A stretch of DNA of 64,000 nucleotides from a virus (lineage: Duplodnaviria > Caudoviricetes), in the IMG/VR virus record IMGVR_UViG_2791355104_000001; one strand, given 5' to 3'. Positions 1 through 64,000 of the stretch are shown piece after piece. The position numbers and the translations under genes are program-made. The notes below the pieces were generated by a model. That model worked only from the letters and a program-made list of their open reading frames with translations, was not told the origin of the DNA and searched no databases. Numbering within the stretch: the first letter of the stretch is position 1; every line of letters begins with the position of its first letter.

Positions 1-490
1 CTTGCAGCAGAGTAGTCGCCCGTGTTGCTTGCAGCAGAGTAGTTGCCCGTGTTGCTTGCAGCAGAGTAGTCGCCCGTGTTGCTTGCAGCAGAGTAGTTGC
101 CCGTGTTGCTTGCAGCAGAGCGGTAGCCCGTGTTGCTTGCAGCAGAGTAGTCGCCCGTGTTGCTTGCAGCAGAGCGGTAGCCCGTGTTGCTTGCAGCAGA
201 GTAGTCGCCCGTGTTGCTTGCAGCAGAGCAGTTGCCCGTGTTGCTTGCAGCAGAGCGGTAGCCCGTGTTGCTTGCAGCAGAGTAGTTGCCCGTGTTGCTT
301 GCAGCAGAGTAGTTGCCCGTGTTGCTTGCAGCAGAGTAGTCGCCCGTGTTGCTTGCAGCAGAGTAGTCGCCCGTGTTGCTTGCAGCAGAGTAGTCGCCCG
401 TGTTGCTTGCAGCAGAGTAGTTGCCCGTGTTGCTTGCAGCAGAGCAGTTGCCCGTGTTGCTTGCAGCAGAGCGGTAGCCCGTGTTGCTTG
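1..490. repeat. 27-bp tandem repeat, ~18 copies, coding on the minus strand for ASNTG-xx-SA
   Basis: Unit CTTGCAGCAGAG(T/C)(A/G)GT(C/T/A)GCCCGTGTTG repeats head-to-tail with no spacers; continues off the left edge. Confidence 0.98.
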
Positions 491-851
491 CATGGCTCCT
501 ATCTTCGGTAGAATGCTTTTCGCCCTGCGTGGCTTTAGAAATGATCCACTCAACGCCTTTTTTCACAACTTCTGGAATGGAAATTTCCGCTTTAATTGTT
601 ATTTCAGCGCTGGCAATTTTTGTGTCATCACCATCCCTGTCGATATGGCCCGCGACTTCAACAGTGTGAAAAACGCTTTCAGCAGGGCCGTAGTAGCCGA
701 AAATATCCAAAGGGTTTTCACAGCTATGGAAACCTCCTTTAGCACAGCGAACAACTTCACCTTCGTGCTTATAGGTTTTGCCCACTTCGTACTGAAAACC
801 TCTGCATGTCAGGTCTTTATTGAATCCCTTGTAAGCTATTAACTTTTCCAT
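3..851 (-). CDS. Phage repeat protein (DUF7666-like N-domain plus 9-aa ASNTGxxSA repeats), 3' partial; absent from ORF track
   Basis: ATG at 851 overlaps upstream stop (TAATG). Translates MEKLIAYKGFNKDLTCRGFQYEVGKTYKHEGEVVRCAKGGFHSCENPLDIFGYY... then ASNTGYRSA/ASNTGNCSA/ASNTGNYSA/ASNTGDYSA with no stop to the window edge. Confidence 0.9.
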   Translation of the reverse strand, partial: MEKLIAYKGFNKDLTCRGFQYEVGKTYKHEGEVVRCAKGGFHSCENPLDIFGYYGPAESVFHTVEVAGHIDRDGDDTKIASAEITIKAEISIPEVVKKGVEWIISKATQGEKHSTEDRSHASNTGYRSAASNTGNCSAASNTGNYSAASNTGDYSAASNTGDYSAASNTGDYSAASNTGNYSAASNTGNYSAASNTGYRSAASNTGNCSAASNTGDYSAASNTGYRSAASNTGDYSAASNTGYRSAASNTGNYSAASNTGDYSAASNTGNYSAASNTGDYSAA

Positions 852-1231
852 TACGCCACTCTCTCCAAATTAAGTTCAAACCCATCAGGCAAACGGTGCC
901 ACTTGTTCAACTGCTCGATGATGATGTTCGCTGCATGACGTATCGTGATGCGCGCATAAGCACTCACAGCCTCGTCAGCGTCTTTATCTTCGAGTAGCTG
1001 ACAGATAGTGTCGTATTCGTCTGACTGCGCTAAATCGCCGCGTACGTCGTCATGCCAATTGATTGAAACGTTAGTTTCAGCATCGCTCCACGTTAGCGTC
1101 TCGCCGTTGCGCAGCTGACCGATTAGGAACGGCACATAGCCGCGCAGCATCTCGAAGCCGTACTCGACAGGCTCAACTAAACGTGCCGCTTCTTCGGCTA
1201 TTTCGTTGCTTATGGGGCAGGGTAAAGGCAT
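851..1231 (-). CDS. Hypothetical phage early-left protein
   Basis: ATG 1231 (MPLPCP...) with AAGGAG RBS; stop coupled to the next gene. Confidence 0.8.
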   Translation of the reverse strand: MPLPCPISNEIAEEAARLVEPVEYGFEMLRGYVPFLIGQLRNGETLTWSDAETNVSINWHDDVRGDLAQSDEYDTICQLLEDKDADEAVSAYARITIRHAANIIIEQLNKWHRLPDGFELNLERVA

Positions 1232-1363
1232 GTCGTTTCTCCTTGTTCGCAACTCGCTGTTGCAATGGCGCAATCAAAGTAGTAATTTCGGGTGAGATTT
1301 GTCGCTACTAACTAACAATCTGTACCACAACTAAAAATACAACTGATTACAACTAATGTATGT

Positions 1364-1392
1364 AATTTAGGTACAAATTAACTTGTTGTCAA
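1364..1392 (-). promoter_or_regulatory. Leftward early promoter (PL-like)
   Basis: Minus strand TTGACA (1392-1387), 17 nt, TAAATT (1369-1364); ACAACT motifs at 1327, 1339 and 1349 also occur in the cI-cro interval. Confidence 0.7.
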
Positions 1393-1466
1393 GAGATTGT
1401 TTGGTATAATTGATGGTGAAAATTTACTAAAAGATTATTTTTCTTTGCCGATAAAGAATATGCAGG

Positions 1467-1489
1467 TGTTATACTGTTTTTTTATACAG
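1467..1489 (+). promoter_or_regulatory. LexA (SOS) box overlapping an extended -10 promoter
   Basis: CTGT-TTTTTTAT-ACAG at 1474-1489 matches gammaproteobacterial CTGT-N8-ACAG; overlaps TGt-TATACT at 1467-1475. Confidence 0.8.
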
Positions 1490-1513
1490 CTCATATTCAA
1501 GGATTAATAAAGC

Positions 1514-1693
1514 ATGAAAAAATCTAGTAAATTGGCTTTTGTTTTGGCGGCTTGTCTAGGTGTAGCTGGTGCGGCTTACGCATCAGATGACAAGGAAGAT
1601 AACGGCTCAGACCTAGCTTGTAAGTTATTCCCCATGTTGTGCGGTGTTAGCACTCAAGGTGGTAATGGCGGAGGTGTTGAGCCCCCAAAGTAA
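1514..1693 (+). CDS. 59-aa predicted secreted peptide (signal peptide + Cys-x6-Cys loop + GGNGGGVEPPK tail); absent from ORF track
   Basis: MKKSSKLAFVLAACLGVAGAAYA/SDDKEDNGSDLACKLFPMLCGVSTQGGNGGGVEPPK; GGA upstream; basic-hydrophobic-AYA signal pattern. Confidence 0.85.
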   Translation: MKKSSKLAFVLAACLGVAGAAYASDDKEDNGSDLACKLFPMLCGVSTQGGNGGGVEPPK

Positions 1694-1708
1694 ATTAACG
1701 GAATGTAG

Positions 1709-2242
1709 ATGTTTGGACTTTCAGAACAATCAATACTGGATATAAAATACTTTATTGAAGATTATTCGCTGGCGCTGATGGCGCTGGCGTTTATCTCTTA
1801 CACAGTATCAGTGGGGAAGGTGACGGCTTTTAATTTGACGTTGTTTTTTGCGGTGGTACTGCATTTACTTCACCAATATATTGCGAGAACTCTTCTTCCG
1901 CTTTATGACGAGGTTGATTTCAAGCAGTTCCTTTATTATTTCTGGTATCTTTCTTTCGCAGTTACAGACGTCGTATTTGTGCTCGCAAGCTTGGCATGTA
2001 TCCGGAAATTTAAGTTGCTGCGAGACAGGGTGAGTAACTTCCTGCTCATTTGTTACTTGGGTATGGCTGCGATACAAGTCCTAAGACTTATCGATCGGGA
2101 GCTTGACATAGACGCTCTCGGAGCTGTATATAGTAACAGTATTATCCTCACTAACATTGTGGTCACCATTGCTGTAATATTGATGGCAGTGCGTGTGCTG
2201 TTGGTTAGAAGTGGCCGCGTTCTCATACCAGCGAAGGAGTAG
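1709..2242 (+). CDS. Polytopic inner-membrane protein (about 5-6 TM), unknown function
   Basis: 177 aa with several long hydrophobic segments; starts 15 nt after the peptide gene. Confidence 0.85.
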   Translation: MFGLSEQSILDIKYFIEDYSLALMALAFISYTVSVGKVTAFNLTLFFAVVLHLLHQYIARTLLPLYDEVDFKQFLYYFWYLSFAVTDVVFVLASLACIRKFKLLRDRVSNFLLICYLGMAAIQVLRLIDRELDIDALGAVYSNSIILTNIVVTIAVILMAVRVLLVRSGRVLIPAKE

Positions 2243-2248
2243 GTATTG

Positions 2249-2545
2249 ATGTTAACGATTTTTGAAGTTCTGACATTAACTGCTGCATTTATTGTATTTG
2301 GCTGGGTGATCATCGCTCACTGCAGAATAGAGAATGTAGAGGTAGAAAAAGAAATTCCTGATAATGTCATACCGTTTGGTATCGGCAAGACAAAGCGTCT
2401 GGAAGAAAACCTTCACCTGTTCTTGCAGGCCGATCAAGCTCTTGCAGATGAACAGCATGAGCGCTATATGGCTTTGTACATGCAGGCCACGAGTTCCGCA
2501 AAAGAGCTGCTGAGAGACAGGGTGGTTGAGAGAAAAACTGGATAA
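2249..2545 (+). CDS. Membrane-anchored protein (N-terminal TM, soluble helical tail)
   Basis: MLTIFEVLTLTAAFIVFGWVIIAH hydrophobic N-terminus; 6 nt after the previous gene. Confidence 0.75.
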   Translation: MLTIFEVLTLTAAFIVFGWVIIAHCRIENVEVEKEIPDNVIPFGIGKTKRLEENLHLFLQADQALADEQHERYMALYMQATSSAKELLRDRVVERKTG

Positions 2546-2576
2546 AGCTGCCGAGACATTCCGCCACAAACACAAA

Positions 2577-2600
2577 AACCGCCTACTGGCGGTTAGTTTT
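2577..2600. terminator. Intrinsic terminator between convergent operons
   Basis: AACCGCC-TACT-GGCGGTT stem with A-run before and T-rich tract after. Confidence 0.7.
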
Positions 2601-2605
2601 GGGAG

Positions 2606-3076
2606 CTAGCTACTCTTCTGAATTTGTGCGGCGGTGCATTCCTTCAAAAGATCATTAAAAGAGTTAGGGATCTCTCCGCTAGCTACTTTCTTCTTAAACA
2701 CTGTATATACATCAGTTTTAGCGTTATGCTTTCTAAGAGTGCTGTGATCATTTAGCCATGCTAATAATATCGCGCCCTCTCCAGAGTTGTACTGGAAAAA
2801 TAATCGAAATCGATACGGCATGCCTTTTTTCACTCGGCGCCAATGCTTCATGTTCCTTTCGCGAAATGTATCGCCCAGGTTAAATTGCTTATGAGCTGGA
2901 TCGGGAGCGACACGATGAAATATGCAATTATTCACTGACTCGTAAAGCTTAAAGGTGGGATGTTGATCAAAGTGGTCTGGATCTTTTTCTGATAGTTTTA
3001 CAACTTCAGACAGTAAGTTGGAATAAATGATTTGGAAGGCTTTGTGCCAGTAAAATGTCCATCCGTGAACTTTCAT
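2606..3076 (-). CDS. yhaV: YhaV-family type II toxin (RelE-superfamily RNase)
   Basis: HGWTFYWH N-terminus, WRRVKKG..YRFRLFFQY and AWLNDHSTLRK..AKTDVY motifs. Confidence 0.85.
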   Translation of the reverse strand: MKVHGWTFYWHKAFQIIYSNLLSEVVKLSEKDPDHFDQHPTFKLYESVNNCIFHRVAPDPAHKQFNLGDTFRERNMKHWRRVKKGMPYRFRLFFQYNSGEGAILLAWLNDHSTLRKHNAKTDVYTVFKKKVASGEIPNSFNDLLKECTAAQIQKSS

Positions 3077-3081
3077 ATTAA

Positions 3082-3273
3082 CTAACCTTCCAATAGTTCT
3101 CTTTTTTCTCTCGCAGCCTGAGCCCTTGCCTCTATGAGAGATATAGTATCAAAAATACTATCAGGTATGGGCTCGATATTTACACCGTTCTCAATGTCAC
3201 TTGCGATAGCCTTAAGAAGCCGCTCTTCACTATCCCGCTCCGACATCATTTCCTTGAAATTCAAAATATTCAT
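3082..3273 (-). CDS. Putative antitoxin of the YhaV toxin (PrlF C-terminal-like, no AbrB domain)
   Basis: Small acidic ORF directly upstream of toxin, AAGGAGG RBS, LLKAIASDI helix. Confidence 0.65.
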   Translation of the reverse strand: MNILNFKEMMSERDSEERLLKAIASDIENGVNIEPIPDSIFDTISLIEARAQAAREKRELLEG

Positions 3274-3305
3274 GGATGCCTCCTTGGTTTGAAACGAGGT
3301 CGCGA

Positions 3306-3333
3306 ATTATACGCGCCTACACAAACTGTGCAA
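3306..3333 (-). promoter_or_regulatory. Sigma70 promoter of the TA moron
   Basis: Minus strand TTGCAC-16-TATAAT. Confidence 0.7.
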
Positions 3334-3441
3334 TACTTAGTATGCATTCATTGTGAAAAAGTTCAAGTTATATTGCTTCACTGTGTATACTTAGAGGGGT
3401 AGTGGCAAAAAACTTAAGAAGCGACACGATGATGTATTTAG

Positions 3442-3651
3442 ATGGCTGGTATGACTTATAGCAAGCAATTGTTCAAAGGGCTAAAGATGAAAACGAATGA
3501 AGAGAACTTACTTGCCAAAGAGGATGCGAACCTTGAGGTTGCGCCGGATAGAGTGGAGCCAAAATTTAAAGCGACCCGAGCTAACTTGGAAAGAATTGCG
3601 CGATTAAATAATGCCAACACGGAAACCGGCTCGGATTTTGTCGAAGTTTAA
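3442..3651 (+). CDS. Small hypothetical protein (start uncertain)
   Basis: 69-aa ORF followed by a hairpin; no recognisable motif. Confidence 0.4.
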   Translation: MAGMTYSKQLFKGLKMKTNEENLLAKEDANLEVAPDRVEPKFKATRANLERIARLNNANTETGSDFVEV

Positions 3652-3679
3652 TCTGCTTCGGCATTAGCAGAAGGCAATC

Positions 3680-4126
3680 TTATGCCTTCTTTAGGTTGTT
3701 GATTGACAATGATGCAGTTACGTAGTCACCGGTAAGCTTTCCTTTAATCGAAATTTCAAAAGCTCTCCTAAGTAAATCAAAATCGACGTTTTCATAACCC
3801 TTGCCGTTTTGAATTCTGATTGACTTATAGCTCTTGATTGCCTGATCCAGCGCCTCTGTGGCCGCATGAACGTAAAATTCCGGATCAGTTAGCTGCTCAC
3901 CTTCCTCAACTTTCCTTTCCCCTTTTAAAAGCCAAGCTCTACTTACGCCTAGTGCTTCGCATATAGGGTCAAAGTACTTACTTGTCCTTGTAACATTAGC
4001 TTCCATTCTGGCTATGTTTTGCTGCGACGTTCCCACCGCTGCGGCGAGATCATCCTGCGACCAGCCTTTCGCATTCCTTGCTTCAGTAATTCTGCTTCCG
4101 ATTGTAGACAAGATAAATAATCTCAT
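3680..4126 (-). CDS. cI: CI-like XRE repressor lacking an S24 autocleavage domain
   Basis: IGSRITEARNAKGWSQDDLAAAVGTSQQNIARMEAN HTH; divergent from cro; 148 aa from ATG 4126; helical C-terminus with no peptidase motifs. Confidence 0.85.
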   Translation of the reverse strand: MRLFILSTIGSRITEARNAKGWSQDDLAAAVGTSQQNIARMEANVTRTSKYFDPICEALGVSRAWLLKGERKVEEGEQLTDPEFYVHAATEALDQAIKSYKSIRIQNGKGYENVDFDLLRRAFEISIKGKLTGDYVTASLSINNLKKA

Positions 4127-4177
4127 TGTTTCTTTTCCGTGAAATATACAAATTCGCTTGTAGTTTAACAAACAAAC

Positions 4178-4220
4178 TTGCTTGTTGTCGAGAAAACAAC
4201 TAAAGTATGTAAAAACAACT
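4178..4220 (+). promoter_or_regulatory. PR-like promoter and operator
   Basis: TTGCTT-17-TAAAGT (4178-4206); 17-bp inverted repeat GTTGT-N7-ACAAC at 4184-4200; ACAACT at 4196 and 4215. Confidence 0.65.
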
Positions 4221-4237
4221 ACGGCAATTGTGTAGAA

Positions 4238-4525
4238 ATGGATGAGATGACCGCGCTAAAAAAGGCGATTGAGATAATTTCAGGCGGGAGCCAGAAGAGG
4301 TTCGCTGAACTTGTGACTGAGCAGGTCGAGTTATCGAATTCCTGCGCTTTATCTTTGAGCCGGAAAATACCTTCTTTGAGCCAGCAACTTGTGAACTACT
4401 GGATCAAGAATGACAAACCTTGCTCACCTCACTATGCGCCAATCATATCAAACCTGACTAAAGGCGAAGTCAAGATGCACGAACTGCGCCCAGACGTTTA
4501 TCCGGTAGAGGACAAAGCGGCGTGA
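4238..4525 (+). CDS. cro: Cro/YdaS-like repressor
   Basis: ALKKAIEI..GSQKRFAEL...SQQLVNYW...GEVKMHELRPDVY pattern. Confidence 0.8.
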   Translation: MDEMTALKKAIEIISGGSQKRFAELVTEQVELSNSCALSLSRKIPSLSQQLVNYWIKNDKPCSPHYAPIISNLTKGEVKMHELRPDVYPVEDKAA

Positions 4526-4977
4526 GCAATGGCGGCTACACATCATATATCGAAGGGTTGACCGTGAAGCAACCTGATCAATACGGCCTTTACGCACTAT
4601 TACCAAAGAATGAAAAGGGCAAGGAAAGTATGAGTAACGGCGACGCAGCTACCCACACACTAAAACTCGAAGTTGAGAATGCCGAGCAAATTGCGGCGCA
4701 GTTGGAGCAACTTACTGAGTCAGAACTTCTTAAAAGCCTTTCCGAGGGATCGCGAAATTTCCTTCTTCATAGCCTCGATAGAGGCCTTCTGGACTTCGCT
4801 GTGTCTACCGATAGCTCCGCACCGGGAGCAGGTGATCTTGTCATGCGGTTTGGGATTGTCCGGCTGCTCGAACTTTTGGCTACCGCACTTGGCACATTTG
4901 AGAGTGAGTTCAATGCTGGGCATAACGATTCCTTGTCTATTGATTCCAAATCTAACCATACCAGAGGTACTGAGTAA
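4522..4977 (+). CDS. Hypothetical early protein (start 4522 or 4630), overlapped by an antisense gene
   Basis: GTGA coupling to cro stop and TAATG coupling to next gene. Confidence 0.55.
   Translation: MSNGGYTSYIEGLTVKQPDQYGLYALLPKNEKGKESMSNGDAATHTLKLEVENAEQIAAQLEQLTESELLKSLSEGSRNFLLHSLDRGLLDFAVSTDSSAPGAGDLVMRFGIVRLLELLATALGTFESEFNAGHNDSLSIDSKSNHTRGTE
4720..4923 (-). CDS. Small zinc-ribbon protein, antisense and nested
   Basis: MPSIELTLKCAKCGS...ITCSRCGA (two CxxC); AAGGA RBS before ATG 4923; resembles the ECs_2282-type phage family as recalled. Confidence 0.7.
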   Translation of the reverse strand: MPSIELTLKCAKCGSQKFEQPDNPKPHDKITCSRCGAIGRHSEVQKASIEAMKKEISRSLGKAFKKF

Positions 4978-5324
4978 TGAGCAAGATTAACCAACTGAAG
5001 TTAGCGCTTGAAGTGCTGGATTTATTAGAAGAGTACCATGACATCACAGTAAAAATTCAGGACTTCCAAGATGCGCATTTTAGACCAGTAGAAGATGTAT
5101 GGGCTGGCACATTGCATCTTTCTCTGAGTGGAATCTTGGTGGCAAGCCCTGAGGTATTCGCAGACTTCCTTTCCAAGATTAATGCTTCAAAGGAAATCAA
5201 AGCCCTCATCACTGACAAAAATGGCTACCCAGTAGACAAAACTGTCATTGAGCAAGCTATTCAGAATGAACGGATAGACGCGATTGAAAAGCGTCTGGAC
5301 AAGAAAGAGTACCGCTATGTGTAA
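4977..5324 (+). CDS. Hypothetical phage protein
   Basis: 115-aa coupled ORF. Confidence 0.75.
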   Translation: MSKINQLKLALEVLDLLEEYHDITVKIQDFQDAHFRPVEDVWAGTLHLSLSGILVASPEVFADFLSKINASKEIKALITDKNGYPVDKTVIEQAIQNERIDAIEKRLDKKEYRYV

Positions 5325-5411
5325 GCCAGCAGGAGAAATCCGCATGAGCAAGGTAATCCCACTACCACGCAAAGAGCGTGATGACGAACAGCAAGATGAT
5401 AAGGAAGCAGC

Positions 5412-5849
5412 ATGAGTGACTTACAGCAAGAAGTAGCAAAGCTAATTGAAAAGGCAAATAACGGCATTGATTCAGCCGGTAGTTTTCTGCAAGCGGAATT
5501 GCCGGAGTATATCAACCAGCTGCTTCTGTGGCACTCAATTCACAGCTTAGTCTTGGCAGTTATTGGAATGGCTTTAATGGCTTCGCCGATACTCATTTTA
5601 AGAAAAACGCGCTCACTAATGCCCAAGCCTCCACAGAATAGAGAGGAAACGTCTTGGGCTTACGAGTGGTGGTCCTTTGATAAAGCACCAGAGCTGAATC
5701 ATCTTGGGGTAATGGTGTGGATCTCTTCTGGCCTACTGTCCCTCTGCATGCTTTGTGTAGGTGCTGGCCTAATCAATCTTGACTGGCTTCAAATCTGGCT
5801 AGCTCCCAAGGTATGGCTAGTTGAATACGCAGCGAAGCTAACATCATGA
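5412..5849 (+). CDS. Hypothetical phage membrane protein
   Basis: Two hydrophobic segments, LDWLQIWLAPKVWL C-terminus, RBS AAGGA. Confidence 0.75.
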   Translation: MSDLQQEVAKLIEKANNGIDSAGSFLQAELPEYINQLLLWHSIHSLVLAVIGMALMASPILILRKTRSLMPKPPQNREETSWAYEWWSFDKAPELNHLGVMVWISSGLLSLCMLCVGAGLINLDWLQIWLAPKVWLVEYAAKLTS

Positions 5850-6061
5850 GCCGCATCACTCAGCTATTTGACGACATTTACAAAGACTCACAAGAGGTTT
5901 TAACAATGGATAAGCGTGTAACTGACAGAACGTTTAGCAAATGGCTGAAACGGCACTCGCAGAAGATTCAAGTGGCAATGGCAACAGCATTTTGCCTGAT
6001 AACACTACCGTGTTCGATTTGGCTCTATGCGGTTTACACAGTGCCCGGGTTTTATCTGTAA
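5846..6061 (+). CDS. Small protein with C-terminal TM
   Basis: ATGA coupling; hydrophobic C-terminus. Confidence 0.65.
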   Translation: MSRITQLFDDIYKDSQEVLTMDKRVTDRTFSKWLKRHSQKIQVAMATAFCLITLPCSIWLYAVYTVPGFYL

Positions 6062-6189
6062 CCAAGTAAGTTTCGTCGTCGAATGCGGCTGTTTAATCAG
6101 TCATAAGTGCAAACGATGACGTTTATATGGCGCAAGCAGCTTAACTGCCAGCTACGCCCGAGGGGTGTGTCTCCCTTGTAACCGAAAAG

Positions 6190-6390
6190 ACCGTGGTTGC
6201 CCTCCCCACGATTACAAAATGAGGGCGTTTTGGGAAGCCCTTGGGAAACGGAGTCAGTTGAAATACTCCATCAAATACACCTAGATAAATCCGAGATGGC
6301 CTAACAAGGGCTTCACCAAAGCGTTACGCGGGTTGTAGTGCGTTTCTCGATAGGCGCTTTCGGCTAGCCCACGTACGGGCTACCGCAAAC
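6190..6390 (+). ncRNA. Putative structured RNA element in the early right transcript
   Basis: Stem 6225-6243 pairs with 6305-6324 (CGTTTTGG-GAAGCCCTTG / CAAGGGCTTCACCAAAGCG), encloses GGAGT..ACTCC hairpin; AGCCC-ACGTAC-GGGCT hairpin downstream; no ORF. Confidence 0.4.
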
Positions 6391-6472
6391 AAACGCGGGT
6401 ACTACAGATATGAAAAAGCCCCGATCATGGCGCACTAACGCTACGGGGCTCATCAAACAAACAGGAGAGATT

Positions 6473-6661
6473 ATGAGCGATTTAACAAAGTTTGACAACC
6501 CTAAATACACCATAGCGGCCTCTGGTCATCAGATAGCGCTGAGGGTTAACCAGGTCGGCAAGGTCATTACGCTGACAGCTATGGAAGCGGTAGAGCTGAT
6601 TAGCCAGCTTGAAGCGGTTATCACTCAACAAGCAGCTAAAGAGGTTAAGCGTCATGGGTAG
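6473..6661 (+). CDS. Small hypothetical protein
   Basis: ATG 6473 with GGAG RBS; overlaps initiator start. Confidence 0.6.
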   Translation: MSDLTKFDNPKYTIAASGHQIALRVNQVGKVITLTAMEAVELISQLEAVITQQAAKEVKRHG

Positions 6662-7535
6662 TCAGGCGACAGTTCACCAATTACACGAGGGGCAACAGCA
6701 AATGCCCAGCCAGAACGGTTACGTTAACTTATGGCGTGACATCAACAAGCAAAAATGGGCATCTGATGCGCTCCTGTACGGCTTTTTCACCAAGATGCTT
6801 ACCTTGGTTCAGCATAAGCCTTATACGGCCGAATTTAAGGGTATACAGGTTGCGTTGCAGCCTGGTGAATACGCGCTTGATTATGCCGATGCTGCAAATA
6901 TGTTTACCGCTTTCAGAGATAAACGCCATGCTCGCCAGGTAATCGAAAAGTTCGTGAAAATGAACCAAATGTATACTCGCGAAATCATGAATGGTAAGCG
7001 ATTTGTTGGCATTATTTTGGGCTTTTCAGGGTGGAAAAAGTGGCAAAAAGTTGGCACACCAGTTGGCACACCAGTTGGCACACCGAACATCACGGATTTA
7101 GCGGCCTACAAGGATGGTGTTGGCACACCCTCTGGCACACCCGTTGGCACACATATAAACAATAATGATCTTAAACAAGATATATATGCAGGGTCAGAGA
7201 CCCAGCAGAGGCATACAGAGCTTCGCAAGAAAGCCTTTGAACATTTTTGGAAAACCTGGTCAAAGTGCAAAGAAACCGTAGAGCTAAAAAACACAGCACC
7301 AAAAGCCAAAACCTACACAGACAATTTTGTAAAAGCATTTCCAGACAAGTACATCGAACGGGTAGGCAAGAAGGCATTCGTGGAGGAAATCAACAAGCTT
7401 TGTGAGTTTGCTTCCATAGCGCATCAGGACATTGCTGACAAGAAAGGCACTAACGAAGAATCACCATATTTCAATCACTTGAAAATGTATCCGGCTAAGT
7501 TCCTGAGCAACAAGCAGTGGAGGGACGAAGCGTGA
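6654..7535 (+). CDS. Phage replication initiator (O-like)
   Basis: NGYVNLWRDI..W N-terminus, internal iterons, FEHFWKTW and YPAKFL C-domain; directly before DnaB. Confidence 0.85.
   Translation: MGSQATVHQLHEGQQQMPSQNGYVNLWRDINKQKWASDALLYGFFTKMLTLVQHKPYTAEFKGIQVALQPGEYALDYADAANMFTAFRDKRHARQVIEKFVKMNQMYTREIMNGKRFVGIILGFSGWKKWQKVGTPVGTPVGTPNITDLAAYKDGVGTPSGTPVGTHINNNDLKQDIYAGSETQQRHTELRKKAFEHFWKTWSKCKETVELKNTAPKAKTYTDNFVKAFPDKYIERVGKKAFVEEINKLCEFASIAHQDIADKKGTNEESPYFNHLKMYPAKFLSNKQWRDEA
7050..7188. repeat. Replication origin: six 12-bp iterons plus AT-rich tract
   Basis: GTTGGCACACCA-type unit x3 (7050-7085) and x3 (7119-7154), then ATATAAACAATAATGATCTTAAACAAGATATATAT. Confidence 0.8.
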
Positions 7536-8971
7536 TCTCCAATAACGCCAATCCTCACAACGTTGAGCAACTGCGTGTTCCCCCACACAGTCTCGCCGCC
7601 GAAGAGTCAGTCCTTGCAGCCATCATGGTGAAAAACGAAAACCTTGATGTCGTTGCCTCCATACTCAGCGAGAACGATTTCTACAGCCGTGCTAACCGGA
7701 CAATTTACGGAGCAATCTGCGAAATCATGGGGAACGCTCAGGTAGCTGATATCGCAACCATCCCTGATTACCTTCGGGCAAAAGGGAAATTAGAAGACGC
7801 TGGCGGTGATACGTACATCTACGGCTTGGCAAGATCTGTTGCATCTGCCGCCGGACTAACTACCTACGCTCAAACCGTTCGGCAACGCGCCATGCTGCGT
7901 GAAGCCATTGCTGCGGCAAACGATATTCAGGAGCAGTGCTATAACTCAACCGGCCATGATGCCATCGAAATATTGGGTAGTGCCGAGAGCCGGATAGGGG
8001 AAGTGTCTGAACGGCTACTCACCAAGGTGCAGGATTACTCTATCGATGAAGCTATGCGCGCCACCGTCACTGAAATAGAGCAGCGGCTCAAATCCGGAAA
8101 GGAAATCGCAGGAATTTCTACGGGCTTGCCGGATCTTGATGCTCGCTTAAACGGTCTTGAGGCAGCGGATATGATAGTTGTTGCTGCTCGTCCTTCCATG
8201 GGCAAAACCACTCTTGCCATGAACATGGTAACTACCGAAGCCTTGCGTGACGGCGGGCGACCCATTGTTTTCAGCATGGAAATGCCTAAGCAGCAGCTGA
8301 TGTACAAAATGCTGTCCAGCCTAGGGCAGATACCTATTAGCGCACTACAGCAGCCAAACAAAGAAACTGGCGGCATGAACGATATTCTTTGGTCGAAAAC
8401 GTCTGGTGTGATGGCTAAATTACGGCAGAAGAACATGGAAATTATCGACGATGCCTACATGACCATACCGCGCATGAGGCTAGAAATCCGCCGCTTCAAA
8501 AAACGCTTTGGGAACCCGACGCTTATCATGGCTGATTACCTTCAGCTAATTCGCGGCACCACCAAGACCGACAATCGCACCAATGAGATAAGTGAAATCA
8601 GCCGTGGAATAAAAGCATTGGCCAAGGAATTCAATTGTCCGTTCGTCGTTTTGTCCCAGCTATCGAGGAATGTTGAAAGCCGCAACAACAAGCGCCCTGT
8701 GAACTCAGACTTGCGTGAATCCGGCCAGATAGAGCAGGACGCAGACAAAATTATATTCATCTACCGCGATGACGTTTACAACCCAAATTCTAGCGACAGA
8801 GGGTTAGCGGAACTTAACGTTACTAAGTGCCGGATGGGGCAGATTGGCATGGTTGGTTCAGCGTTCAGAGGCGAGTTCAGTCAGTTTTGCCCGTTGGCAC
8901 ACGGGCAACAGATTGTTGGTGAAGAAGGCAAGCCAAAAGCTTATTCAGACAAGTTCGAGGTGGGCGAATGA
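7532..8971 (+). CDS. dnaB: Phage-encoded DnaB replicative helicase
   Basis: PPHSLAAEESVL, AARPSMGKTT Walker A, DYLQL, SQLSR, LRESGQIEQDAD. Confidence 0.97.
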   Translation: MISNNANPHNVEQLRVPPHSLAAEESVLAAIMVKNENLDVVASILSENDFYSRANRTIYGAICEIMGNAQVADIATIPDYLRAKGKLEDAGGDTYIYGLARSVASAAGLTTYAQTVRQRAMLREAIAAANDIQEQCYNSTGHDAIEILGSAESRIGEVSERLLTKVQDYSIDEAMRATVTEIEQRLKSGKEIAGISTGLPDLDARLNGLEAADMIVVAARPSMGKTTLAMNMVTTEALRDGGRPIVFSMEMPKQQLMYKMLSSLGQIPISALQQPNKETGGMNDILWSKTSGVMAKLRQKNMEIIDDAYMTIPRMRLEIRRFKKRFGNPTLIMADYLQLIRGTTKTDNRTNEISEISRGIKALAKEFNCPFVVLSQLSRNVESRNNKRPVNSDLRESGQIEQDADKIIFIYRDDVYNPNSSDRGLAELNVTKCRMGQIGMVGSAFRGEFSQFCPLAHGQQIVGEEGKPKAYSDKFEVGE

Positions 8972-9252
8972 AACCTCACTTAGAAGCAATCATAGATTTC
9001 TCCAACGGCCGATGGGTAAGCGTTGAAGATGCAAAGCAGCATCTGAGCCACCGCAAAGCACTTAGTCAAACAATCCAGCAAATGGGCTACGGTGACGAAT
9101 GCATCGTTGAGTTGAGCATGTCCAAGGGCCTAATTACCAGATACCGCGCGTTTCGCACTAAGGGCATGACAGTGATTGAGATAGCGAAATACAGAAAGAG
9201 CCTGGGCATTGTCACTGCGCCCGAGTCATATCCATGGAGGAAGTCGGCATGA
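8968..9252 (+). CDS. Hypothetical phage protein
   Basis: ATGA-coupled ORF. Confidence 0.7.
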   Translation: MKPHLEAIIDFSNGRWVSVEDAKQHLSHRKALSQTIQQMGYGDECIVELSMSKGLITRYRAFRTKGMTVIEIAKYRKSLGIVTAPESYPWRKSA

Positions 9253-9812
9253 GCAAATACGAAATTATCTACGCAGATCCACCTTGGTCATTCAATAACA
9301 AGAAAACCGGCGGCTCTATGACGTCAGGCGCAGCAAGTCAATACGATGTAATGACACTTGAGCAAATGAAGCAGCTCCCGGTGCCTGATTTATGCGCTGA
9401 CAACTGCGTGCTCATCATGTGGTGGGTAGGTAGTCAGCCGCAAGAAGCGTTAGATCTCTGCAACGCATGGGGCTTCACGCTGAAAAACATGAATGGTTTT
9501 GTGTGGAACAAATTAACCAGAAATCAGAACCCGCATTTTGGGATGGGTTTCTGGACTCGCGCGGGTAGTGAGTCGGCCATCATCGCCACTCGCGGAAAGC
9601 CAAAGCCTGTGAGCCATTCAGTTAGGGCAGTTCATAGCGCAGTAGTCGGAAAGCATTCAGAAAAACCCTCGGCATTCCGCAATAAAGCCGTTGAGCTATG
9701 CGGCGACGTTCCGCGACTCGAAATGTTTGCCCGTACTCAAACCCCCGGCTGGGATGTATTCGGCAACCAGGTAGATAACAGCATTGAGATAAACAGCAAG
9801 GAGGCAGCATGA
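9249..9812 (+). CDS. MT-A70-family adenine DNA methyltransferase
   Basis: IIYADPPW, HSEKP, RLEMFAR, GWDVFGNQ. Confidence 0.93.
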   Translation: MSKYEIIYADPPWSFNNKKTGGSMTSGAASQYDVMTLEQMKQLPVPDLCADNCVLIMWWVGSQPQEALDLCNAWGFTLKNMNGFVWNKLTRNQNPHFGMGFWTRAGSESAIIATRGKPKPVSHSVRAVHSAVVGKHSEKPSAFRNKAVELCGDVPRLEMFARTQTPGWDVFGNQVDNSIEINSKEAA

Positions 9813-9985
9813 CAAAACAAGAAATGATGGACGAGCGTGTACGTCAAGACATGCGAGCAAGTCAGAGTGATTTTCTGAAACGACAGAAGGAAGTTCGTGA
9901 CGCAATTGAAGATCGGGAGCTCACTAAGCACATTCCCATGAATGACGATGACTACTATGAGCAGATGTTTAAGGAGATAGCGTGA
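9809..9985 (+). CDS. 58-aa hypothetical protein; absent from ORF track
   Basis: MTKQEMMDERVRQDMRASQ...; GGAGG RBS; coupled at both ends. Confidence 0.7.
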   Translation: MTKQEMMDERVRQDMRASQSDFLKRQKEVRDAIEDRELTKHIPMNDDDYYEQMFKEIA

Positions 9986-10659
9986 TGGATATTGATTGGT
10001 CGAAAGCGCCTGAGTGGGCGGATGTCTGGATGCAAAAAGATATTTTGGAAGAGGGGCGGCAGGCCGTCTACTGCTTCGCAAGAATACAAGGCGGCAGGAT
10101 GTATAGCGAACCTTCCGCTCCTATTGATATGACGGAGTGGAAAACCATAGCAACAAGACCACAAGAGGAGAGCGAGGTGGAAGAAATGCCATTGTGGACT
10201 CATGTAGGCGTAGAGTCAGGAGATAAATACTACATAGAGTATGATCATGTTAACGCCCAAGCGTCAGCATTAAGCGAAAATGGAGATTTAGTTTCTACTT
10301 ACACAGGTGGCGTCGGAGGCGAACTATTAAGACCAATCTTTGCCAGCGCGACTGACAGTCACGAAGTCGTTCGAGATATTAATGCCATGCCAGATCTAAT
10401 TGAAGGCGACAAGCTGACTTTTGATAATGGCGTTTTAAATTTTTATGACCCTGAATCTATAAGCTCTGTTTGCTGCTCAAAACCAGCAATTGACAGGATT
10501 GTAAGCATCCACCGCGCCGGAAAACTTATTTGGGAGCGCAAGAAGCCTTTCACTGATGAGCAGATTGAAGCTGTTAGGGAGTATGACGCCTGGTTAGTAA
10601 GCGCGGCATGCAGAGAGCAAACCGTGGATGAATGGCTAGATCAGCGAGGTCAGTGGTGA
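9985..10659 (+). CDS. Hypothetical phage protein
   Basis: IDWSKAPEWA N-terminus; coupled ORF. Confidence 0.75.
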   Translation: MDIDWSKAPEWADVWMQKDILEEGRQAVYCFARIQGGRMYSEPSAPIDMTEWKTIATRPQEESEVEEMPLWTHVGVESGDKYYIEYDHVNAQASALSENGDLVSTYTGGVGGELLRPIFASATDSHEVVRDINAMPDLIEGDKLTFDNGVLNFYDPESISSVCCSKPAIDRIVSIHRAGKLIWERKKPFTDEQIEAVREYDAWLVSAACREQTVDEWLDQRGQW

Positions 10660-11087
10660 ACGGCCAGTTCTTCGTCGTTAATTCTGAGCACTCACTAAAA
10701 TGTGCTCAGAATTATTTATTAAAGCAGTGGAATGAAAAAAAGTGGCTGGAAATGCGACTTAACTTCGACAAGACACGGAGCATTCCACAGAACTCATCGC
10801 TCCATAAGTACTGCCAGCAGCTAGCCGATGCGCTCAATGATGCCGGACACCATTTCGTCATCACTATTAACGGAGTTGAGACAGACTGTAACTGGAATAT
10901 GGAGCGCGTTAAGGATTTTCTATGGCGCCCAATTCAGCAAGCTATAACAAAAGAAAAATCAACAACGCGCATTAGTACCAAAGAAACCACGATTATCTAT
11001 GAGACGCTGAATCGGCATACGACGAGCAAATTAGGCGTCTACGTGCCGTGGCCATGCAAAGAAAACATGGGGGGGAGGGGTGAGTAA
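10656..11087 (+). CDS. NinB-like protein
   Basis: RSIPQNSSLH motif, position in nin region. Confidence 0.65.
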   Translation: MNGQFFVVNSEHSLKCAQNYLLKQWNEKKWLEMRLNFDKTRSIPQNSSLHKYCQQLADALNDAGHHFVITINGVETDCNWNMERVKDFLWRPIQQAITKEKSTTRISTKETTIIYETLNRHTTSKLGVYVPWPCKENMGGRGE

Positions 11088-11298
11088 CTTTACATTAGAA
11101 CTGGAGGCTATGGCGGGGACTTCGATAGAAGACGTTATCTCTGAGGCAAAGGACTTAGCCGGAAGGTTGGGGATTGCGTATGTGAAATTTGATTTTAATG
11201 GCGTCAGCATGAGCATTCGGCAGAGGAGCGATGTTAAAGAGGCTGCTGATAAATTCAGAGAGGCGCTACGTAAGTCTCATAAGTTTGTGGTGGCTTAA
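11080..11298 (+). CDS. Hypothetical protein
   Basis: 72-aa ORF overlapping upstream stop. Confidence 0.65.
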   Translation: MSNFTLELEAMAGTSIEDVISEAKDLAGRLGIAYVKFDFNGVSMSIRQRSDVKEAADKFREALRKSHKFVVA

Positions 11299-11868
11299 AT
11301 GAAATCCCGCCGCTGCTCGCAATGCAGAAAAAAAGGCCCTCAGGAAGAAATGCTAATCAGGAATTTGAAAGCGTTCTGTAACGTTGAGTGCTTTGCAGAG
11401 TTTGCGGCATCGAACATTACTAAGCTAGCAGAGCAGGGGCGTAAAGTTGAAAGGGCGCGAGTCCAGAAGAAAAAGCAGGCATTGAAAACGAAATCTGAGC
11501 ACTTGAAAGAATGCCAGGTAGCGTTTAACCGCTTTATCAGGCTTCGAGACGAGGGTGAGCCTTGCATAAGCTGCGGAAGATATCACCAAGGCCAGTACCA
11601 CGCGGGCCACTACAGAAGCGTAGGCAGCGCGCCGGAATTGCGGTTTGAAGAGCTAAATTGCCATTTGCAATGCACCCCCTGCAATAACCATTTATCCGGC
11701 AACCTAATCAAGTACCGGGTAAACCTGATTAAGAAGCTAGGAATCGAAAAAGTAGAATGGCTGGAAGGCAATCACCCGCCAAAACATTACCAAGTGTCCG
11801 AAATAATCGAATTAAAAGCACATTATCGCAAGCTTTGCCGCGATATCGAAAAACAGCAAGCGGCATAA
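11299..11868 (+). CDS. ninG: NinG/Rap recombination endonuclease
   Basis: FNRFIRLRD..PCISCG...AGHYRSVG.APELRF.E.NCHLQC.PCN.HLSGN. Confidence 0.93.
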   Translation: MKSRRCSQCRKKGPQEEMLIRNLKAFCNVECFAEFAASNITKLAEQGRKVERARVQKKKQALKTKSEHLKECQVAFNRFIRLRDEGEPCISCGRYHQGQYHAGHYRSVGSAPELRFEELNCHLQCTPCNNHLSGNLIKYRVNLIKKLGIEKVEWLEGNHPPKHYQVSEIIELKAHYRKLCRDIEKQQAA

Positions 11869-11883
11869 CGCCCGGGAAGCAGT

Positions 11884-12171
11884 ATGAGTCAATCAGTAGA
11901 ATTTAACTATCAAACACCATACATCCCGCGCGGCGGCTTAATCATAAGATACGCCAGGACCGAAAGAGGCTACAGCATGATAGAATATGCAGCTAAATTC
12001 GGAATAGCAGTGAACACGCTTGGCAGGTATGAGCGGGGCGAGACAGAGCCTAGCTTTTTCACGGTAATGTCAATATTAAAAGACTTGCAGATCGACTTAG
12101 TAGAGGCTTATGAAAATGTTAGACAGCAAAGCAAGCCGGACGATAAAAGAAACCCGCGCAGAGCTGCGTGA
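11884..12171 (+). CDS. XRE-family HTH protein
   Basis: IRYARTERGYSMIEYAAKFGIAVNTLGRYERGETEPS. Confidence 0.8.
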   Translation: MSQSVEFNYQTPYIPRGGLIIRYARTERGYSMIEYAAKFGIAVNTLGRYERGETEPSFFTVMSILKDLQIDLVEAYENVRQQSKPDDKRNPRRAA

Positions 12172-12547
12172 ATGGGGTAGATTTTGGCAGCGGTATGGTA
12201 CTGAAATAAGTTCCGGAGGAAGTTTGTTTGCTGCTTTCGTAACGCGGATGCAAAAGAGCAACCCGAAGTTTCACCGACGCGCGAGGGTCGGGCAGAAAGA
12301 TTTTAGGGCGCAAAAGCTGGAAGGCGTAGAGCGTCCGGTCACTGCTACATGCTCGCCTACTCATTCGCCAATACTGCCACAGAACAAAGAAGTATTTGTT
12401 CCCTGGAGTCTGCAAGGTATTGATGACTTTATCGAATCAATGCAAACTGAATGTTCAGAGGCACTTAAGCAGCGATACATAAAAGATGACCGTAATTTTC
12501 GTAGTATCTGGCTGGATAGGGCTGAGAAGTTGGTAATGTACAGATAA
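12116..12547 (+). CDS. Probable late antiterminator (Q-like)
   Basis: IKETRAELREWGRFW N-terminus, position at end of early operon before terminator and lysis genes. Confidence 0.55.
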   Translation: MLDSKASRTIKETRAELREWGRFWQRYGTEISSGGSLFAAFVTRMQKSNPKFHRRARVGQKDFRAQKLEGVERPVTATCSPTHSPILPQNKEVFVPWSLQGIDDFIESMQTECSEALKQRYIKDDRNFRSIWLDRAEKLVMYR

Positions 12548-12566
12548 AACCGAAAAGGAAACTCAC

Positions 12567-13208
12567 TTGAAGAACGGACTATATAAATTACTAGCACTTA
12601 TAGGAATTCCCGCAGCCTTTGTTCTCGGCTACCACGTAGGGAGGGTGGACAGGTTTTCGTGGGTAACACTGTCTGATTTATCTGACCTTGGTGGTTTACT
12701 GGCGGGGCTTGCGGGCGTTGCTTTGGCGATTTTTGGTTTTGATGGGATCGACGCTTGGAAGAAATCCCTGAAAGCAGGCCAAATCACAAGGGTAGTGGAT
12801 GAAGCAAGTAAGTTACTGGAAGAGGTTGTGGGTTCTGGGTTCGCAGAGTTCATATCTGAAGCTACATACCATAAGACACCTCTCAATCCTAAGGATGGCA
12901 TGAGGGCAACTATACTTGAACAAAAAGAACGTGCTAGGTCACATTGGAAAAATGTTAAGTATCAGTACGACCAGCAGCGCAGCCAATACAATTTATTGAC
13001 CAGTCGCCTCTCTGCTTTAACCGGGGAAAGCCTTCCTGAAAAGGCAGCATCTGAGAGTGTAGCAGCAAGTATTAGTGAGGTTAAAAAAAGAGCGCTTGCG
13101 AGAAATATGAATGACGCATTAGCGCCCCTAAACTTGCAAGAAGAGCAAAAGAAAATAATTGCTGATGCGGGAGAAGGGCTCTTCTATTTTTATCCGTTTA
13201 ACCGTTAA
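12567..13208 (+). CDS. Moron membrane protein between Q and lysis genes
   Basis: Two N-terminal TM segments then soluble helical domain. Confidence 0.75.
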   Translation: MKNGLYKLLALIGIPAAFVLGYHVGRVDRFSWVTLSDLSDLGGLLAGLAGVALAIFGFDGIDAWKKSLKAGQITRVVDEASKLLEEVVGSGFAEFISEATYHKTPLNPKDGMRATILEQKERARSHWKNVKYQYDQQRSQYNLLTSRLSALTGESLPEKAASESVAASISEVKKRALARNMNDALAPLNLQEEQKKIIADAGEGLFYFYPFNR

Positions 13209-13287
13209 TTAATTCAAACACCAGATATGGGTTTTTTATATCCCTTAAATTACCGTAAAATATTCTAAAGTCGCAGAAATTGCGTAG

Positions 13288-13316
13288 AGCCCTGACCTGA
13301 CCGTCGGGGCTTTTTT
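13288..13316 (+). terminator. Intrinsic terminator upstream of lysis genes (tR'-like)
   Basis: GCCCTGAC-CTGACC-GTCGGGGC-TTTTTT. Confidence 0.75.
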
Positions 13317-13388
13317 GTTGGCTCTCCGTGCTTACCCAAAGCACATTCCACACCTCGCCCTGCACAGGGGCACCTAATTAGAATATTT

Positions 13389-13826
13389 ATGTATCCATAT
13401 AGCAAAACATCACAAAGCAGGCTCGAAACCTGCCATGCCGATATCCAATTGATATGGGCTGAGTTAGCCAAATACATAAATTGCTCAGTGTTCTGTGGCC
13501 ACCGAAATGAAGCCGACCAGAACAGGGCGTATAGAGATGGGAAAAGCCAACTCAAGTGGCCTGACTCAAAGCACAACACATTACCCAGTTTGGCAATCGA
13601 TAGCGGCCCGTACTTCCCGGACAAGAAAAACACTGACTGGGATGATCACATGGCGTTCGCGGTATTCGCTGGATTTGTGCAGTGTGTCGCAAGACAGCTT
13701 TACGCGGAAGGAAAGATAACGCACCTGGTACGGTGGGGCGGTGATTGGGATATGGACGGACAAACGTTAGATCAGAAGTTCAATGATCTTCCTCACTTCG
13801 AATTGTATAAGCCGAGTAAGTCATGA
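13389..13826 (+). CDS. Endolysin, M15-family peptidase
   Basis: CGHR.E..Q, SKHN..PSLAID, RWGGDWD, DLPHFEL zinc-peptidase motifs. Confidence 0.92.
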   Translation: MYPYSKTSQSRLETCHADIQLIWAELAKYINCSVFCGHRNEADQNRAYRDGKSQLKWPDSKHNTLPSLAIDSGPYFPDKKNTDWDDHMAFAVFAGFVQCVARQLYAEGKITHLVRWGGDWDMDGQTLDQKFNDLPHFELYKPSKS

Positions 13827-14059
13827 ATCTTCTAAAGCGATTTATCGATATCGTCGTTCCTAGATTCATTGAAGAATGGGTGGCGCTCAAAGAAGTAAAC
13901 GAACATCTGGTGCCAGTATGTTGTATCGATGACGTTAAAGAGCATGAGTACTTCAAGTGGATGGCTAAATCCCGAGGGTTTAATTTATTCGGCGCAATGC
14001 TCTTCCCTCAATTTGGTGAGCCCGTTCCATTTGTCAAAAGCGCGAAGGTTAAATCATGA
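13823..14059 (+). CDS. Hypothetical protein within lysis cassette
   Basis: ATGA-coupled on both sides. Confidence 0.65.
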   Translation: MNLLKRFIDIVVPRFIEEWVALKEVNEHLVPVCCIDDVKEHEYFKWMAKSRGFNLFGAMLFPQFGEPVPFVKSAKVKS

Positions 14060-14577
14060 ATTGGTCAGACGTTGGCGGATGGTTAAAAGAGAATGCTGGC
14101 TCAAGTGCTACGCTTGTCGGTTCACTTCTAACAGGTAACGCACCTGCCGCTATTGCTGCTGGCGTTGCAATGGTAAAGAGCGCTACGGGTTCAGATACCC
14201 CAGATGACGTACTCGCATCATTTCAGAACAACCCGCAAACAGTTGTAGAACTAAAGCGTATTGCTCACGAAGAACAGAAAAGCATTCGCGACCACTTAGC
14301 AGAAATGGAGCGGCTAAAGCTCAATGATGCGCAAGCAGCTCACGCCACAACACAAGCAACTATTCAGAACGGCGATAACTCAGACAAATGGTATGTCGCT
14401 GCAACTCGGCCTGGCCAATCGTGGGTATCGCTCATAGCTGCTATCGTCTACGTATTCTACGATAAGTCGCCTGACGCAACTATCCTCATTCTGCTACTAA
14501 CACTACCGTGGACATACGCAGGACTCAGACAGGTCGGTAAGGGTATTAATGCCGTTGTTACAAAAGCAAAAACCTAA
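14056..14577 (+). CDS. Holin-like protein (3TM/GTA-holin type)
   Basis: Gly/Ala-rich N-terminus, coiled coil, TRP motif, two TMs, YAGLRQVGK tail. Confidence 0.75.
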   Translation: MNWSDVGGWLKENAGSSATLVGSLLTGNAPAAIAAGVAMVKSATGSDTPDDVLASFQNNPQTVVELKRIAHEEQKSIRDHLAEMERLKLNDAQAAHATTQATIQNGDNSDKWYVAATRPGQSWVSLIAAIVYVFYDKSPDATILILLLTLPWTYAGLRQVGKGINAVVTKAKT

Positions 14578-14608
14578 TCATCCGCATTCAAAGTTCAAAG
14601 GCTAAACG

Positions 14609-14953
14609 ATGGACAAAATGACATTAACAATAGTGCTATCCATCGTCACGCTGCTTGTGAGTATTATTCAAGCCGCTTTCTGGTTTTGGGTAAACAGCAT
14701 TAAAGAGCAAAACAAGTTACTGAACTCATCGGTAACGGAGCTAACCAGATCGCTCAACAAGACTTCAATGGAGTTTGACCGCGCATTAGCTGAGTACCAA
14801 CTGTATGTAGCAAACAACTTCGTTAAACAGATACAGCTCGATGCCCACATGGACAGGATAGATAAGAACCTGGACGAGATTAAGAAAATGATTGAGCGCC
14901 TGCACGACAGAAACAACAACACTCACATCGTTACTCCTTTGGGTAGAGACTGA
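14609..14953 (+). CDS. TM plus coiled-coil lysis-region protein
   Basis: N-terminal TM then heptad pattern. Confidence 0.7.
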   Translation: MDKMTLTIVLSIVTLLVSIIQAAFWFWVNSIKEQNKLLNSSVTELTRSLNKTSMEFDRALAEYQLYVANNFVKQIQLDAHMDRIDKNLDEIKKMIERLHDRNNNTHIVTPLGRD

Positions 14954-14965
14954 TACTTCACTATT

Positions 14966-15577
14966 ATGCAGGTCTCATTCAAGCACGACATCGCATCGCT
15001 CACGCAAGACCTTAAACGAATCAAAGAAAGCGCGATACCCAAGGCAACAGTTCAAGCACTCAACAGAACGGCTACCGGTGTAAGGACGGATGCTGGTAAG
15101 GCGATAAGTAAAGAGACAGGAATCAAAGTCTCAGATGTAAGGAAAGAGCTTAAAGTCTGGAAGGCCACCAAAGCCAAACTCAAGGCAGAGGTCAATGCCC
15201 GTACAGGTAGTGCCACTAACTTAATCAAGTTTGTTACCGCAGCCAATCAAAAGCCTAACCACTTCAATAGCCGCCGCAAACTCAAAAGCGGTAAGCGTGG
15301 TAAGTACAAAGCCAAGGGCGTGAAAGCAAAAGCCTGGGGTAAGTCCAAGACCTACGAGGGCACGTTCATAGGTAAGGGCAGAACAAGCGGTAAGCTCCTA
15401 GTGTTCACCCGCACATCAGATAAGAGAACACCACTTAAGTCTGTGTTAGGCCCGTCGATTAGAAACACATTCGATAGTCAGCCAATGCAGAAGCTACTAC
15501 AGAAGTCAGCGTCCATACGATTCAATAAAGACATGGCAGCGGCTGTGAAGAATCAGATTCGACTTGCAACAAAGTGA
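14966..15577 (+). CDS. GpZ-like basic phage protein
   Basis: KATVQALNRTA..VRT pattern, Lys/Arg rich, sits before cos. Confidence 0.7.
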   Translation: MQVSFKHDIASLTQDLKRIKESAIPKATVQALNRTATGVRTDAGKAISKETGIKVSDVRKELKVWKATKAKLKAEVNARTGSATNLIKFVTAANQKPNHFNSRRKLKSGKRGKYKAKGVKAKAWGKSKTYEGTFIGKGRTSGKLLVFTRTSDKRTPLKSVLGPSIRNTFDSQPMQKLLQKSASIRFNKDMAAAVKNQIRLATK

Positions 15578-15643
15578 CGGGGCGCACCGAAATGGCGCGG
15601 GTTGTCAGCTTTCTTTGCAGTGTCAATATTCTTTACAAGAAAA

Positions 15644-15707
15644 AGGTACTTCCCAGCAAATCAAGGGCTTACGGGTACGCAGCAGCGCAAGGTTTGGCTA
15701 TTTATGA
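15644..15707 (+). other. cos site (cosQ + cosN), predicted 12-nt cohesive end GGTACGCAGCAG at 15674-15685
   Basis: AGGTACT-17nt-CTTACG-GGTACGCAGCAG-CGC-8nt-GCTATTTATGA is in register with lambda GGGTCCT-17nt-GTTACG-GGGCGGCGACCT-CGC-8nt-GCTATTTATGA. Confidence 0.85.
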
Positions 15708-15767
15708 GTCATTTTGAGTCGAAGTTGTTTTGTTATCCACTCTGAAACACACAAATAGAACACCGTT

Positions 15768-16283
15768 ATGGAAACTTATTTACTGAACAAAAAGACCATG
15801 GCGGAGTCTTGCGGCATCTCAACGCAAGCCTTTGATAAATGGGGCGTGAAGCCATATCGTAAAGATGGAAGACAGCAGCTTTATCGGGTTCAAGATGTCA
15901 TTGAAAACAGGATAGAAAAAGAGCTTAAGAAAAACAACAACCGAGTTAACCACGGCGGCGAAACTATCGATGTTGAGCTAGAGCGAGCCTTACTCACTCA
16001 ACAGCAGCGCATCACGCAAGAAATCAAAAACGAGATTTTAGAAGGTCGGGCAATTCCTGTTGAAGCGGCCAGGGACATTTTAGCCAAAATTTTATCGCAG
16101 GTTGGTGCAACGCTGGACTCACTGGCACCAAACATTAAGCGACGTCATCCCGAGATAGAACAGCGCATTATCGACTTTATCAAATCAGAGACGATCAAGC
16201 ATCAGAATGAGGCGGCTAACCTCGACAATCACTTAGACGAAATCATTGATGAAGTTATCACCCAGGCAGAGGCGAAAATTTAA
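15768..16283 (+). CDS. Terminase small subunit (Nu1-like)
   Basis: N-terminal wHTH (LNKKTMAESCGISTQAFDKWG), coiled coil, follows cos. Confidence 0.9.
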   Translation: METYLLNKKTMAESCGISTQAFDKWGVKPYRKDGRQQLYRVQDVIENRIEKELKKNNNRVNHGGETIDVELERALLTQQQRITQEIKNEILEGRAIPVEAARDILAKILSQVGATLDSLAPNIKRRHPEIEQRIIDFIKSETIKHQNEAANLDNHLDEIIDEVITQAEAKI

Positions 16284-18198
16284 AAAAGCGCTTTGCGAGG
16301 GTGCCCGTGTACTTTATCGAGAGCCACCGCTTACTGGTGTTGAATGGGCTGATGCTCATTACTACATGTCTCCAGAATCTTCATACATTGAAGGCCCTTG
16401 GAAGACGGCTCCAAGTCAGATTGCCATTCTCAACTCGATGTGCAATGACGACATCAGAGAAGTCAACTGGTTAAAGTCGGCGCGGGTTGGTTATACCAAA
16501 CTTATCTGCGCCGCCATTGCTTACTTCATTGAGCATAAAAAAAGAAACGTCGGAGTCTGGCAACCCGATGATGGTGCAAGGGATGGTTTCAGTAAAAAGC
16601 ATATCGACCCGATGCTTCGGGATGTTGACCCACTACGAGCCATATTTCCTTACCTAAACAAAAAGAGCAAACAAAACACCATCGAGAACAAAGCCTTCGT
16701 CAATAGGCGCGAATTGTTCTTGATGGGCGGCAAGGCTGCGAAGAACTACCGCGAAAAATCACTGGACGTCTCTATCTACGACGAGCTGTCGAAGTTTGAT
16801 CGGGATGTAGAAGGTGAAGGCTCGCCAACGTTCTTAGGTGATAAGCGCCTTGAAGGTTCAGCTTTTGGTAAATCAATTCGGGGATCCAGCCCCACAGTAA
16901 AAGGCGAATGCCAAATTACCGAAGCGGCCGACGAATCAGAGCAGGAATTTCGGCGTCACATCCCTTGCTGTAAATGCGGGGCACACCAAGAGCTTATTTT
17001 TGGCGGTAAGGATGCCAGTCACGGTCTTGAGTGGAATAAAGAACTTGAAGGTTCAGAACGAGCCAGATCAGCAAGATATCGCTGCGTAAGTTGTGATGAC
17101 ACATTCACATACGCCGATTTTATCGAAGCGGATAAGCAAGGGTATTGGCTGAGTAATAACGGTTTGGCCACTATTGATGGCATTACCTATTACCACCGTG
17201 ACGATTTCCCTGAGAAAAAGCGGATAGCGCCCACGCCAGAATCAGTGACGTGGATCCTTAATTCACTTTACTCAAACTTCTCGCCTTGGTCTCGCATTAT
17301 CACCGATTGGTACAAGGCGCAGGGCAACCCGATGAAGCTCAAGTCGTTTATCAACACGACATTGGGTGAAGCATTTGAAGAACTAGAGCGGGTGAAAACA
17401 GAGCCTGAGCATCTTCTTGCTCGCCGCGAACACTACAATGCGGAAGTGCCAGACCGAGTAGGATTTATCACCGTGGGTGGTGATATGCAAGATCACTGGG
17501 CTGAATTTACCGTTAAAGGCTGGGCTGCTGGCGAAGAAAGTTTTGTTATCGACCAGTTTGAGGTTCACGGCGATCCATCCACGCCGGACTTCTGGGACAT
17601 GTTAGAAAAGCCGCTACGAAAATCGTACACCAAAGCGAACGGGCAAGTAATGAATTGGGCGACGGGAGTATTTGACTCCGGTGGCCACTATACCGATGAG
17701 GTTTATAAATTCACCAAGCGCTTTGGTGTGATGCGACTATTCCCCGGCAAGGGCGCGAGTGAATACGGCAAGCCTATCGCGACGAAACCTAAAAAGAAAA
17801 ATTCACACGGCGTCTACCTGGTAATGGTCGGCACCGACAATGCCAAAGATATGATTTACGACAGGGTGTGTATCGTTCCTAGCGATCCCACTGTTCCTCA
17901 CCCTGGCAGCATGCACTTTCCGATGAAAGAGTGGTGCGACATTTCATTCTTCAACCAACTTCTAGCTGAAGTGAAGAAGCCCCTGATTGTGAAGGGGCAA
18001 AAAACGTATCGATGGGTTAACCCGCCAGGCAAGCGGAACGAGAAGTTGGATTGCGAAGTTTACAACCTTGCAGCGCTTCGTATCGCGCAACAGTATTTTG
18101 GGCTAAATCTTGACACCCTAATTCCTCAATATGAAGAAAGCGCAAGCAAATCACCCAGTATTTCAGATATAGGCAGATTACTAAATGGCAACAGTTGA
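16249..18198 (+). CDS. Terminase large subunit (GpA family)
   Basis: KSARVGYTK Walker A, YDELSKF, DSGGHYT, RNEKLDCEVY. Confidence 0.96.
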   Translation: MKLSPRQRRKFKKALCEGARVLYREPPLTGVEWADAHYYMSPESSYIEGPWKTAPSQIAILNSMCNDDIREVNWLKSARVGYTKLICAAIAYFIEHKKRNVGVWQPDDGARDGFSKKHIDPMLRDVDPLRAIFPYLNKKSKQNTIENKAFVNRRELFLMGGKAAKNYREKSLDVSIYDELSKFDRDVEGEGSPTFLGDKRLEGSAFGKSIRGSSPTVKGECQITEAADESEQEFRRHIPCCKCGAHQELIFGGKDASHGLEWNKELEGSERARSARYRCVSCDDTFTYADFIEADKQGYWLSNNGLATIDGITYYHRDDFPEKKRIAPTPESVTWILNSLYSNFSPWSRIITDWYKAQGNPMKLKSFINTTLGEAFEELERVKTEPEHLLARREHYNAEVPDRVGFITVGGDMQDHWAEFTVKGWAAGEESFVIDQFEVHGDPSTPDFWDMLEKPLRKSYTKANGQVMNWATGVFDSGGHYTDEVYKFTKRFGVMRLFPGKGASEYGKPIATKPKKKNSHGVYLVMVGTDNAKDMIYDRVCIVPSDPTVPHPGSMHFPMKEWCDISFFNQLLAEVKKPLIVKGQKTYRWVNPPGKRNEKLDCEVYNLAALRIAQQYFGLNLDTLIPQYEESASKSPSISDIGRLLNGNS

Positions 18199-18400
18199 AC
18201 AGACACAGCAGTTGGCTGAAGCCAGAGCTGCGCGTCATAAGCTCATGACAGGCACCGCTGTCGTTCGAGTAAACAAGGATGGTATGTCCGTCGAATATAC
18301 TCGTGCAACGCTAACGCAACTCAACGAATACATAGATGCGTTAGCACGGGTAGTTGAAGGAACTGGCCGTCGCATGCCTCCGGCAGGGGTCAGATTTTGA
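18185..18400 (+). CDS. GpW-like head-tail joining protein
   Basis: EARAARHKLMTG..VV.V..DG..VEYTRA..L..YI..L. Confidence 0.9.
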   Translation: MATVEQTQQLAEARAARHKLMTGTAVVRVNKDGMSVEYTRATLTQLNEYIDALARVVEGTGRRMPPAGVRF

Positions 18401-20010
18401 AAGATGTTAAAATACTAGATCAGAACGGCCAGCCTATGGCGTCTGCGTTTCGTGGTGCGTCAGGTGGGTTTGGCAATCAACTCTCCGATTGGATGCCTAC
18501 GCTAAAAACAGCTGACGCCGGTATACTTCCCGACCTGCAAATGGGAAGTGCCCGCGCTGATGATCTGGTAAAGAATCATGGCTATGCGAGCGGGGCAGTA
18601 CAGCTGCATGTTGATAATATTGTTGGTTCGCATTTCCGATTGAGCTACAAGCCTAACTGGCGGTCTTTAGGAATATCCGAACAAGACTCACGCGCAATGG
18701 CCGCTGATGTTGAATCTGCATGGAAAGAGCATGCGGAAGATCCGGTTGGCTGCTATCTGGATGCAGAAAGAAAGCGCACGTTCACTATGATGGCGCGGGA
18801 AGTTGTAGCCACACACGTCAACTTAGGTGAAGCGATGGCCTCGGCAGAATGGATATCCAGATCCGGAAGCCTCTTTAAAACTGCAATTAAGATGGTCTCC
18901 CCCAAGCGAGTATCCAACCCTCTTGGTGTACCAGACTCTGAACGGCTGCGTGGTGGCGTAGAGCAAGATCGCTACAGCTCAGCTATCGCATATCACGTTT
19001 TAAATCCTCGGTACGGTATCGGTGAATCCTTGAACGGGTTTAACTCTGGCGGCTGGCGTCGGGTACCGCGCGAAACACGCTGGGGAAGACAGCAGTTTAT
19101 CCATATTTTTGAGCCTCGCGAAGACGGCCAAACCCGAGCGGCCACACAATTTATGGCAGTCATGGAGCAATTATTCATGATTGATAAATTGCAGATGACC
19201 AAACTGCAGAATGCTGTTGTTAGTGCTATGTATGCCGCTGTCATTGAATCTGAACTAGATTCTCAGACTGCTCACGACATGATCCTTGGTGCTTCTACTG
19301 GCGGGGGGAATGTTCAGCAGGGTTTAACTAACATGCTGGCGTTCTCTGGGCAATTCCATCAGGGCGCTAACGTAAAAATGAACGGGGTTAAAATTCCGCA
19401 TCTGTTCCCTGGCGAATCCCTGAATCTTAAAACGCCCGGTAATGCCGACAATGGCTTTGCTGATTTGGAATCCGCTATCCTTCGCTACACCGCAGCCGGA
19501 ATGAATATGAGTTACGAGCAGCTCGCCCGTGACTACTCCAAAGTGAATTATTCCAGTGCCCGCGCTTCAATGATGGAGTCATGGCGCTATTTTATTGGTC
19601 GTCGGAAGGTCATTCCTGCGCGATTTGGGGCGTCCGTTTTTTCACTGTGGTTTGAAGAAGCGATACAGCGTGGATACCTCACATTGCCGCGTAAGGCAAA
19701 ATATAACTTCTACGAACGTAAATCTGCCTGGTGTAACACGGAATGGATCGGTACTGGACGTCTTGCTATCGATGGCCTTAAAGAAGTCAAGGAAGCGGTG
19801 CTTCGCATTGAGTCTGGTTTATCTACCTATGAAAAAGAACTAGCCACCATGGGTGAAGATTATCAGGAGGTGTTTAGCCAACAGGTCAGGGAAGCTGAAG
19901 AGCGAAAAACCGCTGGGTTACCCCCGCCAAGCTGGGCTCAGGTTACACGGTTCAATGAAACCGTAGAACCAGAAGAGCAAAACCCCCAAACACAGGGAAA
20001 GGCCGCGTAA
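18397..20010 (+). CDS. Portal protein, lambda family
   Basis: RADDLVKNHGYASGAV, DYSKVNYSSARAS, IDGLKEV. Confidence 0.96.
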   Translation: MKDVKILDQNGQPMASAFRGASGGFGNQLSDWMPTLKTADAGILPDLQMGSARADDLVKNHGYASGAVQLHVDNIVGSHFRLSYKPNWRSLGISEQDSRAMAADVESAWKEHAEDPVGCYLDAERKRTFTMMAREVVATHVNLGEAMASAEWISRSGSLFKTAIKMVSPKRVSNPLGVPDSERLRGGVEQDRYSSAIAYHVLNPRYGIGESLNGFNSGGWRRVPRETRWGRQQFIHIFEPREDGQTRAATQFMAVMEQLFMIDKLQMTKLQNAVVSAMYAAVIESELDSQTAHDMILGASTGGGNVQQGLTNMLAFSGQFHQGANVKMNGVKIPHLFPGESLNLKTPGNADNGFADLESAILRYTAAGMNMSYEQLARDYSKVNYSSARASMMESWRYFIGRRKVIPARFGASVFSLWFEEAIQRGYLTLPRKAKYNFYERKSAWCNTEWIGTGRLAIDGLKEVKEAVLRIESGLSTYEKELATMGEDYQEVFSQQVREAEERKTAGLPPPSWAQVTRFNETVEPEEQNPQTQGKAA

Positions 20011-20027
20011 AGTGGTCTTTTATATCT

Positions 20028-21299
20028 ATGCTTGAAACACTATTAAACCAGTCTCTGGCGATGGACGCGAAATCAGCGCGCCTGTTGCTCGCCTCCTTAG
20101 CAGTAAAACAAAAAGGCGGCTTAAGTCTTTTTGATGAAAAAGGCGTTGTTGATACAGAGGGTAAACCTCGCGTTTCACAAACGCCCAGCGCTTACCATTC
20201 CAGTCATGGGGGTTACGCCAACAAGCCCTATTACTTGGTAGACGGCGTAGCGGTAATTCCGGTATCTGGCGCATTGATTCATAAGTTGGGATTTGTCAGT
20301 TCCTACATCTCCGGATACGACGCCATAGTCGCTATGTTCGATGCAGCCAATCAGGATCCAGACGTCAAAGGTATCCTGTTATCCATTAACTCACCTGGCG
20401 GCACTGTCGCGGGTTGCTTCGACGCTTGCGACCACATCTTTGAAAATAAGCAAAAACCGTTATGGGCCATCTATGACGATATGGCCTGCAGCGCAGCAAT
20501 GTGTATCGGTAGCGCAGCAGATAAACGCTTTACGACCCAGACCGCAATAAGTGGCTCTATCGGCGTGGTGCAAATCCATTCCAGTTACGAAGGAATGCTG
20601 AGCGAATACGGCATGGAAATTACCATGATTTATTCGGGCTCTCATAAAGTTGACGGCAACCCTTACAAAAATTTACCCGACGATGTTTATCAGCAATTCA
20701 AATCCTCATGCGATGAGTTGCGCGAACAGTTTGCTGGAAAAGTTTCTCGCAATATCGGCCTTTCGCTCGATGAAGTTTTAGCAACGGAAGCGCTTTCCTA
20801 TACCGGCCAAGCTGCTGTCGATGCTGGCTTGGCTGATGAGGTGATTAATTCCCACAACATTCTTACCCATTTCACACAACACCTGTCCGGCACGGACAGT
20901 CAACAACAGCGGAGCATCACAATGAGTGAGCAAGCAACCCCAGCGGCAGACGAGACGGTAAGTGCCGGACCTGAAGCCCAACAGCAAGCAAGCCCGGCAG
21001 CGTCAGCCCCAGCGGTTGACCAAAAACAGCGTTGCGCTGCCATCCTTAAAGCCCCTGAAGCCGAAGGCCGTTCTGATTTAGCTCAGCATCTCGCTTTTAA
21101 CACCGATTTATCTGCAGAAGATGCAGTCGCGGTAATGAAGGCATCGCCTGAAAGCAAATCCGCCGCCCAAGGCAACGCGCTTGATATCGCAATGAGCGCC
21201 ACAGAACAGCCTGGCATTGGCGCAATTGCAGAAGCCGAAGAGGAATCCGAGGCCGCCAAATATATTGCAGCCTATAACAAATCTGTTGGAGTTAAGTAA
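20028..21299 (+). CDS. S49 capsid protease with C-terminal scaffold (GpC/Nu3-like)
   Basis: INSPGGTVAG, ACSAA, SGSIGVV, HKVDGNPY; Ala-rich C-terminal scaffold. Confidence 0.93.
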   Translation: MLETLLNQSLAMDAKSARLLLASLAVKQKGGLSLFDEKGVVDTEGKPRVSQTPSAYHSSHGGYANKPYYLVDGVAVIPVSGALIHKLGFVSSYISGYDAIVAMFDAANQDPDVKGILLSINSPGGTVAGCFDACDHIFENKQKPLWAIYDDMACSAAMCIGSAADKRFTTQTAISGSIGVVQIHSSYEGMLSEYGMEITMIYSGSHKVDGNPYKNLPDDVYQQFKSSCDELREQFAGKVSRNIGLSLDEVLATEALSYTGQAAVDAGLADEVINSHNILTHFTQHLSGTDSQQQRSITMSEQATPAADETVSAGPEAQQQASPAASAPAVDQKQRCAAILKAPEAEGRSDLAQHLAFNTDLSAEDAVAVMKASPESKSAAQGNALDIAMSATEQPGIGAIAEAEEESEAAKYIAAYNKSVGVK

Positions 21300-21658
21300 T
21301 GTTTACCGAAACCTATGATTATGAAGATGTCACAAGTGGCAGCGATCAGATTGCCACTACCTCAGTTACCATCGCGTCTGGCCAAAACCTTGCGGCTTTC
21401 ACGCCTATTGGGCAGGTTACCTCGTCAGGTAAATATGTCGAAACCGATACTGCCGCCACTAACGGAAGCCAGAAGGCTGTATACATTACGCCCCAGGCAA
21501 TCGATGCAAGCGCGGGTGACGTGACTTGTCAAGTTTTTAAAGCTGGCACGTTTGATCCTTCCATGCTCGCTTGGCATGCAAGCTTTACCGACACAACCAA
21601 GTCGCTGGCATTTGTCGGCACCCCGATCAGCTTGCAGACCAAAGCTGCTAAACTTTAA
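21299..21658 (+). CDS. Head decoration protein (GpD-like)
   Basis: Position between protease and capsid; TAATG coupling; GTFDP..L.W motif. Confidence 0.85.
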   Translation: MFTETYDYEDVTSGSDQIATTSVTIASGQNLAAFTPIGQVTSSGKYVETDTAATNGSQKAVYITPQAIDASAGDVTCQVFKAGTFDPSMLAWHASFTDTTKSLAFVGTPISLQTKAAKL

Positions 21659-21669
21659 GGAGCAAACAC

Positions 21670-22701
21670 ATGTTTAATGCAGTTAGCACTAGCACTATGC
21701 TAGAAATCGTACAGACGGTAGGCAAGTTTGAGTCATTCTTCTTGTCTCTGTTTTTCCCAAGCGTGATCACGTTTGATGATGAATATATCCATTTCGACAA
21801 AGTTTCCGAAGACGTTGTTATGGCGCCGTTCGTTTCTCCTGTCGTTGCCGGCAAAGTTCACAAAGAGCGTGGTGGAGAGCTTAAAACCTTTAAACCCGCC
21901 TACTTAAAGCCCAAGCATGCCATTAAGCCCGGTCAGTTGCTCAAGCGTCGGCCTGGTGAAGCCTTTCTTGGCTCCATGTCTCCAGCGCAACGTAAAATGG
22001 CGGCACTGACCGACAATCTTGTTCGCCAAGACAAAGCGATCACCTATCGTGAAGAGTGGATGGCGGCGCAAGCCGTATTAACTGGAAAGGTCCTTGTGAA
22101 GGGTGAAGACTACCCAGATCAGGAAGTTGACTTTGGTCGCTCCGCTGGCAACAACATTGCCCTTTCTGGCGCTGCAAAGTGGGATACTGTGGACCCTGCC
22201 ACTTACGACCCTACCGATGACATCACTAACTGGGCGGAGAATGCGACAGGCTCTGTCGGTCTTATCGTGATGGGTAAGGGCGCATGGACTAAATTTAGTT
22301 CATTTAAATCAGTAAAAGAGAAGTTGGATACGCTTCGTGGTAGCTCTTCTCAAATGGAAACAGCCACAAAAGACTTAGGCATGGTAACAAGCTTTAAGGG
22401 TTACTTTGGTGACGTAGAAATCTGGGTTTATACCGGTCAATACACCGACCCAGAAACGAATGAGAAAGAATACTACATGCCTGCCAACAAGATATTGATG
22501 GGCAATGCTGCTTATTCTGGCGTCCGGGCGTATGGCGCCATTCACGATGTGAAAGCGAATGACGAAGGCGTTGTTGCCGCGTCTCGCTGGCCGAAAACGT
22601 GGGCGCAGGACGATCCCTCGGTTGAATACGTGATGACGCAATCAGCACCGCTGATGATCACGCCAGACCCAGATGCTTTCGTGTCTGTTACTGTCTTTTA
22701 A
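21670..22701 (+). CDS. Major capsid protein (GpE family)
   Basis: MAPFVSPVVAG, FKPAYLKPKH, REEWMAAQAV, QSAPL. Confidence 0.96.
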   Translation: MFNAVSTSTMLEIVQTVGKFESFFLSLFFPSVITFDDEYIHFDKVSEDVVMAPFVSPVVAGKVHKERGGELKTFKPAYLKPKHAIKPGQLLKRRPGEAFLGSMSPAQRKMAALTDNLVRQDKAITYREEWMAAQAVLTGKVLVKGEDYPDQEVDFGRSAGNNIALSGAAKWDTVDPATYDPTDDITNWAENATGSVGLIVMGKGAWTKFSSFKSVKEKLDTLRGSSSQMETATKDLGMVTSFKGYFGDVEIWVYTGQYTDPETNEKEYYMPANKILMGNAAYSGVRAYGAIHDVKANDEGVVAASRWPKTWAQDDPSVEYVMTQSAPLMITPDPDAFVSVTVF

Positions 22702-22741
22702 TCTGAGGGGCTAACGCCCCTCTTTATTTTTAGGAGTCACC

Positions 22742-22906
22742 ATGTCCAGTGCAAAGCCTCAGACAGAGAAAAAAGCATCTGCCAAAAAGGTAGAGCTACT
22801 ATTTACTGTGCAAGTTAAACCCGGTGAAGATCCATTGACGCCAGGCGAGCACAATCTTGATGCAGATTTAGCTGACGCCCTTATCAAAGATAAATTGGCT
22901 AAATAG
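22742..22906 (+). CDS. 54-aa protein at the GpFI position; absent from ORF track
   Basis: MSSAKPQTEKK...LIKDKLAK; AGGAG RBS. Confidence 0.7.
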   Translation: MSSAKPQTEKKASAKKVELLFTVQVKPGEDPLTPGEHNLDADLADALIKDKLAK

Positions 22907-22908
22907 CC

Positions 22909-23196
22909 ATGTCGTTTGAAAGTATTCTCAACCAAGCAGCGCAAGACTGCATTGATTGCCTAGGTGAAGAAGAAAACATCATCGTTAGCGGCGTAACGGT
23001 GCAGGCTATCTTTAGCGATACCGAGTTTGAAGGCGAAACCGGCGTTGAGCGAATGACAGTGATTACAGTGAAAAACGCCGATGCTAAATTCTTCCGCCGT
23101 GGCGATACGCTGCTGGTGAGAGATCGAAATTACACTATCGAGCGAATACCCACCACAGCAGAGCCGCTAATCGATATTGAGGTGAAAAGTGCATAG
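22909..23196 (+). CDS. Head-tail joining protein (FII-like)
   Basis: Size, position, RRGDTL.V..RNYTI motif. Confidence 0.7.
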   Translation: MSFESILNQAAQDCIDCLGEEENIIVSGVTVQAIFSDTEFEGETGVERMTVITVKNADAKFFRRGDTLLVRDRNYTIERIPTTAEPLIDIEVKSA

Positions 23197-23623
23197 AGCC
23201 GGTGAGATTGTCACAACGATTTTTGATGCCCTTCAACCACTTTTGGAAGATGGCCCCACACTCGATGTGCAGCGCAACTCTTCACGCCTACCGTATGACC
23301 ATCCGGCTGTTGTTGTGCGCATGGGGCAGGACTTGCCAGATTCAGTCGGTACCCATTTCATCGATTGGGACCTGGTTGTGCATACCGATATCCTAACCCG
23401 AAGTAACACGACCAGCCTGGATGAAGAAGCGTTAAATATTCGCAACCAAATTCACGTGCTACTTATGGCTAATCCCGACCTGAATCTTGCTTACGTGCAA
23501 AGCATTACGCCGTTGGGTCAGTCAGAACCTGAATATTCTGGTGATGGCGATAAATACACGATGGCCGTTCGCCAGTCGTGGCAAGTGAAGTACCGCACTA
23601 GCATTAACGACCCTTCGCAGTAA
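23189..23623 (+). CDS. Tail terminator/completion protein (GpU-like)
   Basis: Position before tail tube; PAVVVRMG.D and W.V.YRT pattern. Confidence 0.65.
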   Translation: MHRAGEIVTTIFDALQPLLEDGPTLDVQRNSSRLPYDHPAVVVRMGQDLPDSVGTHFIDWDLVVHTDILTRSNTTSLDEEALNIRNQIHVLLMANPDLNLAYVQSITPLGQSEPEYSGDGDKYTMAVRQSWQVKYRTSINDPSQ

Positions 23624-23644
23624 GGTCGAACAGAATTTAAACAC

Positions 23645-23667
23645 AAACCCGCTTCGGCGGGTTTTTT
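23645..23667 (+). terminator. Intrinsic terminator with UUCG loop
   Basis: AAACCCGC-TTCG-GCGGGTTTTTT. Confidence 0.85.
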
Positions 23668-23685
23668 ATTGCCCGGTGAAAAATT

Positions 23686-23766
23686 ATGAACGCAAGAAAG
23701 AAAGTCGTCACCCGCAAAGGCGGAAGCAGAACCACCGAATCACCTAAGAAAAAAGAGGAAAAGTAA
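23686..23766 (+). CDS. 26-aa basic microprotein coupled to tail tube gene
   Basis: MNARKKVVTRKGGSRTTESPKKKEEK, TAATG overlap. Confidence 0.45.
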   Translation: MNARKKVVTRKGGSRTTESPKKKEEK

Positions 23767-24686
23767 TGCTGACTACTCGAGAAGCGATTGCTTTAAAAAT
23801 TGAAAGTACGCCGGGTACTGAGTCAGCGCCTGATCCACTGGTTGACTCAATATTGGTATCTGCCGTTTCGATTTCTAATGAAGGGCTTCGGATGATAGAA
23901 CGCCCGAACATCAAGCCTTCTATTGCCACTGATCAACAAATTTTCGGCGGCACAATGAAGAAGTTGAGCTTTACCGCTGAGTTAAAAGGGTCGGGGACGG
24001 CTGGCACTGCACCGGAAATAGGACAATCCCTTCGTGCCTGCGGACTATCTGAAACAATAGGTGCTGGCACAGTTACGTACGCCCCTGTTTCTGATGGCCA
24101 TGAATCAGCCACGATTTATTACTACCAGGACGGACGCCTGTACAAGCTGTTGGGGTGCAAAGGTAATGTCACGTTGAATGCTGAGGCAGGCGCACTTGGC
24201 ACTGCACAATTCGAATTTACCGGACACGATGGTGGTTTAGCTGACGCTTTATTCCCTACATTGGCCTACAACAGCACGGTGCCTAAACCTTTCATCAAAG
24301 TGGCGTTCAAAATTGATGAGTATGGCGCCATCATCAACTCCCTTTCTCTGAATGCTGGCAATAACATCGTTATCAATGGCGATGTATCTAGCGATTGGGG
24401 GTTCGGTGATGTGGAAATTACGAAGCGAGATCCCAACGGCACCATCGACCCTCGCGCAGTCAGCCTTGCTACCAAAAATTTCTATACAGCATTCAAAGAC
24501 GGTACCCGACTGGCACTGAGCACTGGTCCTGTGGGCAGCACAACCGGTAATCGCTATCAAATCGATGCCTCCATCGCTATCCGAGAACTCGCCCACGGTG
24601 AACGTGAGCAGATCCGCACAGACGATTTGACGTTCGGTTGTCATGAGACAAACGGCGATGACGACTGGTCCATCACATTTAGTTAA
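23766..24686 (+). CDS. Major tail tube protein
   Basis: FTAELKGSG.AG.APE.G..LRACG motif; position before chaperone and tape measure. Confidence 0.85.
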   Translation: MLTTREAIALKIESTPGTESAPDPLVDSILVSAVSISNEGLRMIERPNIKPSIATDQQIFGGTMKKLSFTAELKGSGTAGTAPEIGQSLRACGLSETIGAGTVTYAPVSDGHESATIYYYQDGRLYKLLGCKGNVTLNAEAGALGTAQFEFTGHDGGLADALFPTLAYNSTVPKPFIKVAFKIDEYGAIINSLSLNAGNNIVINGDVSSDWGFGDVEITKRDPNGTIDPRAVSLATKNFYTAFKDGTRLALSTGPVGSTTGNRYQIDASIAIRELAHGEREQIRTDDLTFGCHETNGDDDWSITFS

Positions 24687-24694
24687 GGAATCCC

Positions 24695-24991
24695 ATGCAA
24701 GCACTAGCTAACGAAGTTTTTACACCCAAGGATCAAGAGGGCGCGCAGACGCCCAAAACCTACACCATTAAGGCATTGAAACCGCTTCAGTTAACCGAGG
24801 CGGTAACCGCTGGCATGGACTACACGCTGGGACGGTTCACCTTTTCGTTCCCTGCCATCATTACGCTGCTTAAATACGGTCTTGAAGATCAGAAGCTTAT
24901 AGAGAGCATGCCAGCCGCACATCACGCGGTTGTTGCCAAAGCTATCTACGAGAAATCCAGTCTCGCGGATGAAGAAAGAAAAAACTCATAA
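24695..24991 (+). CDS. Tail assembly chaperone (G-like)
   Basis: Position; ends at A-AAA-AAC slippery heptamer 24979-24985. Confidence 0.8.
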   Translation: MQALANEVFTPKDQEGAQTPKTYTIKALKPLQLTEAVTAGMDYTLGRFTFSFPAIITLLKYGLEDQKLIESMPAAHHAVVAKAIYEKSSLADEERKNS

Positions 24992-25284
24992 TCGCAGTTG
25001 AAGTCACTAAACACGCTAAAGACTACAACTGCGAAAGGTGCGCTTTTGGTCGGTATTGCAATGATTCCAACCCGGCACCTTACGAAAAATGGGAAATCCC
25101 CGAAATAGGTCTGTCGTCAAAGACCTGCCTACTTCCCATGATCACACATCAAAGCAACGAGCTCATCAAGCTTTACCACTTTTATCGCAAAGGCGTAATG
25201 GCAGTGGCGGGCGGTATTTACGATCAGCCAGTGAAGTACGTTGATGCAATGCAAATAATAGAAGCGCAGGTTAATAGTGAATAA
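24979..25284 (+). CDS. -1 frameshift extension of tail chaperone (GT-like); absent from ORF track
   Basis: -1 frame open: LIIAVEVTKHAKDYNCERCAFGRYC...TCLLP...GGIYDQPVKYVDAMQII...; no ATG near its 5' end. Confidence 0.8.
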   Translation, partial: KKLIIAVEVTKHAKDYNCERCAFGRYCNDSNPAPYEKWEIPEIGLSSKTCLLPMITHQSNELIKLYHFYRKGVMAVAGGIYDQPVKYVDAMQIIEAQVNSE

Positions 25285-27763
25285 ATACGAATTTATCATT
25301 TCCGCTAAAGACAAAACTGCGCAAGCGTTTCAATCGATCCATTCTGGATTGTCTGGCGTCACGAATGCCGCCAAGGCTTCAGCTGCGGCGGTGGCTGGCG
25401 TGGCCGTATCATTTGGCGCACTGACCGTGAACGCTGTGCGAAACGCGAAAGAGCTTGACGCATTATCGAAAGTGGCGGGCTATGGCGTTGAAGAATTTCA
25501 GGCGCTTAGCTACGCGTTTGACCAGTTCAACATCAGTCAAGAAAAATTCGCTGATATTTCCAAGGACGTTCAGGACAAGCTAGGTGACTTTTTAGCAACT
25601 GGCGGCGGTGAATTCGCGGATTTCTTTGAAAAAGTAGCGCCTCAAGTCGGTTTAACCGCTGACGCTCTGAAAGACTTGTCCGGTACCGATGTGCTTATTG
25701 CTGTTAAAAAGGCAATGGACGATGCGAACGTAAGCGCGAAAGAGCAAGTCTTCTACATGGAGTCGATCGCTAACGACGCTACGTTGCTACTTCCTGCGCT
25801 GAAAAACAATGGAGAGGCAGTCCGCCGTTACGCTGAGGAGTTCCGCGGACTTAATGCCGCCATGAGCCAGTCTGAACTCAACACCATGAAAGAAGTGGCA
25901 AACGATTTTGCTCGGGTTGAGGCGTCTCTAACTGGCGTTGGAAACAAAATTGCCTTTGAATTTTCACCGTACATACAAGCCGCAACGGATCTTCTGGTTG
26001 ATGCAACAAAAGAATCGAACGGATTTGCCAAGGAGATAAAGGAAGGTTTCGAAGCTGCCGAGGATATTATAATTACCACGGCGGGAGCTATTTCGATTGT
26101 CACTAGCATAATGGGTGATGCTTATGATGGCTATCGTACCCTTCCGGGATGGATGCAAGAGATTGGACTAGCTGGTGCGTTCATCGGAGGCAAGAAAGGC
26201 CTGGCGGTTATTGCTGCAACAGGTAAAGCATTAGATGGCGTAAAAAACACAGCAGAGTGGCTTGCTGCATACACGACGGGGCAAATTTCGTTCGCTGAAT
26301 GGATATCTGCTGACAACGAGGAAGCTGCTCAGAAGCTTGATGAGCTAAAAGAAAGTCTGGCAGGTTTTGGCGAGCAAGCTAGCAATATGCCTGACGTCTC
26401 CTTCGGTGATACTGATTCTTGGTTTAATAATTTCTCTGCGCGAGTAGATAAATATAAGCAAAAGCGGAATGAAGTTTCTGGCGGCCCGGAAGATGAAAAA
26501 AAACCTGCCCTTATCAATGTAACGAGAGCGGAAAGAGAAGCTAAACAGTTTTTAACTATCGTTGATCTCCTGAATGAAGTAAACGGCAATCCCATTCAGA
26601 TCGATACTGAATTTTCCGGATTGGATAGCGCTTCAGATTGGTTGCCGAAAGACCTTAATATCAACCTGCCTGTTTCGGGTAGATTCGATTTTGACGACAC
26701 ATTTAAATCATCAGCAGAGAATTATTGGGGGGATATTAACGACAACGGCTTCCTGAATTTGAAGCCCACCGTCGATTTAACAGAAGCATCCGCTGCCAAC
26801 CAGTCACTTATTGACTCTGCCGCATCAACGTTTGAACAAATTCACGAAGAGCGCCTTCGCTTTGCTGGGCTTGATGAACAAATAGAAGAGGAACGTTATC
26901 AGCGCCAACTGACGCGGATGCAAGATGAAATAGCGCTGATAGAAAAGAAAGGGTTACTGACTCAGGAATTAGAAGAGGAATATCGTCAGGCTCAACTCGA
27001 TGCAGAAGAAAATCATGCGTCGCGTATGCAGGAAATTAAAGGCGGGTTTTGGGAAAAGTGGCTAGAAGCGGCTGAAGAAAACCTGACAAATTTTGATGAG
27101 TTGTCGCAAGCCACGATAGAGACATTTTCGGGGCAGATGGGTAGTGCTCTGGAATCCGTGATGTTTGACTCTGAATCTACAGGCGACGCCATAAAAGGCA
27201 TAATTGAAGGTATGGCCAGAAGCACAGTTAGCGCGCTCGGAGCAATGGCCGCGCAATGGCTTGCCTATAAAGCCGTACAACTTTTAGTTGGAAAATCCAC
27301 TGCGGTGGCAGGGGCTTCAGGTCTTGCGCTGAACGCGCAGGCATCTTCTTTGATGGCAGGCCTCAATGCGTTTACCAGCACTGCCGCCATCCCAATCGTA
27401 GGTCCATTTGCAGCCCCGGCAGCAATGGGTGCGGCACTCGCTGTAACTCAGCCAATGGCAGCAGCGATAGGGGGATTAGCCGCCTCTGCTGCGGTAGCGT
27501 CTTACGACGGCGGTGGCTATACCGGAGATGGGATACGCGCGGGCGGGCTTGATGGTAAAGGAGGTATGCTGGCAATGGTTCACCCCCAGGAGTACGTCAC
27601 TGATTTCACAAAAGGTCAGCGACTAGGTGCAACTTCAGGAATGTCCATTAGCGTTACTAATCACCTCGCAGGATCTTCCGACGATATCTACGCTGCACTT
27701 GAGCGCCAGCCAAAGCGGTTGAAGCGCATGCTCAACAAAATCAGCAACAGGCCCATAGCATGA
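25277..27763 (+). CDS. Tape measure protein
   Basis: 828 aa, Ala/Gly-rich helical, ISAKDKT N-terminus, YDGGGYTG and VHPQEYV C-terminus. Confidence 0.92.
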   Translation: MNKYEFIISAKDKTAQAFQSIHSGLSGVTNAAKASAAAVAGVAVSFGALTVNAVRNAKELDALSKVAGYGVEEFQALSYAFDQFNISQEKFADISKDVQDKLGDFLATGGGEFADFFEKVAPQVGLTADALKDLSGTDVLIAVKKAMDDANVSAKEQVFYMESIANDATLLLPALKNNGEAVRRYAEEFRGLNAAMSQSELNTMKEVANDFARVEASLTGVGNKIAFEFSPYIQAATDLLVDATKESNGFAKEIKEGFEAAEDIIITTAGAISIVTSIMGDAYDGYRTLPGWMQEIGLAGAFIGGKKGLAVIAATGKALDGVKNTAEWLAAYTTGQISFAEWISADNEEAAQKLDELKESLAGFGEQASNMPDVSFGDTDSWFNNFSARVDKYKQKRNEVSGGPEDEKKPALINVTRAEREAKQFLTIVDLLNEVNGNPIQIDTEFSGLDSASDWLPKDLNINLPVSGRFDFDDTFKSSAENYWGDINDNGFLNLKPTVDLTEASAANQSLIDSAASTFEQIHEERLRFAGLDEQIEEERYQRQLTRMQDEIALIEKKGLLTQELEEEYRQAQLDAEENHASRMQEIKGGFWEKWLEAAEENLTNFDELSQATIETFSGQMGSALESVMFDSESTGDAIKGIIEGMARSTVSALGAMAAQWLAYKAVQLLVGKSTAVAGASGLALNAQASSLMAGLNAFTSTAAIPIVGPFAAPAAMGAALAVTQPMAAAIGGLAASAAVASYDGGGYTGDGIRAGGLDGKGGMLAMVHPQEYVTDFTKGQRLGATSGMSISVTNHLAGSSDDIYAALERQPKRLKRMLNKISNRPIA

Positions 27764-28350
27764 CGTTCCCCGTTGATAAATTTTCTGATGCGTCGTTTGA
27801 GTTGGTTCCGGATACACGATTGCCCTCAGCGCGTCTTTTCCGGTACCGCTCAAAGGGCAGTAAAGATCCTTACTACATGATCTCATTAACCAGCTCTATG
27901 TTGGACTACGCCGAAGGTATGGGCGTGGCCGCAGTGATAGATAGTTACATGGGGGGCGAAGCTATCTTCCCGCTACCTAATCCATTTCCCGAAATAGCAA
28001 GTCACACAGGGCTAACTTTAGCCCAGGTAGTGCAGCGGGGTGCTCGTCAGATCGTTATTGCAGGATTGCCAACAAATCGCTCCAACGCAGTTCCAGCTGG
28101 TGATTTTATCCAGATTTCAGGTTCTGAAAAGGCTTACCAGATTGCTATCGGAGATGACTCTGATTCGACTGGCCGTGCATTGGTGACGCTATCACAACCT
28201 GTCATACAAGCCTATTCCGCAAGTGCGCAAATTGCCTATGGCAAGCACGTAGAGTTTCAGGTCTGTGTTGAAGACCGCTCAAGCTGTGAAGTCAGCGCCA
28301 AGAATTCCAAATTTATCGTTCACGATGTCGAGCTAATAGAGCAACTATGA
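27760..28350 (+). CDS. Minor tail (distal tail-like) protein
   Basis: Coupled after tape measure; GDFIQI motif. Confidence 0.7.
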   Translation: MTFPVDKFSDASFELVPDTRLPSARLFRYRSKGSKDPYYMISLTSSMLDYAEGMGVAAVIDSYMGGEAIFPLPNPFPEIASHTGLTLAQVVQRGARQIVIAGLPTNRSNAVPAGDFIQISGSEKAYQIAIGDDSDSTGRALVTLSQPVIQAYSASAQIAYGKHVEFQVCVEDRSSCEVSAKNSKFIVHDVELIEQL

Positions 28351-28979
28351 TCCCGCTTTCAACTTCTCAATTGGACCGCTTAAAGCGCCGCGCCAATCAG
28401 GGGCGCACGTCCATTTACCTGATAAAAATGAAGATAGCCGGCACTTGGTATCGCCTGACCGATGCAGACATGCCAATCACCTACAACTTTGAGGTGTATC
28501 ACCCGGGTTACCTGAACGGCGATGATATTGATGATTTTGAGACCACGTCGGACCCCAAAACGAACGACATTACTATACCGCTTGATGCTAATGAAAAAAC
28601 GTTCGTGGCCTTATTTCTCGGCAGTGGTTGGATGAACGGTGAAGTGATTGTTTATGAGCATCACCGCGACGATGAAGGGGAAATATTTACCAAGAATGTT
28701 TATCAGGGGTTGTTAGATGATTTCTCTATCAGCGAGGAAAAGCGCCAGATAGACGTCAATGCGGCGTCCATTTGGTCTGACTTCGAAAAAACTTCAGGAA
28801 TTCGGACGAATACGGCCTCACAACAACGTTTCTATCCCGATGACACTGGCTTCAGGCACGTATCAAAAGCCCAACGAAAAATCTACTGGGGCAAAGAAGC
28901 GCCTATATCTCGAACCACGTATACCGGCGGGCGAGTCGACAAGCCTGTTGGTGCCAATCTACATTTTGCGGAAAAGTAA
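28347..28979 (+). CDS. Minor tail/hub protein (DUF2163-like)
   Basis: RLTDAD.PI, N.ASQQRFYP.D.GF, IYWG motifs. Confidence 0.7.
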   Translation: MIPLSTSQLDRLKRRANQGRTSIYLIKMKIAGTWYRLTDADMPITYNFEVYHPGYLNGDDIDDFETTSDPKTNDITIPLDANEKTFVALFLGSGWMNGEVIVYEHHRDDEGEIFTKNVYQGLLDDFSISEEKRQIDVNAASIWSDFEKTSGIRTNTASQQRFYPDDTGFRHVSKAQRKIYWGKEAPISRTTYTGGRVDKPVGANLHFAEK

Positions 28980-28982
28980 ATA

Positions 28983-31900
28983 ATGGGTCTTTTATCGGGT
29001 ATTGGCGATTTTCTCTTCGGCTGGATGGCGCCAGACGTTGAGCAAGCTGGCCCCCCAGGCACTGAACTAAACTCAGCCTCAACTGAAGCGAATATCCCTA
29101 AGATTTTCGGTAAGGTGAAAAAGCAAAGCGCCCTGGTCGCATTCAAACAAACGAATGACAACGACAGTGACGATATTAAGAATGATCTTCTGCACATCAT
29201 CGTCGTTTGGGGCTACGGTGTCGAGTCCATCGACGAGCTTTACATTGATGATATTGCTTACTCAAGCAACAGCACTGCGTTTGAGCACGATGGGGGCGGA
29301 AGGGCGGTTTATGCGGTCAATTTTATCAACGGCATGGATGGGTATGTCGACTCAAATCTAACTCGGGCTGGGTGGGGAACGAGCGATAAACTTACCGGCT
29401 TGGCTTGCACATACTTTCGGTTTGAGTATCACGGCGGCGAAAATGCCATTACTTCTGAGCCAAAGCTAACCGCAGATTTAACCGGCACGGCAGAAACCAA
29501 CCCAGGCTACGCACTCAAGGATTTGTTGAAGTCTCCGATTTACGGAAAAGGCTTGAACGACAGCTTTATTAATCTGCCCGCGGTTTCAGCTTGCAATAGC
29601 CTTTCCAGTCAATTAGTCGAAACCTATATTGGCTCAGGTGTCTATCGCCCGTTATTTACGTGCAACACTGCGCTTGACACTGAAAACTCGGTGTTCGATA
29701 ACGTCAATACTATTCTCAAGTCAATGCGGGCCATCATGCCCATATTGAACGGGAAACTCACGCCGATTATTGAACAGGACCAGGCACCGGTTCCGATAAT
29801 TATCACGCAAGACGATATTATTGAAATGGACGACGTTAAAAACTCGTCCAAATCTAACAGGTACAACCGTGTAATCGTAAAGTATTACGACCCAGATGCA
29901 GATGGCACCGCGCAGGAAGCGGTGTATCCCATTCCAGATTCTGACGAAGATGTGGCGTGGCTGGCTGAGGATAATGGCTTCCGCCTTGAAAAATCGTTCG
30001 ATCGTAAAACGTGCGACAACTACTACGAAGCATTAGAGCACGCAAAAACCTTGGCTCGCATATCGAGAGAGCAGCTTCATACAACCATCACATTGCCTAA
30101 GTGGGCAACGGTATTTGAAGTGGGTGATATTGTGCCTGTGCAGCACGACTACTACGAGTGGAACGAAGAAGCGTTTCCCGATTATGGGGGAAAGTTATTC
30201 AGGATCACATCAAGCAACGAAAACCGCCGAGAAGTCACGCTCTCTATTCGTGAACACCAACCTTATCTCTATGACTTTTTCGGGCAGGGCAATAAACCTG
30301 CGTTAGCCGATTCAGGCATAAACAACGCCCCTCCTTCTGTTCCAACGGGTGTTACTGTCACGCCTATCTATGACGGCAATAGGCAGCTTCGCATCAGTTG
30401 GAGCGGCGACGCATCCCGATTCGATTACCAGGTGCTTTCAGTAGGTGGCGATGTTGTCGAAACGAGTCGCATTGCACGCTCTTATGTGGAGTTGGCCAGC
30501 TACTCCCTTGGCTCTTACACTTTTCGCGTTCGCGCCGTGGGCGGCATGGCTGAGCTATCGGCATGGTCTACACCGAAAGATTTGGAAGTGTCTGGCCTCG
30601 ATTATTTCACCTGGAAAATTTATGCCGACGACATCAACGGTGCAAGCCCCAGCAAGACGGATGCGACGAAACCTTTCATTGGCTATCTATACGGGCAATT
30701 GAAAGAAACTTTTGATATTAACGCTATTGATATTAGTCAGTTCGGTTTCTTCCCAAACACGGCATCACAGTGGCTCTTTGGTGAGGGCACACCCCCTGCA
30801 GCGATGGGTAATGTCGGTGATACATATCTCGAACAAACTACCGGCGATATTTATAAAAAAACCAGCTCTGGCTGGGGCTCTCCTGTTGGAAATATTAGCG
30901 GTTCAGATGGTGATAAGTGGCTTTCTGGAACAAGTGCGCCAGCCGCTGGCACCGGCTCTAATGGTGATATGTATCTTAACACCACGAACTACGCGTTATA
31001 TCAAAAGGTAAACGGCACGTGGGAGCCTCGCGGCACAATCAAGGGTGAGCAAGGCATTAAAGGTGATACCGGCGATAAAGGAGACGACGGCGAAGACGGT
31101 AAATCAGCACCTAACGTCATCGCTCATCGCTTAATGAAGTGGGATTTCCGAACGAGTATCTACGGCTGGACCCCGCTTAATTATTCGTCTGCAAATATCG
31201 TTAATAAAACGCTGAGAGTCATTTCTAACGGCGGAGGCTCAGTAGGCATGAGTCGTCTGAATTTGCAAAGCGTTTCGGGTAGCGATTATCACGTCGTATT
31301 GCTCAAAGTTAAGTGCATTTCTGCATCATTAAACACCACAGCCAGGTTGTATTACATCAGGCAAAGCCAAGCGGGAACTGGCTACACGTCAACGCAGCGC
31401 GTCGATTTACCAGTGAAATATAAGCAGGGAGAGTGGACTTATTTAGAATTCGATATGCGCGCTGTATCGTTGTGGACGTCAAACAATTTGTACGGCGTTC
31501 GTGTTGACGTCGGACCGGCTGCTAACTATGAAATCGATTCAATCTACATAGGCTACTACGGCAATGCTGACGAGACTGATTATGACGACGGCCGGATATC
31601 GAATGATAGAATCCAGGCTAATTCAGACGGCACAATTTCCTACCAGCTCAGTAACGGCAGTTGGGTAAATCTCGGTAAGGTCACGCGTGCTGGATTGGGC
31701 GCAATTTCTGACTCAGAAGCGCAAGCCATGGCGGATGACGCACGTGATGCGGCTTTTCAAAATGCGTTAGCGTCTGCGTTACTGCGGAATCCTTCCGGCG
31801 AAGGGCTCAACTTCATGAACCCGCTATACCAGAATCCTGTAGATGGCGTACCTGTTTCGACGGGAAGTGGCGGTGAGTTCTCGATTAATACATGGTCTGG

Positions 31901-33131
31901 GCACCCGAACCCTTCCCGTGGCAGCATGCTTCAATTGACCGCAAACGCTTCTGGCGCTTACATGTATCTCGGCAAGACAGTTAGTGAATACAACATTAAG
32001 TTGATGCCGAACAGAAAATGGATTGTCAGCTTCTGGATAAAAACCGGGGAGGGGTATAGCTTCACGAACCAGGTGCACTTTGCTTATATAAATGGCAGTG
32101 GACAGCGGGTTCATTTATCCCAAAACTACACAACACCAGGTAGGTACAACGCCTCTCGCGTCTCAGTAGTTATGGATATGACGCAGAGCAACAACAGCGC
32201 AGTGACTGATGTAATATTGCGGCTTGATTGCGATACGTCAGGCTATTGGCTCCTGTTCGATCAGATAATGATTGAGCCGGTGAGAGAAAGCGACACGAAT
32301 GGCACGGAGCCTTCGCCCTACGTAAAACCTTTTTTGCAGCCCCCAATCCTGAAAAGCCAAATACTCCCTATGACCGCGCTGGGCGGGGCAAGAACGGCGT
32401 CGGTAACGTCATCGTCAAGCGAGCAGTTATTAACGTCCACTGTTGATCCTAGCTCATCATCGAAAGCACGGATTACGATAGCTTCACACACTCTGCAAAC
32501 TGGTGACGGACCAATTAACTACGGCGCTAAAAATATTGATGGTAAAGAGCAAGACAAATGGCACTACGTTTACATCGACGACCCTTATTTCGTAGGCGGA
32601 ACAACTTACGGCGCAACAACGAGTGTCGGTGATTTAACCGCTAACAATTATCGCTACTACATAGATGCCATTCAGACCTATGTGTCTGGCGGCGGCACAA
32701 CGTACCCGCCAATGCCTTACTGCCCGCACGCGGAAACGTGGCTCACTGAAACGCTGCAAGCGAAAGATGCTCAGGTTGGTGACACTATCGACGCAGTAAC
32801 GAATGGCGAAATTCATAAAGCTGAAATTATCTCTATTTGCGCCCATCGTTCTGACTGCGTGCGGATAACGAGTGCCAGCGGTTGTGTGAAAACAGTGTCT
32901 GTCTGGACACCAATTGATTTACGCGACGGCTCCACGATTCGCGCTATCAATCTCTGGGGGCATCAGATACTGGCGGAAGTCGATGGAAAGCTGGTTTGGG
33001 AAGATATCGTTAATCTCGAATTTATCGAAGACCAGCCGGTAATGCATTTATCGCTGGGCGGTATGAATTTCCTTGGCGGCAAAACCCCGCACAACCGTCT
33101 TGTAACCCACAACATACAACAAAAAAGGTAA
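28983..33131 (+). CDS. Tail tip/host-specificity protein with FN3-like, collagen-like, putative carbohydrate-binding and C-terminal Hint domains
   Basis: IPKIFG N-terminus, WxxG.xxP..G..GD.Y repeats, GEQGIKGDTGDKGDDGEDG, C-terminal C1247...HN1377. Confidence 0.88.
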   Translation: MGLLSGIGDFLFGWMAPDVEQAGPPGTELNSASTEANIPKIFGKVKKQSALVAFKQTNDNDSDDIKNDLLHIIVVWGYGVESIDELYIDDIAYSSNSTAFEHDGGGRAVYAVNFINGMDGYVDSNLTRAGWGTSDKLTGLACTYFRFEYHGGENAITSEPKLTADLTGTAETNPGYALKDLLKSPIYGKGLNDSFINLPAVSACNSLSSQLVETYIGSGVYRPLFTCNTALDTENSVFDNVNTILKSMRAIMPILNGKLTPIIEQDQAPVPIIITQDDIIEMDDVKNSSKSNRYNRVIVKYYDPDADGTAQEAVYPIPDSDEDVAWLAEDNGFRLEKSFDRKTCDNYYEALEHAKTLARISREQLHTTITLPKWATVFEVGDIVPVQHDYYEWNEEAFPDYGGKLFRITSSNENRREVTLSIREHQPYLYDFFGQGNKPALADSGINNAPPSVPTGVTVTPIYDGNRQLRISWSGDASRFDYQVLSVGGDVVETSRIARSYVELASYSLGSYTFRVRAVGGMAELSAWSTPKDLEVSGLDYFTWKIYADDINGASPSKTDATKPFIGYLYGQLKETFDINAIDISQFGFFPNTASQWLFGEGTPPAAMGNVGDTYLEQTTGDIYKKTSSGWGSPVGNISGSDGDKWLSGTSAPAAGTGSNGDMYLNTTNYALYQKVNGTWEPRGTIKGEQGIKGDTGDKGDDGEDGKSAPNVIAHRLMKWDFRTSIYGWTPLNYSSANIVNKTLRVISNGGGSVGMSRLNLQSVSGSDYHVVLLKVKCISASLNTTARLYYIRQSQAGTGYTSTQRVDLPVKYKQGEWTYLEFDMRAVSLWTSNNLYGVRVDVGPAANYEIDSIYIGYYGNADETDYDDGRISNDRIQANSDGTISYQLSNGSWVNLGKVTRAGLGAISDSEAQAMADDARDAAFQNALASALLRNPSGEGLNFMNPLYQNPVDGVPVSTGSGGEFSINTWSGHPNPSRGSMLQLTANASGAYMYLGKTVSEYNIKLMPNRKWIVSFWIKTGEGYSFTNQVHFAYINGSGQRVHLSQNYTTPGRYNASRVSVVMDMTQSNNSAVTDVILRLDCDTSGYWLLFDQIMIEPVRESDTNGTEPSPYVKPFLQPPILKSQILPMTALGGARTASVTSSSSEQLLTSTVDPSSSSKARITIASHTLQTGDGPINYGAKNIDGKEQDKWHYVYIDDPYFVGGTTYGATTSVGDLTANNYRYYIDAIQTYVSGGGTTYPPMPYCPHAETWLTETLQAKDAQVGDTIDAVTNGEIHKAEIISICAHRSDCVRITSASGCVKTVSVWTPIDLRDGSTIRAINLWGHQILAEVDGKLVWEDIVNLEFIEDQPVMHLSLGGMNFLGGKTPHNRLVTHNIQQKR

Positions 33132-33135
33132 AACC

Positions 33136-33516
33136 GTGGAATTAGATTTTTCGATACTCACAGACCAAGACGTCTCATGGAAGCAGCCGAAAGAGCGTGT
33201 ATTCCGCATGAACAACACGCCGCTGGCGGGGCAAATAGTTGTCGTTACCATCAATCGCGTGGACAAAGACACGAACTTGGATGGCGTGGTAGATACCGTT
33301 TACTGCGAGATATTCACGCGAGTAGCAGATGAAACCACAGGCGAAGTAGTGAACCTAAACGGGCCTCTCAGCACGTTCTTTGAAAACTCAAAGCAGTTAG
33401 ATGGATTAGAAGCAGCTGAAAATGTGATAGGCCCGTGGATTGCGGTCATGATTGACGAGGCATTGTACAGACAGTTGCGACGCTACCAGATTCAGCAATC
33501 GCTCAACCTAATATAA
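33136..33516 (+). CDS. Hypothetical tail-associated protein
   Basis: 126-aa ORF 4 nt after tail tip gene. Confidence 0.7.
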   Translation: MELDFSILTDQDVSWKQPKERVFRMNNTPLAGQIVVVTINRVDKDTNLDGVVDTVYCEIFTRVADETTGEVVNLNGPLSTFFENSKQLDGLEAAENVIGPWIAVMIDEALYRQLRRYQIQQSLNLI

Positions 33517-33621
33517 AACTAACGCCGGTATATAACCCGCGCTTGAAGGTTTAGCTGATTACCGTGGATTGCGTGGATAACGCAGCATTTTCGCCGCTTT
33601 ATGGGGTTTAGCGCGAGTTAG

Positions 33622-33653
33622 TGGTACAATAGCACTTGTAAGCCGTCTTACAA
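33622..33653 (+). promoter_or_regulatory. Extended -10 promoter with downstream palindrome upstream of doc module
   Basis: TGgTACAAT (33622-33630) then TTGTAAG-CCGT-CTTACAA (33636-33653). Confidence 0.5.
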
Positions 33654-33815
33654 AGATGTTGAACTTTTCTGCAGAACGCGCATACTAACCTGGTGCAACG
33701 GATTTATTACATGCAACAGATTTTATGCGGTTTGGAGCTAAATAAGAGTTTCAAACAGATGTTGCGAGTTAGTTGCGAACGCACAAAAGTATCAATTCAT
33801 TTTATAGGAGGCATC

Positions 33816-33986
33816 ATGGCCGCAGCACAGCAAAAACAAACAGGTTTCTGTTTGCACGCTCGCACTGCTAATGACGTTGTAAGACCTCGACCTTATAGCG
33901 GTAACCACAAAGACGTCGTTAACAAAGCGATTAATGAGTGCAGCTCTCGAAGTGCGCAAATTTTGAAAGAGTTGGCAAAGGTTTAA
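33816..33986 (+). CDS. Putative antitoxin of Doc (56 aa)
   Basis: AGGAGG RBS before ATG 33816; ends ILKELAK like Doc-neutralising helices; directly upstream of doc. Confidence 0.7.
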   Translation: MAAAQQKQTGFCLHARTANDVVRPRPYSGNHKDVVNKAINECSSRSAQILKELAKV

Positions 33987-34012
33987 CAAATTAACGTTAG
34001 TAGTATCTATCC

Positions 34013-34477
34013 ATGGAAGAAGTAGAGGGAATTAGGTATCTAGACGTAGATGACATTATCGAGTGTAACAAGAAGGCTCTAGCGGTAACTCCGCTGGAGT
34101 CTTTTGCTATATTAGATAGAGGAAAGTTAGAATCTGCACAAGCCCGGCCGAGCAGGCTCAGATATTATGAACAGTGTGAAGATGTGTTTTATCTGGCAGC
34201 AGCGGTTTTTATTAGCATTAACAAAGCGCATGCTTTCGAGAATGCGAATAAGAGAACCGGCTTTCTGGCAAGTCAAATATTCTTACAGATTAACGGCTAT
34301 CACTTCCAGCCCATGATAGAAGACGCTATTGATATCGCGGTAAAGGTAGCCAGCGGCGATGAAGAGCACAATAACGAGTTTCTACTATCAAGCTGGTTCA
34401 AAGCGTTCAGTAACCTCAATGAGGATTATGAAAGTAGCGAACAGCAAGGTGTACGCACACTCACAGTACCCAAATAA
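34013..34477 (+). CDS. doc: Doc (death-on-curing) Fic-family toxin
   Basis: LESAQARP and HAFENANKRTG Fic/Doc motif. Confidence 0.92.
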   Translation: MEEVEGIRYLDVDDIIECNKKALAVTPLESFAILDRGKLESAQARPSRLRYYEQCEDVFYLAAAVFISINKAHAFENANKRTGFLASQIFLQINGYHFQPMIEDAIDIAVKVASGDEEHNNEFLLSSWFKAFSNLNEDYESSEQQGVRTLTVPK

Positions 34478-34516
34478 AACTGCAATAAATTGCCAGCAAC
34501 AAAATCAGCTTAAAAA

Positions 34517-34541
34517 GAAGGCCTCATTCGAGGCCTTTTTC
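34517..34541. terminator. Bidirectional intrinsic terminator
   Basis: AAGGCCTC-ATTC-GAGGCCTTTTT preceded by an A-run. Confidence 0.8.
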
Positions 34542-34562
34542 AATTCCATTACTTTTAACTAC

Positions 34563-35138
34563 TCAAGCACTGAGCTTTTGCTGCCGGCGAAGGCAAAGAG
34601 CAATTGCGCCAAAGGCGAATAGGCCGAATGTGGCGGGGGTGGGGACGAAAGATAAAACGGTGTCATCAGAAAAATAAAACGCAGTCGAATTCGGGTAAAA
34701 GCTAATAACTCCTTTTGCTGGATTTCCGTTCCCAGCATAAGGCTCAACCACGACATGTATAAAGCCTTGGATATCAAAGGGGGTAGTGTTGTAAAAACTA
34801 CCTGTGTACACATCTGCGCCAGTGTCTTCAATGATTTCTGAGTGAAATACATGTCCGTTGGACATCAAGCTTATTTGAAAGTCGCCCACTATAGCATCGT
34901 TAAACTCGGTAACTATATCGGCATCAAGCCAAGTGAAAGTGTCGGTAAATTGGTATTCGAAACCAACGTATTTATATGCTGAGTTACTTAACAATAAGTT
35001 CGTATCGCCAACTATCGTAGGGTATCCAAATCCAATTTTACCAAAAGAACTGAACGGGTCAGATATCTTCGTGAAGCTAGCGTTGGCGGATAGTGAGGTA
35101 AATACGCTTAATAAAATAGCGGCTGTTAATAGTTTCAT
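34563..35138 (-). CDS. PEP-CTERM surface protein 1
   Basis: Signal peptide MKLLTAAILLSVFTSLSANA; C-terminal VPTPATFGLFAFGAIALCLRRQQK. Confidence 0.85.
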   Translation of the reverse strand: MKLLTAAILLSVFTSLSANASFTKISDPFSSFGKIGFGYPTIVGDTNLLLSNSAYKYVGFEYQFTDTFTWLDADIVTEFNDAIVGDFQISLMSNGHVFHSEIIEDTGADVYTGSFYNTTPFDIQGFIHVVVEPYAGNGNPAKGVISFYPNSTAFYFSDDTVLSFVPTPATFGLFAFGAIALCLRRQQKLSA

Positions 35139-35232
35139 GGTCAATTCCATTTGCTGGTTGGCTAAGTCCATAACTATGTATCAAAAAATATAATTTAACA
35201 AGTAGGCAGCTTTAAGTAACAGGATAAATTCT

Positions 35233-36144
35233 ATGGCTCAAGCACCAAGCGAAATTGTTTATATTGGGGACAGGTTTAAATTTATAGATTTCACATCAAG
35301 GTGGGCACCCGCACCATTTCACAGGTTAATAACATTTCAAGATGGCGCTGTAGGTGATGGAGTGCAAGGAATGCCTGATGGGTTTGATGGCGATGCTGGG
35401 CAGAGTACCTATTCTGATGAGGTCTTATATAAGGGGCGGCAGGTTTGTAAATGTTTTTTGCCGCAAGGCTCTGTGGGGCAGCTTTCTTTTGGCGGGGCTG
35501 TCACGTCAGGGGTTAGAGTAGAAAGAGGGCAGACGGTCTGGATACGCTCTATTATATACTTGCCCTCGTCCTTTGACCTCAATGAATCTATGGCGGGGGG
35601 TGGTGCTATGAAGTATATGCGCCAGAAAGTTACCAACGACTCTTATTCAGTAGGGCATGCTGATTTATATATACCCGCACCAGATTTAGGTTTGCCTGGG
35701 CCATTCAAGCTAGTTATGGAGGCTCACACTTCACAAAGCCAAGGCCATGCAACTCACAACAGTAATATAAATGTTGGAAATCTTGACGACTACCAGCTTC
35801 CGAGGGATGAGTTTGTGGAAGTGCAATATGCAGTCACACACGATATCGGCCACTATGAAGAAAGCCGTTGCGTAGCCAGAGTTTGGGTTGGCGACACGCT
35901 TCTTGCGGAGAAAAGGGATTTTCACACGATGATAGGTGATACGGATTATTGCGACGTTATCAGGCTGTTTGGTTACTTTAATGCTAATTACAACCCTCCC
36001 AATAGTCCTGATTACGATCCTAACGGCGGTGAGCATGGAGTCACTAAAGATATGCACTGCTATTGCGCAGAGTTTGAATGCACAACGGTAGAGCCTACTT
36101 ATACTGATGCGTTCGGCAATCCTAAACTACCAACGAGACTATAA
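35233..36144 (+). CDS. Beta-rich protein, possibly polysaccharide-lyase/ConA-like fold
   Basis: TVWIRSIIYLPSSFD, MKYMR, RVWVGDTLL beta-strand pattern; fold call is inference. Confidence 0.55.
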   Translation: MAQAPSEIVYIGDRFKFIDFTSRWAPAPFHRLITFQDGAVGDGVQGMPDGFDGDAGQSTYSDEVLYKGRQVCKCFLPQGSVGQLSFGGAVTSGVRVERGQTVWIRSIIYLPSSFDLNESMAGGGAMKYMRQKVTNDSYSVGHADLYIPAPDLGLPGPFKLVMEAHTSQSQGHATHNSNINVGNLDDYQLPRDEFVEVQYAVTHDIGHYEESRCVARVWVGDTLLAEKRDFHTMIGDTDYCDVIRLFGYFNANYNPPNSPDYDPNGGEHGVTKDMHCYCAEFECTTVEPTYTDAFGNPKLPTRL

Positions 36145-36147
36145 ACG

Positions 36148-37788
36148 ATGCCAAATATTAATTACGGTTGGTTTTTCACTCTTAGCGAAAGCGCCCCTAT
36201 ACCAACACCAATTACAGGGCTGTCAGGCAGTGACTGGGAGGTGGGATTTACTGCGATTAAGGCGTCTCAAGACGACGGCGCAAAAATATATTTCTCAGGT
36301 GGGCAAGGCGATGAGTACCGCTCAGTTGATAGGGATGTTTCTTTTAGAAAAGCTGCAACGCAGATTGCTATATGGCGGCATCCTCATTGGAAAAACATCC
36401 CTTACCACACGACCCTAAGGGGAGAGGCGGCATCTATTCGATTAGATGCGGAAGGTCACTCCGGGTTGTTTTCAGAGAGCAACGGCGGCACAAACGTCTT
36501 TTTTGATATACGCCAACTGGGTATTATATCTGGAAATACTAACCCCTTCCAGATGTCAAAGCTCAAAGCTAGAACGGTATCTACTGATACTATAAAAGCC
36601 GACTGGGACGGCAATAAAGTATTAAACGCAGCTGGGACAGATTTCATTTTAAGAACGGAGGCGAATGCAAATCCCACGTTAGCAGATTCTGGCTACGAGC
36701 TAAAGCTGTACGATGTATCAGGCAATAATAACCATGTAACACTACCTGCGAGCACCACTTGGCAGTTCATATCGTCCGTAACATTGCCAACCGAGGTGGT
36801 TGCTGGCTCCACCGGTAATGTTTTTGAAGCTCCCGTAGGATTCACAGTTGAAGATGTGACTATAGGTGGCTATTCCGTACCATTCACTTTCAATCAGGCG
36901 GATGGGACAGGTACTTTTGACGCGCCGGATATGGGTGATACTGTTGCAGGGTTTCCTCTATTTGGTGAAACAACACAAATTCAATTGATTGATAACACTA
37001 ACGGAAACACTGCTGAAGTTTTGACGCGATGGATCCCACCCTCGCCATATAGCTACGCGACGTTTATATCCAATCCAGATAATACAAAAGTAAACAACGC
37101 TTATTATCAGTGGTCAGATCCTCCATTGGCAGGGCATCAAGCTATATTTGATGCCAGTAAGTATACGATTAACAGCTATGGTAGCTTGTCAGTAGTGACA
37201 ACAGAACCATCATTTGAAGTTACTGAATACTTAAATGATGGAGATCTCAAGGCGTTTCAAAGGTCGTCTAGTAAATCTGGAGAAGCCCCCTTTGACACCA
37301 CGAAACCTCAGATAAGCATCCCGGGCGAAAATCCGCTGACTATCCAGCAGAATTCGACGTTTACTGCGCCAACTGCGACTGTCACTGATAATGGTGCGCA
37401 AATTGGCGCGGTTGAGGGTACGGGAACTGTAGATACCGCAACACCAGGTGAATACACGATAACGTACCCCGGTGCAGAGTTCGTAGACTCCGCTGGTAAT
37501 GTGGCTGACGACGCGACGCTGACGGTTATTGTAGAAGAGGCCGCTGCTATGGCAAAAATCGATATCACTTCCGGCACAGGCTTAGAGGACGGCGATTATC
37601 GCGTGATGCTCTGGTCTGGTCATACTACGAACGACCCGGTCATCTACGACAATGTGCTACCGTTTGTTGATGGAGTTGCGAGCGTCACTGGACTGGATGC
37701 AGCTCTAGTCGGACAGACGATTTACGGCGTTGCTCAGCACCCTACGCTCGGGGGCATTCAAATCAAGAAGGTGGCCGTCAATGAGTAA
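36148..37788 (+). CDS. Beta-rich protein with C-terminal Ig-like (DUF5011-type) domain
   Basis: DTTKPQISIPGENPLTI...GTVDTATPGEYTITY; no signal peptide. Confidence 0.75.
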   Translation: MPNINYGWFFTLSESAPIPTPITGLSGSDWEVGFTAIKASQDDGAKIYFSGGQGDEYRSVDRDVSFRKAATQIAIWRHPHWKNIPYHTTLRGEAASIRLDAEGHSGLFSESNGGTNVFFDIRQLGIISGNTNPFQMSKLKARTVSTDTIKADWDGNKVLNAAGTDFILRTEANANPTLADSGYELKLYDVSGNNNHVTLPASTTWQFISSVTLPTEVVAGSTGNVFEAPVGFTVEDVTIGGYSVPFTFNQADGTGTFDAPDMGDTVAGFPLFGETTQIQLIDNTNGNTAEVLTRWIPPSPYSYATFISNPDNTKVNNAYYQWSDPPLAGHQAIFDASKYTINSYGSLSVVTTEPSFEVTEYLNDGDLKAFQRSSSKSGEAPFDTTKPQISIPGENPLTIQQNSTFTAPTATVTDNGAQIGAVEGTGTVDTATPGEYTITYPGAEFVDSAGNVADDATLTVIVEEAAAMAKIDITSGTGLEDGDYRVMLWSGHTTNDPVIYDNVLPFVDGVASVTGLDAALVGQTIYGVAQHPTLGGIQIKKVAVNE

Positions 37789-38818
37789 CTATAACCAGGC
37801 TCAGGCGTTCAATGAATATGGTGGGGCGGTAAATACGCCTCCCCAGTTCAACGATGTAGGCACCATCACCGCTGTAATAGGCGCTGTCGTTTCGCTAGGC
37901 GCAGACATCACTATTACTGATGACGGCACAGTGGTTACGCTGGCATGGACACAAGTCGGCGGTAACGATGCGACGATTAATAATCCGGGTGTCAAGAACG
38001 CGAACATCGATACCAGCGCGTTAAGTGAGGGCACTCGCACTTTCAGGCTGACGGCAACAGACGACGAGGGCGCTACCTCTTACATCGAACGTGACTTAGT
38101 GCTTGCGTTGCCTGCTGATGTTACGCCGCCTGTTATCAGTCTCAACGGGCCGGAATCAGTAACTTTAAGAGTGGGCGAGACATATACGCCTCCGCCAGCA
38201 ACGGCACTCGATGAACGCGACGGAGATGTGACTGAGCGTATAACGATTAACAATCCGGTCGATATGGAGCAGGCAGGAACCTACACTGTTACGTTTAACG
38301 CAACCGACTTAAGCGACAATGCAGCAGAGCCAGTCACGCAGACTGTTATTGTGGAAGTTTACGTTGCAACTGCTGAAGAAGTTCTGGAAATTCTCTCTCT
38401 GCTCGAATTCGAAATCGTTAACGATGGCAATGTCACGGCGTATTACGGGCGAGCTAACCGAGAGCGGTTTAGACTGAAACCGACCGCAACTGCTGAAGTA
38501 GATTTAACTAAACTTGCGCTTATTGATGAGTTCCTCGACTTCTCGAAAAACCACGTCACGAAAGTAGAGCTACTCAGCAACAAAAAAACAATTTCGTCTG
38601 AAACTAATGCGGTAATGATAAAAAAAGAGTCTTTGCTTGTAAGGCTGGGAGATTTAACGACGCCTGGCGTAAGCGGAAGAGACTTGGTTGTTACCTTTAT
38701 CGTGTACGTGGGAGATGATACAAGGGGTATTGTAATGTCAGGTCGGAATAGTTCAAAAGTAGTAAAAATGGAATTCTACGAAGAAGCCTCTGCAATTGAT
38801 AAGCTTCCGGCAGCTTAG
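37781..38818 (+). CDS. Protein with PKD-like and DUF5011-type Ig domains
   Basis: LAWTQVGG..FRLTATDDEG and DVTPPVISLNG...DERDGDVT...GTYTVTFNATD; no signal peptide. Confidence 0.8.
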   Translation: MSNYNQAQAFNEYGGAVNTPPQFNDVGTITAVIGAVVSLGADITITDDGTVVTLAWTQVGGNDATINNPGVKNANIDTSALSEGTRTFRLTATDDEGATSYIERDLVLALPADVTPPVISLNGPESVTLRVGETYTPPPATALDERDGDVTERITINNPVDMEQAGTYTVTFNATDLSDNAAEPVTQTVIVEVYVATAEEVLEILSLLEFEIVNDGNVTAYYGRANRERFRLKPTATAEVDLTKLALIDEFLDFSKNHVTKVELLSNKKTISSETNAVMIKKESLLVRLGDLTTPGVSGRDLVVTFIVYVGDDTRGIVMSGRNSSKVVKMEFYEEASAIDKLPAA

Positions 38819-38834
38819 GCGTATGATGCAGTAT

Positions 38835-38856
38835 TAAAAAAGGCCGGCTAACCGGC
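38835..38856 (-). terminator. Intrinsic terminator of PEP-CTERM 2
   Basis: Minus strand GGCCGG-TTAG-CCGGCC-TTTTTT. Confidence 0.7.
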
Positions 38857-38863
38857 CAATCAT

Positions 38864-39481
38864 TTATTTTTTAGACCTTCTGAATCCAGCAAAAGCCAAC
38901 CCTAAGCCAAAGAGTGCAGCCGTGGCAGGCTCTGGAACAAAGAAATACGGTTCGTCAGCTAGCGTAAACTTATTTCCATCAAGAAACGCAAGCGTGATGG
39001 CGCCGTCTTGCTCAAAGTCATATCGCCAATCATCCGTAAATGCGGCTAAGCCAAAACTGAAACCATCGTTTAACTGTTCTGCATACGCCAATCCGGACCA
39101 CGGATTAGGCTCATCGTAAATAAAGTTTTCAAGTGTGCCTAGGTCAAGAGAGCCAACAGCGGTGCGTTTACCGCTAAAAGCGTGATCTATACGCATTACA
39201 AAGCCGAAGAAACCGTTAAGCATGCCTATCAAGTAAAAAGGCTTCTCATAATGGGAATTATCCATATCGATGTTTAATTCCCATTTATAATAGAGTGGGT
39301 TGTCAAATGCGAATTCGAATTCATTGTCTCCAACTGCTATATGGCCCAAGTAAGGAGATTCGTCCCAGTCAGAAGAAGTGTGAGTTGTATTGTCTAAGTG
39401 ATGTTGGTCATAGGTGTACATGAGAGCCGCATTAGCAGCAACAGGCATTAAAAAGGCGAGTGCAAGGATCAGTCGTTTCAT
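38864..39481 (-). CDS. PEP-CTERM surface protein 2
   Basis: Signal peptide MKRLILALAFLMPVAANA; C-terminal VPEPATAALFGLGLAFAGFRRSKK. Confidence 0.93.
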   Translation of the reverse strand: MKRLILALAFLMPVAANAALMYTYDQHHLDNTTHTSSDWDESPYLGHIAVGDNEFEFAFDNPLYYKWELNIDMDNSHYEKPFYLIGMLNGFFGFVMRIDHAFSGKRTAVGSLDLGTLENFIYDEPNPWSGLAYAEQLNDGFSFGLAAFTDDWRYDFEQDGAITLAFLDGNKFTLADEPYFFVPEPATAALFGLGLAFAGFRRSKK

Positions 39482-39612
39482 GGTCAATTCCTTTTGTTGG
39501 TTATTTATTCAAATACTAATGTATACACAAATATAACAGCGCGCAACTTTTAGATCTGATTGTTGAGCGCAGGGGAATTTTAATACTAAACTTACTGATG
39601 TTTACGTTCTGC

Positions 39613-39807
39613 TCAGTCAAGTGATGTGGGTGCGTGGGTTTTATTTCTCATCCACCATGCGATTGCCTCAAGTTCGTCTACAGAAAAATCTGCATCAAGC
39701 TGAATGCTGTCGTCACCAGTCCAATCAACCCAATCTGTGCTGTCATGAAGGCTGTTATCTGGCTGTATTCTCTCCCCCAGTATCGCTCTCGCTTTCTCTT
39801 CGTTCAT
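39613..39807 (-). CDS. Small acidic phage protein
   Basis: 64-aa ORF with GGGA RBS; LDADFSVDELEAIAWWM. Confidence 0.6.
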   Translation of the reverse strand: MNEEKARAILGERIQPDNSLHDSTDWVDWTGDDSIQLDADFSVDELEAIAWWMRNKTHAPTSLD

Positions 39808-40004
39808 AGCTATTCCCAGTCAAATTACTTGTAATTGATTTCCTAACTTAATCATACCGAAAAACGGCAAAACAAACACTTAAATAGCGCAAGTCGTTAG
39901 GAACGCATAGCCTTAACTCACCGGAACTGCCGAATAGTTCAAAGGGATTTGAATCCCTTTTGTGGGCCAATTCGGTGTAACCTTATACAGTGGTTTCAAA
40001 AACC

Positions 40005-40017
40005 TAAGTTATTGATT
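40005..40017. promoter_or_regulatory. IHF consensus site in the prophage att arm
   Basis: TAAGTTATTGATT matches YAANNNNTTGATW. Confidence 0.65.
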
Positions 40018-40129
40018 CCAAAAGGTGCGCCATTTCCGGAAATAGCTTTTTTGCCGCCCCCTTAAACAGTCGATTTTCATGGGTTAAGATGCTGAAATAA
40101 AAGGATTTTGCACTACCTTTCGCCGCCAA

Positions 40130-40175
40130 CTTGACATGGTAGAGGTCGCCTGTTCGAATCAGGCTAGACGCACCA
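40130..40175 (+). pseudogene. 3' half of tRNA-Val(GAC): att core (attR of the prophage)
   Basis: CTTGACATGGTAGAGGTCGCCTGTTCGAATCAGGCTAGACGCACCA has anticodon loop, T-arm and CCA; no matching 5' acceptor strand or D-arm upstream. Confidence 0.9.
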
Positions 40176-40331
40176 TCTATTTTACTTCCAGAAATTCGTT
40201 CCGACGTTATTTTAAAAATATTTGAATTTCTTAACTCATTGACGGCATTGAATTAATCGGTTTTAAGCAGTTTTTTCAGAATCTCTGTTTCTTTTCGTTT
40301 TTCCTCTGAAAACTGATGAATACTGTCAGGA

Positions 40332-40370
40332 TGGTCACGAGTGGTCACAATTCGTGACCATCCGTGACCA
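40332..40370. repeat. Four 10-bp-phased GGTCAC/GTGACC sites (two direct, two inverted), likely integrase arm sites
   Basis: TGGTCACGA-G-TGGTCACAA-T-TCGTGACCA-T-CCGTGACCA. Confidence 0.65.
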
Positions 40371-40422
40371 AATCTAGACTTTACTCCCTCGTTATTTGCC
40401 GTTAAAAAGCCATAGAGATTTC

Positions 40423-41247
40423 CTATTGCTGCATTTTGTATTTAACAAAGTCACCCAAAAAAATTTCCCAATTCTGCTTCGCACAACCACGTATTAAATT
40501 GTGCAATGCTGTTTTTTCATGAGTTTTTAGCGAAGTGGCGTTACGAAATAATATGCTGTTTGAAAATATGCCGTAACCGTTTGTCGCGCAGTTAACATTA
40601 AACAACGTGACCCCTTCAATCGATGCAAATGCAATATATTCATTATCTCCAGTATTTCTGAAGAATAAATGCAGGCGCACTTGATTATCTAAAAGTATGT
40701 AGTGGCCATCAGAGGAGAATAAATTGTCTTTTAACCGTAAATTTGGATGAGCGCACAAAAGTAATATGGATTCTGCGGAAATAGACATTTCTGATTCAAA
40801 GGCGTATTTTTTCACTTTTAAGAGCTTTAAGCAGCCGCTTTTTAATGTCGAGCGATGCATGCCTTTTTCAGCAGAAGCTTTTTTTAAGCTGCTAAATGTG
40901 CGCCCTTCTGAATCTGTGACCATTAAGGCATTGCTATGTCGAGTAGGGGAGTGACTGGGCAAATCAAGCCACTCTCTAATGCGTCTTCGCCTTAAAGATA
41001 AACGTTTACCTACGCTACCTGCTTTAATTTTCTCTTGAGCCGCAAATTGTTCTATACGGTCTTGATAGTTCATCGTTGGCAGTTTTCGCTCTACAATTTC
41101 AAGCGCTTCATAAATATTCCATCCGCAGCGGACTCGTTCGAGCACTTTATCGCTATTTAATCCAAAGGTTCTGGCTGCAGCAGACAAGCTGTCATAAACC
41201 TGACCTTGTACTTCAACTTGCTTATTATTAGATACATGAGATGTCAT
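40423..41247 (-). CDS. Protein with NUMOD1-like DNA-binding repeats
   Basis: VQGQVYDSLSAAARTFG...RVRCGW..YEAL and EGRTFSSLKKASAEKG; AAGGAG RBS before ATG 41247. Confidence 0.6.
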   Translation of the reverse strand: MTSHVSNNKQVEVQGQVYDSLSAAARTFGLNSDKVLERVRCGWNIYEALEIVERKLPTMNYQDRIEQFAAQEKIKAGSVGKRLSLRRRRIREWLDLPSHSPTRHSNALMVTDSEGRTFSSLKKASAEKGMHRSTLKSGCLKLLKVKKYAFESEMSISAESILLLCAHPNLRLKDNLFSSDGHYILLDNQVRLHLFFRNTGDNEYIAFASIEGVTLFNVNCATNGYGIFSNSILFRNATSLKTHEKTALHNLIRGCAKQNWEIFLGDFVKYKMQQ

Positions 41248-41463
41248 GGAATTACTCCTTTCAGTTAAATTCCACAACAGTGTGTTAATTTTTGAGCTTT
41301 TCAAAAACTATCGAACCGAGAAACTAAAAGTGGGCCTATAGAAAGAATAAGTGAAGTGAGAAAAATTAAACGCCCCCGGCACTGTTAAAAAAACTCGAAG
41401 GCACTCGAAGATGAACGAATAGTGAGCATCGGCGCGTAACTGAGGCCCGACGCGAGTGTGTTC

Positions 41464-42042
41464 TTAAGTTCTGATATAGTTTTTATCTAGTGACAAAGTA
41501 ATATATCTCTGTAATAGGAAAGGCTCTTGTCTGTCTCGTAAGTATACCTTAGCTTGAAGTACATACTCACCGTTTGCCAATTCTTTTAAAAGGAATCTAT
41601 TTTGTTTTTGCGATCTAGTTTGTATGGGTTCTTCGTAACTTTTATGCAAGAAATACTCAACGTATTTGACTCTATCCAATGCTCCTTTGTAGTAAGAATC
41701 TACAACAACTCTAATATCGTAATGCGGGATTCCGGTTAAACCAGTTCTTGCTTGAAATTCTGATTGCTTCTCCTCTCGCAGAAAAGAAATGTGGTTCAGA
41801 AAGACGTAGTCTGCAGGAATTTTTTCTGCTTCAATTAGCTCAGTCTGCGCTGGCTGCCCTGCTCCTATGGCAACACTTGCTGGCTCGACAGATAGCTCTA
41901 CATACTCACTAACTTTTAGAGAAAAACCACCCCCTGAATTTTTTGAGTGCATAAAAAGGTTCCATGCGAAGAAAAGCGCAAACCCTATTAAGCAAAATTC
42001 AATGATCTTAAAAACGACTTCAATCACCTGGCTAATTTCCAT
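41464..42042 (-). CDS. TM-anchored prokaryotic YEATS-domain protein
   Basis: N-terminal TM; LDRVKYVEYFLHKSY.EP...NRFLLKELANGEYVLQAKVY. Confidence 0.8.
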   Translation of the reverse strand: MEISQVIEVVFKIIEFCLIGFALFFAWNLFMHSKNSGGGFSLKVSEYVELSVEPASVAIGAGQPAQTELIEAEKIPADYVFLNHISFLREEKQSEFQARTGLTGIPHYDIRVVVDSYYKGALDRVKYVEYFLHKSYEEPIQTRSQKQNRFLLKELANGEYVLQAKVYLRDRQEPFLLQRYITLSLDKNYIRT

Positions 42043-42672
42043 TGTTTACCCTCCGTCCGTGACATAAATGGTCTTACTTATTAAATGTGGACATCCATGT
42101 TGAACGTATGCCACTTCGTATTTATATGGCTTGCATAGCACAGTGTTTTTTTACAGGGGTGCGTTACAACAAAATTTTATTTCTTAAAGTGAGTTGAATT
42201 TCTCTCCGAAAATCAGTTTGATTTCTATGAGATTAGTCAATTATTCCACCACGATATTGTCTCAGCAATTGGATCTTCTATCCATGCTGAAAGTTTCACC
42301 GATACTTATTGCTAGGTCGTGGTATTGTATGAAACTAAATTACATAGATCTGTTATTATGAACTATTAACTCAAGTTATACACTCCGATGATTAAACGCG
42401 CTATTGAGATATCGCACAAGTAGACTATTTAATCATATGTGGCAATGAAATCCCTGTTCACAATAGTTCTTGAGTATAAACCCGTGACCGTGGTTAAATA
42501 ATATCCAATCAGTTTCACTTACGTTTCAGCTCCCACAGAGACCCCCTCAGACAACGTCGATCTGTCTTATAAATTAGTTAGTAATAATTGTAATTAGCAA
42601 TTGTAATTATTATGTATTTGAGGTTACTTTGCGATAACAATAGTTGAAATTAAGTTAGTACAAGGATGTTAA

Positions 42673-43872
42673 ATGAAATTAACGACAATCGAACAATCAG
42701 CAAAACGCCTATTTGATGCTCGTGTTAGGCACGTTAAATATCGTGGTCTCGAAGAATTGCACAACATTCTTGAAGAGTCTTATAAACTTCACGAAAGGCT
42801 AAAAATTGTTCCGGGAAAAAAGGAAGGGCTTCAAAATATAGATGAATTTTTATTGCTTAAAGCGCTACGTAACTACTCAGTTCATACAGGAGATTTCTTC
42901 GGTGGTGTTTATACATATGATCTCGAAAAGCTTGCTCCGGAGTTTTTGCGTTTCCATATAAGTCTTTACCAACTATGTCTAATAAATAAAAACGAAGTGA
43001 AGCGAGCGATCAATTCTGAGAAGCCGCTGCTAAACTACGCACAGGAGCAGGCTAAACTTGAAGCTATTAATCGTCAGTTAATACCTTATGGAGATTACTA
43101 TGATCTAGAGCCAGTTGTTTTTAATTTCATTGCAAAACTCTATGAAGAGCTACTTCCGTTGAGACTATCTATATCAGGGGAAGGTTATTCCACCATACAA
43201 GATTCCTACAATGAAGAAACCCGTGCTGGCATGAGCCATTATGTACCAGTAGAGCCTATCCCTTTTCCTTTTGAAAAGGACAAATTTATGGAGAATCTAG
43301 TTCCACTTGGTAGTGGAAAACTGGAAACCAGGGATGAATTCGAAAATATAACTACAACCGGCCTAAACTATTTAGGCTACACGTTGCTTCAAACTGAAGT
43401 TCCCCCAGGTTTTGAGTATCTGGTAGATGCGCATAAAACAATGGCTATGGAGCTTATTGGCAGTAAAAATGAATTTATAGAACTCGCTGCCTCTTTGCCG
43501 CACTATATGGGTGCTGCAGTCATCCTAGATGATGAAATGAAAGATATTAATGTACGGCAATTCAACATTAAGCAAGAGTTGGCGGCCTTACAGCAGCACG
43601 CCATCCAAATAAATGAAAAGCTATTACCTACACACGATGGAGAATTATTTATACTTGTTTGCGTATCAGGTAAAGCACGCCAGATCACTCCAAACCTTGT
43701 TTATAAGGACGAGCTATTCTCATTTTGTGAAGAATTGTCATCTCACCAGAATGAGAAAAAAAGCAATCAAAAAAATATAAAATTACGCGAATCAACTTCA
43801 ACCAAAGAAAATCACAAGAAAGCGCAAAGCAGGAAAAGAAAAGCTGCTTCAAAAGCTAGAAAAAGAAATTGA
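42673..43872 (+). CDS. Hypothetical protein with putative HEPN RNase motif and basic tail
   Basis: LKALRNYSVH (Rx4H) in helical N-domain; KKAQSRKRKAASKARKRN tail. Confidence 0.55.
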   Translation: MKLTTIEQSAKRLFDARVRHVKYRGLEELHNILEESYKLHERLKIVPGKKEGLQNIDEFLLLKALRNYSVHTGDFFGGVYTYDLEKLAPEFLRFHISLYQLCLINKNEVKRAINSEKPLLNYAQEQAKLEAINRQLIPYGDYYDLEPVVFNFIAKLYEELLPLRLSISGEGYSTIQDSYNEETRAGMSHYVPVEPIPFPFEKDKFMENLVPLGSGKLETRDEFENITTTGLNYLGYTLLQTEVPPGFEYLVDAHKTMAMELIGSKNEFIELAASLPHYMGAAVILDDEMKDINVRQFNIKQELAALQQHAIQINEKLLPTHDGELFILVCVSGKARQITPNLVYKDELFSFCEELSSHQNEKKSNQKNIKLRESTSTKENHKKAQSRKRKAASKARKRN

Positions 43873-43947
43873 AAATAGCAAGGTTGTACACCTTCTTACC
43901 GAATAATAGTGAGACACCTATATAGCTTTCAATTAAAAGAGGAAAGT

Positions 43948-44169
43948 CTAATCCGGCACATACTCAATCACATCCTCAATTTTACAATCAAAGAATTTAC
44001 ATAAAGCTTCTAGCGTGGTGATGCTGGTGTGATAGCCAGTGTTATTGGCTATTTTACTCATGGCTGAGCTTTGAATACCCACCTCATTTGCTAGAAACGA
44101 CAGTGTTATTTTTCTGCCTTCTTGCTCGGATTTCTGTTTTACCAGCTCTCTTATCTTGTACTTGATCAA
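43948..44169 (-). CDS. XRE/HTH_26 repressor of the island
   Basis: LANEVGIQSSAMSKIAN...TTLEALCKFFDCKIEDV; divergent from xis/int. Confidence 0.88.
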   Translation of the reverse strand: MIKYKIRELVKQKSEQEGRKITLSFLANEVGIQSSAMSKIANNTGYHTSITTLEALCKFFDCKIEDVIEYVPD

Positions 44170-44196
44170 AATACGTTTACCAAAAAATACACAAAA

Positions 44197-44247
44197 TTGT
44201 CTTGATAAGACGAAAAATGACTTGTATATTTGTCTTGTGAAGACGAA
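44197..44247. promoter_or_regulatory. Two palindromic operators between repressor and xis/int
   Basis: TTGTCTTGATAAGACGAA (44197-44214) and TTGTCTTGTGAAGACGAA (44230-44247), core GTCTT-N3-AAGAC. Confidence 0.8.
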
Positions 44248-44268
44248 AACAGGTCAAAGGAGGCCTTT

Positions 44269-44505
44269 ATGAAACAAACGTTACTCACAGCAAAAGAGCT
44301 CTCAGCCCGAATTAAATTTAGTGCCAACTACATCAATGCGGAGCTGCGAGACTCAATTTTCATCGAAGGTAAGCATTACATTCGACCATTCAATGGTAGA
44401 AAAATTCTATACATTTGGGAAGAGGTAGAAGCGTATTTGTATGAAAGTGCAGTTCGCAACGCCACATACATTCCCATGGCATCGGGGAGAGTGTGTCATG
44501 GGTAG
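44269..44505 (+). CDS. Excisionase/AlpA-like protein
   Basis: AAGGAGG RBS; LLTAKELSARI..., EGKHY.RP, wHTH pattern; overlaps int start. Confidence 0.8.
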   Translation: MKQTLLTAKELSARIKFSANYINAELRDSIFIEGKHYIRPFNGRKILYIWEEVEAYLYESAVRNATYIPMASGRVCHG

Positions 44506-45718
44506 CATAAATGTTCGTGAATCCAAGCTCTATCTTGATTTCAGGTACTTAAATACGCGATGTAGAGAGCAAACTGCATTGCCAGATACGCGGGCTAACA
44601 GGAAGAAATTAGAAAAGCTACTTAAGCAAATTGAGTCAGATATCCGCTTAAAATGCTTTGTGTACAGCGATTATTTTCCCGATTCTAAAAAGGCTTCGAA
44701 CTTTGTTAAAGATGATGAACAGGCAAGCCGCATAAAGCGAGCGATGCTGGCTACGTATCAAAAGACGTCCAACGCTCTTCAAGGGCACAATAATAGGGCG
44801 TTTGAGGACTTCGCTCAAGAATGGTTTTCTGAAAACGAAGTACGTTGGAAACAGAGCTACGTCAACAGCATGAGAATTTATGTGTTTTCGTATCTCACTA
44901 AAGAGTTTGCGGGTTTTGATGTTAGCGAAATAGATCGCCCGACTATTTTGAAGTACCGAGCCAAACTGATGCAGCCAAAAGCTGATGGTACTCAACTTTC
45001 GACCGACTTTGTAAATCACATCATGACACCCCTTCGAATGATTTTACGCGAGGCTGCTGACAGGTTTGGTTTCCGCTGCCAATTTGAAAATATTGCGCCG
45101 CTTCGCGTAGACCGGCGAGATGTTAATCCATTTTCACTAGAACAAGTGCTAACGTTTTTGAAAACAGTGCGTGTCGACTTTCGGAATTACTACACAGTGC
45201 GCTTTTTTACTGGCATGAGGACAGCTGAAATTGATGGCTTGATGTGGAAGTACGTTGACTTTGACTTGGGCACGATAAGTATCAGAGAGACATTTGTGCA
45301 AGGTCGAATGGATTCAACCAAAACTCGCGGCTCTATGCGCGACATTCAAATGTCGACATTAGTGAAAGAAGCGCTTCAAAATCAGTTGGAAGTTTCTGGT
45401 GATGGGAAGTTTGTTTTTCCGAACTCCCAAGGCAACCCCCTAGATCATGGCAATGTAAGAGACCGCGTTTGGAAACCAACATTGAAAAAAATCGGAATGG
45501 AATACCGTAGGCCTTATGAAACTCGTCATACCGCTGCAACCTTGTGGCTAGCATCAGGCGAGGCGCCCGAATGGATAGCGCGTCAAATGGGTCACGCAAA
45601 TACAAAAATGCTATTTGAGATTTACAGCCGCTACGTACCAAACCTCACTCGAAGAGATGGTTCTGCGTTCGAGCAACTACTTTCAAACGTTCTATGTGAG
45701 GACAGCCAACACTTATAG
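44498..45718 (+). CDS. int: Tyrosine integrase with N-terminal arm-binding (DUF3596-type) domain
   Basis: LYLDFRY...RCRE.T; FFTGMRTAEI, YETRHT, QMGH, YSRY catalytic motifs. Confidence 0.95.
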   Translation: MGSINVRESKLYLDFRYLNTRCREQTALPDTRANRKKLEKLLKQIESDIRLKCFVYSDYFPDSKKASNFVKDDEQASRIKRAMLATYQKTSNALQGHNNRAFEDFAQEWFSENEVRWKQSYVNSMRIYVFSYLTKEFAGFDVSEIDRPTILKYRAKLMQPKADGTQLSTDFVNHIMTPLRMILREAADRFGFRCQFENIAPLRVDRRDVNPFSLEQVLTFLKTVRVDFRNYYTVRFFTGMRTAEIDGLMWKYVDFDLGTISIRETFVQGRMDSTKTRGSMRDIQMSTLVKEALQNQLEVSGDGKFVFPNSQGNPLDHGNVRDRVWKPTLKKIGMEYRRPYETRHTAATLWLASGEAPEWIARQMGHANTKMLFEIYSRYVPNLTRRDGSAFEQLLSNVLCEDSQHL

Positions 45719-45791
45719 TTTTAGCACTTAGTACACTATGAAGGTGAAATAGGTCGGGGCTTATACTGGTATCAACAGAGAGGGCAGAACG

Positions 45792-46643
45792 ATGAAAATT
45801 AATTCATTGCAGCCAGAGCTTTCAGAAGCGAAAAAGCTTGCTCGTTTTAAAGGTTTTTACTGCATGGCTGGTTTCGTAGTTAGATTTAACGAGCATGGTA
45901 AACCGTATTGGGTGATTACGTTAATGGATGCATTTACCCAGTTTGAGATAGTAGCCACGCAGATTGATTGCAATACAAAACACTTTTCTCACTTTGGCTT
46001 TGTTCACGTTGAAGCGACGAAAGTTAAAACAACCGTTGGCGATATATATGTTGCTGACTTTATCTATGCTGTTGATGAAATTCCAGAAAAGTACAGACAT
46101 ATACGCTTAATTCCTAGAGATGCTTCGGCGAATCATGAAGATGTAACGCGCCTGGTTAAAATAGTAGAGTGCGTTGAGTATGAAGCGTTAAGATGCTTTG
46201 TCGCGCACACTTTGATTCAAAGCCGAATAATGGTGCCATTTCTTCGAAACCCAGCAAGCTTAAATTATCATCATAACTATATTGGTGGCTTGTTAAGACA
46301 CAGCATACGAGTGGCTGAGTTATTTGCGAAAAACATGGTTGGTAGAAAAGAAGAAAAGGCTTTAGGTATTGTTGGAGCGCTTCTTCACGATATAGGTAAA
46401 TCCGTCACATTATCTGAATCTATGATCTACACAGCTACAGGAACAATGGTAAACCATGACTCGTTAACGTTAGAGCTTTGTGCTTCAGCGCTGAAATTAC
46501 TTTCCAAAACAAACCCTAGGTATGCTGATATTTTGCGCCATATCTGGACTTGTGAGAAAGAACAGTTTAGGTATTCCACCAAGCTAAATATCGCTTCTCA
46601 GATTCAACGATTCGATAGAGAAGACTCAAAGGAACATTCATAA
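45792..46643 (+). CDS. OB-fold + HD-domain protein (YhaM/Cbf1-like)
   Basis: HHNYIGGLLRHS and LLHDIGK. Confidence 0.8.
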   Translation: MKINSLQPELSEAKKLARFKGFYCMAGFVVRFNEHGKPYWVITLMDAFTQFEIVATQIDCNTKHFSHFGFVHVEATKVKTTVGDIYVADFIYAVDEIPEKYRHIRLIPRDASANHEDVTRLVKIVECVEYEALRCFVAHTLIQSRIMVPFLRNPASLNYHHNYIGGLLRHSIRVAELFAKNMVGRKEEKALGIVGALLHDIGKSVTLSESMIYTATGTMVNHDSLTLELCASALKLLSKTNPRYADILRHIWTCEKEQFRYSTKLNIASQIQRFDREDSKEHS

Positions 46644-46718
46644 AGTAGCGAGTTTATGAAATAGCATTATCGTAGCTCTAAAAGAGGCAAATAGGGCCTT
46701 CCAACAGGAGTAACAGTT

Positions 46719-46886
46719 ATGACGGACAAAGATAAAGAGCATGTCGTCGACTTGCAGCATATTGAGTTTGATAAAAACGGCATTGTGCGACTTGCTCTGT
46801 ACCGAAAAGAAACCCAGAGGGCGTTGTGGAAATCTATGCAGCAGTTTAAAGACATCAAACCCACCGTGCCTAAAAACAAGAAATAG
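46719..46886 (+). CDS. 55-aa hypothetical protein; absent from ORF track
   Basis: MTDKDKEHVVDLQHIEFDKNGIVRL...; AGGAG RBS. Confidence 0.6.
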   Translation: MTDKDKEHVVDLQHIEFDKNGIVRLALYRKETQRALWKSMQQFKDIKPTVPKNKK

Positions 46887-46972
46887 CTTCCTAATCAAAA
46901 CTAAATCCACCAAGAGCGAGAATGTCGAGGAAGCTTGTAGCTCAATCAAAACTTACTATTTGAGGTTCTATT

Positions 46973-47092
46973 ATGGATTATCTTACCCAAATTCTTGAAT
47001 CTGGCTTAATGATTCCTTTCGCCTTTCTCACCGCGGTTATCATTTTAGGTATTGGCATTCTATTAAAAAAAGACTCTGATGATGAGGAGTAG
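46973..47092 (+). CDS. 39-aa single-pass membrane microprotein; absent from ORF track
   Basis: MDYLTQILESGLMIPFAFLTAVIILGIGILLKKDSDDEE; GAGG RBS. Confidence 0.6.
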   Translation: MDYLTQILESGLMIPFAFLTAVIILGIGILLKKDSDDEE

Positions 47093-47143
47093 GTTTGCTG
47101 TCTAAAACGCCTATGGAACTTATCGAATAGGCAGTCATCAACC

Positions 47144-47186
47144 CTATGCGTCATTTTTTGCCGCATAGTTGTTTCATGCTTACAAA
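47144..47186 (+). promoter_or_regulatory. 25-bp palindromic operator and promoter of the ftsZ paralog
   Basis: CTATGCGTCATTTTTTGCCGCATAG (47144-47168), 20/25 identical to the WYL-gene operator; contains -35 TTGCCG. Confidence 0.8.
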
Positions 47187-47210
47187 ACATTAGTTTTCAA
47201 AAGTAAGCAC

Positions 47211-48296
47211 ATGCAAAACATTCGAACCGAAAATATTAATATTCACGTTATTGGTGTGGGAGGCTGTGGTGGCAATGCGGTAAGCAACATGGCCAGTCTT
47301 TGCTCACATGAAAATATCAGGTTTAGCTCTGTTAATACTGATATCGCTGCTTTGCATAGGTGTACAAATCATGAAGTGGTATTGATAGGTGAGGCGACAA
47401 CAAAGGGATATGGAGCCGGTGCTGACCCGGATGTAGCTAGTAACGCCGCCATTCAGAGTAAAGATGCCTTAGTCACATTAATAAAAGATGCTGACCTTAT
47501 TATCATTATCGCTGGCCTGGGAGGTGGCACTGGAAGCGGTGCAACGCCAATCTTGATTGATTTAGCCAAAGAGAGTGATATCGATGTGATGTGCTTTGTT
47601 ACGCTTCCTTTCAAAGCTGAGGGAGGCAAGCGAAGCGACATTGCTAGAAACGCGCTTGAGACAATACAAAGCAAAGCTAACGCAACTCTCGTTATGTCTA
47701 ACGATTCATTGCTTTCTGCACTAGATGAAACCGTAGGGCTTCTCTCTGCATTTCGTCATTGTGACACTCAGATGCACAGAATTGTAGAAGCCATTATCGT
47801 AATGCTCACGAACACGGGTTATATCAACGTCGACATTAACGATTTCAGTCACATTCTTTCTTTAGAAGGGGATACTGCGCTAGGTGTGGGTATAGCTGAA
47901 GACGACAGTTCATTAAGCGCAGCATTAAAACATGCTTTGGAAAACCCGTTAGTCGACAAGCAAAACATAATTGGGGCGCAGGGTGTTATTGCGCAGCTTA
48001 CGTGTAGAGAAGAGCCCAGCTTAGCAATGTATGAAGAAATGCTAGCGACACTCCAATCTTTAGTCGATGGCCCTCAAACTCTTATTATTACAGGCGTAAC
48101 CTTATCTCCAGAATTACCACACTTTGGTGAAGTCTTAGTTATCGCCACAGGTGTGCCTTCTAAGGCTCAAAACTTCGAACAAGAGAAAAATGTGATACCC
48201 ATGAAGCAAGCATCTGTGCCGGGCTCATCAAAAAAAGATGCGGCATACTTGGATATACCTGCCTTTGTTAGGCTGCAGGGTAGGGAGTTATCTTAG
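47211..48296 (+). CDS. ftsZ: Island-borne FtsZ paralog
   Basis: GVGGCGGNAV, VNTD, GAGADP, AGLGGGTGSG, PFKAEG..R, T7 loop NVDIND, C-terminal YLDIPAFVR peptide; no dcw-cluster neighbours. Confidence 0.93.
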   Translation: MQNIRTENINIHVIGVGGCGGNAVSNMASLCSHENIRFSSVNTDIAALHRCTNHEVVLIGEATTKGYGAGADPDVASNAAIQSKDALVTLIKDADLIIIIAGLGGGTGSGATPILIDLAKESDIDVMCFVTLPFKAEGGKRSDIARNALETIQSKANATLVMSNDSLLSALDETVGLLSAFRHCDTQMHRIVEAIIVMLTNTGYINVDINDFSHILSLEGDTALGVGIAEDDSSLSAALKHALENPLVDKQNIIGAQGVIAQLTCREEPSLAMYEEMLATLQSLVDGPQTLIITGVTLSPELPHFGEVLVIATGVPSKAQNFEQEKNVIPMKQASVPGSSKKDAAYLDIPAFVRLQGRELS

Positions 48297-49333
48297 TCTG
48301 AAGGCAATCGTCTATCTTGTACTACTTCTTGTTGGTAAGCGAAGAATAACCTTTCAGAAAGCTCAACAAAATACTGACGCAGTTTTTGAGGGGCGATGAC
48401 CTCTATGTTGTCGCCCAAGCCCCTCAAAAACGCTCGTAATTTATTAGTATCTTTAACTGTCGCAGTCAGCAGAGATTTATCAGCCTGAATAGATTGCGTA
48501 ATTACCTGATCGTCACTCAGTCTGTAGCCGTGAAGTAAAAATAGAGATTTATTTTTAACCAATAGCTGAAGCTTAATGTCTTCTTTGTTGTTCGCTGACA
48601 AGGTTTGGATATTTTCCTGTTCACCAAACTCTTGTTGGCAGTCTTCATCTGTTACGGTAACGTTTCTAATAAACTGTAACGGCAACGCATAGCGTCTTTT
48701 GTGCAGCGAACCAAAAGTGCAGACAAAGAGTTGCCGGCCATCTTGTTTAACCAGCCCCATAGGATTAACTCTGTCGTAGTGCTTCCAAACCATTTCGTTT
48801 CCCCCACTAAAAATACGCTTAATATCGGCAGAAATTTGTTTTTTAAAGAAAATTGCACTTTTTAATCGTTCAAACGAAGTCGCATCTATTTCTGGAGGGA
48901 TAAGCGGCTGGGAAACTTGCGAATCCGCCACTGATCTTAGCCAGTTTGTAAGTAAAGAGTCACTATCTTGCTCTAAGACCTGACTCGCTTTTGCAAAGTA
49001 AGGCTGCATTTCTTTAAGTGTAGAATTTGGCAGCGTGGCACCGGACTGTTCAAGCACTTTAAATGCTAGAGCGGTATTTCCATCCATCAAGCTTAAATTG
49101 AGCTTCTTAAAATAAGCGTTTATAAACCAGCCGTAGGGTTTCGAACGCTTATCAACGTCTAACCCAAATAGCCCAATATTTTCTAGGCTGACTAAGTCCC
49201 GCTGCACCGTGCGCATATCGATATTGTGATGGCCACAGTTTTGTAGATTTTCAAAAATTTGGCGGCTTGAAACTTTTCTAGGAGCAGAAGGCACAAATTG
49301 AAGAATGTCGAGCTTGCGTTGAAATGCACTCAT
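48293..49333 (-). CDS. WYL-domain transcriptional regulator (HTH-WYL-WCX)
   Basis: RTVQRDL HTH, SKPYGW, VNPMGLV..DGRQLFVC WYL core, LRAFLRGLGDNIEVIAP.KLR WCX. Confidence 0.92.
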   Translation of the reverse strand: MSAFQRKLDILQFVPSAPRKVSSRQIFENLQNCGHHNIDMRTVQRDLVSLENIGLFGLDVDKRSKPYGWFINAYFKKLNLSLMDGNTALAFKVLEQSGATLPNSTLKEMQPYFAKASQVLEQDSDSLLTNWLRSVADSQVSQPLIPPEIDATSFERLKSAIFFKKQISADIKRIFSGGNEMVWKHYDRVNPMGLVKQDGRQLFVCTFGSLHKRRYALPLQFIRNVTVTDEDCQQEFGEQENIQTLSANNKEDIKLQLLVKNKSLFLLHGYRLSDDQVITQSIQADKSLLTATVKDTNKLRAFLRGLGDNIEVIAPQKLRQYFVELSERLFFAYQQEVVQDRRLPSD

Positions 49334-49365
49334 TAGGGAGAACTGGCTTTTGCAATTATGACTTC

Positions 49366-49407
49366 ACCATAGCATAGGGACGGTATGCGACAAAAATTGT
49401 CGCATAC
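49366..49407 (-). promoter_or_regulatory. Perfect 11-bp inverted-repeat operator and promoter of the WYL gene
   Basis: GTATGCGACAA-AAA-TTGTCGCATAC (49383-49407); minus strand TTGTCG-16-TATGGT with TG extension. Confidence 0.88.
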
Positions 49408-49481
49408 TGAAAAGCTTTTTGATTTATCGTCGATGTTACAAACCAAGGTTTAAAATCTAAACGTTGATTGATGGGAAAGGC

Positions 49482-49985
49482 TCAATCATCATTTTTAAGA
49501 GCGGATAAGATGGACGCTGGGAACTGTGAGCCAAGCGCATTACTAAGATAAAAAGCAGCGGCAATGGGCATTTCATACAGGTATGACTGTGTGACGTTAT
49601 TTTCTTTGTTAAATAGTAGTGGGGTACACTGTTTGTTGTAATTGAGGATAAAGTCGTCTTTAAATTCTTCCGTGCTTACAGGCGTCTGCAATAAACGAAT
49701 ATTTATATCAATCTTGTTGCCCAAATAATTAGGGTTGGTTGGTTTACGCGTTCCTGGGATTTCACTGTCATACATCGCGGATGTCGCAGTTGCTACGCCT
49801 ACAATGTGCTGTTTGCGGTGCATAAAGACAATATCACCGGGAGAGACTTTTTTAAGCTGCTCCCATCCTGGTCTTTTAAAAGTAATCCCATCTTTACGCA
49901 CACCGAGTTTTGGTGCCCATAAAAAGCTTCCGTCTACGACTTCCTTGTAGCTGCTGTTTACGTTAACCCAAAACACTCTTTTCAT
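49482..49985 (-). CDS. Stand-alone EVE/PUA-like domain protein
   Basis: FWVN..SYKE...FLWAPK, W..LKKVSPGDIVF...IVGVA: resembles modified-DNA-binding N-domains of restriction nucleases. Confidence 0.6.
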   Translation of the reverse strand: MKRVFWVNVNSSYKEVVDGSFLWAPKLGVRKDGITFKRPGWEQLKKVSPGDIVFMHRKQHIVGVATATSAMYDSEIPGTRKPTNPNYLGNKIDINIRLLQTPVSTEEFKDDFILNYNKQCTPLLFNKENNVTQSYLYEMPIAAAFYLSNALGSQFPASILSALKNDD

Positions 49986-50073
49986 CACATTACCTGCTTA
50001 CTTAAAATCAAAGTTCGATTAGCCGACACACGCGGCGATTAATGACAGTTAGTCGGTTCTTTACTGTCTGTTT

Positions 50074-50775
50074 TTAAAAGCCGTCAAAGTCGCTAACGCG
50101 GGCCAAACTATGGCAAAAGTTTGACAATCTGGATGATTCAGATTGAGTCAAATCTGCGGGCAATGCAATGTCAATGGGTGTTTGCGCGTCTAAATAAAAC
50201 GTTAAATCAATTTCGTCTGCGCTCAATTCATCTGGTTCATCGTCTTCAGACATAACCGCAGAGTTTATTAAGTCAGAAAGTCTTCTTGCTTGCGATTCGG
50301 TAAATTTAAAAGGCAACTCGATATTGAAATCATAGTGACGCCTTAAAAGGAGAGAATGGCTGTACCAGTCGTTGTCATGCACATCGTCGGTTTCAACAGT
50401 CGGCTCTGGTGATGTTTCGGCTTGCACGTCACGATACGAATCTTCTTGGCTTTGGTTGTCGGGGTAAAGTGCTATCTCAGCTAAATCCAGCATGTCGTAA
50501 AAAAACTTAAATCTTGCTACATTGCTCCGCGAGCCTTTAATGCGTTTACCGCAGTTGCATCCTTCTAGTTTGCCAAGCGCTTTCCAAAGTGAGCGGTTAG
50601 TGGGCTCATTGTAAAGTCCTCTGGCATTCATGTATTTGGCAATATTCTTTAGCGTGATTTCAGAGCGATTCGTTTGGTATTGCTCTGATAGCGTTGTAAA
50701 AAAGTTATGCAAAATAGATTCTTCTGCGACGATACACTGTAAAAGTTCTTTGTTTAGATTGGGATAATCTGACAT
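50074..50775 (-). CDS. Hypothetical protein with duplicated C-terminal motif
   Basis: IELPFKFTESQARRL and IALPADLTQSESSRL; GGAG RBS before ATG 50775. Confidence 0.7.
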   Translation of the reverse strand: MSDYPNLNKELLQCIVAEESILHNFFTTLSEQYQTNRSEITLKNIAKYMNARGLYNEPTNRSLWKALGKLEGCNCGKRIKGSRSNVARFKFFYDMLDLAEIALYPDNQSQEDSYRDVQAETSPEPTVETDDVHDNDWYSHSLLLRRHYDFNIELPFKFTESQARRLSDLINSAVMSEDDEPDELSADEIDLTFYLDAQTPIDIALPADLTQSESSRLSNFCHSLARVSDFDGF

Positions 50776-50792
50776 GGTTGTCTCCAACTTAA

Positions 50793-51443
50793 TTAATCTT
50801 CAGCGCTAACGAAATTTCTTAATGCATCCAACCCATCGTCGTTGTTTTCATCAACGGTGAGTTCGTCAGTAATTAACTTAACATCGTAGATCTCGCATAA
50901 GAATTGGTGCCAAGTACTTGCTGTGTAAGCTTCGAACTTCTCGGGTACATCTTCATCTGCATTTATTTCATTTGCATAGGCATTAATAACCTCATCTACC
51001 CAAAATGGAACACGTACAATAGTCTCAAAGCTATCTTTGAAAATCGTGGCCATAGGAGCAATCTCTAACTTGCTTGTTTGCTTGTTGAGTGCGCCAACTC
51101 GATTGGATATTTGACGTTCGTTGATTTTGAGTTTCTTTTCCTCATACCAGTGTTTGATATCTGAAAAGCTTGCATAGGAATACACATCCTCACGTTGAGC
51201 GTACTCTTTGGCTGTACTCAAAACCGCGACAATTAGCAAAATTCCATGCTGATTAAATTGTTTCATCGCGTTCACGATTTTTTGCTTTTTCTTATCGTCA
51301 TCAATATTGAGACTCACTGAAGTAGCTTGCGATACAGAGTTCTCTGCTGGTAAAGCCGATGTATTGAAAACTTTCTGATAAAAGAGGGCGACCTCATCAG
51401 CATCGCCAGTGACTTCGATAGTCATTTTTGCGGTTATTGCCAC
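50793..51443 (-). CDS. Hypothetical protein
   Basis: 216-aa ORF, GGAG RBS before GTG. Confidence 0.7.
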   Translation of the reverse strand: MAITAKMTIEVTGDADEVALFYQKVFNTSALPAENSVSQATSVSLNIDDDKKKQKIVNAMKQFNQHGILLIVAVLSTAKEYAQREDVYSYASFSDIKHWYEEKKLKINERQISNRVGALNKQTSKLEIAPMATIFKDSFETIVRVPFWVDEVINAYANEINADEDVPEKFEAYTASTWHQFLCEIYDVKLITDELTVDENNDDGLDALRNFVSAED

Positions 51444-51681
51444 GTAATTAGACTCCTTTGTTCCACGTATTTGTTTAACGAAGTTTACGTAGGTGAATAT
51501 ACACTAAAAGCACAATTTTTGATACATATTTGAATTCAATTTTGGATGTTTTATTGTGTTTAGTTTCGCTGTGTGAAATTATAAACCAAACTGGTAGGTG
51601 GGCTGCGACCTTTAAACTGGTGGTTACACAAAGGTGTGTCAATTGAGTTGGTAATTGAGTTGCATTTTGAAAGCGGCTGTT

Positions 51682-52287
51682 CTATAAAACTCTAAACTCA
51701 CCAAGCCATTTTTTTCTGATTACGAAAATATCTTCTGACGTAAAGTTATACGGTTTCGATGGCCCAGGGTTTCTAGAGCTGTCAATAGTAAGCTCGTAAA
51801 GTGGAATGATACTTTTTTCGTTATCGGAATCGAGCATATGTAAGCCTTTGTCAGAAACGTTCTTAACAACTGACCAATGGCCCCCTGTCTGATGGTCGTA
51901 GCCGACAATGCAAACACAGTTTTTTGCGTTATCGGCTTGAGCTATCTGCTCAAGTACTTGTTTTCTATTGCGCGACGTGTCGTTTAACCAATATGGAATA
52001 GAAAAGTCAAATTCATAGAGTTCTTGAGTTTTATCATGGTACATATCGAAATGGGAATTAAGGTAGTCTAGCACTCGGCTTAGCGTATTCTTTATGGTCC
52101 CTCGTCTAGTACCATTAAAATAACTCATATAATCGCCATCTCTTAGGAATGCGGCCAGTACTTGACTAAAAAGTTCAGGCTTATCAAGGCTGGGCTCAAG
52201 TGCGTGGATAGCGTTAACAATGGCATAGAAGCCGCAGGCACCATCTAGCTCTCCTTGCTTGGCTGGTTTTATTCTTTGTAAGCTCAT
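51682..52287 (-). CDS. Papain-like (C39-type) cysteine peptidase
   Basis: QGELDGACG (Q, C), GGHWSVV (H), LDSD (D). Confidence 0.7.
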   Translation of the reverse strand: MSLQRIKPAKQGELDGACGFYAIVNAIHALEPSLDKPELFSQVLAAFLRDGDYMSYFNGTRRGTIKNTLSRVLDYLNSHFDMYHDKTQELYEFDFSIPYWLNDTSRNRKQVLEQIAQADNAKNCVCIVGYDHQTGGHWSVVKNVSDKGLHMLDSDNEKSIIPLYELTIDSSRNPGPSKPYNFTSEDIFVIRKKWLGEFRVL

Positions 52288-52549
52288 AAGTAATATCCTT
52301 ATTTCGACAGAAAACTGGTTTTAATTGTATAGGCCTCTTCAAGGCTATAACTATAACCATCATTGCCATATTGTACTTTTATATATAGCTCAGAGACTTA
52401 ACGCTTTAATGCTATACTTTAGTCTAGTATAAAAATGGCTGTCCAATTATAATTTAGTTAAATCAAAGAAATTGAACACTTAATTTTTCAACAGTATTCA
52501 AATCTTATCGAGTCATTCTGCAAGTGCGTGAAACCAGGGATGGAGTTGT

Positions 52550-55500
52550 ATGACGGACTATAGTAAAGCGAGACAGAGCTTAGTTAGCTGGGTAAAAGAT
52601 ACACTAACGGGCAATGTTTTGAAGGATAACACCTTATGGGAGTCTAATCCTTTTAATTGCTATACAACCGGAATTCTCTACCCAGTGGGTACAGTTTATG
52701 AATCAGATGACGATGAGCAGTCTGAAGATGAAGACAGTGAAGCCTCAATGGCAAGCGGTGCTAAAAGAGTCCGCTATCAACCCCCATCTTCTATGGGCTT
52801 TTCTTTTTATGTAGATCAAACAACTCAATCAATCCGTGTTTTTTATAGCGGTTTCTCCTTTACTAAAGCTGGAAAACAAAACAACCGTCAGGCGTGGGAG
52901 AAAAATTCACTGGTCCCTGATGAGGGAGAAGAAATAGAGATAGCCCTAGCTGAATCTTCACGCTTCACTGTAATGAACTCAAGAGCCCTTGTAAATGTAA
53001 AGATAAGGCCCCACGGAACAGGAAAAATAGTCACTGTTTCATTGAGCAATATCAGCTCCCAACCAAAGGAAGAAAAAGAATCGGAAAGAGATGCGACAGC
53101 GAAAAATTCGATTTTTCAAGCTGAGCTTAAGTGTTTCATAAGTAGTGATTCTCTCAAAGATTACCCTAGGGTTAGCCATGCATTACTGAGTGAAGAAGAG
53201 CAAGAGTTAGAGCTACGTTATAAAGATGAACGCGTATATGCAATTGGTCATGGTGTTGCAGTAGATTGGCGAGTAGGGGAGAAAACGACAGAGTTTTTTA
53301 GTGACTTCATGCCAACCGTCGAAGTTCCACAGGTTACTGCCAACGCAGGTAAAGCTAACAAAGTACTAAGCTTTTCATTCTTAGAGTCTATCGAGTCTGA
53401 TAGGTCGGTTTTTAACCAGTTGAGCGACTTTATCGATAACTACGAAGACTGGATAGATAGTCAAATTGAATCAGCAGAAACAGGAACAAGTGAAGAGGTA
53501 AAGGTCGCTAAGCGCATTGTTGAGCGTATGGAAGAAGCTAAACAGCGTATGAGAAGCGGTGTATCGAGATTACGTAACGATGACTACGCTCAAAAAGCAT
53601 TTGCGCAAGCAAATAAAGCAATGCTTATGCAAATGGAGCTAAATGGCCCACCAAAGAATGGCGAACCTTATTCGTGGCGGCCATTCCAGTTAGCATTTGT
53701 TTTGTTAGCGCTTGAGTCCTCCATTGATGAAGATAATGACTTTAGAGACTGTGTTGACTTGATATGGTTTCCAACCGGTGGGGGAAAGACTGAAGCATAC
53801 TTAGGCGTCATGGCGTTGGTTTTTGTTTACCGTCGTCTCAGGTACAAAAATAGCGGTGGAGGCACTGCCGCTATTATGCGCTACACGTTGCGATTACTAA
53901 CATCACAACAATTCATTCGCGCATGTAAAGTAGTATCTGCTTTAGAAATTATGCGAACAGAGTCAGGTGAGTTAGGCGAAGAGCCTTTTAGTGTAGGTCT
54001 TTGGCTTGGCAGTGCTTCATCACCGAATACCTTCAAGCAATCTTTAGAAGTTCTAGATAATCGGAACTATAGCAAGTTTGTTCTACAGGAATGCCCGTGG
54101 TGCTCTACACCATTCTCACATGATAATTTCAGCATTTCAGAAAGCAGCTTCTCATTTAAGTGTCACCACAAAGGTTGCGAATTAGCCAACGCTACAGGAA
54201 ATACTCTTCCTTTCAAAGTGGTCGATGAAGCGCTGTATGCTTCACCGCCAACCCTCCTTATTGCAACGGTAGACAAGTTTGCTCGACTACCTTGGGAAGA
54301 CAGAGCTGTTTCCTTTTTTGGCGGAGCAATAAATAGGCCGCCAGAATTAGTAATTCAGGATGAGCTACATCTTATTTCTGGGGCGCTCGGGTCTATAGTA
54401 GGTTTATATGAAGTTGGTTTTGAAACCATCTTGGTATCGCGAGGTGTTTATCCAAAATTCATAGCCTCTACAGCGACAATCAGACAAGCCAAAGAACAGG
54501 TGCAAGCCTTATTCGGAAGGGAGAAGTCGGCTGTGTTTCCTCCTGTAGGAATTAGGCAGAAGGATTCTTATTTTGCAAAAGAAGTTCCCATAGCAGAAAA
54601 GCCTGGAAGGCTTTACGTGGGATATATGGCATTCGGGCAAACGCGCACTAGCTGTCTTGAGCATCTGGCTGCTGCACTTGTATCAGCACCTAACGCCTGC
54701 TTTGAAGATCCTGAACTTAAAGACGCATGGTGGACCCAAATGGTCTATCACGGCAGCTTAAAAGGCGTGGGAAACAGCAGGACGAACTTTCAAAGTGGTG
54801 TACCAAAAGTTCAAAGTAGCATGTTGTTCAACGAATTTATGAAGCAACTTGAGCAAACAGATCTCTCTGCTGCGAATAGCTTAAGACATGATAAGGGCGC
54901 CAGAAGTAGCGCGTTTTTTAACGGTGTAGTTCCAAAAACTTTGCTAGGCAATAAAGACAATGTGGAGCTCTTTCAACGATTCTTTCCCGCTAGGCAGTTG
55001 AGGGTGAAGTCGTTGACTAGCAACCAAACAGCAGAAGAGAATGCTCAAGTTTTCCAAGATCTCAAAGCAAGTTATGAAAACAAAGCACATTCTATAGATT
55101 CTGTATTAGCTACAAATATGGTGTCGGTAGGCTTAGATGAACCAAGGCTAGCGTTAATGGTAATAAATGGCCAGCCTTTGACGACAGCCGAATATATTCA
55201 GGCCAGCAGTCGCGTAGGTAGAGGCAATACACCAGGAATTGTTTTCACAAACTATTATAAAACCCAAGCCCGAAGTCTCTCTCATTATGAAAATTTTAGG
55301 GCTTACCATAAGTCGTTTTATCGTTATGTAGAGCCATCAAGCATTACTCCTTTTACACATCAAGTTAGAAAAAGAGCACTTCATGCGTCTTTAGTATCGG
55401 CATTTCGACATGCCGAAGGTGGCTTACTAAAAAACTCTGATGCGCAAGAACTTACTTATGATAACCCCTTAACACAAAAAATTATTCGATTGATGAAAAC

Positions 55501-55774
55501 TAGAATTAAAAGTGCATTAGTGGGGGATAAAACCGAAACAAAACTATTGTTGGAAGAGTGCGAGGAGCACATCGCTCGTCTTATTCGCGAATGGGATAAA
55601 GAGGCATCTTCAGCAACGAACTTAAGATACCTCGCTAAGGACAAGTCTGCTGAAAGTTTATTGGTGTCTTTTGATGATGCTAAAACCAAAACTGGGCTTT
55701 GGGAGACGTTAAACTCCATGAGAAATGTAGAAAAAACAGGTCTCTTTGAGGTGGATGGGGGGCTTGATTTTTGA
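52550..55774 (+). CDS. drmA: DrmA-like SF2 helicase
   Basis: WFPTGGGKTEAYLG, TVDKFA, QDELHLISG, ATNMVSVGLD, EYIQASSRVGR. Confidence 0.9.
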   Translation: MTDYSKARQSLVSWVKDTLTGNVLKDNTLWESNPFNCYTTGILYPVGTVYESDDDEQSEDEDSEASMASGAKRVRYQPPSSMGFSFYVDQTTQSIRVFYSGFSFTKAGKQNNRQAWEKNSLVPDEGEEIEIALAESSRFTVMNSRALVNVKIRPHGTGKIVTVSLSNISSQPKEEKESERDATAKNSIFQAELKCFISSDSLKDYPRVSHALLSEEEQELELRYKDERVYAIGHGVAVDWRVGEKTTEFFSDFMPTVEVPQVTANAGKANKVLSFSFLESIESDRSVFNQLSDFIDNYEDWIDSQIESAETGTSEEVKVAKRIVERMEEAKQRMRSGVSRLRNDDYAQKAFAQANKAMLMQMELNGPPKNGEPYSWRPFQLAFVLLALESSIDEDNDFRDCVDLIWFPTGGGKTEAYLGVMALVFVYRRLRYKNSGGGTAAIMRYTLRLLTSQQFIRACKVVSALEIMRTESGELGEEPFSVGLWLGSASSPNTFKQSLEVLDNRNYSKFVLQECPWCSTPFSHDNFSISESSFSFKCHHKGCELANATGNTLPFKVVDEALYASPPTLLIATVDKFARLPWEDRAVSFFGGAINRPPELVIQDELHLISGALGSIVGLYEVGFETILVSRGVYPKFIASTATIRQAKEQVQALFGREKSAVFPPVGIRQKDSYFAKEVPIAEKPGRLYVGYMAFGQTRTSCLEHLAAALVSAPNACFEDPELKDAWWTQMVYHGSLKGVGNSRTNFQSGVPKVQSSMLFNEFMKQLEQTDLSAANSLRHDKGARSSAFFNGVVPKTLLGNKDNVELFQRFFPARQLRVKSLTSNQTAEENAQVFQDLKASYENKAHSIDSVLATNMVSVGLDEPRLALMVINGQPLTTAEYIQASSRVGRGNTPGIVFTNYYKTQARSLSHYENFRAYHKSFYRYVEPSSITPFTHQVRKRALHASLVSAFRHAEGGLLKNSDAQELTYDNPLTQKIIRLMKTRIKSALVGDKTETKLLLEECEEHIARLIREWDKEASSATNLRYLAKDKSAESLLVSFDDAKTKTGLWETLNSMRNVEKTGLFEVDGGLDF

Positions 55775-57615
55775 AAAGCAAACAATGGTTTACGCCTGTA
55801 AGGTTTTCTCACCTGACAGGGCACGCTGGTGTAGGTTCAATTGTAAGAGATCAAAATGACTATCTACTGTTTGTTAAAGACACATCGACTTGGCCTATAA
55901 AAAATTTAACCAAACTTCACGCGGTTGAAAGAGTAAAACGACATCTGGAAGTATCCAGCAATTTAGTGTTGCCGCCTGAGGCATCGATTGATGAGACCGC
56001 CAACCTAAGGATCTCTGGTGGCGCGATTCCTACAGTACGTTTTCCGAACTGGGCTTTATGTAATTTATGCAACACATTGCATCTCGCACCTTGGAAGAAT
56101 AGCAGTGTTGAAATAAGCCAAAAGCTGAAATGCCCGACGTGTAACAAAGGAACACTGAGTCAGGTGACATGGTGTGCTGTAAGTAGTTATGGTGATTTAA
56201 TTGATGTTCCTTGGCATAAACTCAGTCACCGTAATCCAAAAAACGATGCTCAAACACATTGTCGTTCCAGCTCGAACGAGAGTTACCTAAAGCTAGAGCT
56301 TAATGAAAGAGGGCGATGGGAAGTTCAGTGCAAGAAGTGTGGTGCCAAGAATTCGTTAGAGATGACGGATTTTCAAAGAAATGTACACAAACAGCCTGGT
56401 TATCGTGAACGAAAATCGTTAAATGGCGAGGTGGTTACGTATACCGTTATGGAAGTAAACGATCCACGAGTATTTTCGTCAGTTAGCGAAAGGGCGTTAG
56501 TAATACCGCCAGAGTCAAATATTGACAAAACGTCGTTATTTTTTAGATTAACTCAGCAATCACAGCTGGTTGCTGGCATTAAAGACGCAAAAAGGCCATT
56601 GCAGAAAAAACGAGAAGTTAAGAAAGCGATGAGGGAGCTTAAGTGTTCAGAGGAAGAGCTATTTAGTGCATTGGAAGAAATCGACAGAGGTGATTTAAAG
56701 GATGCAGTAGATTTTAGCAACATTACACCCGATGACATGATGTTTGATGAATTCGAGGCGCTAACTACAATCCAAAAATTCAATAGAAACGCTGACTTTA
56801 TAACCTCTCATTTAACTAGCGAATGGTCTGACTATCTAGGTTCACTGAGTGAAAGCGGTGATATCAGGCCAGAGATAAACGTTATCGACAAGTTAATTGC
56901 CGTAAACCGCCTTAGGGTTATTGAGGTTTATAAAGGTTTTCAACGAGCAGCTAGCGACGCAGAAGATTTTGACCCCACACCAATAGTAGCTCCAGATTTT
57001 ACCGGTAACCTTGACTGGCTACCGGCGATAGAGCTTTTTGGCGAGGGCATGTTTTTCACGCTTAATAATGAAATTATTGAAAAGTGGGAGCAACACCCTC
57101 TCATCAGACAGCGAGCTTTAGAAATAGAAACAAGATATCAAGATTCTGAAATAATATTGCCGGATGAGGCTATCCCCACCCCTAGGTTCATTCTTCTGCA
57201 TACGCTAGCACATGCACTTGTAAGAGAGCTAGAGTCCATAGCGGGCTACCCTGCAGCGTCTTTACAAGAACGAGTTTATAGTTCTGCAGAGAAAAAAATG
57301 GCCGGGGTCCTTATCTACACTGCCGTACCTGACATTGCTGGGTCGCTTGGAGGCATAATCGAGCAGGCAAAACCACGTCGATTTATCAAATTATTGGATT
57401 CTGCATTCAAGCAGCTTGAATGGTGCTCGATGGACCCTGTGTGTGGAGACATGGAAGGGCAAGGGCCTTCTTGGTTAAATCGCGCAGCCTGTCATGGCTG
57501 TGTCCTTTTACCTGACACTTCATGTAGTTACAACAATGTATTTCTAGATAGAGTTTTCATTAAAGGTAAGCCAGATGAAGGTATACCGTCACTGAAGGAG
57601 TTTGTGAAAAAATAA
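55771..57615 (+). CDS. drmB: DrmB-like DUF1998 protein
   Basis: LHTLAHAL, CSMDPVC, AACHGC..LP.TSC..N..LDR cysteine cluster. Confidence 0.9.
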   Translation: MKSKQWFTPVRFSHLTGHAGVGSIVRDQNDYLLFVKDTSTWPIKNLTKLHAVERVKRHLEVSSNLVLPPEASIDETANLRISGGAIPTVRFPNWALCNLCNTLHLAPWKNSSVEISQKLKCPTCNKGTLSQVTWCAVSSYGDLIDVPWHKLSHRNPKNDAQTHCRSSSNESYLKLELNERGRWEVQCKKCGAKNSLEMTDFQRNVHKQPGYRERKSLNGEVVTYTVMEVNDPRVFSSVSERALVIPPESNIDKTSLFFRLTQQSQLVAGIKDAKRPLQKKREVKKAMRELKCSEEELFSALEEIDRGDLKDAVDFSNITPDDMMFDEFEALTTIQKFNRNADFITSHLTSEWSDYLGSLSESGDIRPEINVIDKLIAVNRLRVIEVYKGFQRAASDAEDFDPTPIVAPDFTGNLDWLPAIELFGEGMFFTLNNEIIEKWEQHPLIRQRALEIETRYQDSEIILPDEAIPTPRFILLHTLAHALVRELESIAGYPAASLQERVYSSAEKKMAGVLIYTAVPDIAGSLGGIIEQAKPRRFIKLLDSAFKQLEWCSMDPVCGDMEGQGPSWLNRAACHGCVLLPDTSCSYNNVFLDRVFIKGKPDEGIPSLKEFVKK

Positions 57616-58820
57616 TGGCAGCACGTGTTTTTGAGTTACCCAAAGAGCATGAATTAACAAAAGACCAGAGAATGGCTATTCGACTACCTGCAGATGGGCA
57701 ATATTTGATTGTTGGTGCTCCTGGTACAGGAAAGTCTGTTGTCGCACTTATGCGCCTTAAAAAATACGCGGCAACAAATGAAACGCTATTCTTGTCGTAC
57801 AACCATGTACTCAATCATGCAAATAAAGTACTAGCCGGGCCTGATGAAAACTTTCATATGAATACTGCGATGTCTTGGCTTTATGATTTTCAATACAAAG
57901 CAGCGGGTGGCTCGCAGGCAAATTTTGAACAAGCCAAGATGCCTGAAATTGAAAATCGCAAACCTGATTATGATGCGTTGATTAATCGTTTTGAAGAGCT
58001 AGGCGCATCGTGCACATCAACGAACTTTATTATTGATGAAGGTCAGGATTTACCGCCAGAATGGTACGAAGCAGTCGAGGCACTTAATGTTGAAAATTTC
58101 TTTATTGTTGCCGATCAAAATCAGCAGATTACCGAACAGAACTCATCGCAGTCAGATTTACTTGATGCTTTGGGTCTAGAAAAAGACGACGTAATTCACC
58201 TAAAAGAAAATTGGCGAAACACCACGCCAATTTCTGCCTTTGCTAATTATTTTTATACTGACAAATCAAGTGAAAAGCCAGCGCTTCCGAAAAAACCATC
58301 GGCTCACGTTCCTATCTTGTATGAATACAAGATGCTAGGTAGCGCAAAAGAGCTAATTTTAAGTTCCTATGATAACGACCCCTCAAAGCTGATAGGTTTA
58401 TTTGTTGCTAACGAAGGTAAAAGAGAACATTGGGCAAAATATCTTAAAAATGATAACAAACAAAGACGGGAAGCATCTCCCGTAGTAAGTACCTATTACT
58501 CTAATCAAAAAGGTTCGGTAAACATCGATTTCTCTCAAGGGGGGATTGTTGTTTTAAATGATAAGTCTGTGAAAGGTATAGAGTTTGATGAAGTGTTTAT
58601 TATCATTGACGGTTTTAAAGCAATAGGTAGTGACATCGAGTCGTTAATGAAGCGAATGTATGTCATGGCGTCGCGTGCTCGCGACAGGTTGTTTTTACTA
58701 AAAAGTGAAGTCCAAGAAAGTTTATTTGAAGACATTCTTCCACCCGTAGGCGAAACAATTGAAATTGAGCGAAATGGCCACGTTGAAAAACATGAACTCC
58801 TCAAGAGAATTAAAATATGA
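57615..58820 (+). CDS. Compact SF1 (UvrD-like) ATPase/helicase
   Basis: GAPGTGKS, IIDEGQD, ENWRNT, KGIEFD, SRARDRL. Confidence 0.85.
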   Translation: MAARVFELPKEHELTKDQRMAIRLPADGQYLIVGAPGTGKSVVALMRLKKYAATNETLFLSYNHVLNHANKVLAGPDENFHMNTAMSWLYDFQYKAAGGSQANFEQAKMPEIENRKPDYDALINRFEELGASCTSTNFIIDEGQDLPPEWYEAVEALNVENFFIVADQNQQITEQNSSQSDLLDALGLEKDDVIHLKENWRNTTPISAFANYFYTDKSSEKPALPKKPSAHVPILYEYKMLGSAKELILSSYDNDPSKLIGLFVANEGKREHWAKYLKNDNKQRREASPVVSTYYSNQKGSVNIDFSQGGIVVLNDKSVKGIEFDEVFIIIDGFKAIGSDIESLMKRMYVMASRARDRLFLLKSEVQESLFEDILPPVGETIEIERNGHVEKHELLKRIKI

Positions 58821-60355
58821 GCGCTAACAAATGGTTTTTGGTAACCAATACAGAGAATCTTAAATATTACTTCGACTGTAATATGATGGTCGAGAGACAG
58901 GCGTTTGAAGGTAATGCGTATCTTAGAGATATTCAGGCAGAAAGACCTAAAGGATACATTACCCTTAATGATCAAACCAATCTAACAGACGCGCTTGAGC
59001 TCTCTATTTCGGAAGATCCTAATCTTGAAAGTTGTATAGTTGAAGTAGACCTTAGTGGGCTAGAGTCAGCGAGCGTCTATGGTAGGGTTTCTGAAAAGCA
59101 ATATGAGTTCGGTAGCCTTGACCAGATATTACGTTCTGATGTTGACGAAATTTTAATACCAGCGCCTTTACCTATTGGCATAATAAAAACTGTTTTTCTG
59201 AAAAATGCTAAAGCAAGCGATTTATTAAAAAGCGAGCTTACGCGCCTATATGGCGTACTTCCTCCTAAATACATTACGCAAAATGCCAAACTATTTAAAT
59301 CTGGGAAGCAAGGTAGTTTGCCTTCTGAACTAGACATAGACTCATCAGTAAGCTGCATTAGTTTGAATGAAATTGCTGACATTGCACTAGATTATAAAAA
59401 AGCTGAGGCACTTGGTGGTGCTTTAGCACTGGCATATTACCAAACAAAAAACGGCAGCCTTTCATGTGAACTATTCAAGAAATTTGTAGAACGTTCTGAT
59501 GAGCCTATCAGTGACACTATCATCGCTTTTCAGAACTGGCTAGTTGATGCCAACCATACAAGCGAACTCGATTCTTTCTATAAGAGAGTGCTAGACATAG
59601 CCTCTAGTGAATCTGACTTTGGCACTATTCAGCACGATTTGCTTAATTCGTTTGAAAATAAAGATGGCATACCAGACGCTTATACCAAAGTCGCTGGCCT
59701 TGCTAAGCGGTTAAGGCAACTCGTGGATAGAACATATGAGGGGGACCTAGACACTTACTTCTCCAAGCTTATAAATCATTATGAGAGTGAAGAAGAGGGC
59801 GGCTCAAAACCCTTTTTATTGATATCAATGATTTTTGTACGTGACCACACAGAAACTGCTTTAAAGTTCTATCATGAAAGTTTTACTGAAGAAGATTACT
59901 TTCTAATAGCCGCTTTCTATGGACTTTTTCAGGGTATAAAGCGAGTGCCTGAACGAGTTCGCAGTGTGAGTGGTCTTCGAAATTGGGTGTCGCATCACAT
60001 GGTCGTTTTGTTACATAAAACGACGGGGGCTCGCGTTACTATTCAGAAAGCGCCAGTTCAACCGCCACTGATTTACCAAAAATACATTAAGGATACACCC
60101 AACTCTAAGTTACAAGATAATTTACAGAAGTTTGTTTTATTTATGGGAATGAATGAACAAGAGGTACTTTCTTGGGAGCTAAACACTAAAGAAGAGTATC
60201 GGGTTAAAGGAAGCGCTATTACTTTTTCTACTCGCCCTAAGCTTGTAGCAAAGGTATTGTCTTCAAACTTTGAAAAGTCGATGCGCCATAAAACAATAAA
60301 AGACGCTGATGAATTGTTCGATATGAACGAAGCGCTAGATATATTCAAGGCGTAA
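58817..60355 (+). CDS. Hypothetical protein in helicase operon
   Basis: 512 aa, ATGA-coupled; no motif recognised. Confidence 0.8.
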   Translation: MSANKWFLVTNTENLKYYFDCNMMVERQAFEGNAYLRDIQAERPKGYITLNDQTNLTDALELSISEDPNLESCIVEVDLSGLESASVYGRVSEKQYEFGSLDQILRSDVDEILIPAPLPIGIIKTVFLKNAKASDLLKSELTRLYGVLPPKYITQNAKLFKSGKQGSLPSELDIDSSVSCISLNEIADIALDYKKAEALGGALALAYYQTKNGSLSCELFKKFVERSDEPISDTIIAFQNWLVDANHTSELDSFYKRVLDIASSESDFGTIQHDLLNSFENKDGIPDAYTKVAGLAKRLRQLVDRTYEGDLDTYFSKLINHYESEEEGGSKPFLLISMIFVRDHTETALKFYHESFTEEDYFLIAAFYGLFQGIKRVPERVRSVSGLRNWVSHHMVVLLHKTTGARVTIQKAPVQPPLIYQKYIKDTPNSKLQDNLQKFVLFMGMNEQEVLSWELNTKEEYRVKGSAITFSTRPKLVAKVLSSNFEKSMRHKTIKDADELFDMNEALDIFKA

Positions 60356-60358
60356 AAT

Positions 60359-61930
60359 GTGAAGTTAATACCAGGAAAGCCTCATAACACCACAAGCAAA
60401 GCCGAGTTTAAAGTTTTTGAAAAACTTGCAGACTCTGAATTTGCGGATCATCATCCGATAGGCTTCCATTCACTAATTCTCACTAAACATGATTACAAAA
60501 GGGTTGGCGAGGCTGACTTTGTAATTGTTTCTATTTACGGACTATTTGTCTTAGAAGTTAAAGGCGGCAAGATCTCTTATGTAGATGGTAAGTGGTCTAC
60601 AGAGGGAAGAAATGGCAAAGACCAAATTCAAGACCCTTTCCATCAGGCAAATACTGCCGTACATGCAATAGTTAAGAAAATTGATGATTATTTAGGGGCG
60701 CACAAAGTTCGATTTCCGATTGGGTATGGGGTGGTTTGCCCAGACACGCTCTGGCCTTGTGAGGGTGGAGAGTGGGACAGAGAAATGGTATGCGACAGCC
60801 GTGATTTTAGAAATTTCAATCATTGGCTTAAAGCGTTATTTGACTATTGGACATTAGAAAGACCTAATAACGATCAATTACTCAGCCAAGCTGATGTTGA
60901 CGCCATTGCCGCCTACCTGCGCCCCGATTTTGAAACTATTCAACCGCTTTTTGACCATGTAAAACAAGTAGAGCAGTCATCGGTAAGATTAACCGAAGAA
61001 CAGTATAAATTTGTCGACATTGCTGAGATTAATAAACGCGTAATTTGCCATGGGGGGGCAGGTACAGGTAAAACATTCCTAGCCGCTGAACTATCCAGAA
61101 GGTTTATCGCAAAGGGGCTTAATACGCTTTTCGTCTGCAAATCTTCATGGCTTAGGCATTACTTAACAACGCGCATTCAAAACGACCGTCTAGTGATAGC
61201 AACCATATCATCCGTGGGTAACGCATTACGCCGCTCTGGTCTCGATGCTTTCGACGCACTCATCGTTGATGAGGGGCAAGATTTGCTGAATTTTCAAGAC
61301 TTGCAACTTCTAGACTCATTAATAGCTGGTGGTTTTGATAATGGACAGTGGTATTTTTTTCACGATGCTAATAACCAAGCTAATTTGTTAGATAAATTAG
61401 ACACAGAAGCCTTCAGCTGGTTAAAAAGCAGGAACAACCCAACCCTTCTTCCACTTAGCGTAAATTGCAGAAACACTTCTAATATTCTTAAGTCGGTTCA
61501 AAAAGAACTTACGTGTGATGTGGGTATGCCAACCCTTGCCGATGGCCCCGAAGTTATTGAATATCAGGGTAATGAAAGTGAGCTGGTGGGCAGTCTAGAA
61601 AAACTCATTACTGAACTAGCAAATTCAGAGCTGATGCCGGGCTCAGTTACAATACTCTCACCAATAAGCAAACGAAAGTCGATTATCAAAAAGCTACCTG
61701 CCTCAACACTAGAGCTCATATCAGAACTTGATGACTATGTAGTAAGGAAGTTGCCGTTTGAGGGGATCACCTTTTCGAAAATCCAAGACTTTAAAGGGTT
61801 AGAGAATGATGTGATTATTTTGGTAGATTTAGTACACCCCTCAAAATTAAGTGATGATGAAAGTAAAGCATTGCACTATGTGGGTATGACCAGAGCTAGG
61901 GCAATGCTCTACTGTTTGTGGAGTGAGTGA
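60359..61930 (+). CDS. NERD nuclease fused to SF1 helicase
   Basis: EADFVI..GLFVLEVKGG (NERD), GGAGTGKT, DEGQD, FKGLEND, YVGMTRAR. Confidence 0.88.
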   Translation: MKLIPGKPHNTTSKAEFKVFEKLADSEFADHHPIGFHSLILTKHDYKRVGEADFVIVSIYGLFVLEVKGGKISYVDGKWSTEGRNGKDQIQDPFHQANTAVHAIVKKIDDYLGAHKVRFPIGYGVVCPDTLWPCEGGEWDREMVCDSRDFRNFNHWLKALFDYWTLERPNNDQLLSQADVDAIAAYLRPDFETIQPLFDHVKQVEQSSVRLTEEQYKFVDIAEINKRVICHGGAGTGKTFLAAELSRRFIAKGLNTLFVCKSSWLRHYLTTRIQNDRLVIATISSVGNALRRSGLDAFDALIVDEGQDLLNFQDLQLLDSLIAGGFDNGQWYFFHDANNQANLLDKLDTEAFSWLKSRNNPTLLPLSVNCRNTSNILKSVQKELTCDVGMPTLADGPEVIEYQGNESELVGSLEKLITELANSELMPGSVTILSPISKRKSIIKKLPASTLELISELDDYVVRKLPFEGITFSKIQDFKGLENDVIILVDLVHPSKLSDDESKALHYVGMTRARAMLYCLWSE

Positions 61931-61972
61931 CAACAGCAATTTAATTTTAAATCGCACTCGAAGGGTTTGACG

Positions 61973-64000
61973 TTAGTCTTGTTTGAATATATCTACATTC
62001 GTTTCTAAACACTTACGTAAGCTTAAATCATTTACACCTACACCCTACACCGAACCAGCTATCTGGTTTTTGATAAAAATCTAAGCCTCTCCCAATCTTA
62101 ATTGTCCAGCCATTATCTATACGGATTTCACGGTCATGGAGGTTTTCATTGACTTTGACATCCAAATTAACATCCATTTCCAACAAACTCTGTTTTAGCC
62201 CATCAAGTGCTTCTGCCATTTCTTGAATATTGGTATTGTCATCATACGACGTTATCAAAGTAATACTTTCAACAGAGGGCTGCTTAATTACGGCTTCACA
62301 AAACCGAACAAAATTAGTGAGTTGATGTTTTGCTCTTATGTAAGGGTCTTCAATTACAAGAGATTTAGCTTCTAGCAAATATGGTAGGACGATACTTTCG
62401 TAACTATAACCAGTGGCGCCGTAATTAATTTTGAAGTGCTGTTCCTTTAAGTTTTGGTTGTCGTCAACGGCAACGTCATCCTGATTTGCTATCACTTTCT
62501 CAGCTGGTGTAACTACTTTGGTAGTAGGCTTCTCTGTATCGGCTTCACCATCATCAGTGATACTTGTTTTTGATGGTTCTAATGTGGCTAAAGCGCCTAT
62601 AGATTCCGGACAGCGGACAATAATCTCTTCACCTGCTGCATTGATGTACGACAAATCAATATTAGCAAATTCATCATCAGGTTTGCGCTTATTCATCTGT
62701 TCTTTTACACGGCGACGACATTCAACCGCATACTCAACATATTGGTCAAATTCGTCGTTTGAACACTCACCATGTGGGTGAAGCATTTTTATGAAAGCAC
62801 AAACTGTTTTCTTTATTCCTTTCTCGTCACGCCCCTCAATCGCCCTACCAAGTTTTATGCGCTTATTCACCATTTCATAAACGTTTACCGATTTTAATTG
62901 ATGGTGGAAAGCTTCAGCCAAATAGTCAGTGATGAATCCATAGTTGTCAGTCAGGTAGTCACTTGAGTTTTTGGGCATTTCCCAACCCGGCAAATATGCA
63001 TAAAACCGGTCCATAATTGCTAAATCAAACTCTTTTGGGAGGGGTTGAAATAGGTCGTATTCAGTAGAGTTGACAACTTGACGAACAGATAGGTCTAAGT
63101 TGCCAACAAATGCAGTACTTGCATCCGCGATAACTTCTTTCCCTCGTGAAAAGCGGCCGTTTGCCATAAAGTCTTTCAAAATCTGGATAACATCTGGGTC
63201 TTTCACCTTCATGTTACCAACTTCATCAAAAGCAATGGTGTCCCAATGCCCAACAAGCCCCGTTTCTTTACGATTTTTGTTATAAAACAAGGAGGCTACA
63301 GTAGCTTGGCCACCAGAAATTAGTGTGGAGTAAGGCGAGAACTCACTGTAAAAGTAAGATTTACCTGTCCCGCGCGGGCCCAGCTCAACAAAATTGAAGT
63401 TAGCTTCAACAAGCGGCGCTAATCTAAGTAGAAAATGAAACTTTACGCGTCGTTCAAGCTTAGTCGGCTCAAGTCCGACAGAACGAAGGATGATGTCCAT
63501 CCATTCGTCTCGAGTCATCTTGCTACGCCCAGACTTGTAATCGTCAAAACTAAATCGACTTAGTTGAATAGGGCGTAGTTCTTCGATGTAGAAAGCATAG
63601 TCATCTTCTTCTACTTCATTGTATGCAAGTTTCACCTCTGCCCAAATACCGCCTTCAAGTAGTCTCTTATTCTCCTTGTAGAATTTGTCGCCAACCGCTA
63701 TTTTTTGCGAATTGAAGTTTTCTAAAGAGGCCCAGTGACGCTTTTTGGTTTCAACATAACGAACATGAACTTTATCTATAAATTTGTGACGTCCTTTTGT
63801 GGCAACCTTTGATTGGGCAATATTGGATTCGTCAGGACGAACGTAATTGTCTGAAAGCGTTTCAAGCACAGCTTCTAAACCGGCTTGAATTTCATCTTCG
63901 TCGTCACTGGCACAATACCGAGCAAGCAAAAACTCCAGCACAAACGTAGGAACATTTGTGCCTTTCTTAATTCGCTGAAGCAGGTCTTTTCTAACTAGTT
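61973..64000 (-). CDS. brxL: BrxL-like AAA+ protein with C-terminal MIT_C/PLD-like domain; 5' partial; frameshifted near the 3' end
   Basis: LVRKDL..IKKGTNVPTFVLEFLL, ELGPRGTGKS, IAFDEV, EDPYIR, HDREIRIDNGW.IKIGRGLD; reading frame stops at 62028 but the natural tail ends at 61973. Confidence 0.85.
62038..62051. repeat. Perfect 7-bp tandem duplication causing the brxL frameshift
   Basis: CTACACC-CTACACC; deleting one copy restores SWFGVGVNDLSLRKCLETNVDIFKQD-stop. Confidence 0.9.

Follow-up and report, generated by a model that had tools for sequence, protein, structure and literature searches.

What does an operon for a predicted exported peptide and two membrane proteins, preceded by a LexA box, do in the immunity region of a prophage? 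The question is raised by a stretch of 64,000 nucleotides from a virus of the Caudoviricetes (IMG/VR record IMGVR_UViG_2791355104_000001; hereafter the window), for which an initial annotation had proposed either a damage-induced peptide signal with its receptor or a peptide toxin with its immunity protein. There are two parts to the question: (i) whether the operon is under SOS control; and (ii) whether its products act on the phage repressor encoded nearby or have a role of their own.

Judged from its sequence, the locus is a real three-gene unit, predicted to be LexA-repressed, within the immunity region of a lambdoid prophage whose marine host is Alteromonas-like. The operon represents a copy, carried by a phage, of an envelope module that has not been described before and consists of a putative exported small protein, a five-helix inner-membrane protein and a bitopic protein. 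The analysis defines three uncurated protein families, together with a peptide motif, GGxGG-x-EP(P), which are widespread in Alteromonadaceae-like bacteria.

Operon layout and LexA boxes

Every element named in the initial annotation was found in its place when read from the sequence. LexA box 1 (CTGTTTTTTTATACAG, 1474-1489) is an exact CTGT-N8-ACAG with an AT-rich spacer; it scores 21.5 bits and overlaps, as had been claimed, an extended -10 on the plus strand (TGtTATACT, 1467-1475, with TG at 1467-1468 and TATACT at 1470-1475). Downstream of this box are three translationally plausible genes on the plus strand, pep59 (1514-1693), mem177 (1709-2242) and tm98 (2249-2545). The first of these had been described as an unannotated 59-aa ORF; the ORF is there, but a draft genome assembly of this strain, or of one almost identical to it, already lists it as a gene. 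The operon is closed by a G+C-rich, terminator-like hairpin (2577-2594), which had likewise been noticed. The hairpin appears bidirectional, with T runs on both sides; the scan reports it on the minus strand, and on the plus strand it is followed by four Ts only. The location given for the operon, between PL and cI, is also correct, but a YhaV-family toxin gene (Pfam PF11663, E 8e-38) and a 63-aa ORF upstream of it (together 2606-3273, minus strand) intervene before cI. The 63-aa ORF is a possible antitoxin and has no Pfam match. This insert is absent at the corresponding position in the relatives L022, L024, L080 and L082.

LexA sites were scored with a matrix trained on the boxes of the host's own recA, dinB, uvrD and yebG genes, each of which has an exact box of the same type upstream in the same genome. 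With this matrix, there are 13 sites of at least 18 bits in the 4.3-Mb genome. The bare 8-base pattern shows no enrichment across the genome (66 seen vs 64 expected), and in the window it is seen twice (0.88 expected). A second box in the operon, LexA box 2 (2124-2139), had been missed by the initial annotation; it is located inside mem177, is again an exact CTGT-N8-ACAG and scores 18.0 bits. No further site above 14 bits was found in the window prophage with the host-trained matrix. LexA box 2 belongs to an internal SOS-promoter-like site on the plus strand (2103-2139), in which TTGACA (2103-2108) and TATATA (2127-2132) are separated by 18 nt, and which would drive tm98. Among the relatives compared, an internal site with LexA box 2 and a perfect -35 is unique to the window phage.

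The position of LexA box 1 is kept in six diverged relatives besides the window phage (L022, L023, L024, L082, L083 and L087), where the sole site of at least 18 bits is located 25-40 nt before the ATG of the orthologous peptide gene. The occurrence of the same box type at host SOS genes, and before pep59 or its orthologue in seven phage lineages, argues for the predicted LexA control, and the conservation that had been proposed as a check on it is found. No LexA box was detected in L080 or in the four most distant repressor-linked copies, which indicates that the SOS input is not universal. The possibility that the box instead serves a gene on the opposite strand was rejected, because the interval from the first PL gene to the box contains no minus-strand ORF of at least 30 aa, and because the distance from the box to the peptide ATG is fixed in relatives.

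The three proteins and their relatives

The sequence features ascribed to pep59 are all present: a signal peptide whose predicted cleavage would release a peptide of 36 aa that bears a C-x3-P-x2-C loop (C-KLFPML-C) and a GGNGGG-x-EPP tail (GGNGGGVEPPK). The leader has an n-region MKKSSK, a 17-residue hydrophobic core and a putative cleavage site between AYA and S, which fits a Sec (SPase I) signal, and relatives share this layout. The leader also contains a lipobox-like LAAC, as do the four closest phage peptides, and pep59 is possibly a lipoprotein; however, most relatives have no cysteine in the leader, which counts against this reading. Some relatives' peptides have no recognisable export signal. 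In the family alignment (A5), C36, P40, C43, N51, G52 and G54 are invariant. The Cys loop is restricted to the Alteromonas/phage subfamily, and the hallmark of the family is the C-terminal Gly-rich/EP(P) motif. A relationship of the N-termini of some distant peptides to FlgM was considered and found no support in Pfam.

The second protein had been predicted to have five or six TM helices. It is polytopic, and its model (AF2 pLDDT 94) has five helices, not six. An exhaustive HMMER search gave 74 cluster representatives of mem177. The near-invariant residues are W79, Y80, D87, Q123, Y141 and N149 (alignment A1), and by the positive-inside rule these polar and aromatic residues would sit in the periplasmic half of the protein. 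There is no Pfam match, SdpI included, at E <= 0.1 for mem177 and 64 relatives, and mem177 has no relative in NCBIfam, PADLOC or the PDB, the last including a sequence-profile search. Foldseek (PDB) and a wider structure search with the mem177 model returned only generic helical bundles (Z <=10.7, on designed proteins), and matches in a protein atlas were to unnamed clusters, one of them auto-named MreD. With weak matches only in PHROGs, the module does not correspond to a described system, as had been suspected. A word-indexed protein search returned self matches only for pep59, mem177 and tm98; the orphan status that this suggested was overturned for mem177 by the HMMER search and by six-frame genome searches. 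DNA and tblastn searches of a phage collection gave no match, nor did a DNA search of 40 relatives.

The third protein, tm98, has the expected membrane anchor, a single N-terminal TM helix, and has no lipobox. Basic residues after the helix would, by the positive-inside rule, place the C-terminus, with its helical hairpin, in the cytoplasm. The conserved pattern is L-x-x-F-L-x-A-E-x-A-L ... Y-M-x-L (alignment A3), and every related phage has an orthologue at the corresponding position. A role for tm98 as a SinI/SinR-type mimic of cI was considered, but no relation is seen when tm98 is compared with the cI family by hhalign.

Relatives of the peptide and of tm98 were identified by their position next to mem177 homologues. 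The peptide and membrane genes are indeed linked, a point on which the initial annotation had staked its own reading: a motif-bearing small ORF is located directly upstream of 36 of the 57 homologous membrane ORFs, against a background of ~0.4%, and the two genes are separated by 0-18 nt. Chromosomal copies of the module exist that have neither a LexA box nor a nearby repressor, so that its basic role is something other than phage induction. One chromosomal paralogue is found at G000:C1:3854754-3855996.

Linkage to a repressor without an autocleavage domain

The cI-type repressor (3680-4126, minus strand) is modelled as a 434-like HTH followed by a C-terminal domain of three helices, in which a TGDY motif is invariant. 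Pfam identifies HTH domains only, and there is no autocleavage (S24 peptidase) domain. In at least 10 related prophages, the three genes are located between PL/OL and the 3′ end of the 434-like repressor gene. An independent search started from cI gave five repressor homologues, all of which carry the trio, and for every cI homologue found, down to 29% identity, the trio abuts or overlaps the 3′ end of the repressor gene. The 3′ ends of the third gene and cI are separated by 1 nt in L024, and overlap by 8 nt in L082, 10 nt in L089 and 38 nt in L019; in L083, another gene separates the operon from cI. The layout is identical in L019, where the repressor is an unrelated HTH protein, and the recombination and replication genes that flank the module vary between these phages.

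Whatever their role, genes of the OL-cI interval are inherited together with the immunity region, and this alone could explain part of the linkage. Given its constant travel with an uncleavable repressor, the module may be the means by which these phages sense damage, or by which the induced cell is armed. To our knowledge, many temperate phages have repressors that do not cleave themselves, and for most of them no induction route is known. In the present case, one three-gene envelope module is linked to an entire repressor family, and in one clade the module holds the only LexA operator of the prophage.

Possible roles of the module

Our best guess, offered tentatively, is that the module is an SOS-gated relay of a peptide and its membrane receptor, coupled to the non-cleavable repressor with a logic like that of SdpC/SdpI/SdpR. 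DNA damage would lead to removal of LexA and production of pep59, mem177 and tm98; pep59 would be exported through Sec, become oxidised and dock on the periplasmic face of mem177; a complex of mem177 and tm98 would relay the signal inward; and the cytoplasmic hairpin of tm98 would inactivate or sequester the adjacent 434-like repressor. Such a relay would serve as the SOS input of a prophage whose repressor cannot cleave itself. Support comes from the genuine LexA box, its place as the sole strong site before the peptide gene, the S24-less repressor and the constant linkage of the trio; from the second box and perfect -35 added before tm98 in the window phage; and from the unrelated HTH repressor of L019 in an identical layout, as well as the linkage of peptide and five-TM genes (36/57). 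Counting against the relay are that known antirepressors are small soluble proteins, that tm98 has no sequence relation to the C-terminal domain of cI, and that export signals are missing in some relatives.

LexA-controlled antirepressors of uncleavable phage repressors include Tum of coliphage 186 and AntC of N15. GfoA and GfhA of Gifsy are likewise of this kind (PMC3121763). The operon resembles Gifsy-type systems in that an autocleavage domain is missing from the repressor, the promoter of a phage operon has a canonical LexA box, and the only strong LexA site or sites of the prophage belong to that operon. It differs in its products, a predicted exported peptide plus a pair of membrane proteins rather than a small soluble protein, in having no family homology to antirepressors (Pfam, PHROG, NCBIfam), in the existence of homologous modules outside phages, and in that repressor binding is here a proposal. 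Its location differs as well: the operon is part of the immunity region, and the genes of Gifsy lie outside theirs (PMC3121763).

In the SdpC/SdpI/SdpR system of Bacillus subtilis, a peptide-bound polytopic protein, convergently encoded, sequesters the repressor at the membrane (PMC2910880). Similarities to this system are the exported peptide, the polytopic membrane protein, the HTH repressor, the convergent genes and extra membrane-protein paralogues, with peptide binding being putative here. The two are not related in sequence or by family, however. The operon belongs to a phage of a Gram-negative host and encodes an additional, bitopic protein, and the repressor on which the presumed mechanism would act is of the XRE/434 type rather than the ArsR type. 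If the module does feed the switch, it would be a new route through the membrane that connects prophage induction to DNA damage and perhaps also to peptide signals from outside the cell.

A second reading, doubtful but deserving of attention, is that the operon is a colicin- or microcin-like cassette in which an SOS-made peptide toxin is freed by phage lysis, mem177 provides immunity, tm98 aids immunity or release, and the link to cI is one of position only. SOS control is typical of colicins, and as in colicin and class II microcin operons, an SOS box precedes a small operon with an exported-peptide gene and then, here within 0-18 nt, a gene for a polytopic, immunity-like membrane protein. 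The peptides are Gly-rich like class II microcins, and two distant relatives (L034 and L088) have double-glycine-type leaders. Extra copies of the five-TM gene occur in tandem without a peptide gene and resemble orphan immunity genes, and the distribution in the host genus is patchy, with the module at one syntenic site in 14 of 78 genomes. On the other hand, mature pep59 is hydrophilic, net anionic and without a toxin-like domain, and the conserved part of the peptides is a short motif only, which is repeated in tandem 3-14 times in L031, L035, L045 and L054. Pfam and NCBIfam give no match to a colicin or microcin toxin, immunity protein or lysis lipoprotein, the third gene does not encode a lysis lipoprotein, and no outer-membrane export route is encoded. 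Moreover, the module is near-universal and syntenic in one genus (19/20 genomes), and in phages its linkage to the repressor is strict, every member of the repressor family having kept it despite adjoining insertions. If it is nonetheless a toxin/immunity set, marine bacteria would have a new family of SOS-induced bacteriocins, released by phage lysis.

It is unlikely that the module has a lytic-phase envelope function with no role in the switch, in which it would remodel or mask a receptor, the flagellum or the membrane, and thereby exclude superinfection or spare the loss of progeny on debris. All three products are envelope proteins by prediction, LexA control would time their expression to induction, and rexAB-type accessory genes fill the same slot in lambdoid phages. 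Like lambda rexA/rexB, these are accessory genes beside cI in the immunity region, one of which encodes a polytopic membrane protein; unlike rexA/rexB, they are convergent with cI rather than co-transcribed, have a LexA box and an exported peptide, and show no homology. A motility-related role is hinted at by a GGDEF-EAL sensor gene that adjoins a chromosomal copy and by sigma-28-like elements before the Alteromonas copies. In the window, a sigma-28 (FliA)-like element (TAAA-N15-GCCGATAA, 1428-1454, plus strand) is an exact sequence match and may function as such; its -10 element, GCCGATA(A/G/T), recurs in 11 of 15 Alteromonas-type loci, 57-72 nt 5′ of the ATG of the peptide gene; and a sigma-28-type TAAAG-N15-GTCGATAA is found at the flagellin gene of the host. 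The element is absent in other genera, outside Alteromonas-type loci, so that sigma-28 control was rejected as a general feature of the module. There is also no likeness to known exclusion or defence proteins in PADLOC or PHROGs, and exclusion accessories are usually swapped freely, whereas this module is kept by every phage of the repressor family.

The relay that we prefer might extend between cells, although this is quite unlikely. The looped peptide would bind the five-helix receptor, the bitopic partner would capture the repressor at the membrane, and peptide from lysed kin would trigger or prime neighbouring lysogens. As with arbitrium (AimP/AimR/AimX), a phage encodes a predicted secreted peptide next to its lysis-lysogeny control region. 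In contrast to arbitrium, there is no AimR-type TPR receptor gene between PL and cro and no AimP-like propeptide, the candidate receptor is a membrane protein, and a 36-aa peptide would not easily pass the Gram-negative outer membrane. If so, phages of Gram-negative bacteria would have a first example of lysis-lysogeny communication by peptide, derived from a module of the host.

Least probable is regulation at the RNA level with incidental proteins, in which the LexA promoter would transcribe into the convergent cI and reduce repressor through antisense or collision after damage: the abutting or overlapping 3′ ends of the third gene and cI in L024, L082, L089 and L019 leave no room for a terminator, but amino-acid conservation extends across large distances in each of the three proteins, also on chromosomes without cI, and the operon is separated from cI by the toxin-gene insert and terminator-like hairpin in the window, or by another gene in L083.

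Finally, the region upstream of the operon contains two more promoter elements. The promoter scan identifies a PL-like leftward early promoter (TTGACA-17-TAAATT, 1364-1392, minus strand), and the PL block (GTAATTTAGTACAAAT...TTGTTGTCAA) is common to L022, L023, L024, L080 and L082. Back-to-back with PL is a rightward promoter-like element (TTGTTG-16-TATAAT, 1383-1410, plus strand) that overlaps putative operator repeats (TTGTTGTC); it is kept in relatives, and is possibly a repressor-controlled distal promoter of the operon.

The immunity region and its LexA boxes

The window (G000:C1:366893-430892) is part of a 4.3-Mb single-contig genome; a lambdoid prophage has its control region at positions 1-5000 of the window. 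The early-left genes, which encode a DUF7666 protein and a protein of 126 aa, lie on the minus strand together with a PL-like promoter (TTGACA-17-TAAATT, 1392-1364). To the right of this promoter the three genes pep59 (1514-1693), mem177 (1709-2242) and tm98 (2249-2545) run on the plus strand and are followed by a G+C-rich hairpin (2577-2594). Between this module and the gene of the 148-aa HTH repressor, cI (3680-4126, minus strand), lie a toxin gene of the YhaV family (PF11663, E 8e-38) and, upstream of it, an ORF of 63 aa, both on the minus strand at 2606-3273; beyond cI, a YdaS/Cro-like gene runs on the plus strand. The 63-aa ORF has no Pfam match and is possibly the antitoxin. The repressor consists of a 434-like DNA-binding domain (E 2e-18 to 434 cI), a linker and a novel three-helix C-terminal domain, for which no structural relative was found; it has no S24 peptidase domain, and a TGDY motif in its C-terminal domain is invariant in homologues down to 29% identity.

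Prophage or viral contigs of one layout carry all the closest relatives of mem177 (35-43% identity): the PL operon runs leftward, the peptide, five-helix (5TM) and third genes rightward, a 148-150-aa repressor gene leftward and a YdaS/Cro-like gene rightward. Loci with this layout are L022 (identical to the IMG/VR contig L025), L024, L080, L082 and L083; L023 is a short contig with the trio alone, and L019 has the same layout beside an unrelated HTH repressor. Recombination and replication genes around the trio vary among these phages. A search with the repressor in 300 other genomes of the family gave five homologues (29-43% identity, five genera), and in 5/5 the trio abuts the 3′ end of the repressor gene, although such counts rest on genome samples and related phages are non-independent observations. 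The module is constantly linked to this uncleavable repressor family. The third gene lies 1-10 nt from cI or overlaps it by 8-38 nt, except in the window, with its YhaV-family insert, and in L083, where a gene for a 146-aa secreted Cys-rich protein intervenes; because related phages have nothing or another insert there, the junction is an insertion point for cargo.

The operon is LexA-gated, as judged from its sequence and that of its relatives. Box 1 (CTGTTTTTTTATACAG, 1474-1489) overlaps an extended −10 (TG 1467-1468, TATACT 1470-1475). The bare 8-base pattern is not enriched in the host genome (66 found versus 64 expected); exact boxes with AT-rich spacers precede host recA, dinB, uvrD and yebG. 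With a matrix derived from eight boxes of the host, which themselves score 20.5-26.6 bits, box 1 scores 21.5 bits, and only 13 genome sites reach at least 18 bits. The LexA control proposed in the initial annotation is upheld by this score, by the boxes of the host SOS genes and by the conserved position of the box: six related loci (L022, L023, L024, L082, L083 and L087) each have a single site of at least 18 bits per fetched locus, 25-40 nt upstream of the peptide ATG. That annotation recognised box 1 and overlooked a second box (CTGTATATAGTAACAG, 2124-2139), which lies within mem177, is also among the 13 sites and overlaps a TATATA 18 nt downstream of a perfect TTGACA. This arrangement, found in this phage only among its relatives, resembles an internal SOS promoter that would serve tm98. 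Apart from the two boxes, the matrix finds no site above 14 bits within the 64-kb window. Sites of at least 18 bits are absent from L080, from L019, where a CTGA..TCAG palindrome takes the position of the box, and from the three most distant repressor-linked copies, and chromosomal copies of the module have no LexA box. Back-to-back with PL, in a block that the related phages share, a rightward TTGTTG-16-TATAAT may serve as a second promoter, under repressor control.

The three protein families

The operon elements first described are all present, including the leader, loop and tail of pep59, and peptide, 5TM protein and bitopic protein form a conserved module, of which free-standing chromosomal copies exist. 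As initially supposed, the curated resources searched contain no description of the module. Word-indexed protein searches with the three proteins gave self matches only; one further contig, in draft assembly GCA_001938545.1, has all three as called genes, so that the 59-aa ORF is not, as had been thought, unannotated.

The leader of pep59 is of the classical Sec type and ends in AYA|S; the predicted 36-aa product has C-KLFPML-C and the C-terminus GGNGGGVEPPK. At every locus in the host genus, a 66-72-aa gene lies immediately 5′ of one or two tandem 5TM genes, and encodes a protein that combines a Sec leader with a C-x3-P-x2-C loop, GNGxG and a tail rich in Pro and Lys. In distant genera the upstream small protein retains only the Gly-rich/EP(P) motif, at times in 3-14 tandem copies, behind an N-terminus that is either a leader of Sec or double-glycine type or lacks any recognisable signal; the tail is therefore the hallmark of the family and the Cys loop a subfamily trait. 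The repeat-built peptides, of 3-14 Gly-rich/VEP units (e.g., GGGGVEPIAV x14), occur in L035, L045 and L054 from one small-genome genus and L031 from another genus of the host family, and are reminiscent of multi-copy pheromone or RiPP precursors. The suggested linkage of peptide and membrane genes holds: under a strict motif pattern, 36/57 5TM ORFs have a motif-bearing small ORF within 200 nt upstream, against a background of ~0.4% of other small ORFs of those loci, and the rest are mostly second tandem copies or follow near-motifs outside the pattern.

mem177 and tm98 follow their preceding genes at short gaps and have their own ribosome-binding sites. An exhaustive HMMER search gave 74 cluster representatives of mem177, all of 115-203 aa; in six-frame searches the family occurs in 14/78 host-genus genomes and 31/401 genomes of the order, the latter including 19/20 genomes of one small-genome genus. 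Pfam, NCBIfam, PADLOC and the PDB sequences contain no match to the family. Five or six helices had been proposed, and the confident AlphaFold2 model (64-sequence alignment, pLDDT 94, pTM 0.86) has five; its structural likeness is to generic helical bundles only. The positive-inside rule predicts an outside N-terminus and an inside C-terminus, which would place the nearly invariant W79, Y80, Q123, Y141 and N149 in the periplasmic half, with D87 lying further into the membrane. In most genera the next gene encodes a protein of 94-130 aa that is anchored at its N-terminus, and the phage tm98 profile matches these positional equivalents weakly (E 0.004-2).

Possible functions

We rate the operon, whose three protein families are novel, as an SOS-controlled prophage operon that serves an uncleavable repressor, or as a toxin/immunity pair. 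Tentatively, we favour a relay in which SOS induction would cause the peptide to be made and exported, the peptide would engage mem177, and a mem177/tm98 complex would inactivate or sequester the repressor. Such a relay joins the logic of LexA-controlled antirepressors (PMC3121763) to that of SdpC/SdpI/SdpR, a system of convergent genes in which a polytopic protein, once bound by the peptide, sequesters a repressor (PMC2910880). It would account for the module in every phage with this repressor, for the prophage's only strong LexA sites being at the operon and for the private SOS promoter before tm98 in this phage. Against it are the chromosomal copies without a nearby repressor, the distant phage copies without a LexA box and the failure to find a relation between tm98 and the cI C-terminal domain; moreover, genes between OL and cI would hitch-hike with the immunity region regardless. 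We consider it improbable that the module controls lysogeny through a peptide in a truly new way.

The main rival, a colicin-like peptide toxin with mem177 as its immunity protein, is possible yet doubtful: the gene order, the tandem 5TM copies without a peptide, the patchy spread among genomes of the host genus and the leaders of double-glycine type would fit, but the peptides are hydrophilic, anionic, motif-only and sometimes repeat-built, and the module is near-universal and syntenic in one genus. An envelope or exclusion role in the lytic phase is unlikely. A purely antisense role of the transcript is very improbable, because insertions separate the operon from cI and conservation is at the protein level.

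Further features of the phage and host loci

The DUF7666 ORF (3-851, minus strand) extends past the window edge and has at least 14 tandem 33-bp repeats at its 3′ end (1-490), with units NTG(D/N/Y)(Y/R/C)SAAS; because the same-strain draft assembly calls a 280-aa version, the number of repeats may vary or have been collapsed. An ORF of 54-69 aa convergent with cI (3442-3651, plus strand), a called gene in the draft assembly, has no family match and lies downstream of a half LexA-like site (13.9 bits, 3379). TTGTTGTC and ACAACAA elements, repeated at PL (1360-1430) and between cI and cro (4140-4200) and kept in related phages, are probably the repressor's operators.

All Alteromonas-type chromosomal copies of the module and four phage copies, including that of the window, have GCCGATA(A/G/T) 57-72 nt upstream of the ATG; the element was not found in the loci of other genera. 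In the window it is part of TAAA-N15-GCCGATAA; a flagellin gene of the host is likewise preceded by this sigma-28-like pattern. The host chromosome's own copy (G000:C1:3854754-3855996; 4755-5997 of locus L012) consists of a peptide gene and two 5TM genes, has a sigma-28 −10-like GTCGATAA element and no LexA box, and is flanked by genes for an RNase J-like protein and a 1425-aa periplasmic-sensor PAS-GGDEF-EAL protein.

Follow-up and report, generated by a model that had tools for sequence, protein, structure and literature searches.

The WYL-domain regulator and the FtsZ paralog encoded convergently in a 64,000-nucleotide stretch of DNA (the window; IMG/VR record IMGVR_UViG_2791355104_000001) form a real regulatory circuit and a single unit, which is a mobile two-gene cassette of marine Alteromonas-type bacteria. 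This accessory FtsZ module probably changes how the cell divides once stray single-stranded DNA (ssDNA) is present. The account judged fairly likely is that a WYL activator, itself turned on by ssDNA and under positive autoregulation, induces an accessory FtsZ, which in turn interacts with the host divisome.

The features of the module are collected in Table 1. A preliminary description of the window had reported two 25-bp palindromes with 20/25 identical bases, each followed 8 nt downstream by the sequence ATGCT, and a pair of overlapping stop codons. Both palindromes exist as described and agree at 20 of their 25 positions, ATGCT begins 8 nt past each, and the TAG of the ftsZ paralog (48294-48296) overlaps the TAA of the WYL gene (48293-48295, minus strand). 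A degenerate pattern built from the shared bases has two matches in the window, which are the two boxes themselves (0.02 expected). When the same pattern is run over the whole 4.31-Mb genome, it again returns only these two sites, and the reversed control pattern gives 0 matches. Scored with a position weight matrix (PWM), the box in the WYL promoter reaches 31.3 bits, the top of all sites scanned, and the box in the paralog promoter reaches 24.6 bits, where the background does not exceed 6.8. The own-promoter box is consistently the stronger of the two, a pattern shared with driD and didA of Caulobacter. The box consensus is identical to the CGAC-N7-GTCG site with an AT-rich centre that is used by DriD and DdaA (PMC13004042, PMC13010146), and its presence in the promoter of the WYL regulator itself is as expected of activators of the DriD/DdaA type.

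Table 1. Positions of the module's genes, boxes and predicted promoter elements in the window
Feature	Position	Strand	Description
WYL box, promoter of the ftsZ paralog	47144..47168	+	Imperfect palindrome; CGTC 47149-47152, AT-rich N7, GCCG 47160-47163
Predicted -10 hexamer CATGCT, paralog promoter	47175..47180	+	11 nt past the box core
Accessory FtsZ paralog, 361 aa	47211..48296	+	GTPase motifs intact, short linker, C-terminal YLDIPAF-type peptide
DriD/DdaA-like WYL regulator, 346 aa	48293..49333	-	wHTH, three-helix bundle, WYL, WCX
Predicted -10 hexamer TATGCT, WYL promoter	49371..49376	-	11 nt past the box core
WYL box, regulator's own promoter	49383..49407	-	Perfect 11-3-11 palindrome, core CGAC-N7-GTCG

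The two genes are closely linked across genomes. The WYL subfamily is present in 21 of 401 genomes of the family, 20 of which also carry the paralog, with the two genes adjacent in 19; within the Alteromonadaceae the subfamily occurs almost only beside the paralog clade, in convergent or tandem arrangement. The paralog itself is accessory and is found in 32 of the 401 species genomes (8%). A scan anchored on the WYL gene across 185k species genomes recovered a convergent paralog for 15 of 16 close WYL relatives, along with 15 Pseudoalteromonas loci in which WYL gene, box and paralog follow one another in tandem. More remotely, one contig each from Geobacter and Flavobacteriales carries a similar WYL-box-FtsZ-like(-DUF2779) arrangement. 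The box stands upstream of the paralog at all 21 WYL-linked loci (13.6-29.1 bits) and at none of the 13 WYL-less loci, where scores do not exceed 1.2 bits and thus stay below the background maximum. A nested clade of 10 species and two or three further species keep the paralog without WYL gene or box, so the paralog has a use that is independent of the WYL regulator. Both genes are under purifying selection, with a dN/dS of 0.04-0.10 for the paralog. Parts of both genes are found at 90-99% identity on metatranscriptome contigs from three studies, and one isolate transcriptome contained nothing for either gene. The metatranscriptome contigs weigh neither way, because a contig does not reveal how strongly, from which strand or from where a gene is transcribed.

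The promoters that carry the box share one layout. A hexamer of the form TAnnnT or CATGCT lies at the same position in 21 of 21 WYL-linked paralog promoters, and exactly 11 nt separate the box core from the hexamer in 35 of 35 boxed promoters (21 of the paralog and 14 of the WYL gene, the latter being all convergent WYL promoters with a box). The second-position A and sixth-position T of the hexamer are kept in all 35, and the bases between box and hexamer are variable. The conserved ATGCT is accordingly assigned, from this pattern of conservation, to a predicted -10 element, and the -10 positions would place the transcription starts near 47187 for the paralog and near 49364 for the WYL gene. 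The earlier proposal that TTGTCG and TTGCCG in the right half-sites are the -35 elements has to be given up. This TTGNCG sequence is unusable as a -35 because merely 11 nt separate the half-site from the conserved -10, which is the sole conserved hexamer, and a sigma-70 scan of both intergenic regions finds no canonical -35/-10 pair. Instead, the -35 position is covered by the box, whose spacing to the -10 is constant (35/35 boxed promoters), and a true -35 is lacking. DriD boxes likewise overlap the -35 position of promoters that lack a -35 and stand at a fixed distance from the -10 (PMC13004042); in the didA and driD oligonucleotides printed in that paper, the distance, by our own reading, is 11 nt before CAAGGT and CAATCT, respectively. 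Since the box occupies the -35 position as it does in DriD-dependent promoters, its anatomy points to activation rather than to simple operator repression. Promoter anatomy and fold ranking together suggest that this activation would follow ligand binding. What does stand from the earlier proposal is a shared operator within a shared promoter layout, given that linkage, box and box-to-(-10) spacing are kept across genera and in two gene arrangements.

The regulator had been placed among the WYL proteins that sense nucleic acids, in the company of BrxR and CapW as well as DriD and PafBC. The class holds and the kinship with BrxR and CapW does not, since the fold is nearest to the activators DriD and PafBC. 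Pfam finds the WCX domain and PADLOC the WYL domain, and the secondary structure of an AF2 model of moderate confidence (pLDDT 72, pTM 0.30) fits the order wHTH, three-helix bundle, WYL (Sm-like) and WCX. A Foldseek search with this model gives E-values of 3e-12 for DriD (8tp8, full length), 1.5e-10 for PafBC and about 1e-5 for CapW/BrxR, which amounts to E-values 10^6-10^7 times better for DriD/PafBC than for CapW/BrxR. Sequence identity to DriD is about 15%. A search of the PDB with the single WYL sequence returned noise only; with a profile of 13 sequences, the top five matches are all DriD, although they are weak (E 0.014-0.05) and the alignment is confined to the WCX domain. Residues R41, Q44 and R45 of the recognition helix and S64-K65 of the wing (within RSKP) are invariant among 13 orthologues. 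DriD reads bases with R37/E40/R41 and has T61/K62 in its wing (PMC10853764); the correspondence of R41/Q44/R45 to R37/E40/R41 is one of motif spacing rather than superposition and involves a change from Glu to Gln. Invariant positions of the WYL domain are R173, W183, H211, Y215 and a basic K-R-R run, to be set beside the ssDNA-pocket residues of DriD (Y168, R176/R178, Y192, R204/R207, Y240 and R288) with the proviso that the profile alignment to DriD reached the WCX domain only. From sequence and model, the regulator is thus classed as DriD/DdaA-like and not BrxR/CapW-like.

This classification bears on the possibility that the protein is a repressor in the style of BrxR/CapW, in which case ligand binding would release the boxes and the paralog would be derepressed. 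Such a repressor would share the WYL-WCX sensor architecture and the association with accessory islands seen here, and CapW also binds ssDNA (title of PDB entry 9c5g). The box covers the promoter core, and a box that overlaps a promoter also suits a repressor; moreover, a WYL regulator next to defence genes is often a repressor (PMC13004042), and the window is an island rich in such genes, DrmA/DrmB and BrxL among them. However, promoters without any -35 should be weak unaided, their geometry is that of DriD-activated promoters, the DNA box is of the DriD/DdaA type and the fold match to CapW/BrxR is far weaker. BrxR and CapW repress multi-gene defence operons and are placed directly upstream of a BREX or CBASS operon, a placement that the WYL gene does not have: the window's single BREX gene, brxL, lies 12.7 kb off, beyond other operons, and orthologous pairs travel in other genomes without BREX or CBASS nearby. 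Repression is for these reasons considered unlikely.

A second alternative is compatible with a WYL activator and differs in purpose only. The module would be an anti-phage system, in which phage ssDNA intermediates trigger the WYL protein and the FtsZ either blocks division, as an abortive or dormancy-type defence, or forms filaments that disturb the phage. Its distribution is patchy and shaped by horizontal transfer, it is located in variable regions, and the paralog sits in an integrase-flanked island, with the module lying between the integrase and DISARM-like and BREX genes. In P. donghaensis the module adjoins McrBC. When four genes on each side were surveyed at 17 loci with Pfam and PADLOC, a few neighbours proved to be type I R-M, GmrSD/SspE-like or HEC-06 genes, but most are ordinary (MCP/PAS, two-component and nitroreductase genes), so a consistent defence context is absent and enrichment in defence islands was rejected. 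The paralog has no PADLOC match. Its clade has no match in 50,697 phage records, where the best hits are generic FtsZ proteins at 30-34% identity, and no relative of the WYL regulator was found on IMG/VR contigs; on these grounds a phage origin of the module was rejected too. With mixed neighbourhoods, and with no copy of the module found on phage or viral contigs, the anti-phage reading gains little support; literature searches found no FtsZ-based defence, and the reading is regarded as doubtful. The same searches agree with the initial remark that no description of such a system was known, with DriD-DidA and DdaA-AciT as close functional precedents.

The effector is a complete FtsZ. Its most likely start, judged from the sequence, is the ATG at 47211; the TTG at 47169 is disfavoured because it falls inside the promoter. 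The protein matches Tubulin (PF00091, 1.3e-35) and FtsZ_C (PF12327, 1e-11) in Pfam, and its identity to the host FtsZ is only 27%. Conservation bears out what had been noted at the outset about its GTP-binding motifs, T7 loop and YLDIPAF tail: the T1 loop (G15-N22), the GGGTG(S/T)G signature (G104-G110) and T7 residues N206/D208/D211 (N-x-D-x-x-D) are invariant in 18 paralogs and the host FtsZ. The YLDIPAF-type C-terminal peptide is common to the window paralog and the host FtsZ, and every paralog has its core, (D/N/E)-(I/V)-P-x-x-x-R, in which P350 and R354 never vary. The peptide is conserved clade-wide as a putative FtsA/ZipA-docking tail (DIPA-x-x-R). In a quick PMSF tree with SH-aLRT support, the paralogs form a monophyletic clade apart from canonical FtsZ. 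The canonical ftsZ, with ftsA adjoining, is about 495 kb away, and the paralog lies outside the dcw cluster. The host genome has FtsA, ZipA and LexA, and no SulA Pfam match was found in it.

Given that none of its GTPase or polymerisation motifs is lost and that it keeps the membrane-anchor peptide, the paralog could be a stand-in that keeps or restarts division when the host FtsZ is inhibited or degraded under stress or attack. Its divergent core could escape inhibitors aimed at the host FtsZ, and the WYL-less clade keeps the paralog near housekeeping genes. Against this, an ssDNA or damage signal normally means stopping division rather than promoting it, the known targets of DriD and DdaA are inhibitors, the linker is short and a link to the dcw cluster is absent, which makes a stand-in role quite improbable. 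A further reading, in which the palindromes mark the ends of a mobile cassette or serve in its recombination and are not operators, is scarcely credible: strain homology does stop just outside the boxes (47134; 49404/5, metatranscriptome contigs), flanks are unrelated, and the two sites are inverted relative to each other at the cassette ends, but in tandem loci the only box is the one separating WYL from ftsZ, divergent genes at the Flavobacteriales locus share one box between them, and the box keeps a fixed distance to the -10 and matches a known WYL DNA site.

Of the preferred reading, an ssDNA-activated WYL switch for an accessory FtsZ, the data establish that the two genes are linked, that the boxes are conserved, how the promoters are laid out, to which fold class the regulator belongs and that the FtsZ motifs are intact. 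A WYL homodimer would bind the CGAC-N7-GTCG boxes over the -35 position of two -10-only promoters. Once ssDNA arising from DNA damage, phage or other incoming DNA loads the WYL/WCX pocket, RNA polymerase would be recruited, with first firing at the perfect box of the WYL gene itself (positive autoregulation) and later firing at the promoter of the convergent ftsZ paralog, where both box and -10 are weaker. The protein then made is predicted to be a polymerisation- and GTPase-competent FtsZ, whose C-terminal peptide would contact the host anchors FtsA and ZipA and possibly the host FtsZ, and which may perturb or arrest the Z-ring for as long as ssDNA is signalling. It would then be a functional analogue of SulA, DidA and AciT. 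ssDNA as the signal, activation in place of repression and division inhibition as the output are the parts of this scheme that we infer. Several points speak against it: the WYL model is of moderate confidence and the profile matches to DriD are weak, an overlapping box would serve a repressor as well, some species keep the paralog without WYL gene or box, a full, catalytically intact FtsZ is an elaborate route to a mere inhibitor, and the module, at 8% of the species sampled, is accessory, unlike core checkpoints.

Among the closest known systems is DriD-didA of Caulobacter crescentus (PMC9186387, PMC10853764, PMC13004042). It shares the homodimeric wHTH-3HB-WYL-WCX regulator, the CGAC-N7-GTCG box with an AT-rich centre, the placement of that box where a -35 would lie, with constant spacing to the -10, in promoters that have no -35, the combination of a perfect box in the regulator's own promoter with an imperfect one at the target, and a target that acts on cell division. 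Unlike the full FtsZ paralog, DidA is a small membrane protein, and DriD, a master regulator encoded on the chromosome, has several targets, whereas the WYL regulator described here has only two genome sites and belongs to a mobile pair with a single target. DdaA-aciT of Acinetobacter (PMC13010146) provides a gammaproteobacterial WYL activator with the same box; DdaA is induced by DNA damage and incoming DNA and drives a division inhibitor in a genus without SulA. In contrast to the present pair, the target AciT is small and anchored in the membrane, recA and further repair genes are also under DdaA control, and the aciT box stands about 160 bp upstream and not at the -35 position. DriD and DdaA thus both drive division inhibitors (PMC9186387, PMC13010146). 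LexA-SulA also couples a damage signal to FtsZ-directed division control, but it does so by repressor-cleavage logic, and SulA is a small FtsZ-binding inhibitor without homology to FtsZ. Additional tubulin/FtsZ-fold GTPases beside an essential FtsZ are known as TubZ/PhuZ of plasmids and phages and, reportedly, as truncated FtsZ paralogs of Hyphomicrobiales (bioRxiv 10.1101/2025.09.29.679267). Compared with these duplicates, the present clade differs in that it keeps the anchor peptide, is accessory and carried on islands, is coupled to a sensor of the ssDNA type and was not found on phages.

More broadly, it is possible, though tentative, that DriD-type ssDNA sensors have repeatedly been wired to FtsZ-family proteins with a divisome-docking peptide, giving mobile cytoskeletal checkpoint or immunity cassettes that would commandeer or disable the host Z-ring in the presence of foreign or damaged DNA. 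The basis for repeated wiring is the two-gene module of the Alteromonadaceae together with the independent Geobacter and Flavobacteriales contigs. If true, no earlier case would be known of a tubulin-fold polymer serving as the inducible effector of a DNA-damage or anti-invader response.

ssDNA-sensing WYL activators have only recently been recognised as SOS-independent division controllers, in DriD-DidA and DdaA-AciT, and their known effectors are small membrane proteins. In the present module the effector is a complete FtsZ, with intact motifs and a putative FtsA/ZipA-docking tail, and sensor and effector come together as one transferable unit. Precise sites for testing are already given by the two boxes, the two predicted -10 elements and R41/Q44/R45. 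If the proposed circuit is confirmed, it would offer a natural, genetically simple system for the interaction of a second FtsZ with the resident Z-ring. It would also open the questions of how mobile elements manipulate host division and how far the DriD-type promoter architecture, with a box in place of the -35 and 11 nt from the -10, reaches across the Proteobacteria.

The genome that carries the window is 4.31 Mb long and forms a single contig. Within the window, a gene for a WYL regulator and a gene for an accessory FtsZ paralog converge, and their open reading frames (ORFs) have two stop-codon bases in common, as the overlap first noted implies. The 25-bp palindromes originally quoted from the two promoters (boxes, putative WYL operators) are both found and are identical at 20/25 positions. 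Allowing up to 2 mismatches, the pattern of bases they share matches these two sites and no others in the window (0.02 expected), and again only these two in the whole genome, where a reversed-pattern control gives 0 matches. The observation is thus real, and comparison among genomes strongly supports a regulatory link between the two genes. In related strains, metatranscriptome contigs depart from the window directly outside both boxes (47134; 49404-49405), so the conserved cassette extends from box to box; one alternative takes the boxes simply as cassette ends. No terminator-like structure was found between the overlapping 3' ends, and convergent transcription may therefore, speculatively, add mutual damping.

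Features of the window, remote loci and paralog alignment discussed in the text
Feature	Location	Strand	Details
Protein with prokaryotic YEATS domain	41464-42042	-	192 aa
Tyrosine integrase and HD-domain protein	44441-46643	+	Arm-DNA-bind_2 + Phage_integrase; immediately left of module
Box, paralog promoter	47144-47168
FtsZ paralog	47211-48296	+	361 aa; Pfam Tubulin/FtsZ GTPase and FtsZ_C domains
WYL regulator	48293-49333	-	346 aa; WCX domain; WYL by PADLOC
Box, WYL promoter	49383-49407
Four co-directional ORFs	49482-52287	-	168, 237, 216, 201 aa; directly upstream of WYL promoter
DISARM-like operon	52550-61930	+	DrmA-like (PADLOC 3e-192), DrmB-like (4e-61), UvrD-like helicase, 512-aa unknown, NERD-helicase
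BrxL (BREX Lon-like)	62028-63941	-	At window edge
Remote WYL locus L142	3940-8610		Uncultured Geobacter MAG contig CALABV010000139.1
Remote WYL locus L121	1-3213		Flavobacteriales MAG contig JBBSDD010000411.1
Linker motif D-(D/E)-E-L-S-F-(I/V)	Columns ~400-420 of paralog alignment A2		Loci L005, L018, L019, L024-L027, L034

The pairing of the two genes is conserved and reciprocal. In a search anchored on the paralog, WYL is the convergent next gene downstream in 15 of the sampled genomes, precedes the paralog in the same direction in four (WYL about 30% identical) and lies 14 kb away in one. Strong WYL orthologues (at least 315 bits) occur in 21/401 genomes, 20 of which also carry the paralog; in the sole exception WYL sits on a 3.5-kb contig. 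A scan of 185k species genomes anchored on WYL recovers 16 loci with a WYL at least 43% identical, 15 of them with a convergent paralog and one being the case with 14 kb between the genes. The same scan yields 15 Pseudoalteromonas loci in which WYL, box and paralog are arranged in tandem; P. donghaensis is an annotated example, on the second replicon and adjoining McrBC. The paralog occurs without this WYL in 12 sampled genomes, ten of them in one nested clade (SH-aLRT 99) that is most simply explained by one loss of the regulator and whose conserved upstream sequence suggests a different, lineage-specific paralog promoter. In this clade (L039:7705-9745 in genome G365 and its relatives) the paralog adjoins a HicB-like antitoxin gene and biotin-synthesis genes. 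Decay of the module is visible in some genomes (loci L017:2532-3560 in G015, L036 in G007 and L064 in G155): one WYL has an in-frame TGA, one genome retains a WYL remnant with five TAA stops, and one paralog with an in-frame TAG also has the weakest box (13.6 bits).

The box follows the regulator. A symmetric weight matrix built from sites in the loci detects it ahead of the paralog in each of the 21 distinct WYL-linked loci with upstream DNA available (13.6-29.1 bits) and in 0/13 WYL-less loci (best score at most 1.2 bits); the top score among 3000 random 240-nt windows is 6.8 bits. Fourteen of 16 convergent WYL genes have a box in their own promoter (18-31 bits), and tandem WYL genes have none of their own, their single box lying between WYL and paralog. 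The outer bases of the palindrome differ among species yet remain complementary. In Alteromonas the box of the WYL promoter is perfectly palindromic (28.8-31.3 bits); that of the paralog is degenerate (20.5-26.9 bits), with the weaker CATGCT after it.

In every boxed promoter (21 paralog, 14 WYL), exactly 11 nt of variable sequence separate the 3' GNCG of the box from a hexamer in which position 2 is A and position 6 is T (TATGCT, TATGAT, TACACT, TAAGCT and others, with CATGCT in Alteromonas paralogs). The ATGCT reported downstream of the box in the preliminary description is real and conserved, but this fixed spacing in 35 promoters reassigns it as part of the -10. The TTGNCG of the right half-site, read there as the -35, is too close to the conserved hexamer to act as one. 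Canonical 17-nt spacing places the -35 position on the AT-rich centre of the box, where no base matches TTGACA, and neither intergenic region contains a sigma-70 pair by consensus scan.

The regulator most resembles DriD. Its AF2 model, moderate in quality (mean pLDDT 72, pTM 0.30), contains, in order, a wHTH (~1-71), a helical bundle (85-138), a beta-rich WYL domain (165-231) and a WCX domain (252-341). Foldseek matches the model to DriD (E 3e-12), PafBC (1.5e-10), CapW (3e-5) and BrxR (7e-5), and the top five PDB matches of a 13-sequence WYL profile, all weak (E 0.014-0.05), are DriD entries. DriD binds ATACGAC-N7-GTCGTAT and DdaA binds CGAC-N7-GTCG (PMC13004042, PMC13010146), and the boxes in the window read CGAC-N7-GTCG and CGTC-N7-GCCG. 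The CG core is recognised in DriD by R37/E40/R41, and the wing residues T61/K62 touch phosphates (PMC10853764); the WYL orthologues here keep R41/Q44/R45 invariant and have an RSKP wing. DriD boxes lie over the -35 position, at a fixed distance to the -10, in promoters without a -35; as read here, the DriD oligos have 11 nt from box to CAAGGT (didA) and to CAATCT (driD side), hexamers located 17 nt downstream of an engineered optimal -35 (PMC13004042). The DriD-didA hierarchy, with a perfect site in the regulator's own promoter and a CGTC...GGCG-type site at didA (PMC10853764), is the same as the strong own-promoter box over a weaker target box found here.

By sequence, the paralogs group as an accessory FtsZ clade of their own. 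The top protein matches carry the name Alteromonas mediterranea, and matches fall into two bands, with about 50 clusters at E <= 1e-67 (Alteromonas, Thalassotalea, Colwellia, Cognaticolwellia and one Vibrio) and generic FtsZ from about 1e-52. Of 401 species genomes of the family, 32 encode the paralog, spread over 12/59 genera; within the host's genus, 5/19 other species have it. A quick ML tree recovers the clade as monophyletic (SH-aLRT 100), on a long branch apart from canonical FtsZ, including that of the host, to which the paralog is 27% identical. The canonical ftsZ and adjoining ftsA lie ~495 kb from the paralog in the same genome, which also encodes ZipA and LexA and gives no Pfam match for SulA; a back-up FtsZ is another alternative reading. 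The T1 loop, the GGGTG(S/T)G signature, the T7 N-x-D-x-x-D and further residues that contact the nucleotide are invariant across 18 aligned paralogs and host FtsZ, and the paralog T1 loop holds a clade-specific Cys. Behind a short linker, all aligned paralogs have a C-terminal (D/N/E)-(I/V)-P-x-x-x-R core in which P350 and R354 never vary; the YLDIPAF-type peptide initially noted is present, and host FtsZ ends likewise. Using unsaturated dS only, dN/dS values span 0.04-0.10 in the paralog and 0.015-0.14 in WYL.

Shortly N-terminal of this peptide, non-Alteromonas paralogs have a second conserved, acidic linker motif, in place of which Alteromonas paralogs have V-I-P-M-K. The most divergent paralog (37% identity), from Vibrio chaetopteri (CP183056.1, L006:1-17185), has neither WYL nor box, and its neighbours (PIF1/TOTE-type helicase, Ser/Thr kinase, PP2C and FHA genes) look like a conflict-system neighbourhood.

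Among the remote DriD-like WYL genes from the scan, some have a box of the same type in their own promoter and most have no FtsZ nearby. A link to FtsZ is seen in two contigs, each single and from a metagenome bin. In the Geobacter contig, WYL has a box in its own promoter; next come a second box, 11 nt, CATAGT and an operon encoding a small acidic protein, two FtsZ-like proteins, DUF6915 and an MraZ-like protein, and the locus has a DUF2779/RNase_H-like gene on its upstream side. The first FtsZ-like protein keeps the signature motif, contains NIPAFLRK as an internal peptide and has a T7 loop that is degenerate, the second has a degenerate signature and a T7-like motif, and the two appear complementary in retained motifs. 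In the Flavobacteriales contig, WYL is divergent from an FtsZ-like gene, with a DUF2779 gene next; one CGAC-N7-GACG box lies between the divergent genes, and on each strand a -10-like hexamer follows at 11 nt. These two single contigs suggest more than one origin for the WYL-FtsZ theme.

The pair in the window lies 1.4 kb downstream of the integrase gene and upstream of the four unknown genes, the DrmA/DrmB-containing helicase operon and brxL. The four ORFs have no Pfam or PADLOC match, no methylase or DrmC is found among the scanned ORFs, and no tRNA gene is found within the window; the remaining BREX operon would lie beyond the window edge. Flanks of the module in other genomes are unrelated to these. 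Since neighbours across 17 loci are mainly ordinary genes, with occasional restriction-type genes, and the module is absent from the phage genomes and viral contigs searched, a dedicated role against phage, though possible, is not indicated.

In the proposed mechanism, ssDNA would occupy the WYL/WCX pocket of the regulator, by family analogy, and the freed wHTH dimer would bind the boxes and bring in RNA polymerase. The strong own box would give positive autoregulation, raising WYL until the weaker paralog promoter fires; a repressor model is the alternative. DriD and DdaA induce the division inhibitors DidA and AciT, respectively, and by analogy the induced paralog is expected to act on division; it would do so through its conserved docking peptide, given host FtsA and ZipA, and perhaps through mixed assembly with host FtsZ. 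The regulatory wiring is the one supported part of this model; what triggers it, whether WYL activates or represses, and what the paralog does are inferences. Literature searches found no account of a WYL-FtsZ paralog system, and the preliminary description knew of none. The module is best filed with DriD/DdaA-type ssDNA-responsive division-control circuits, among which its effector would be unprecedented.
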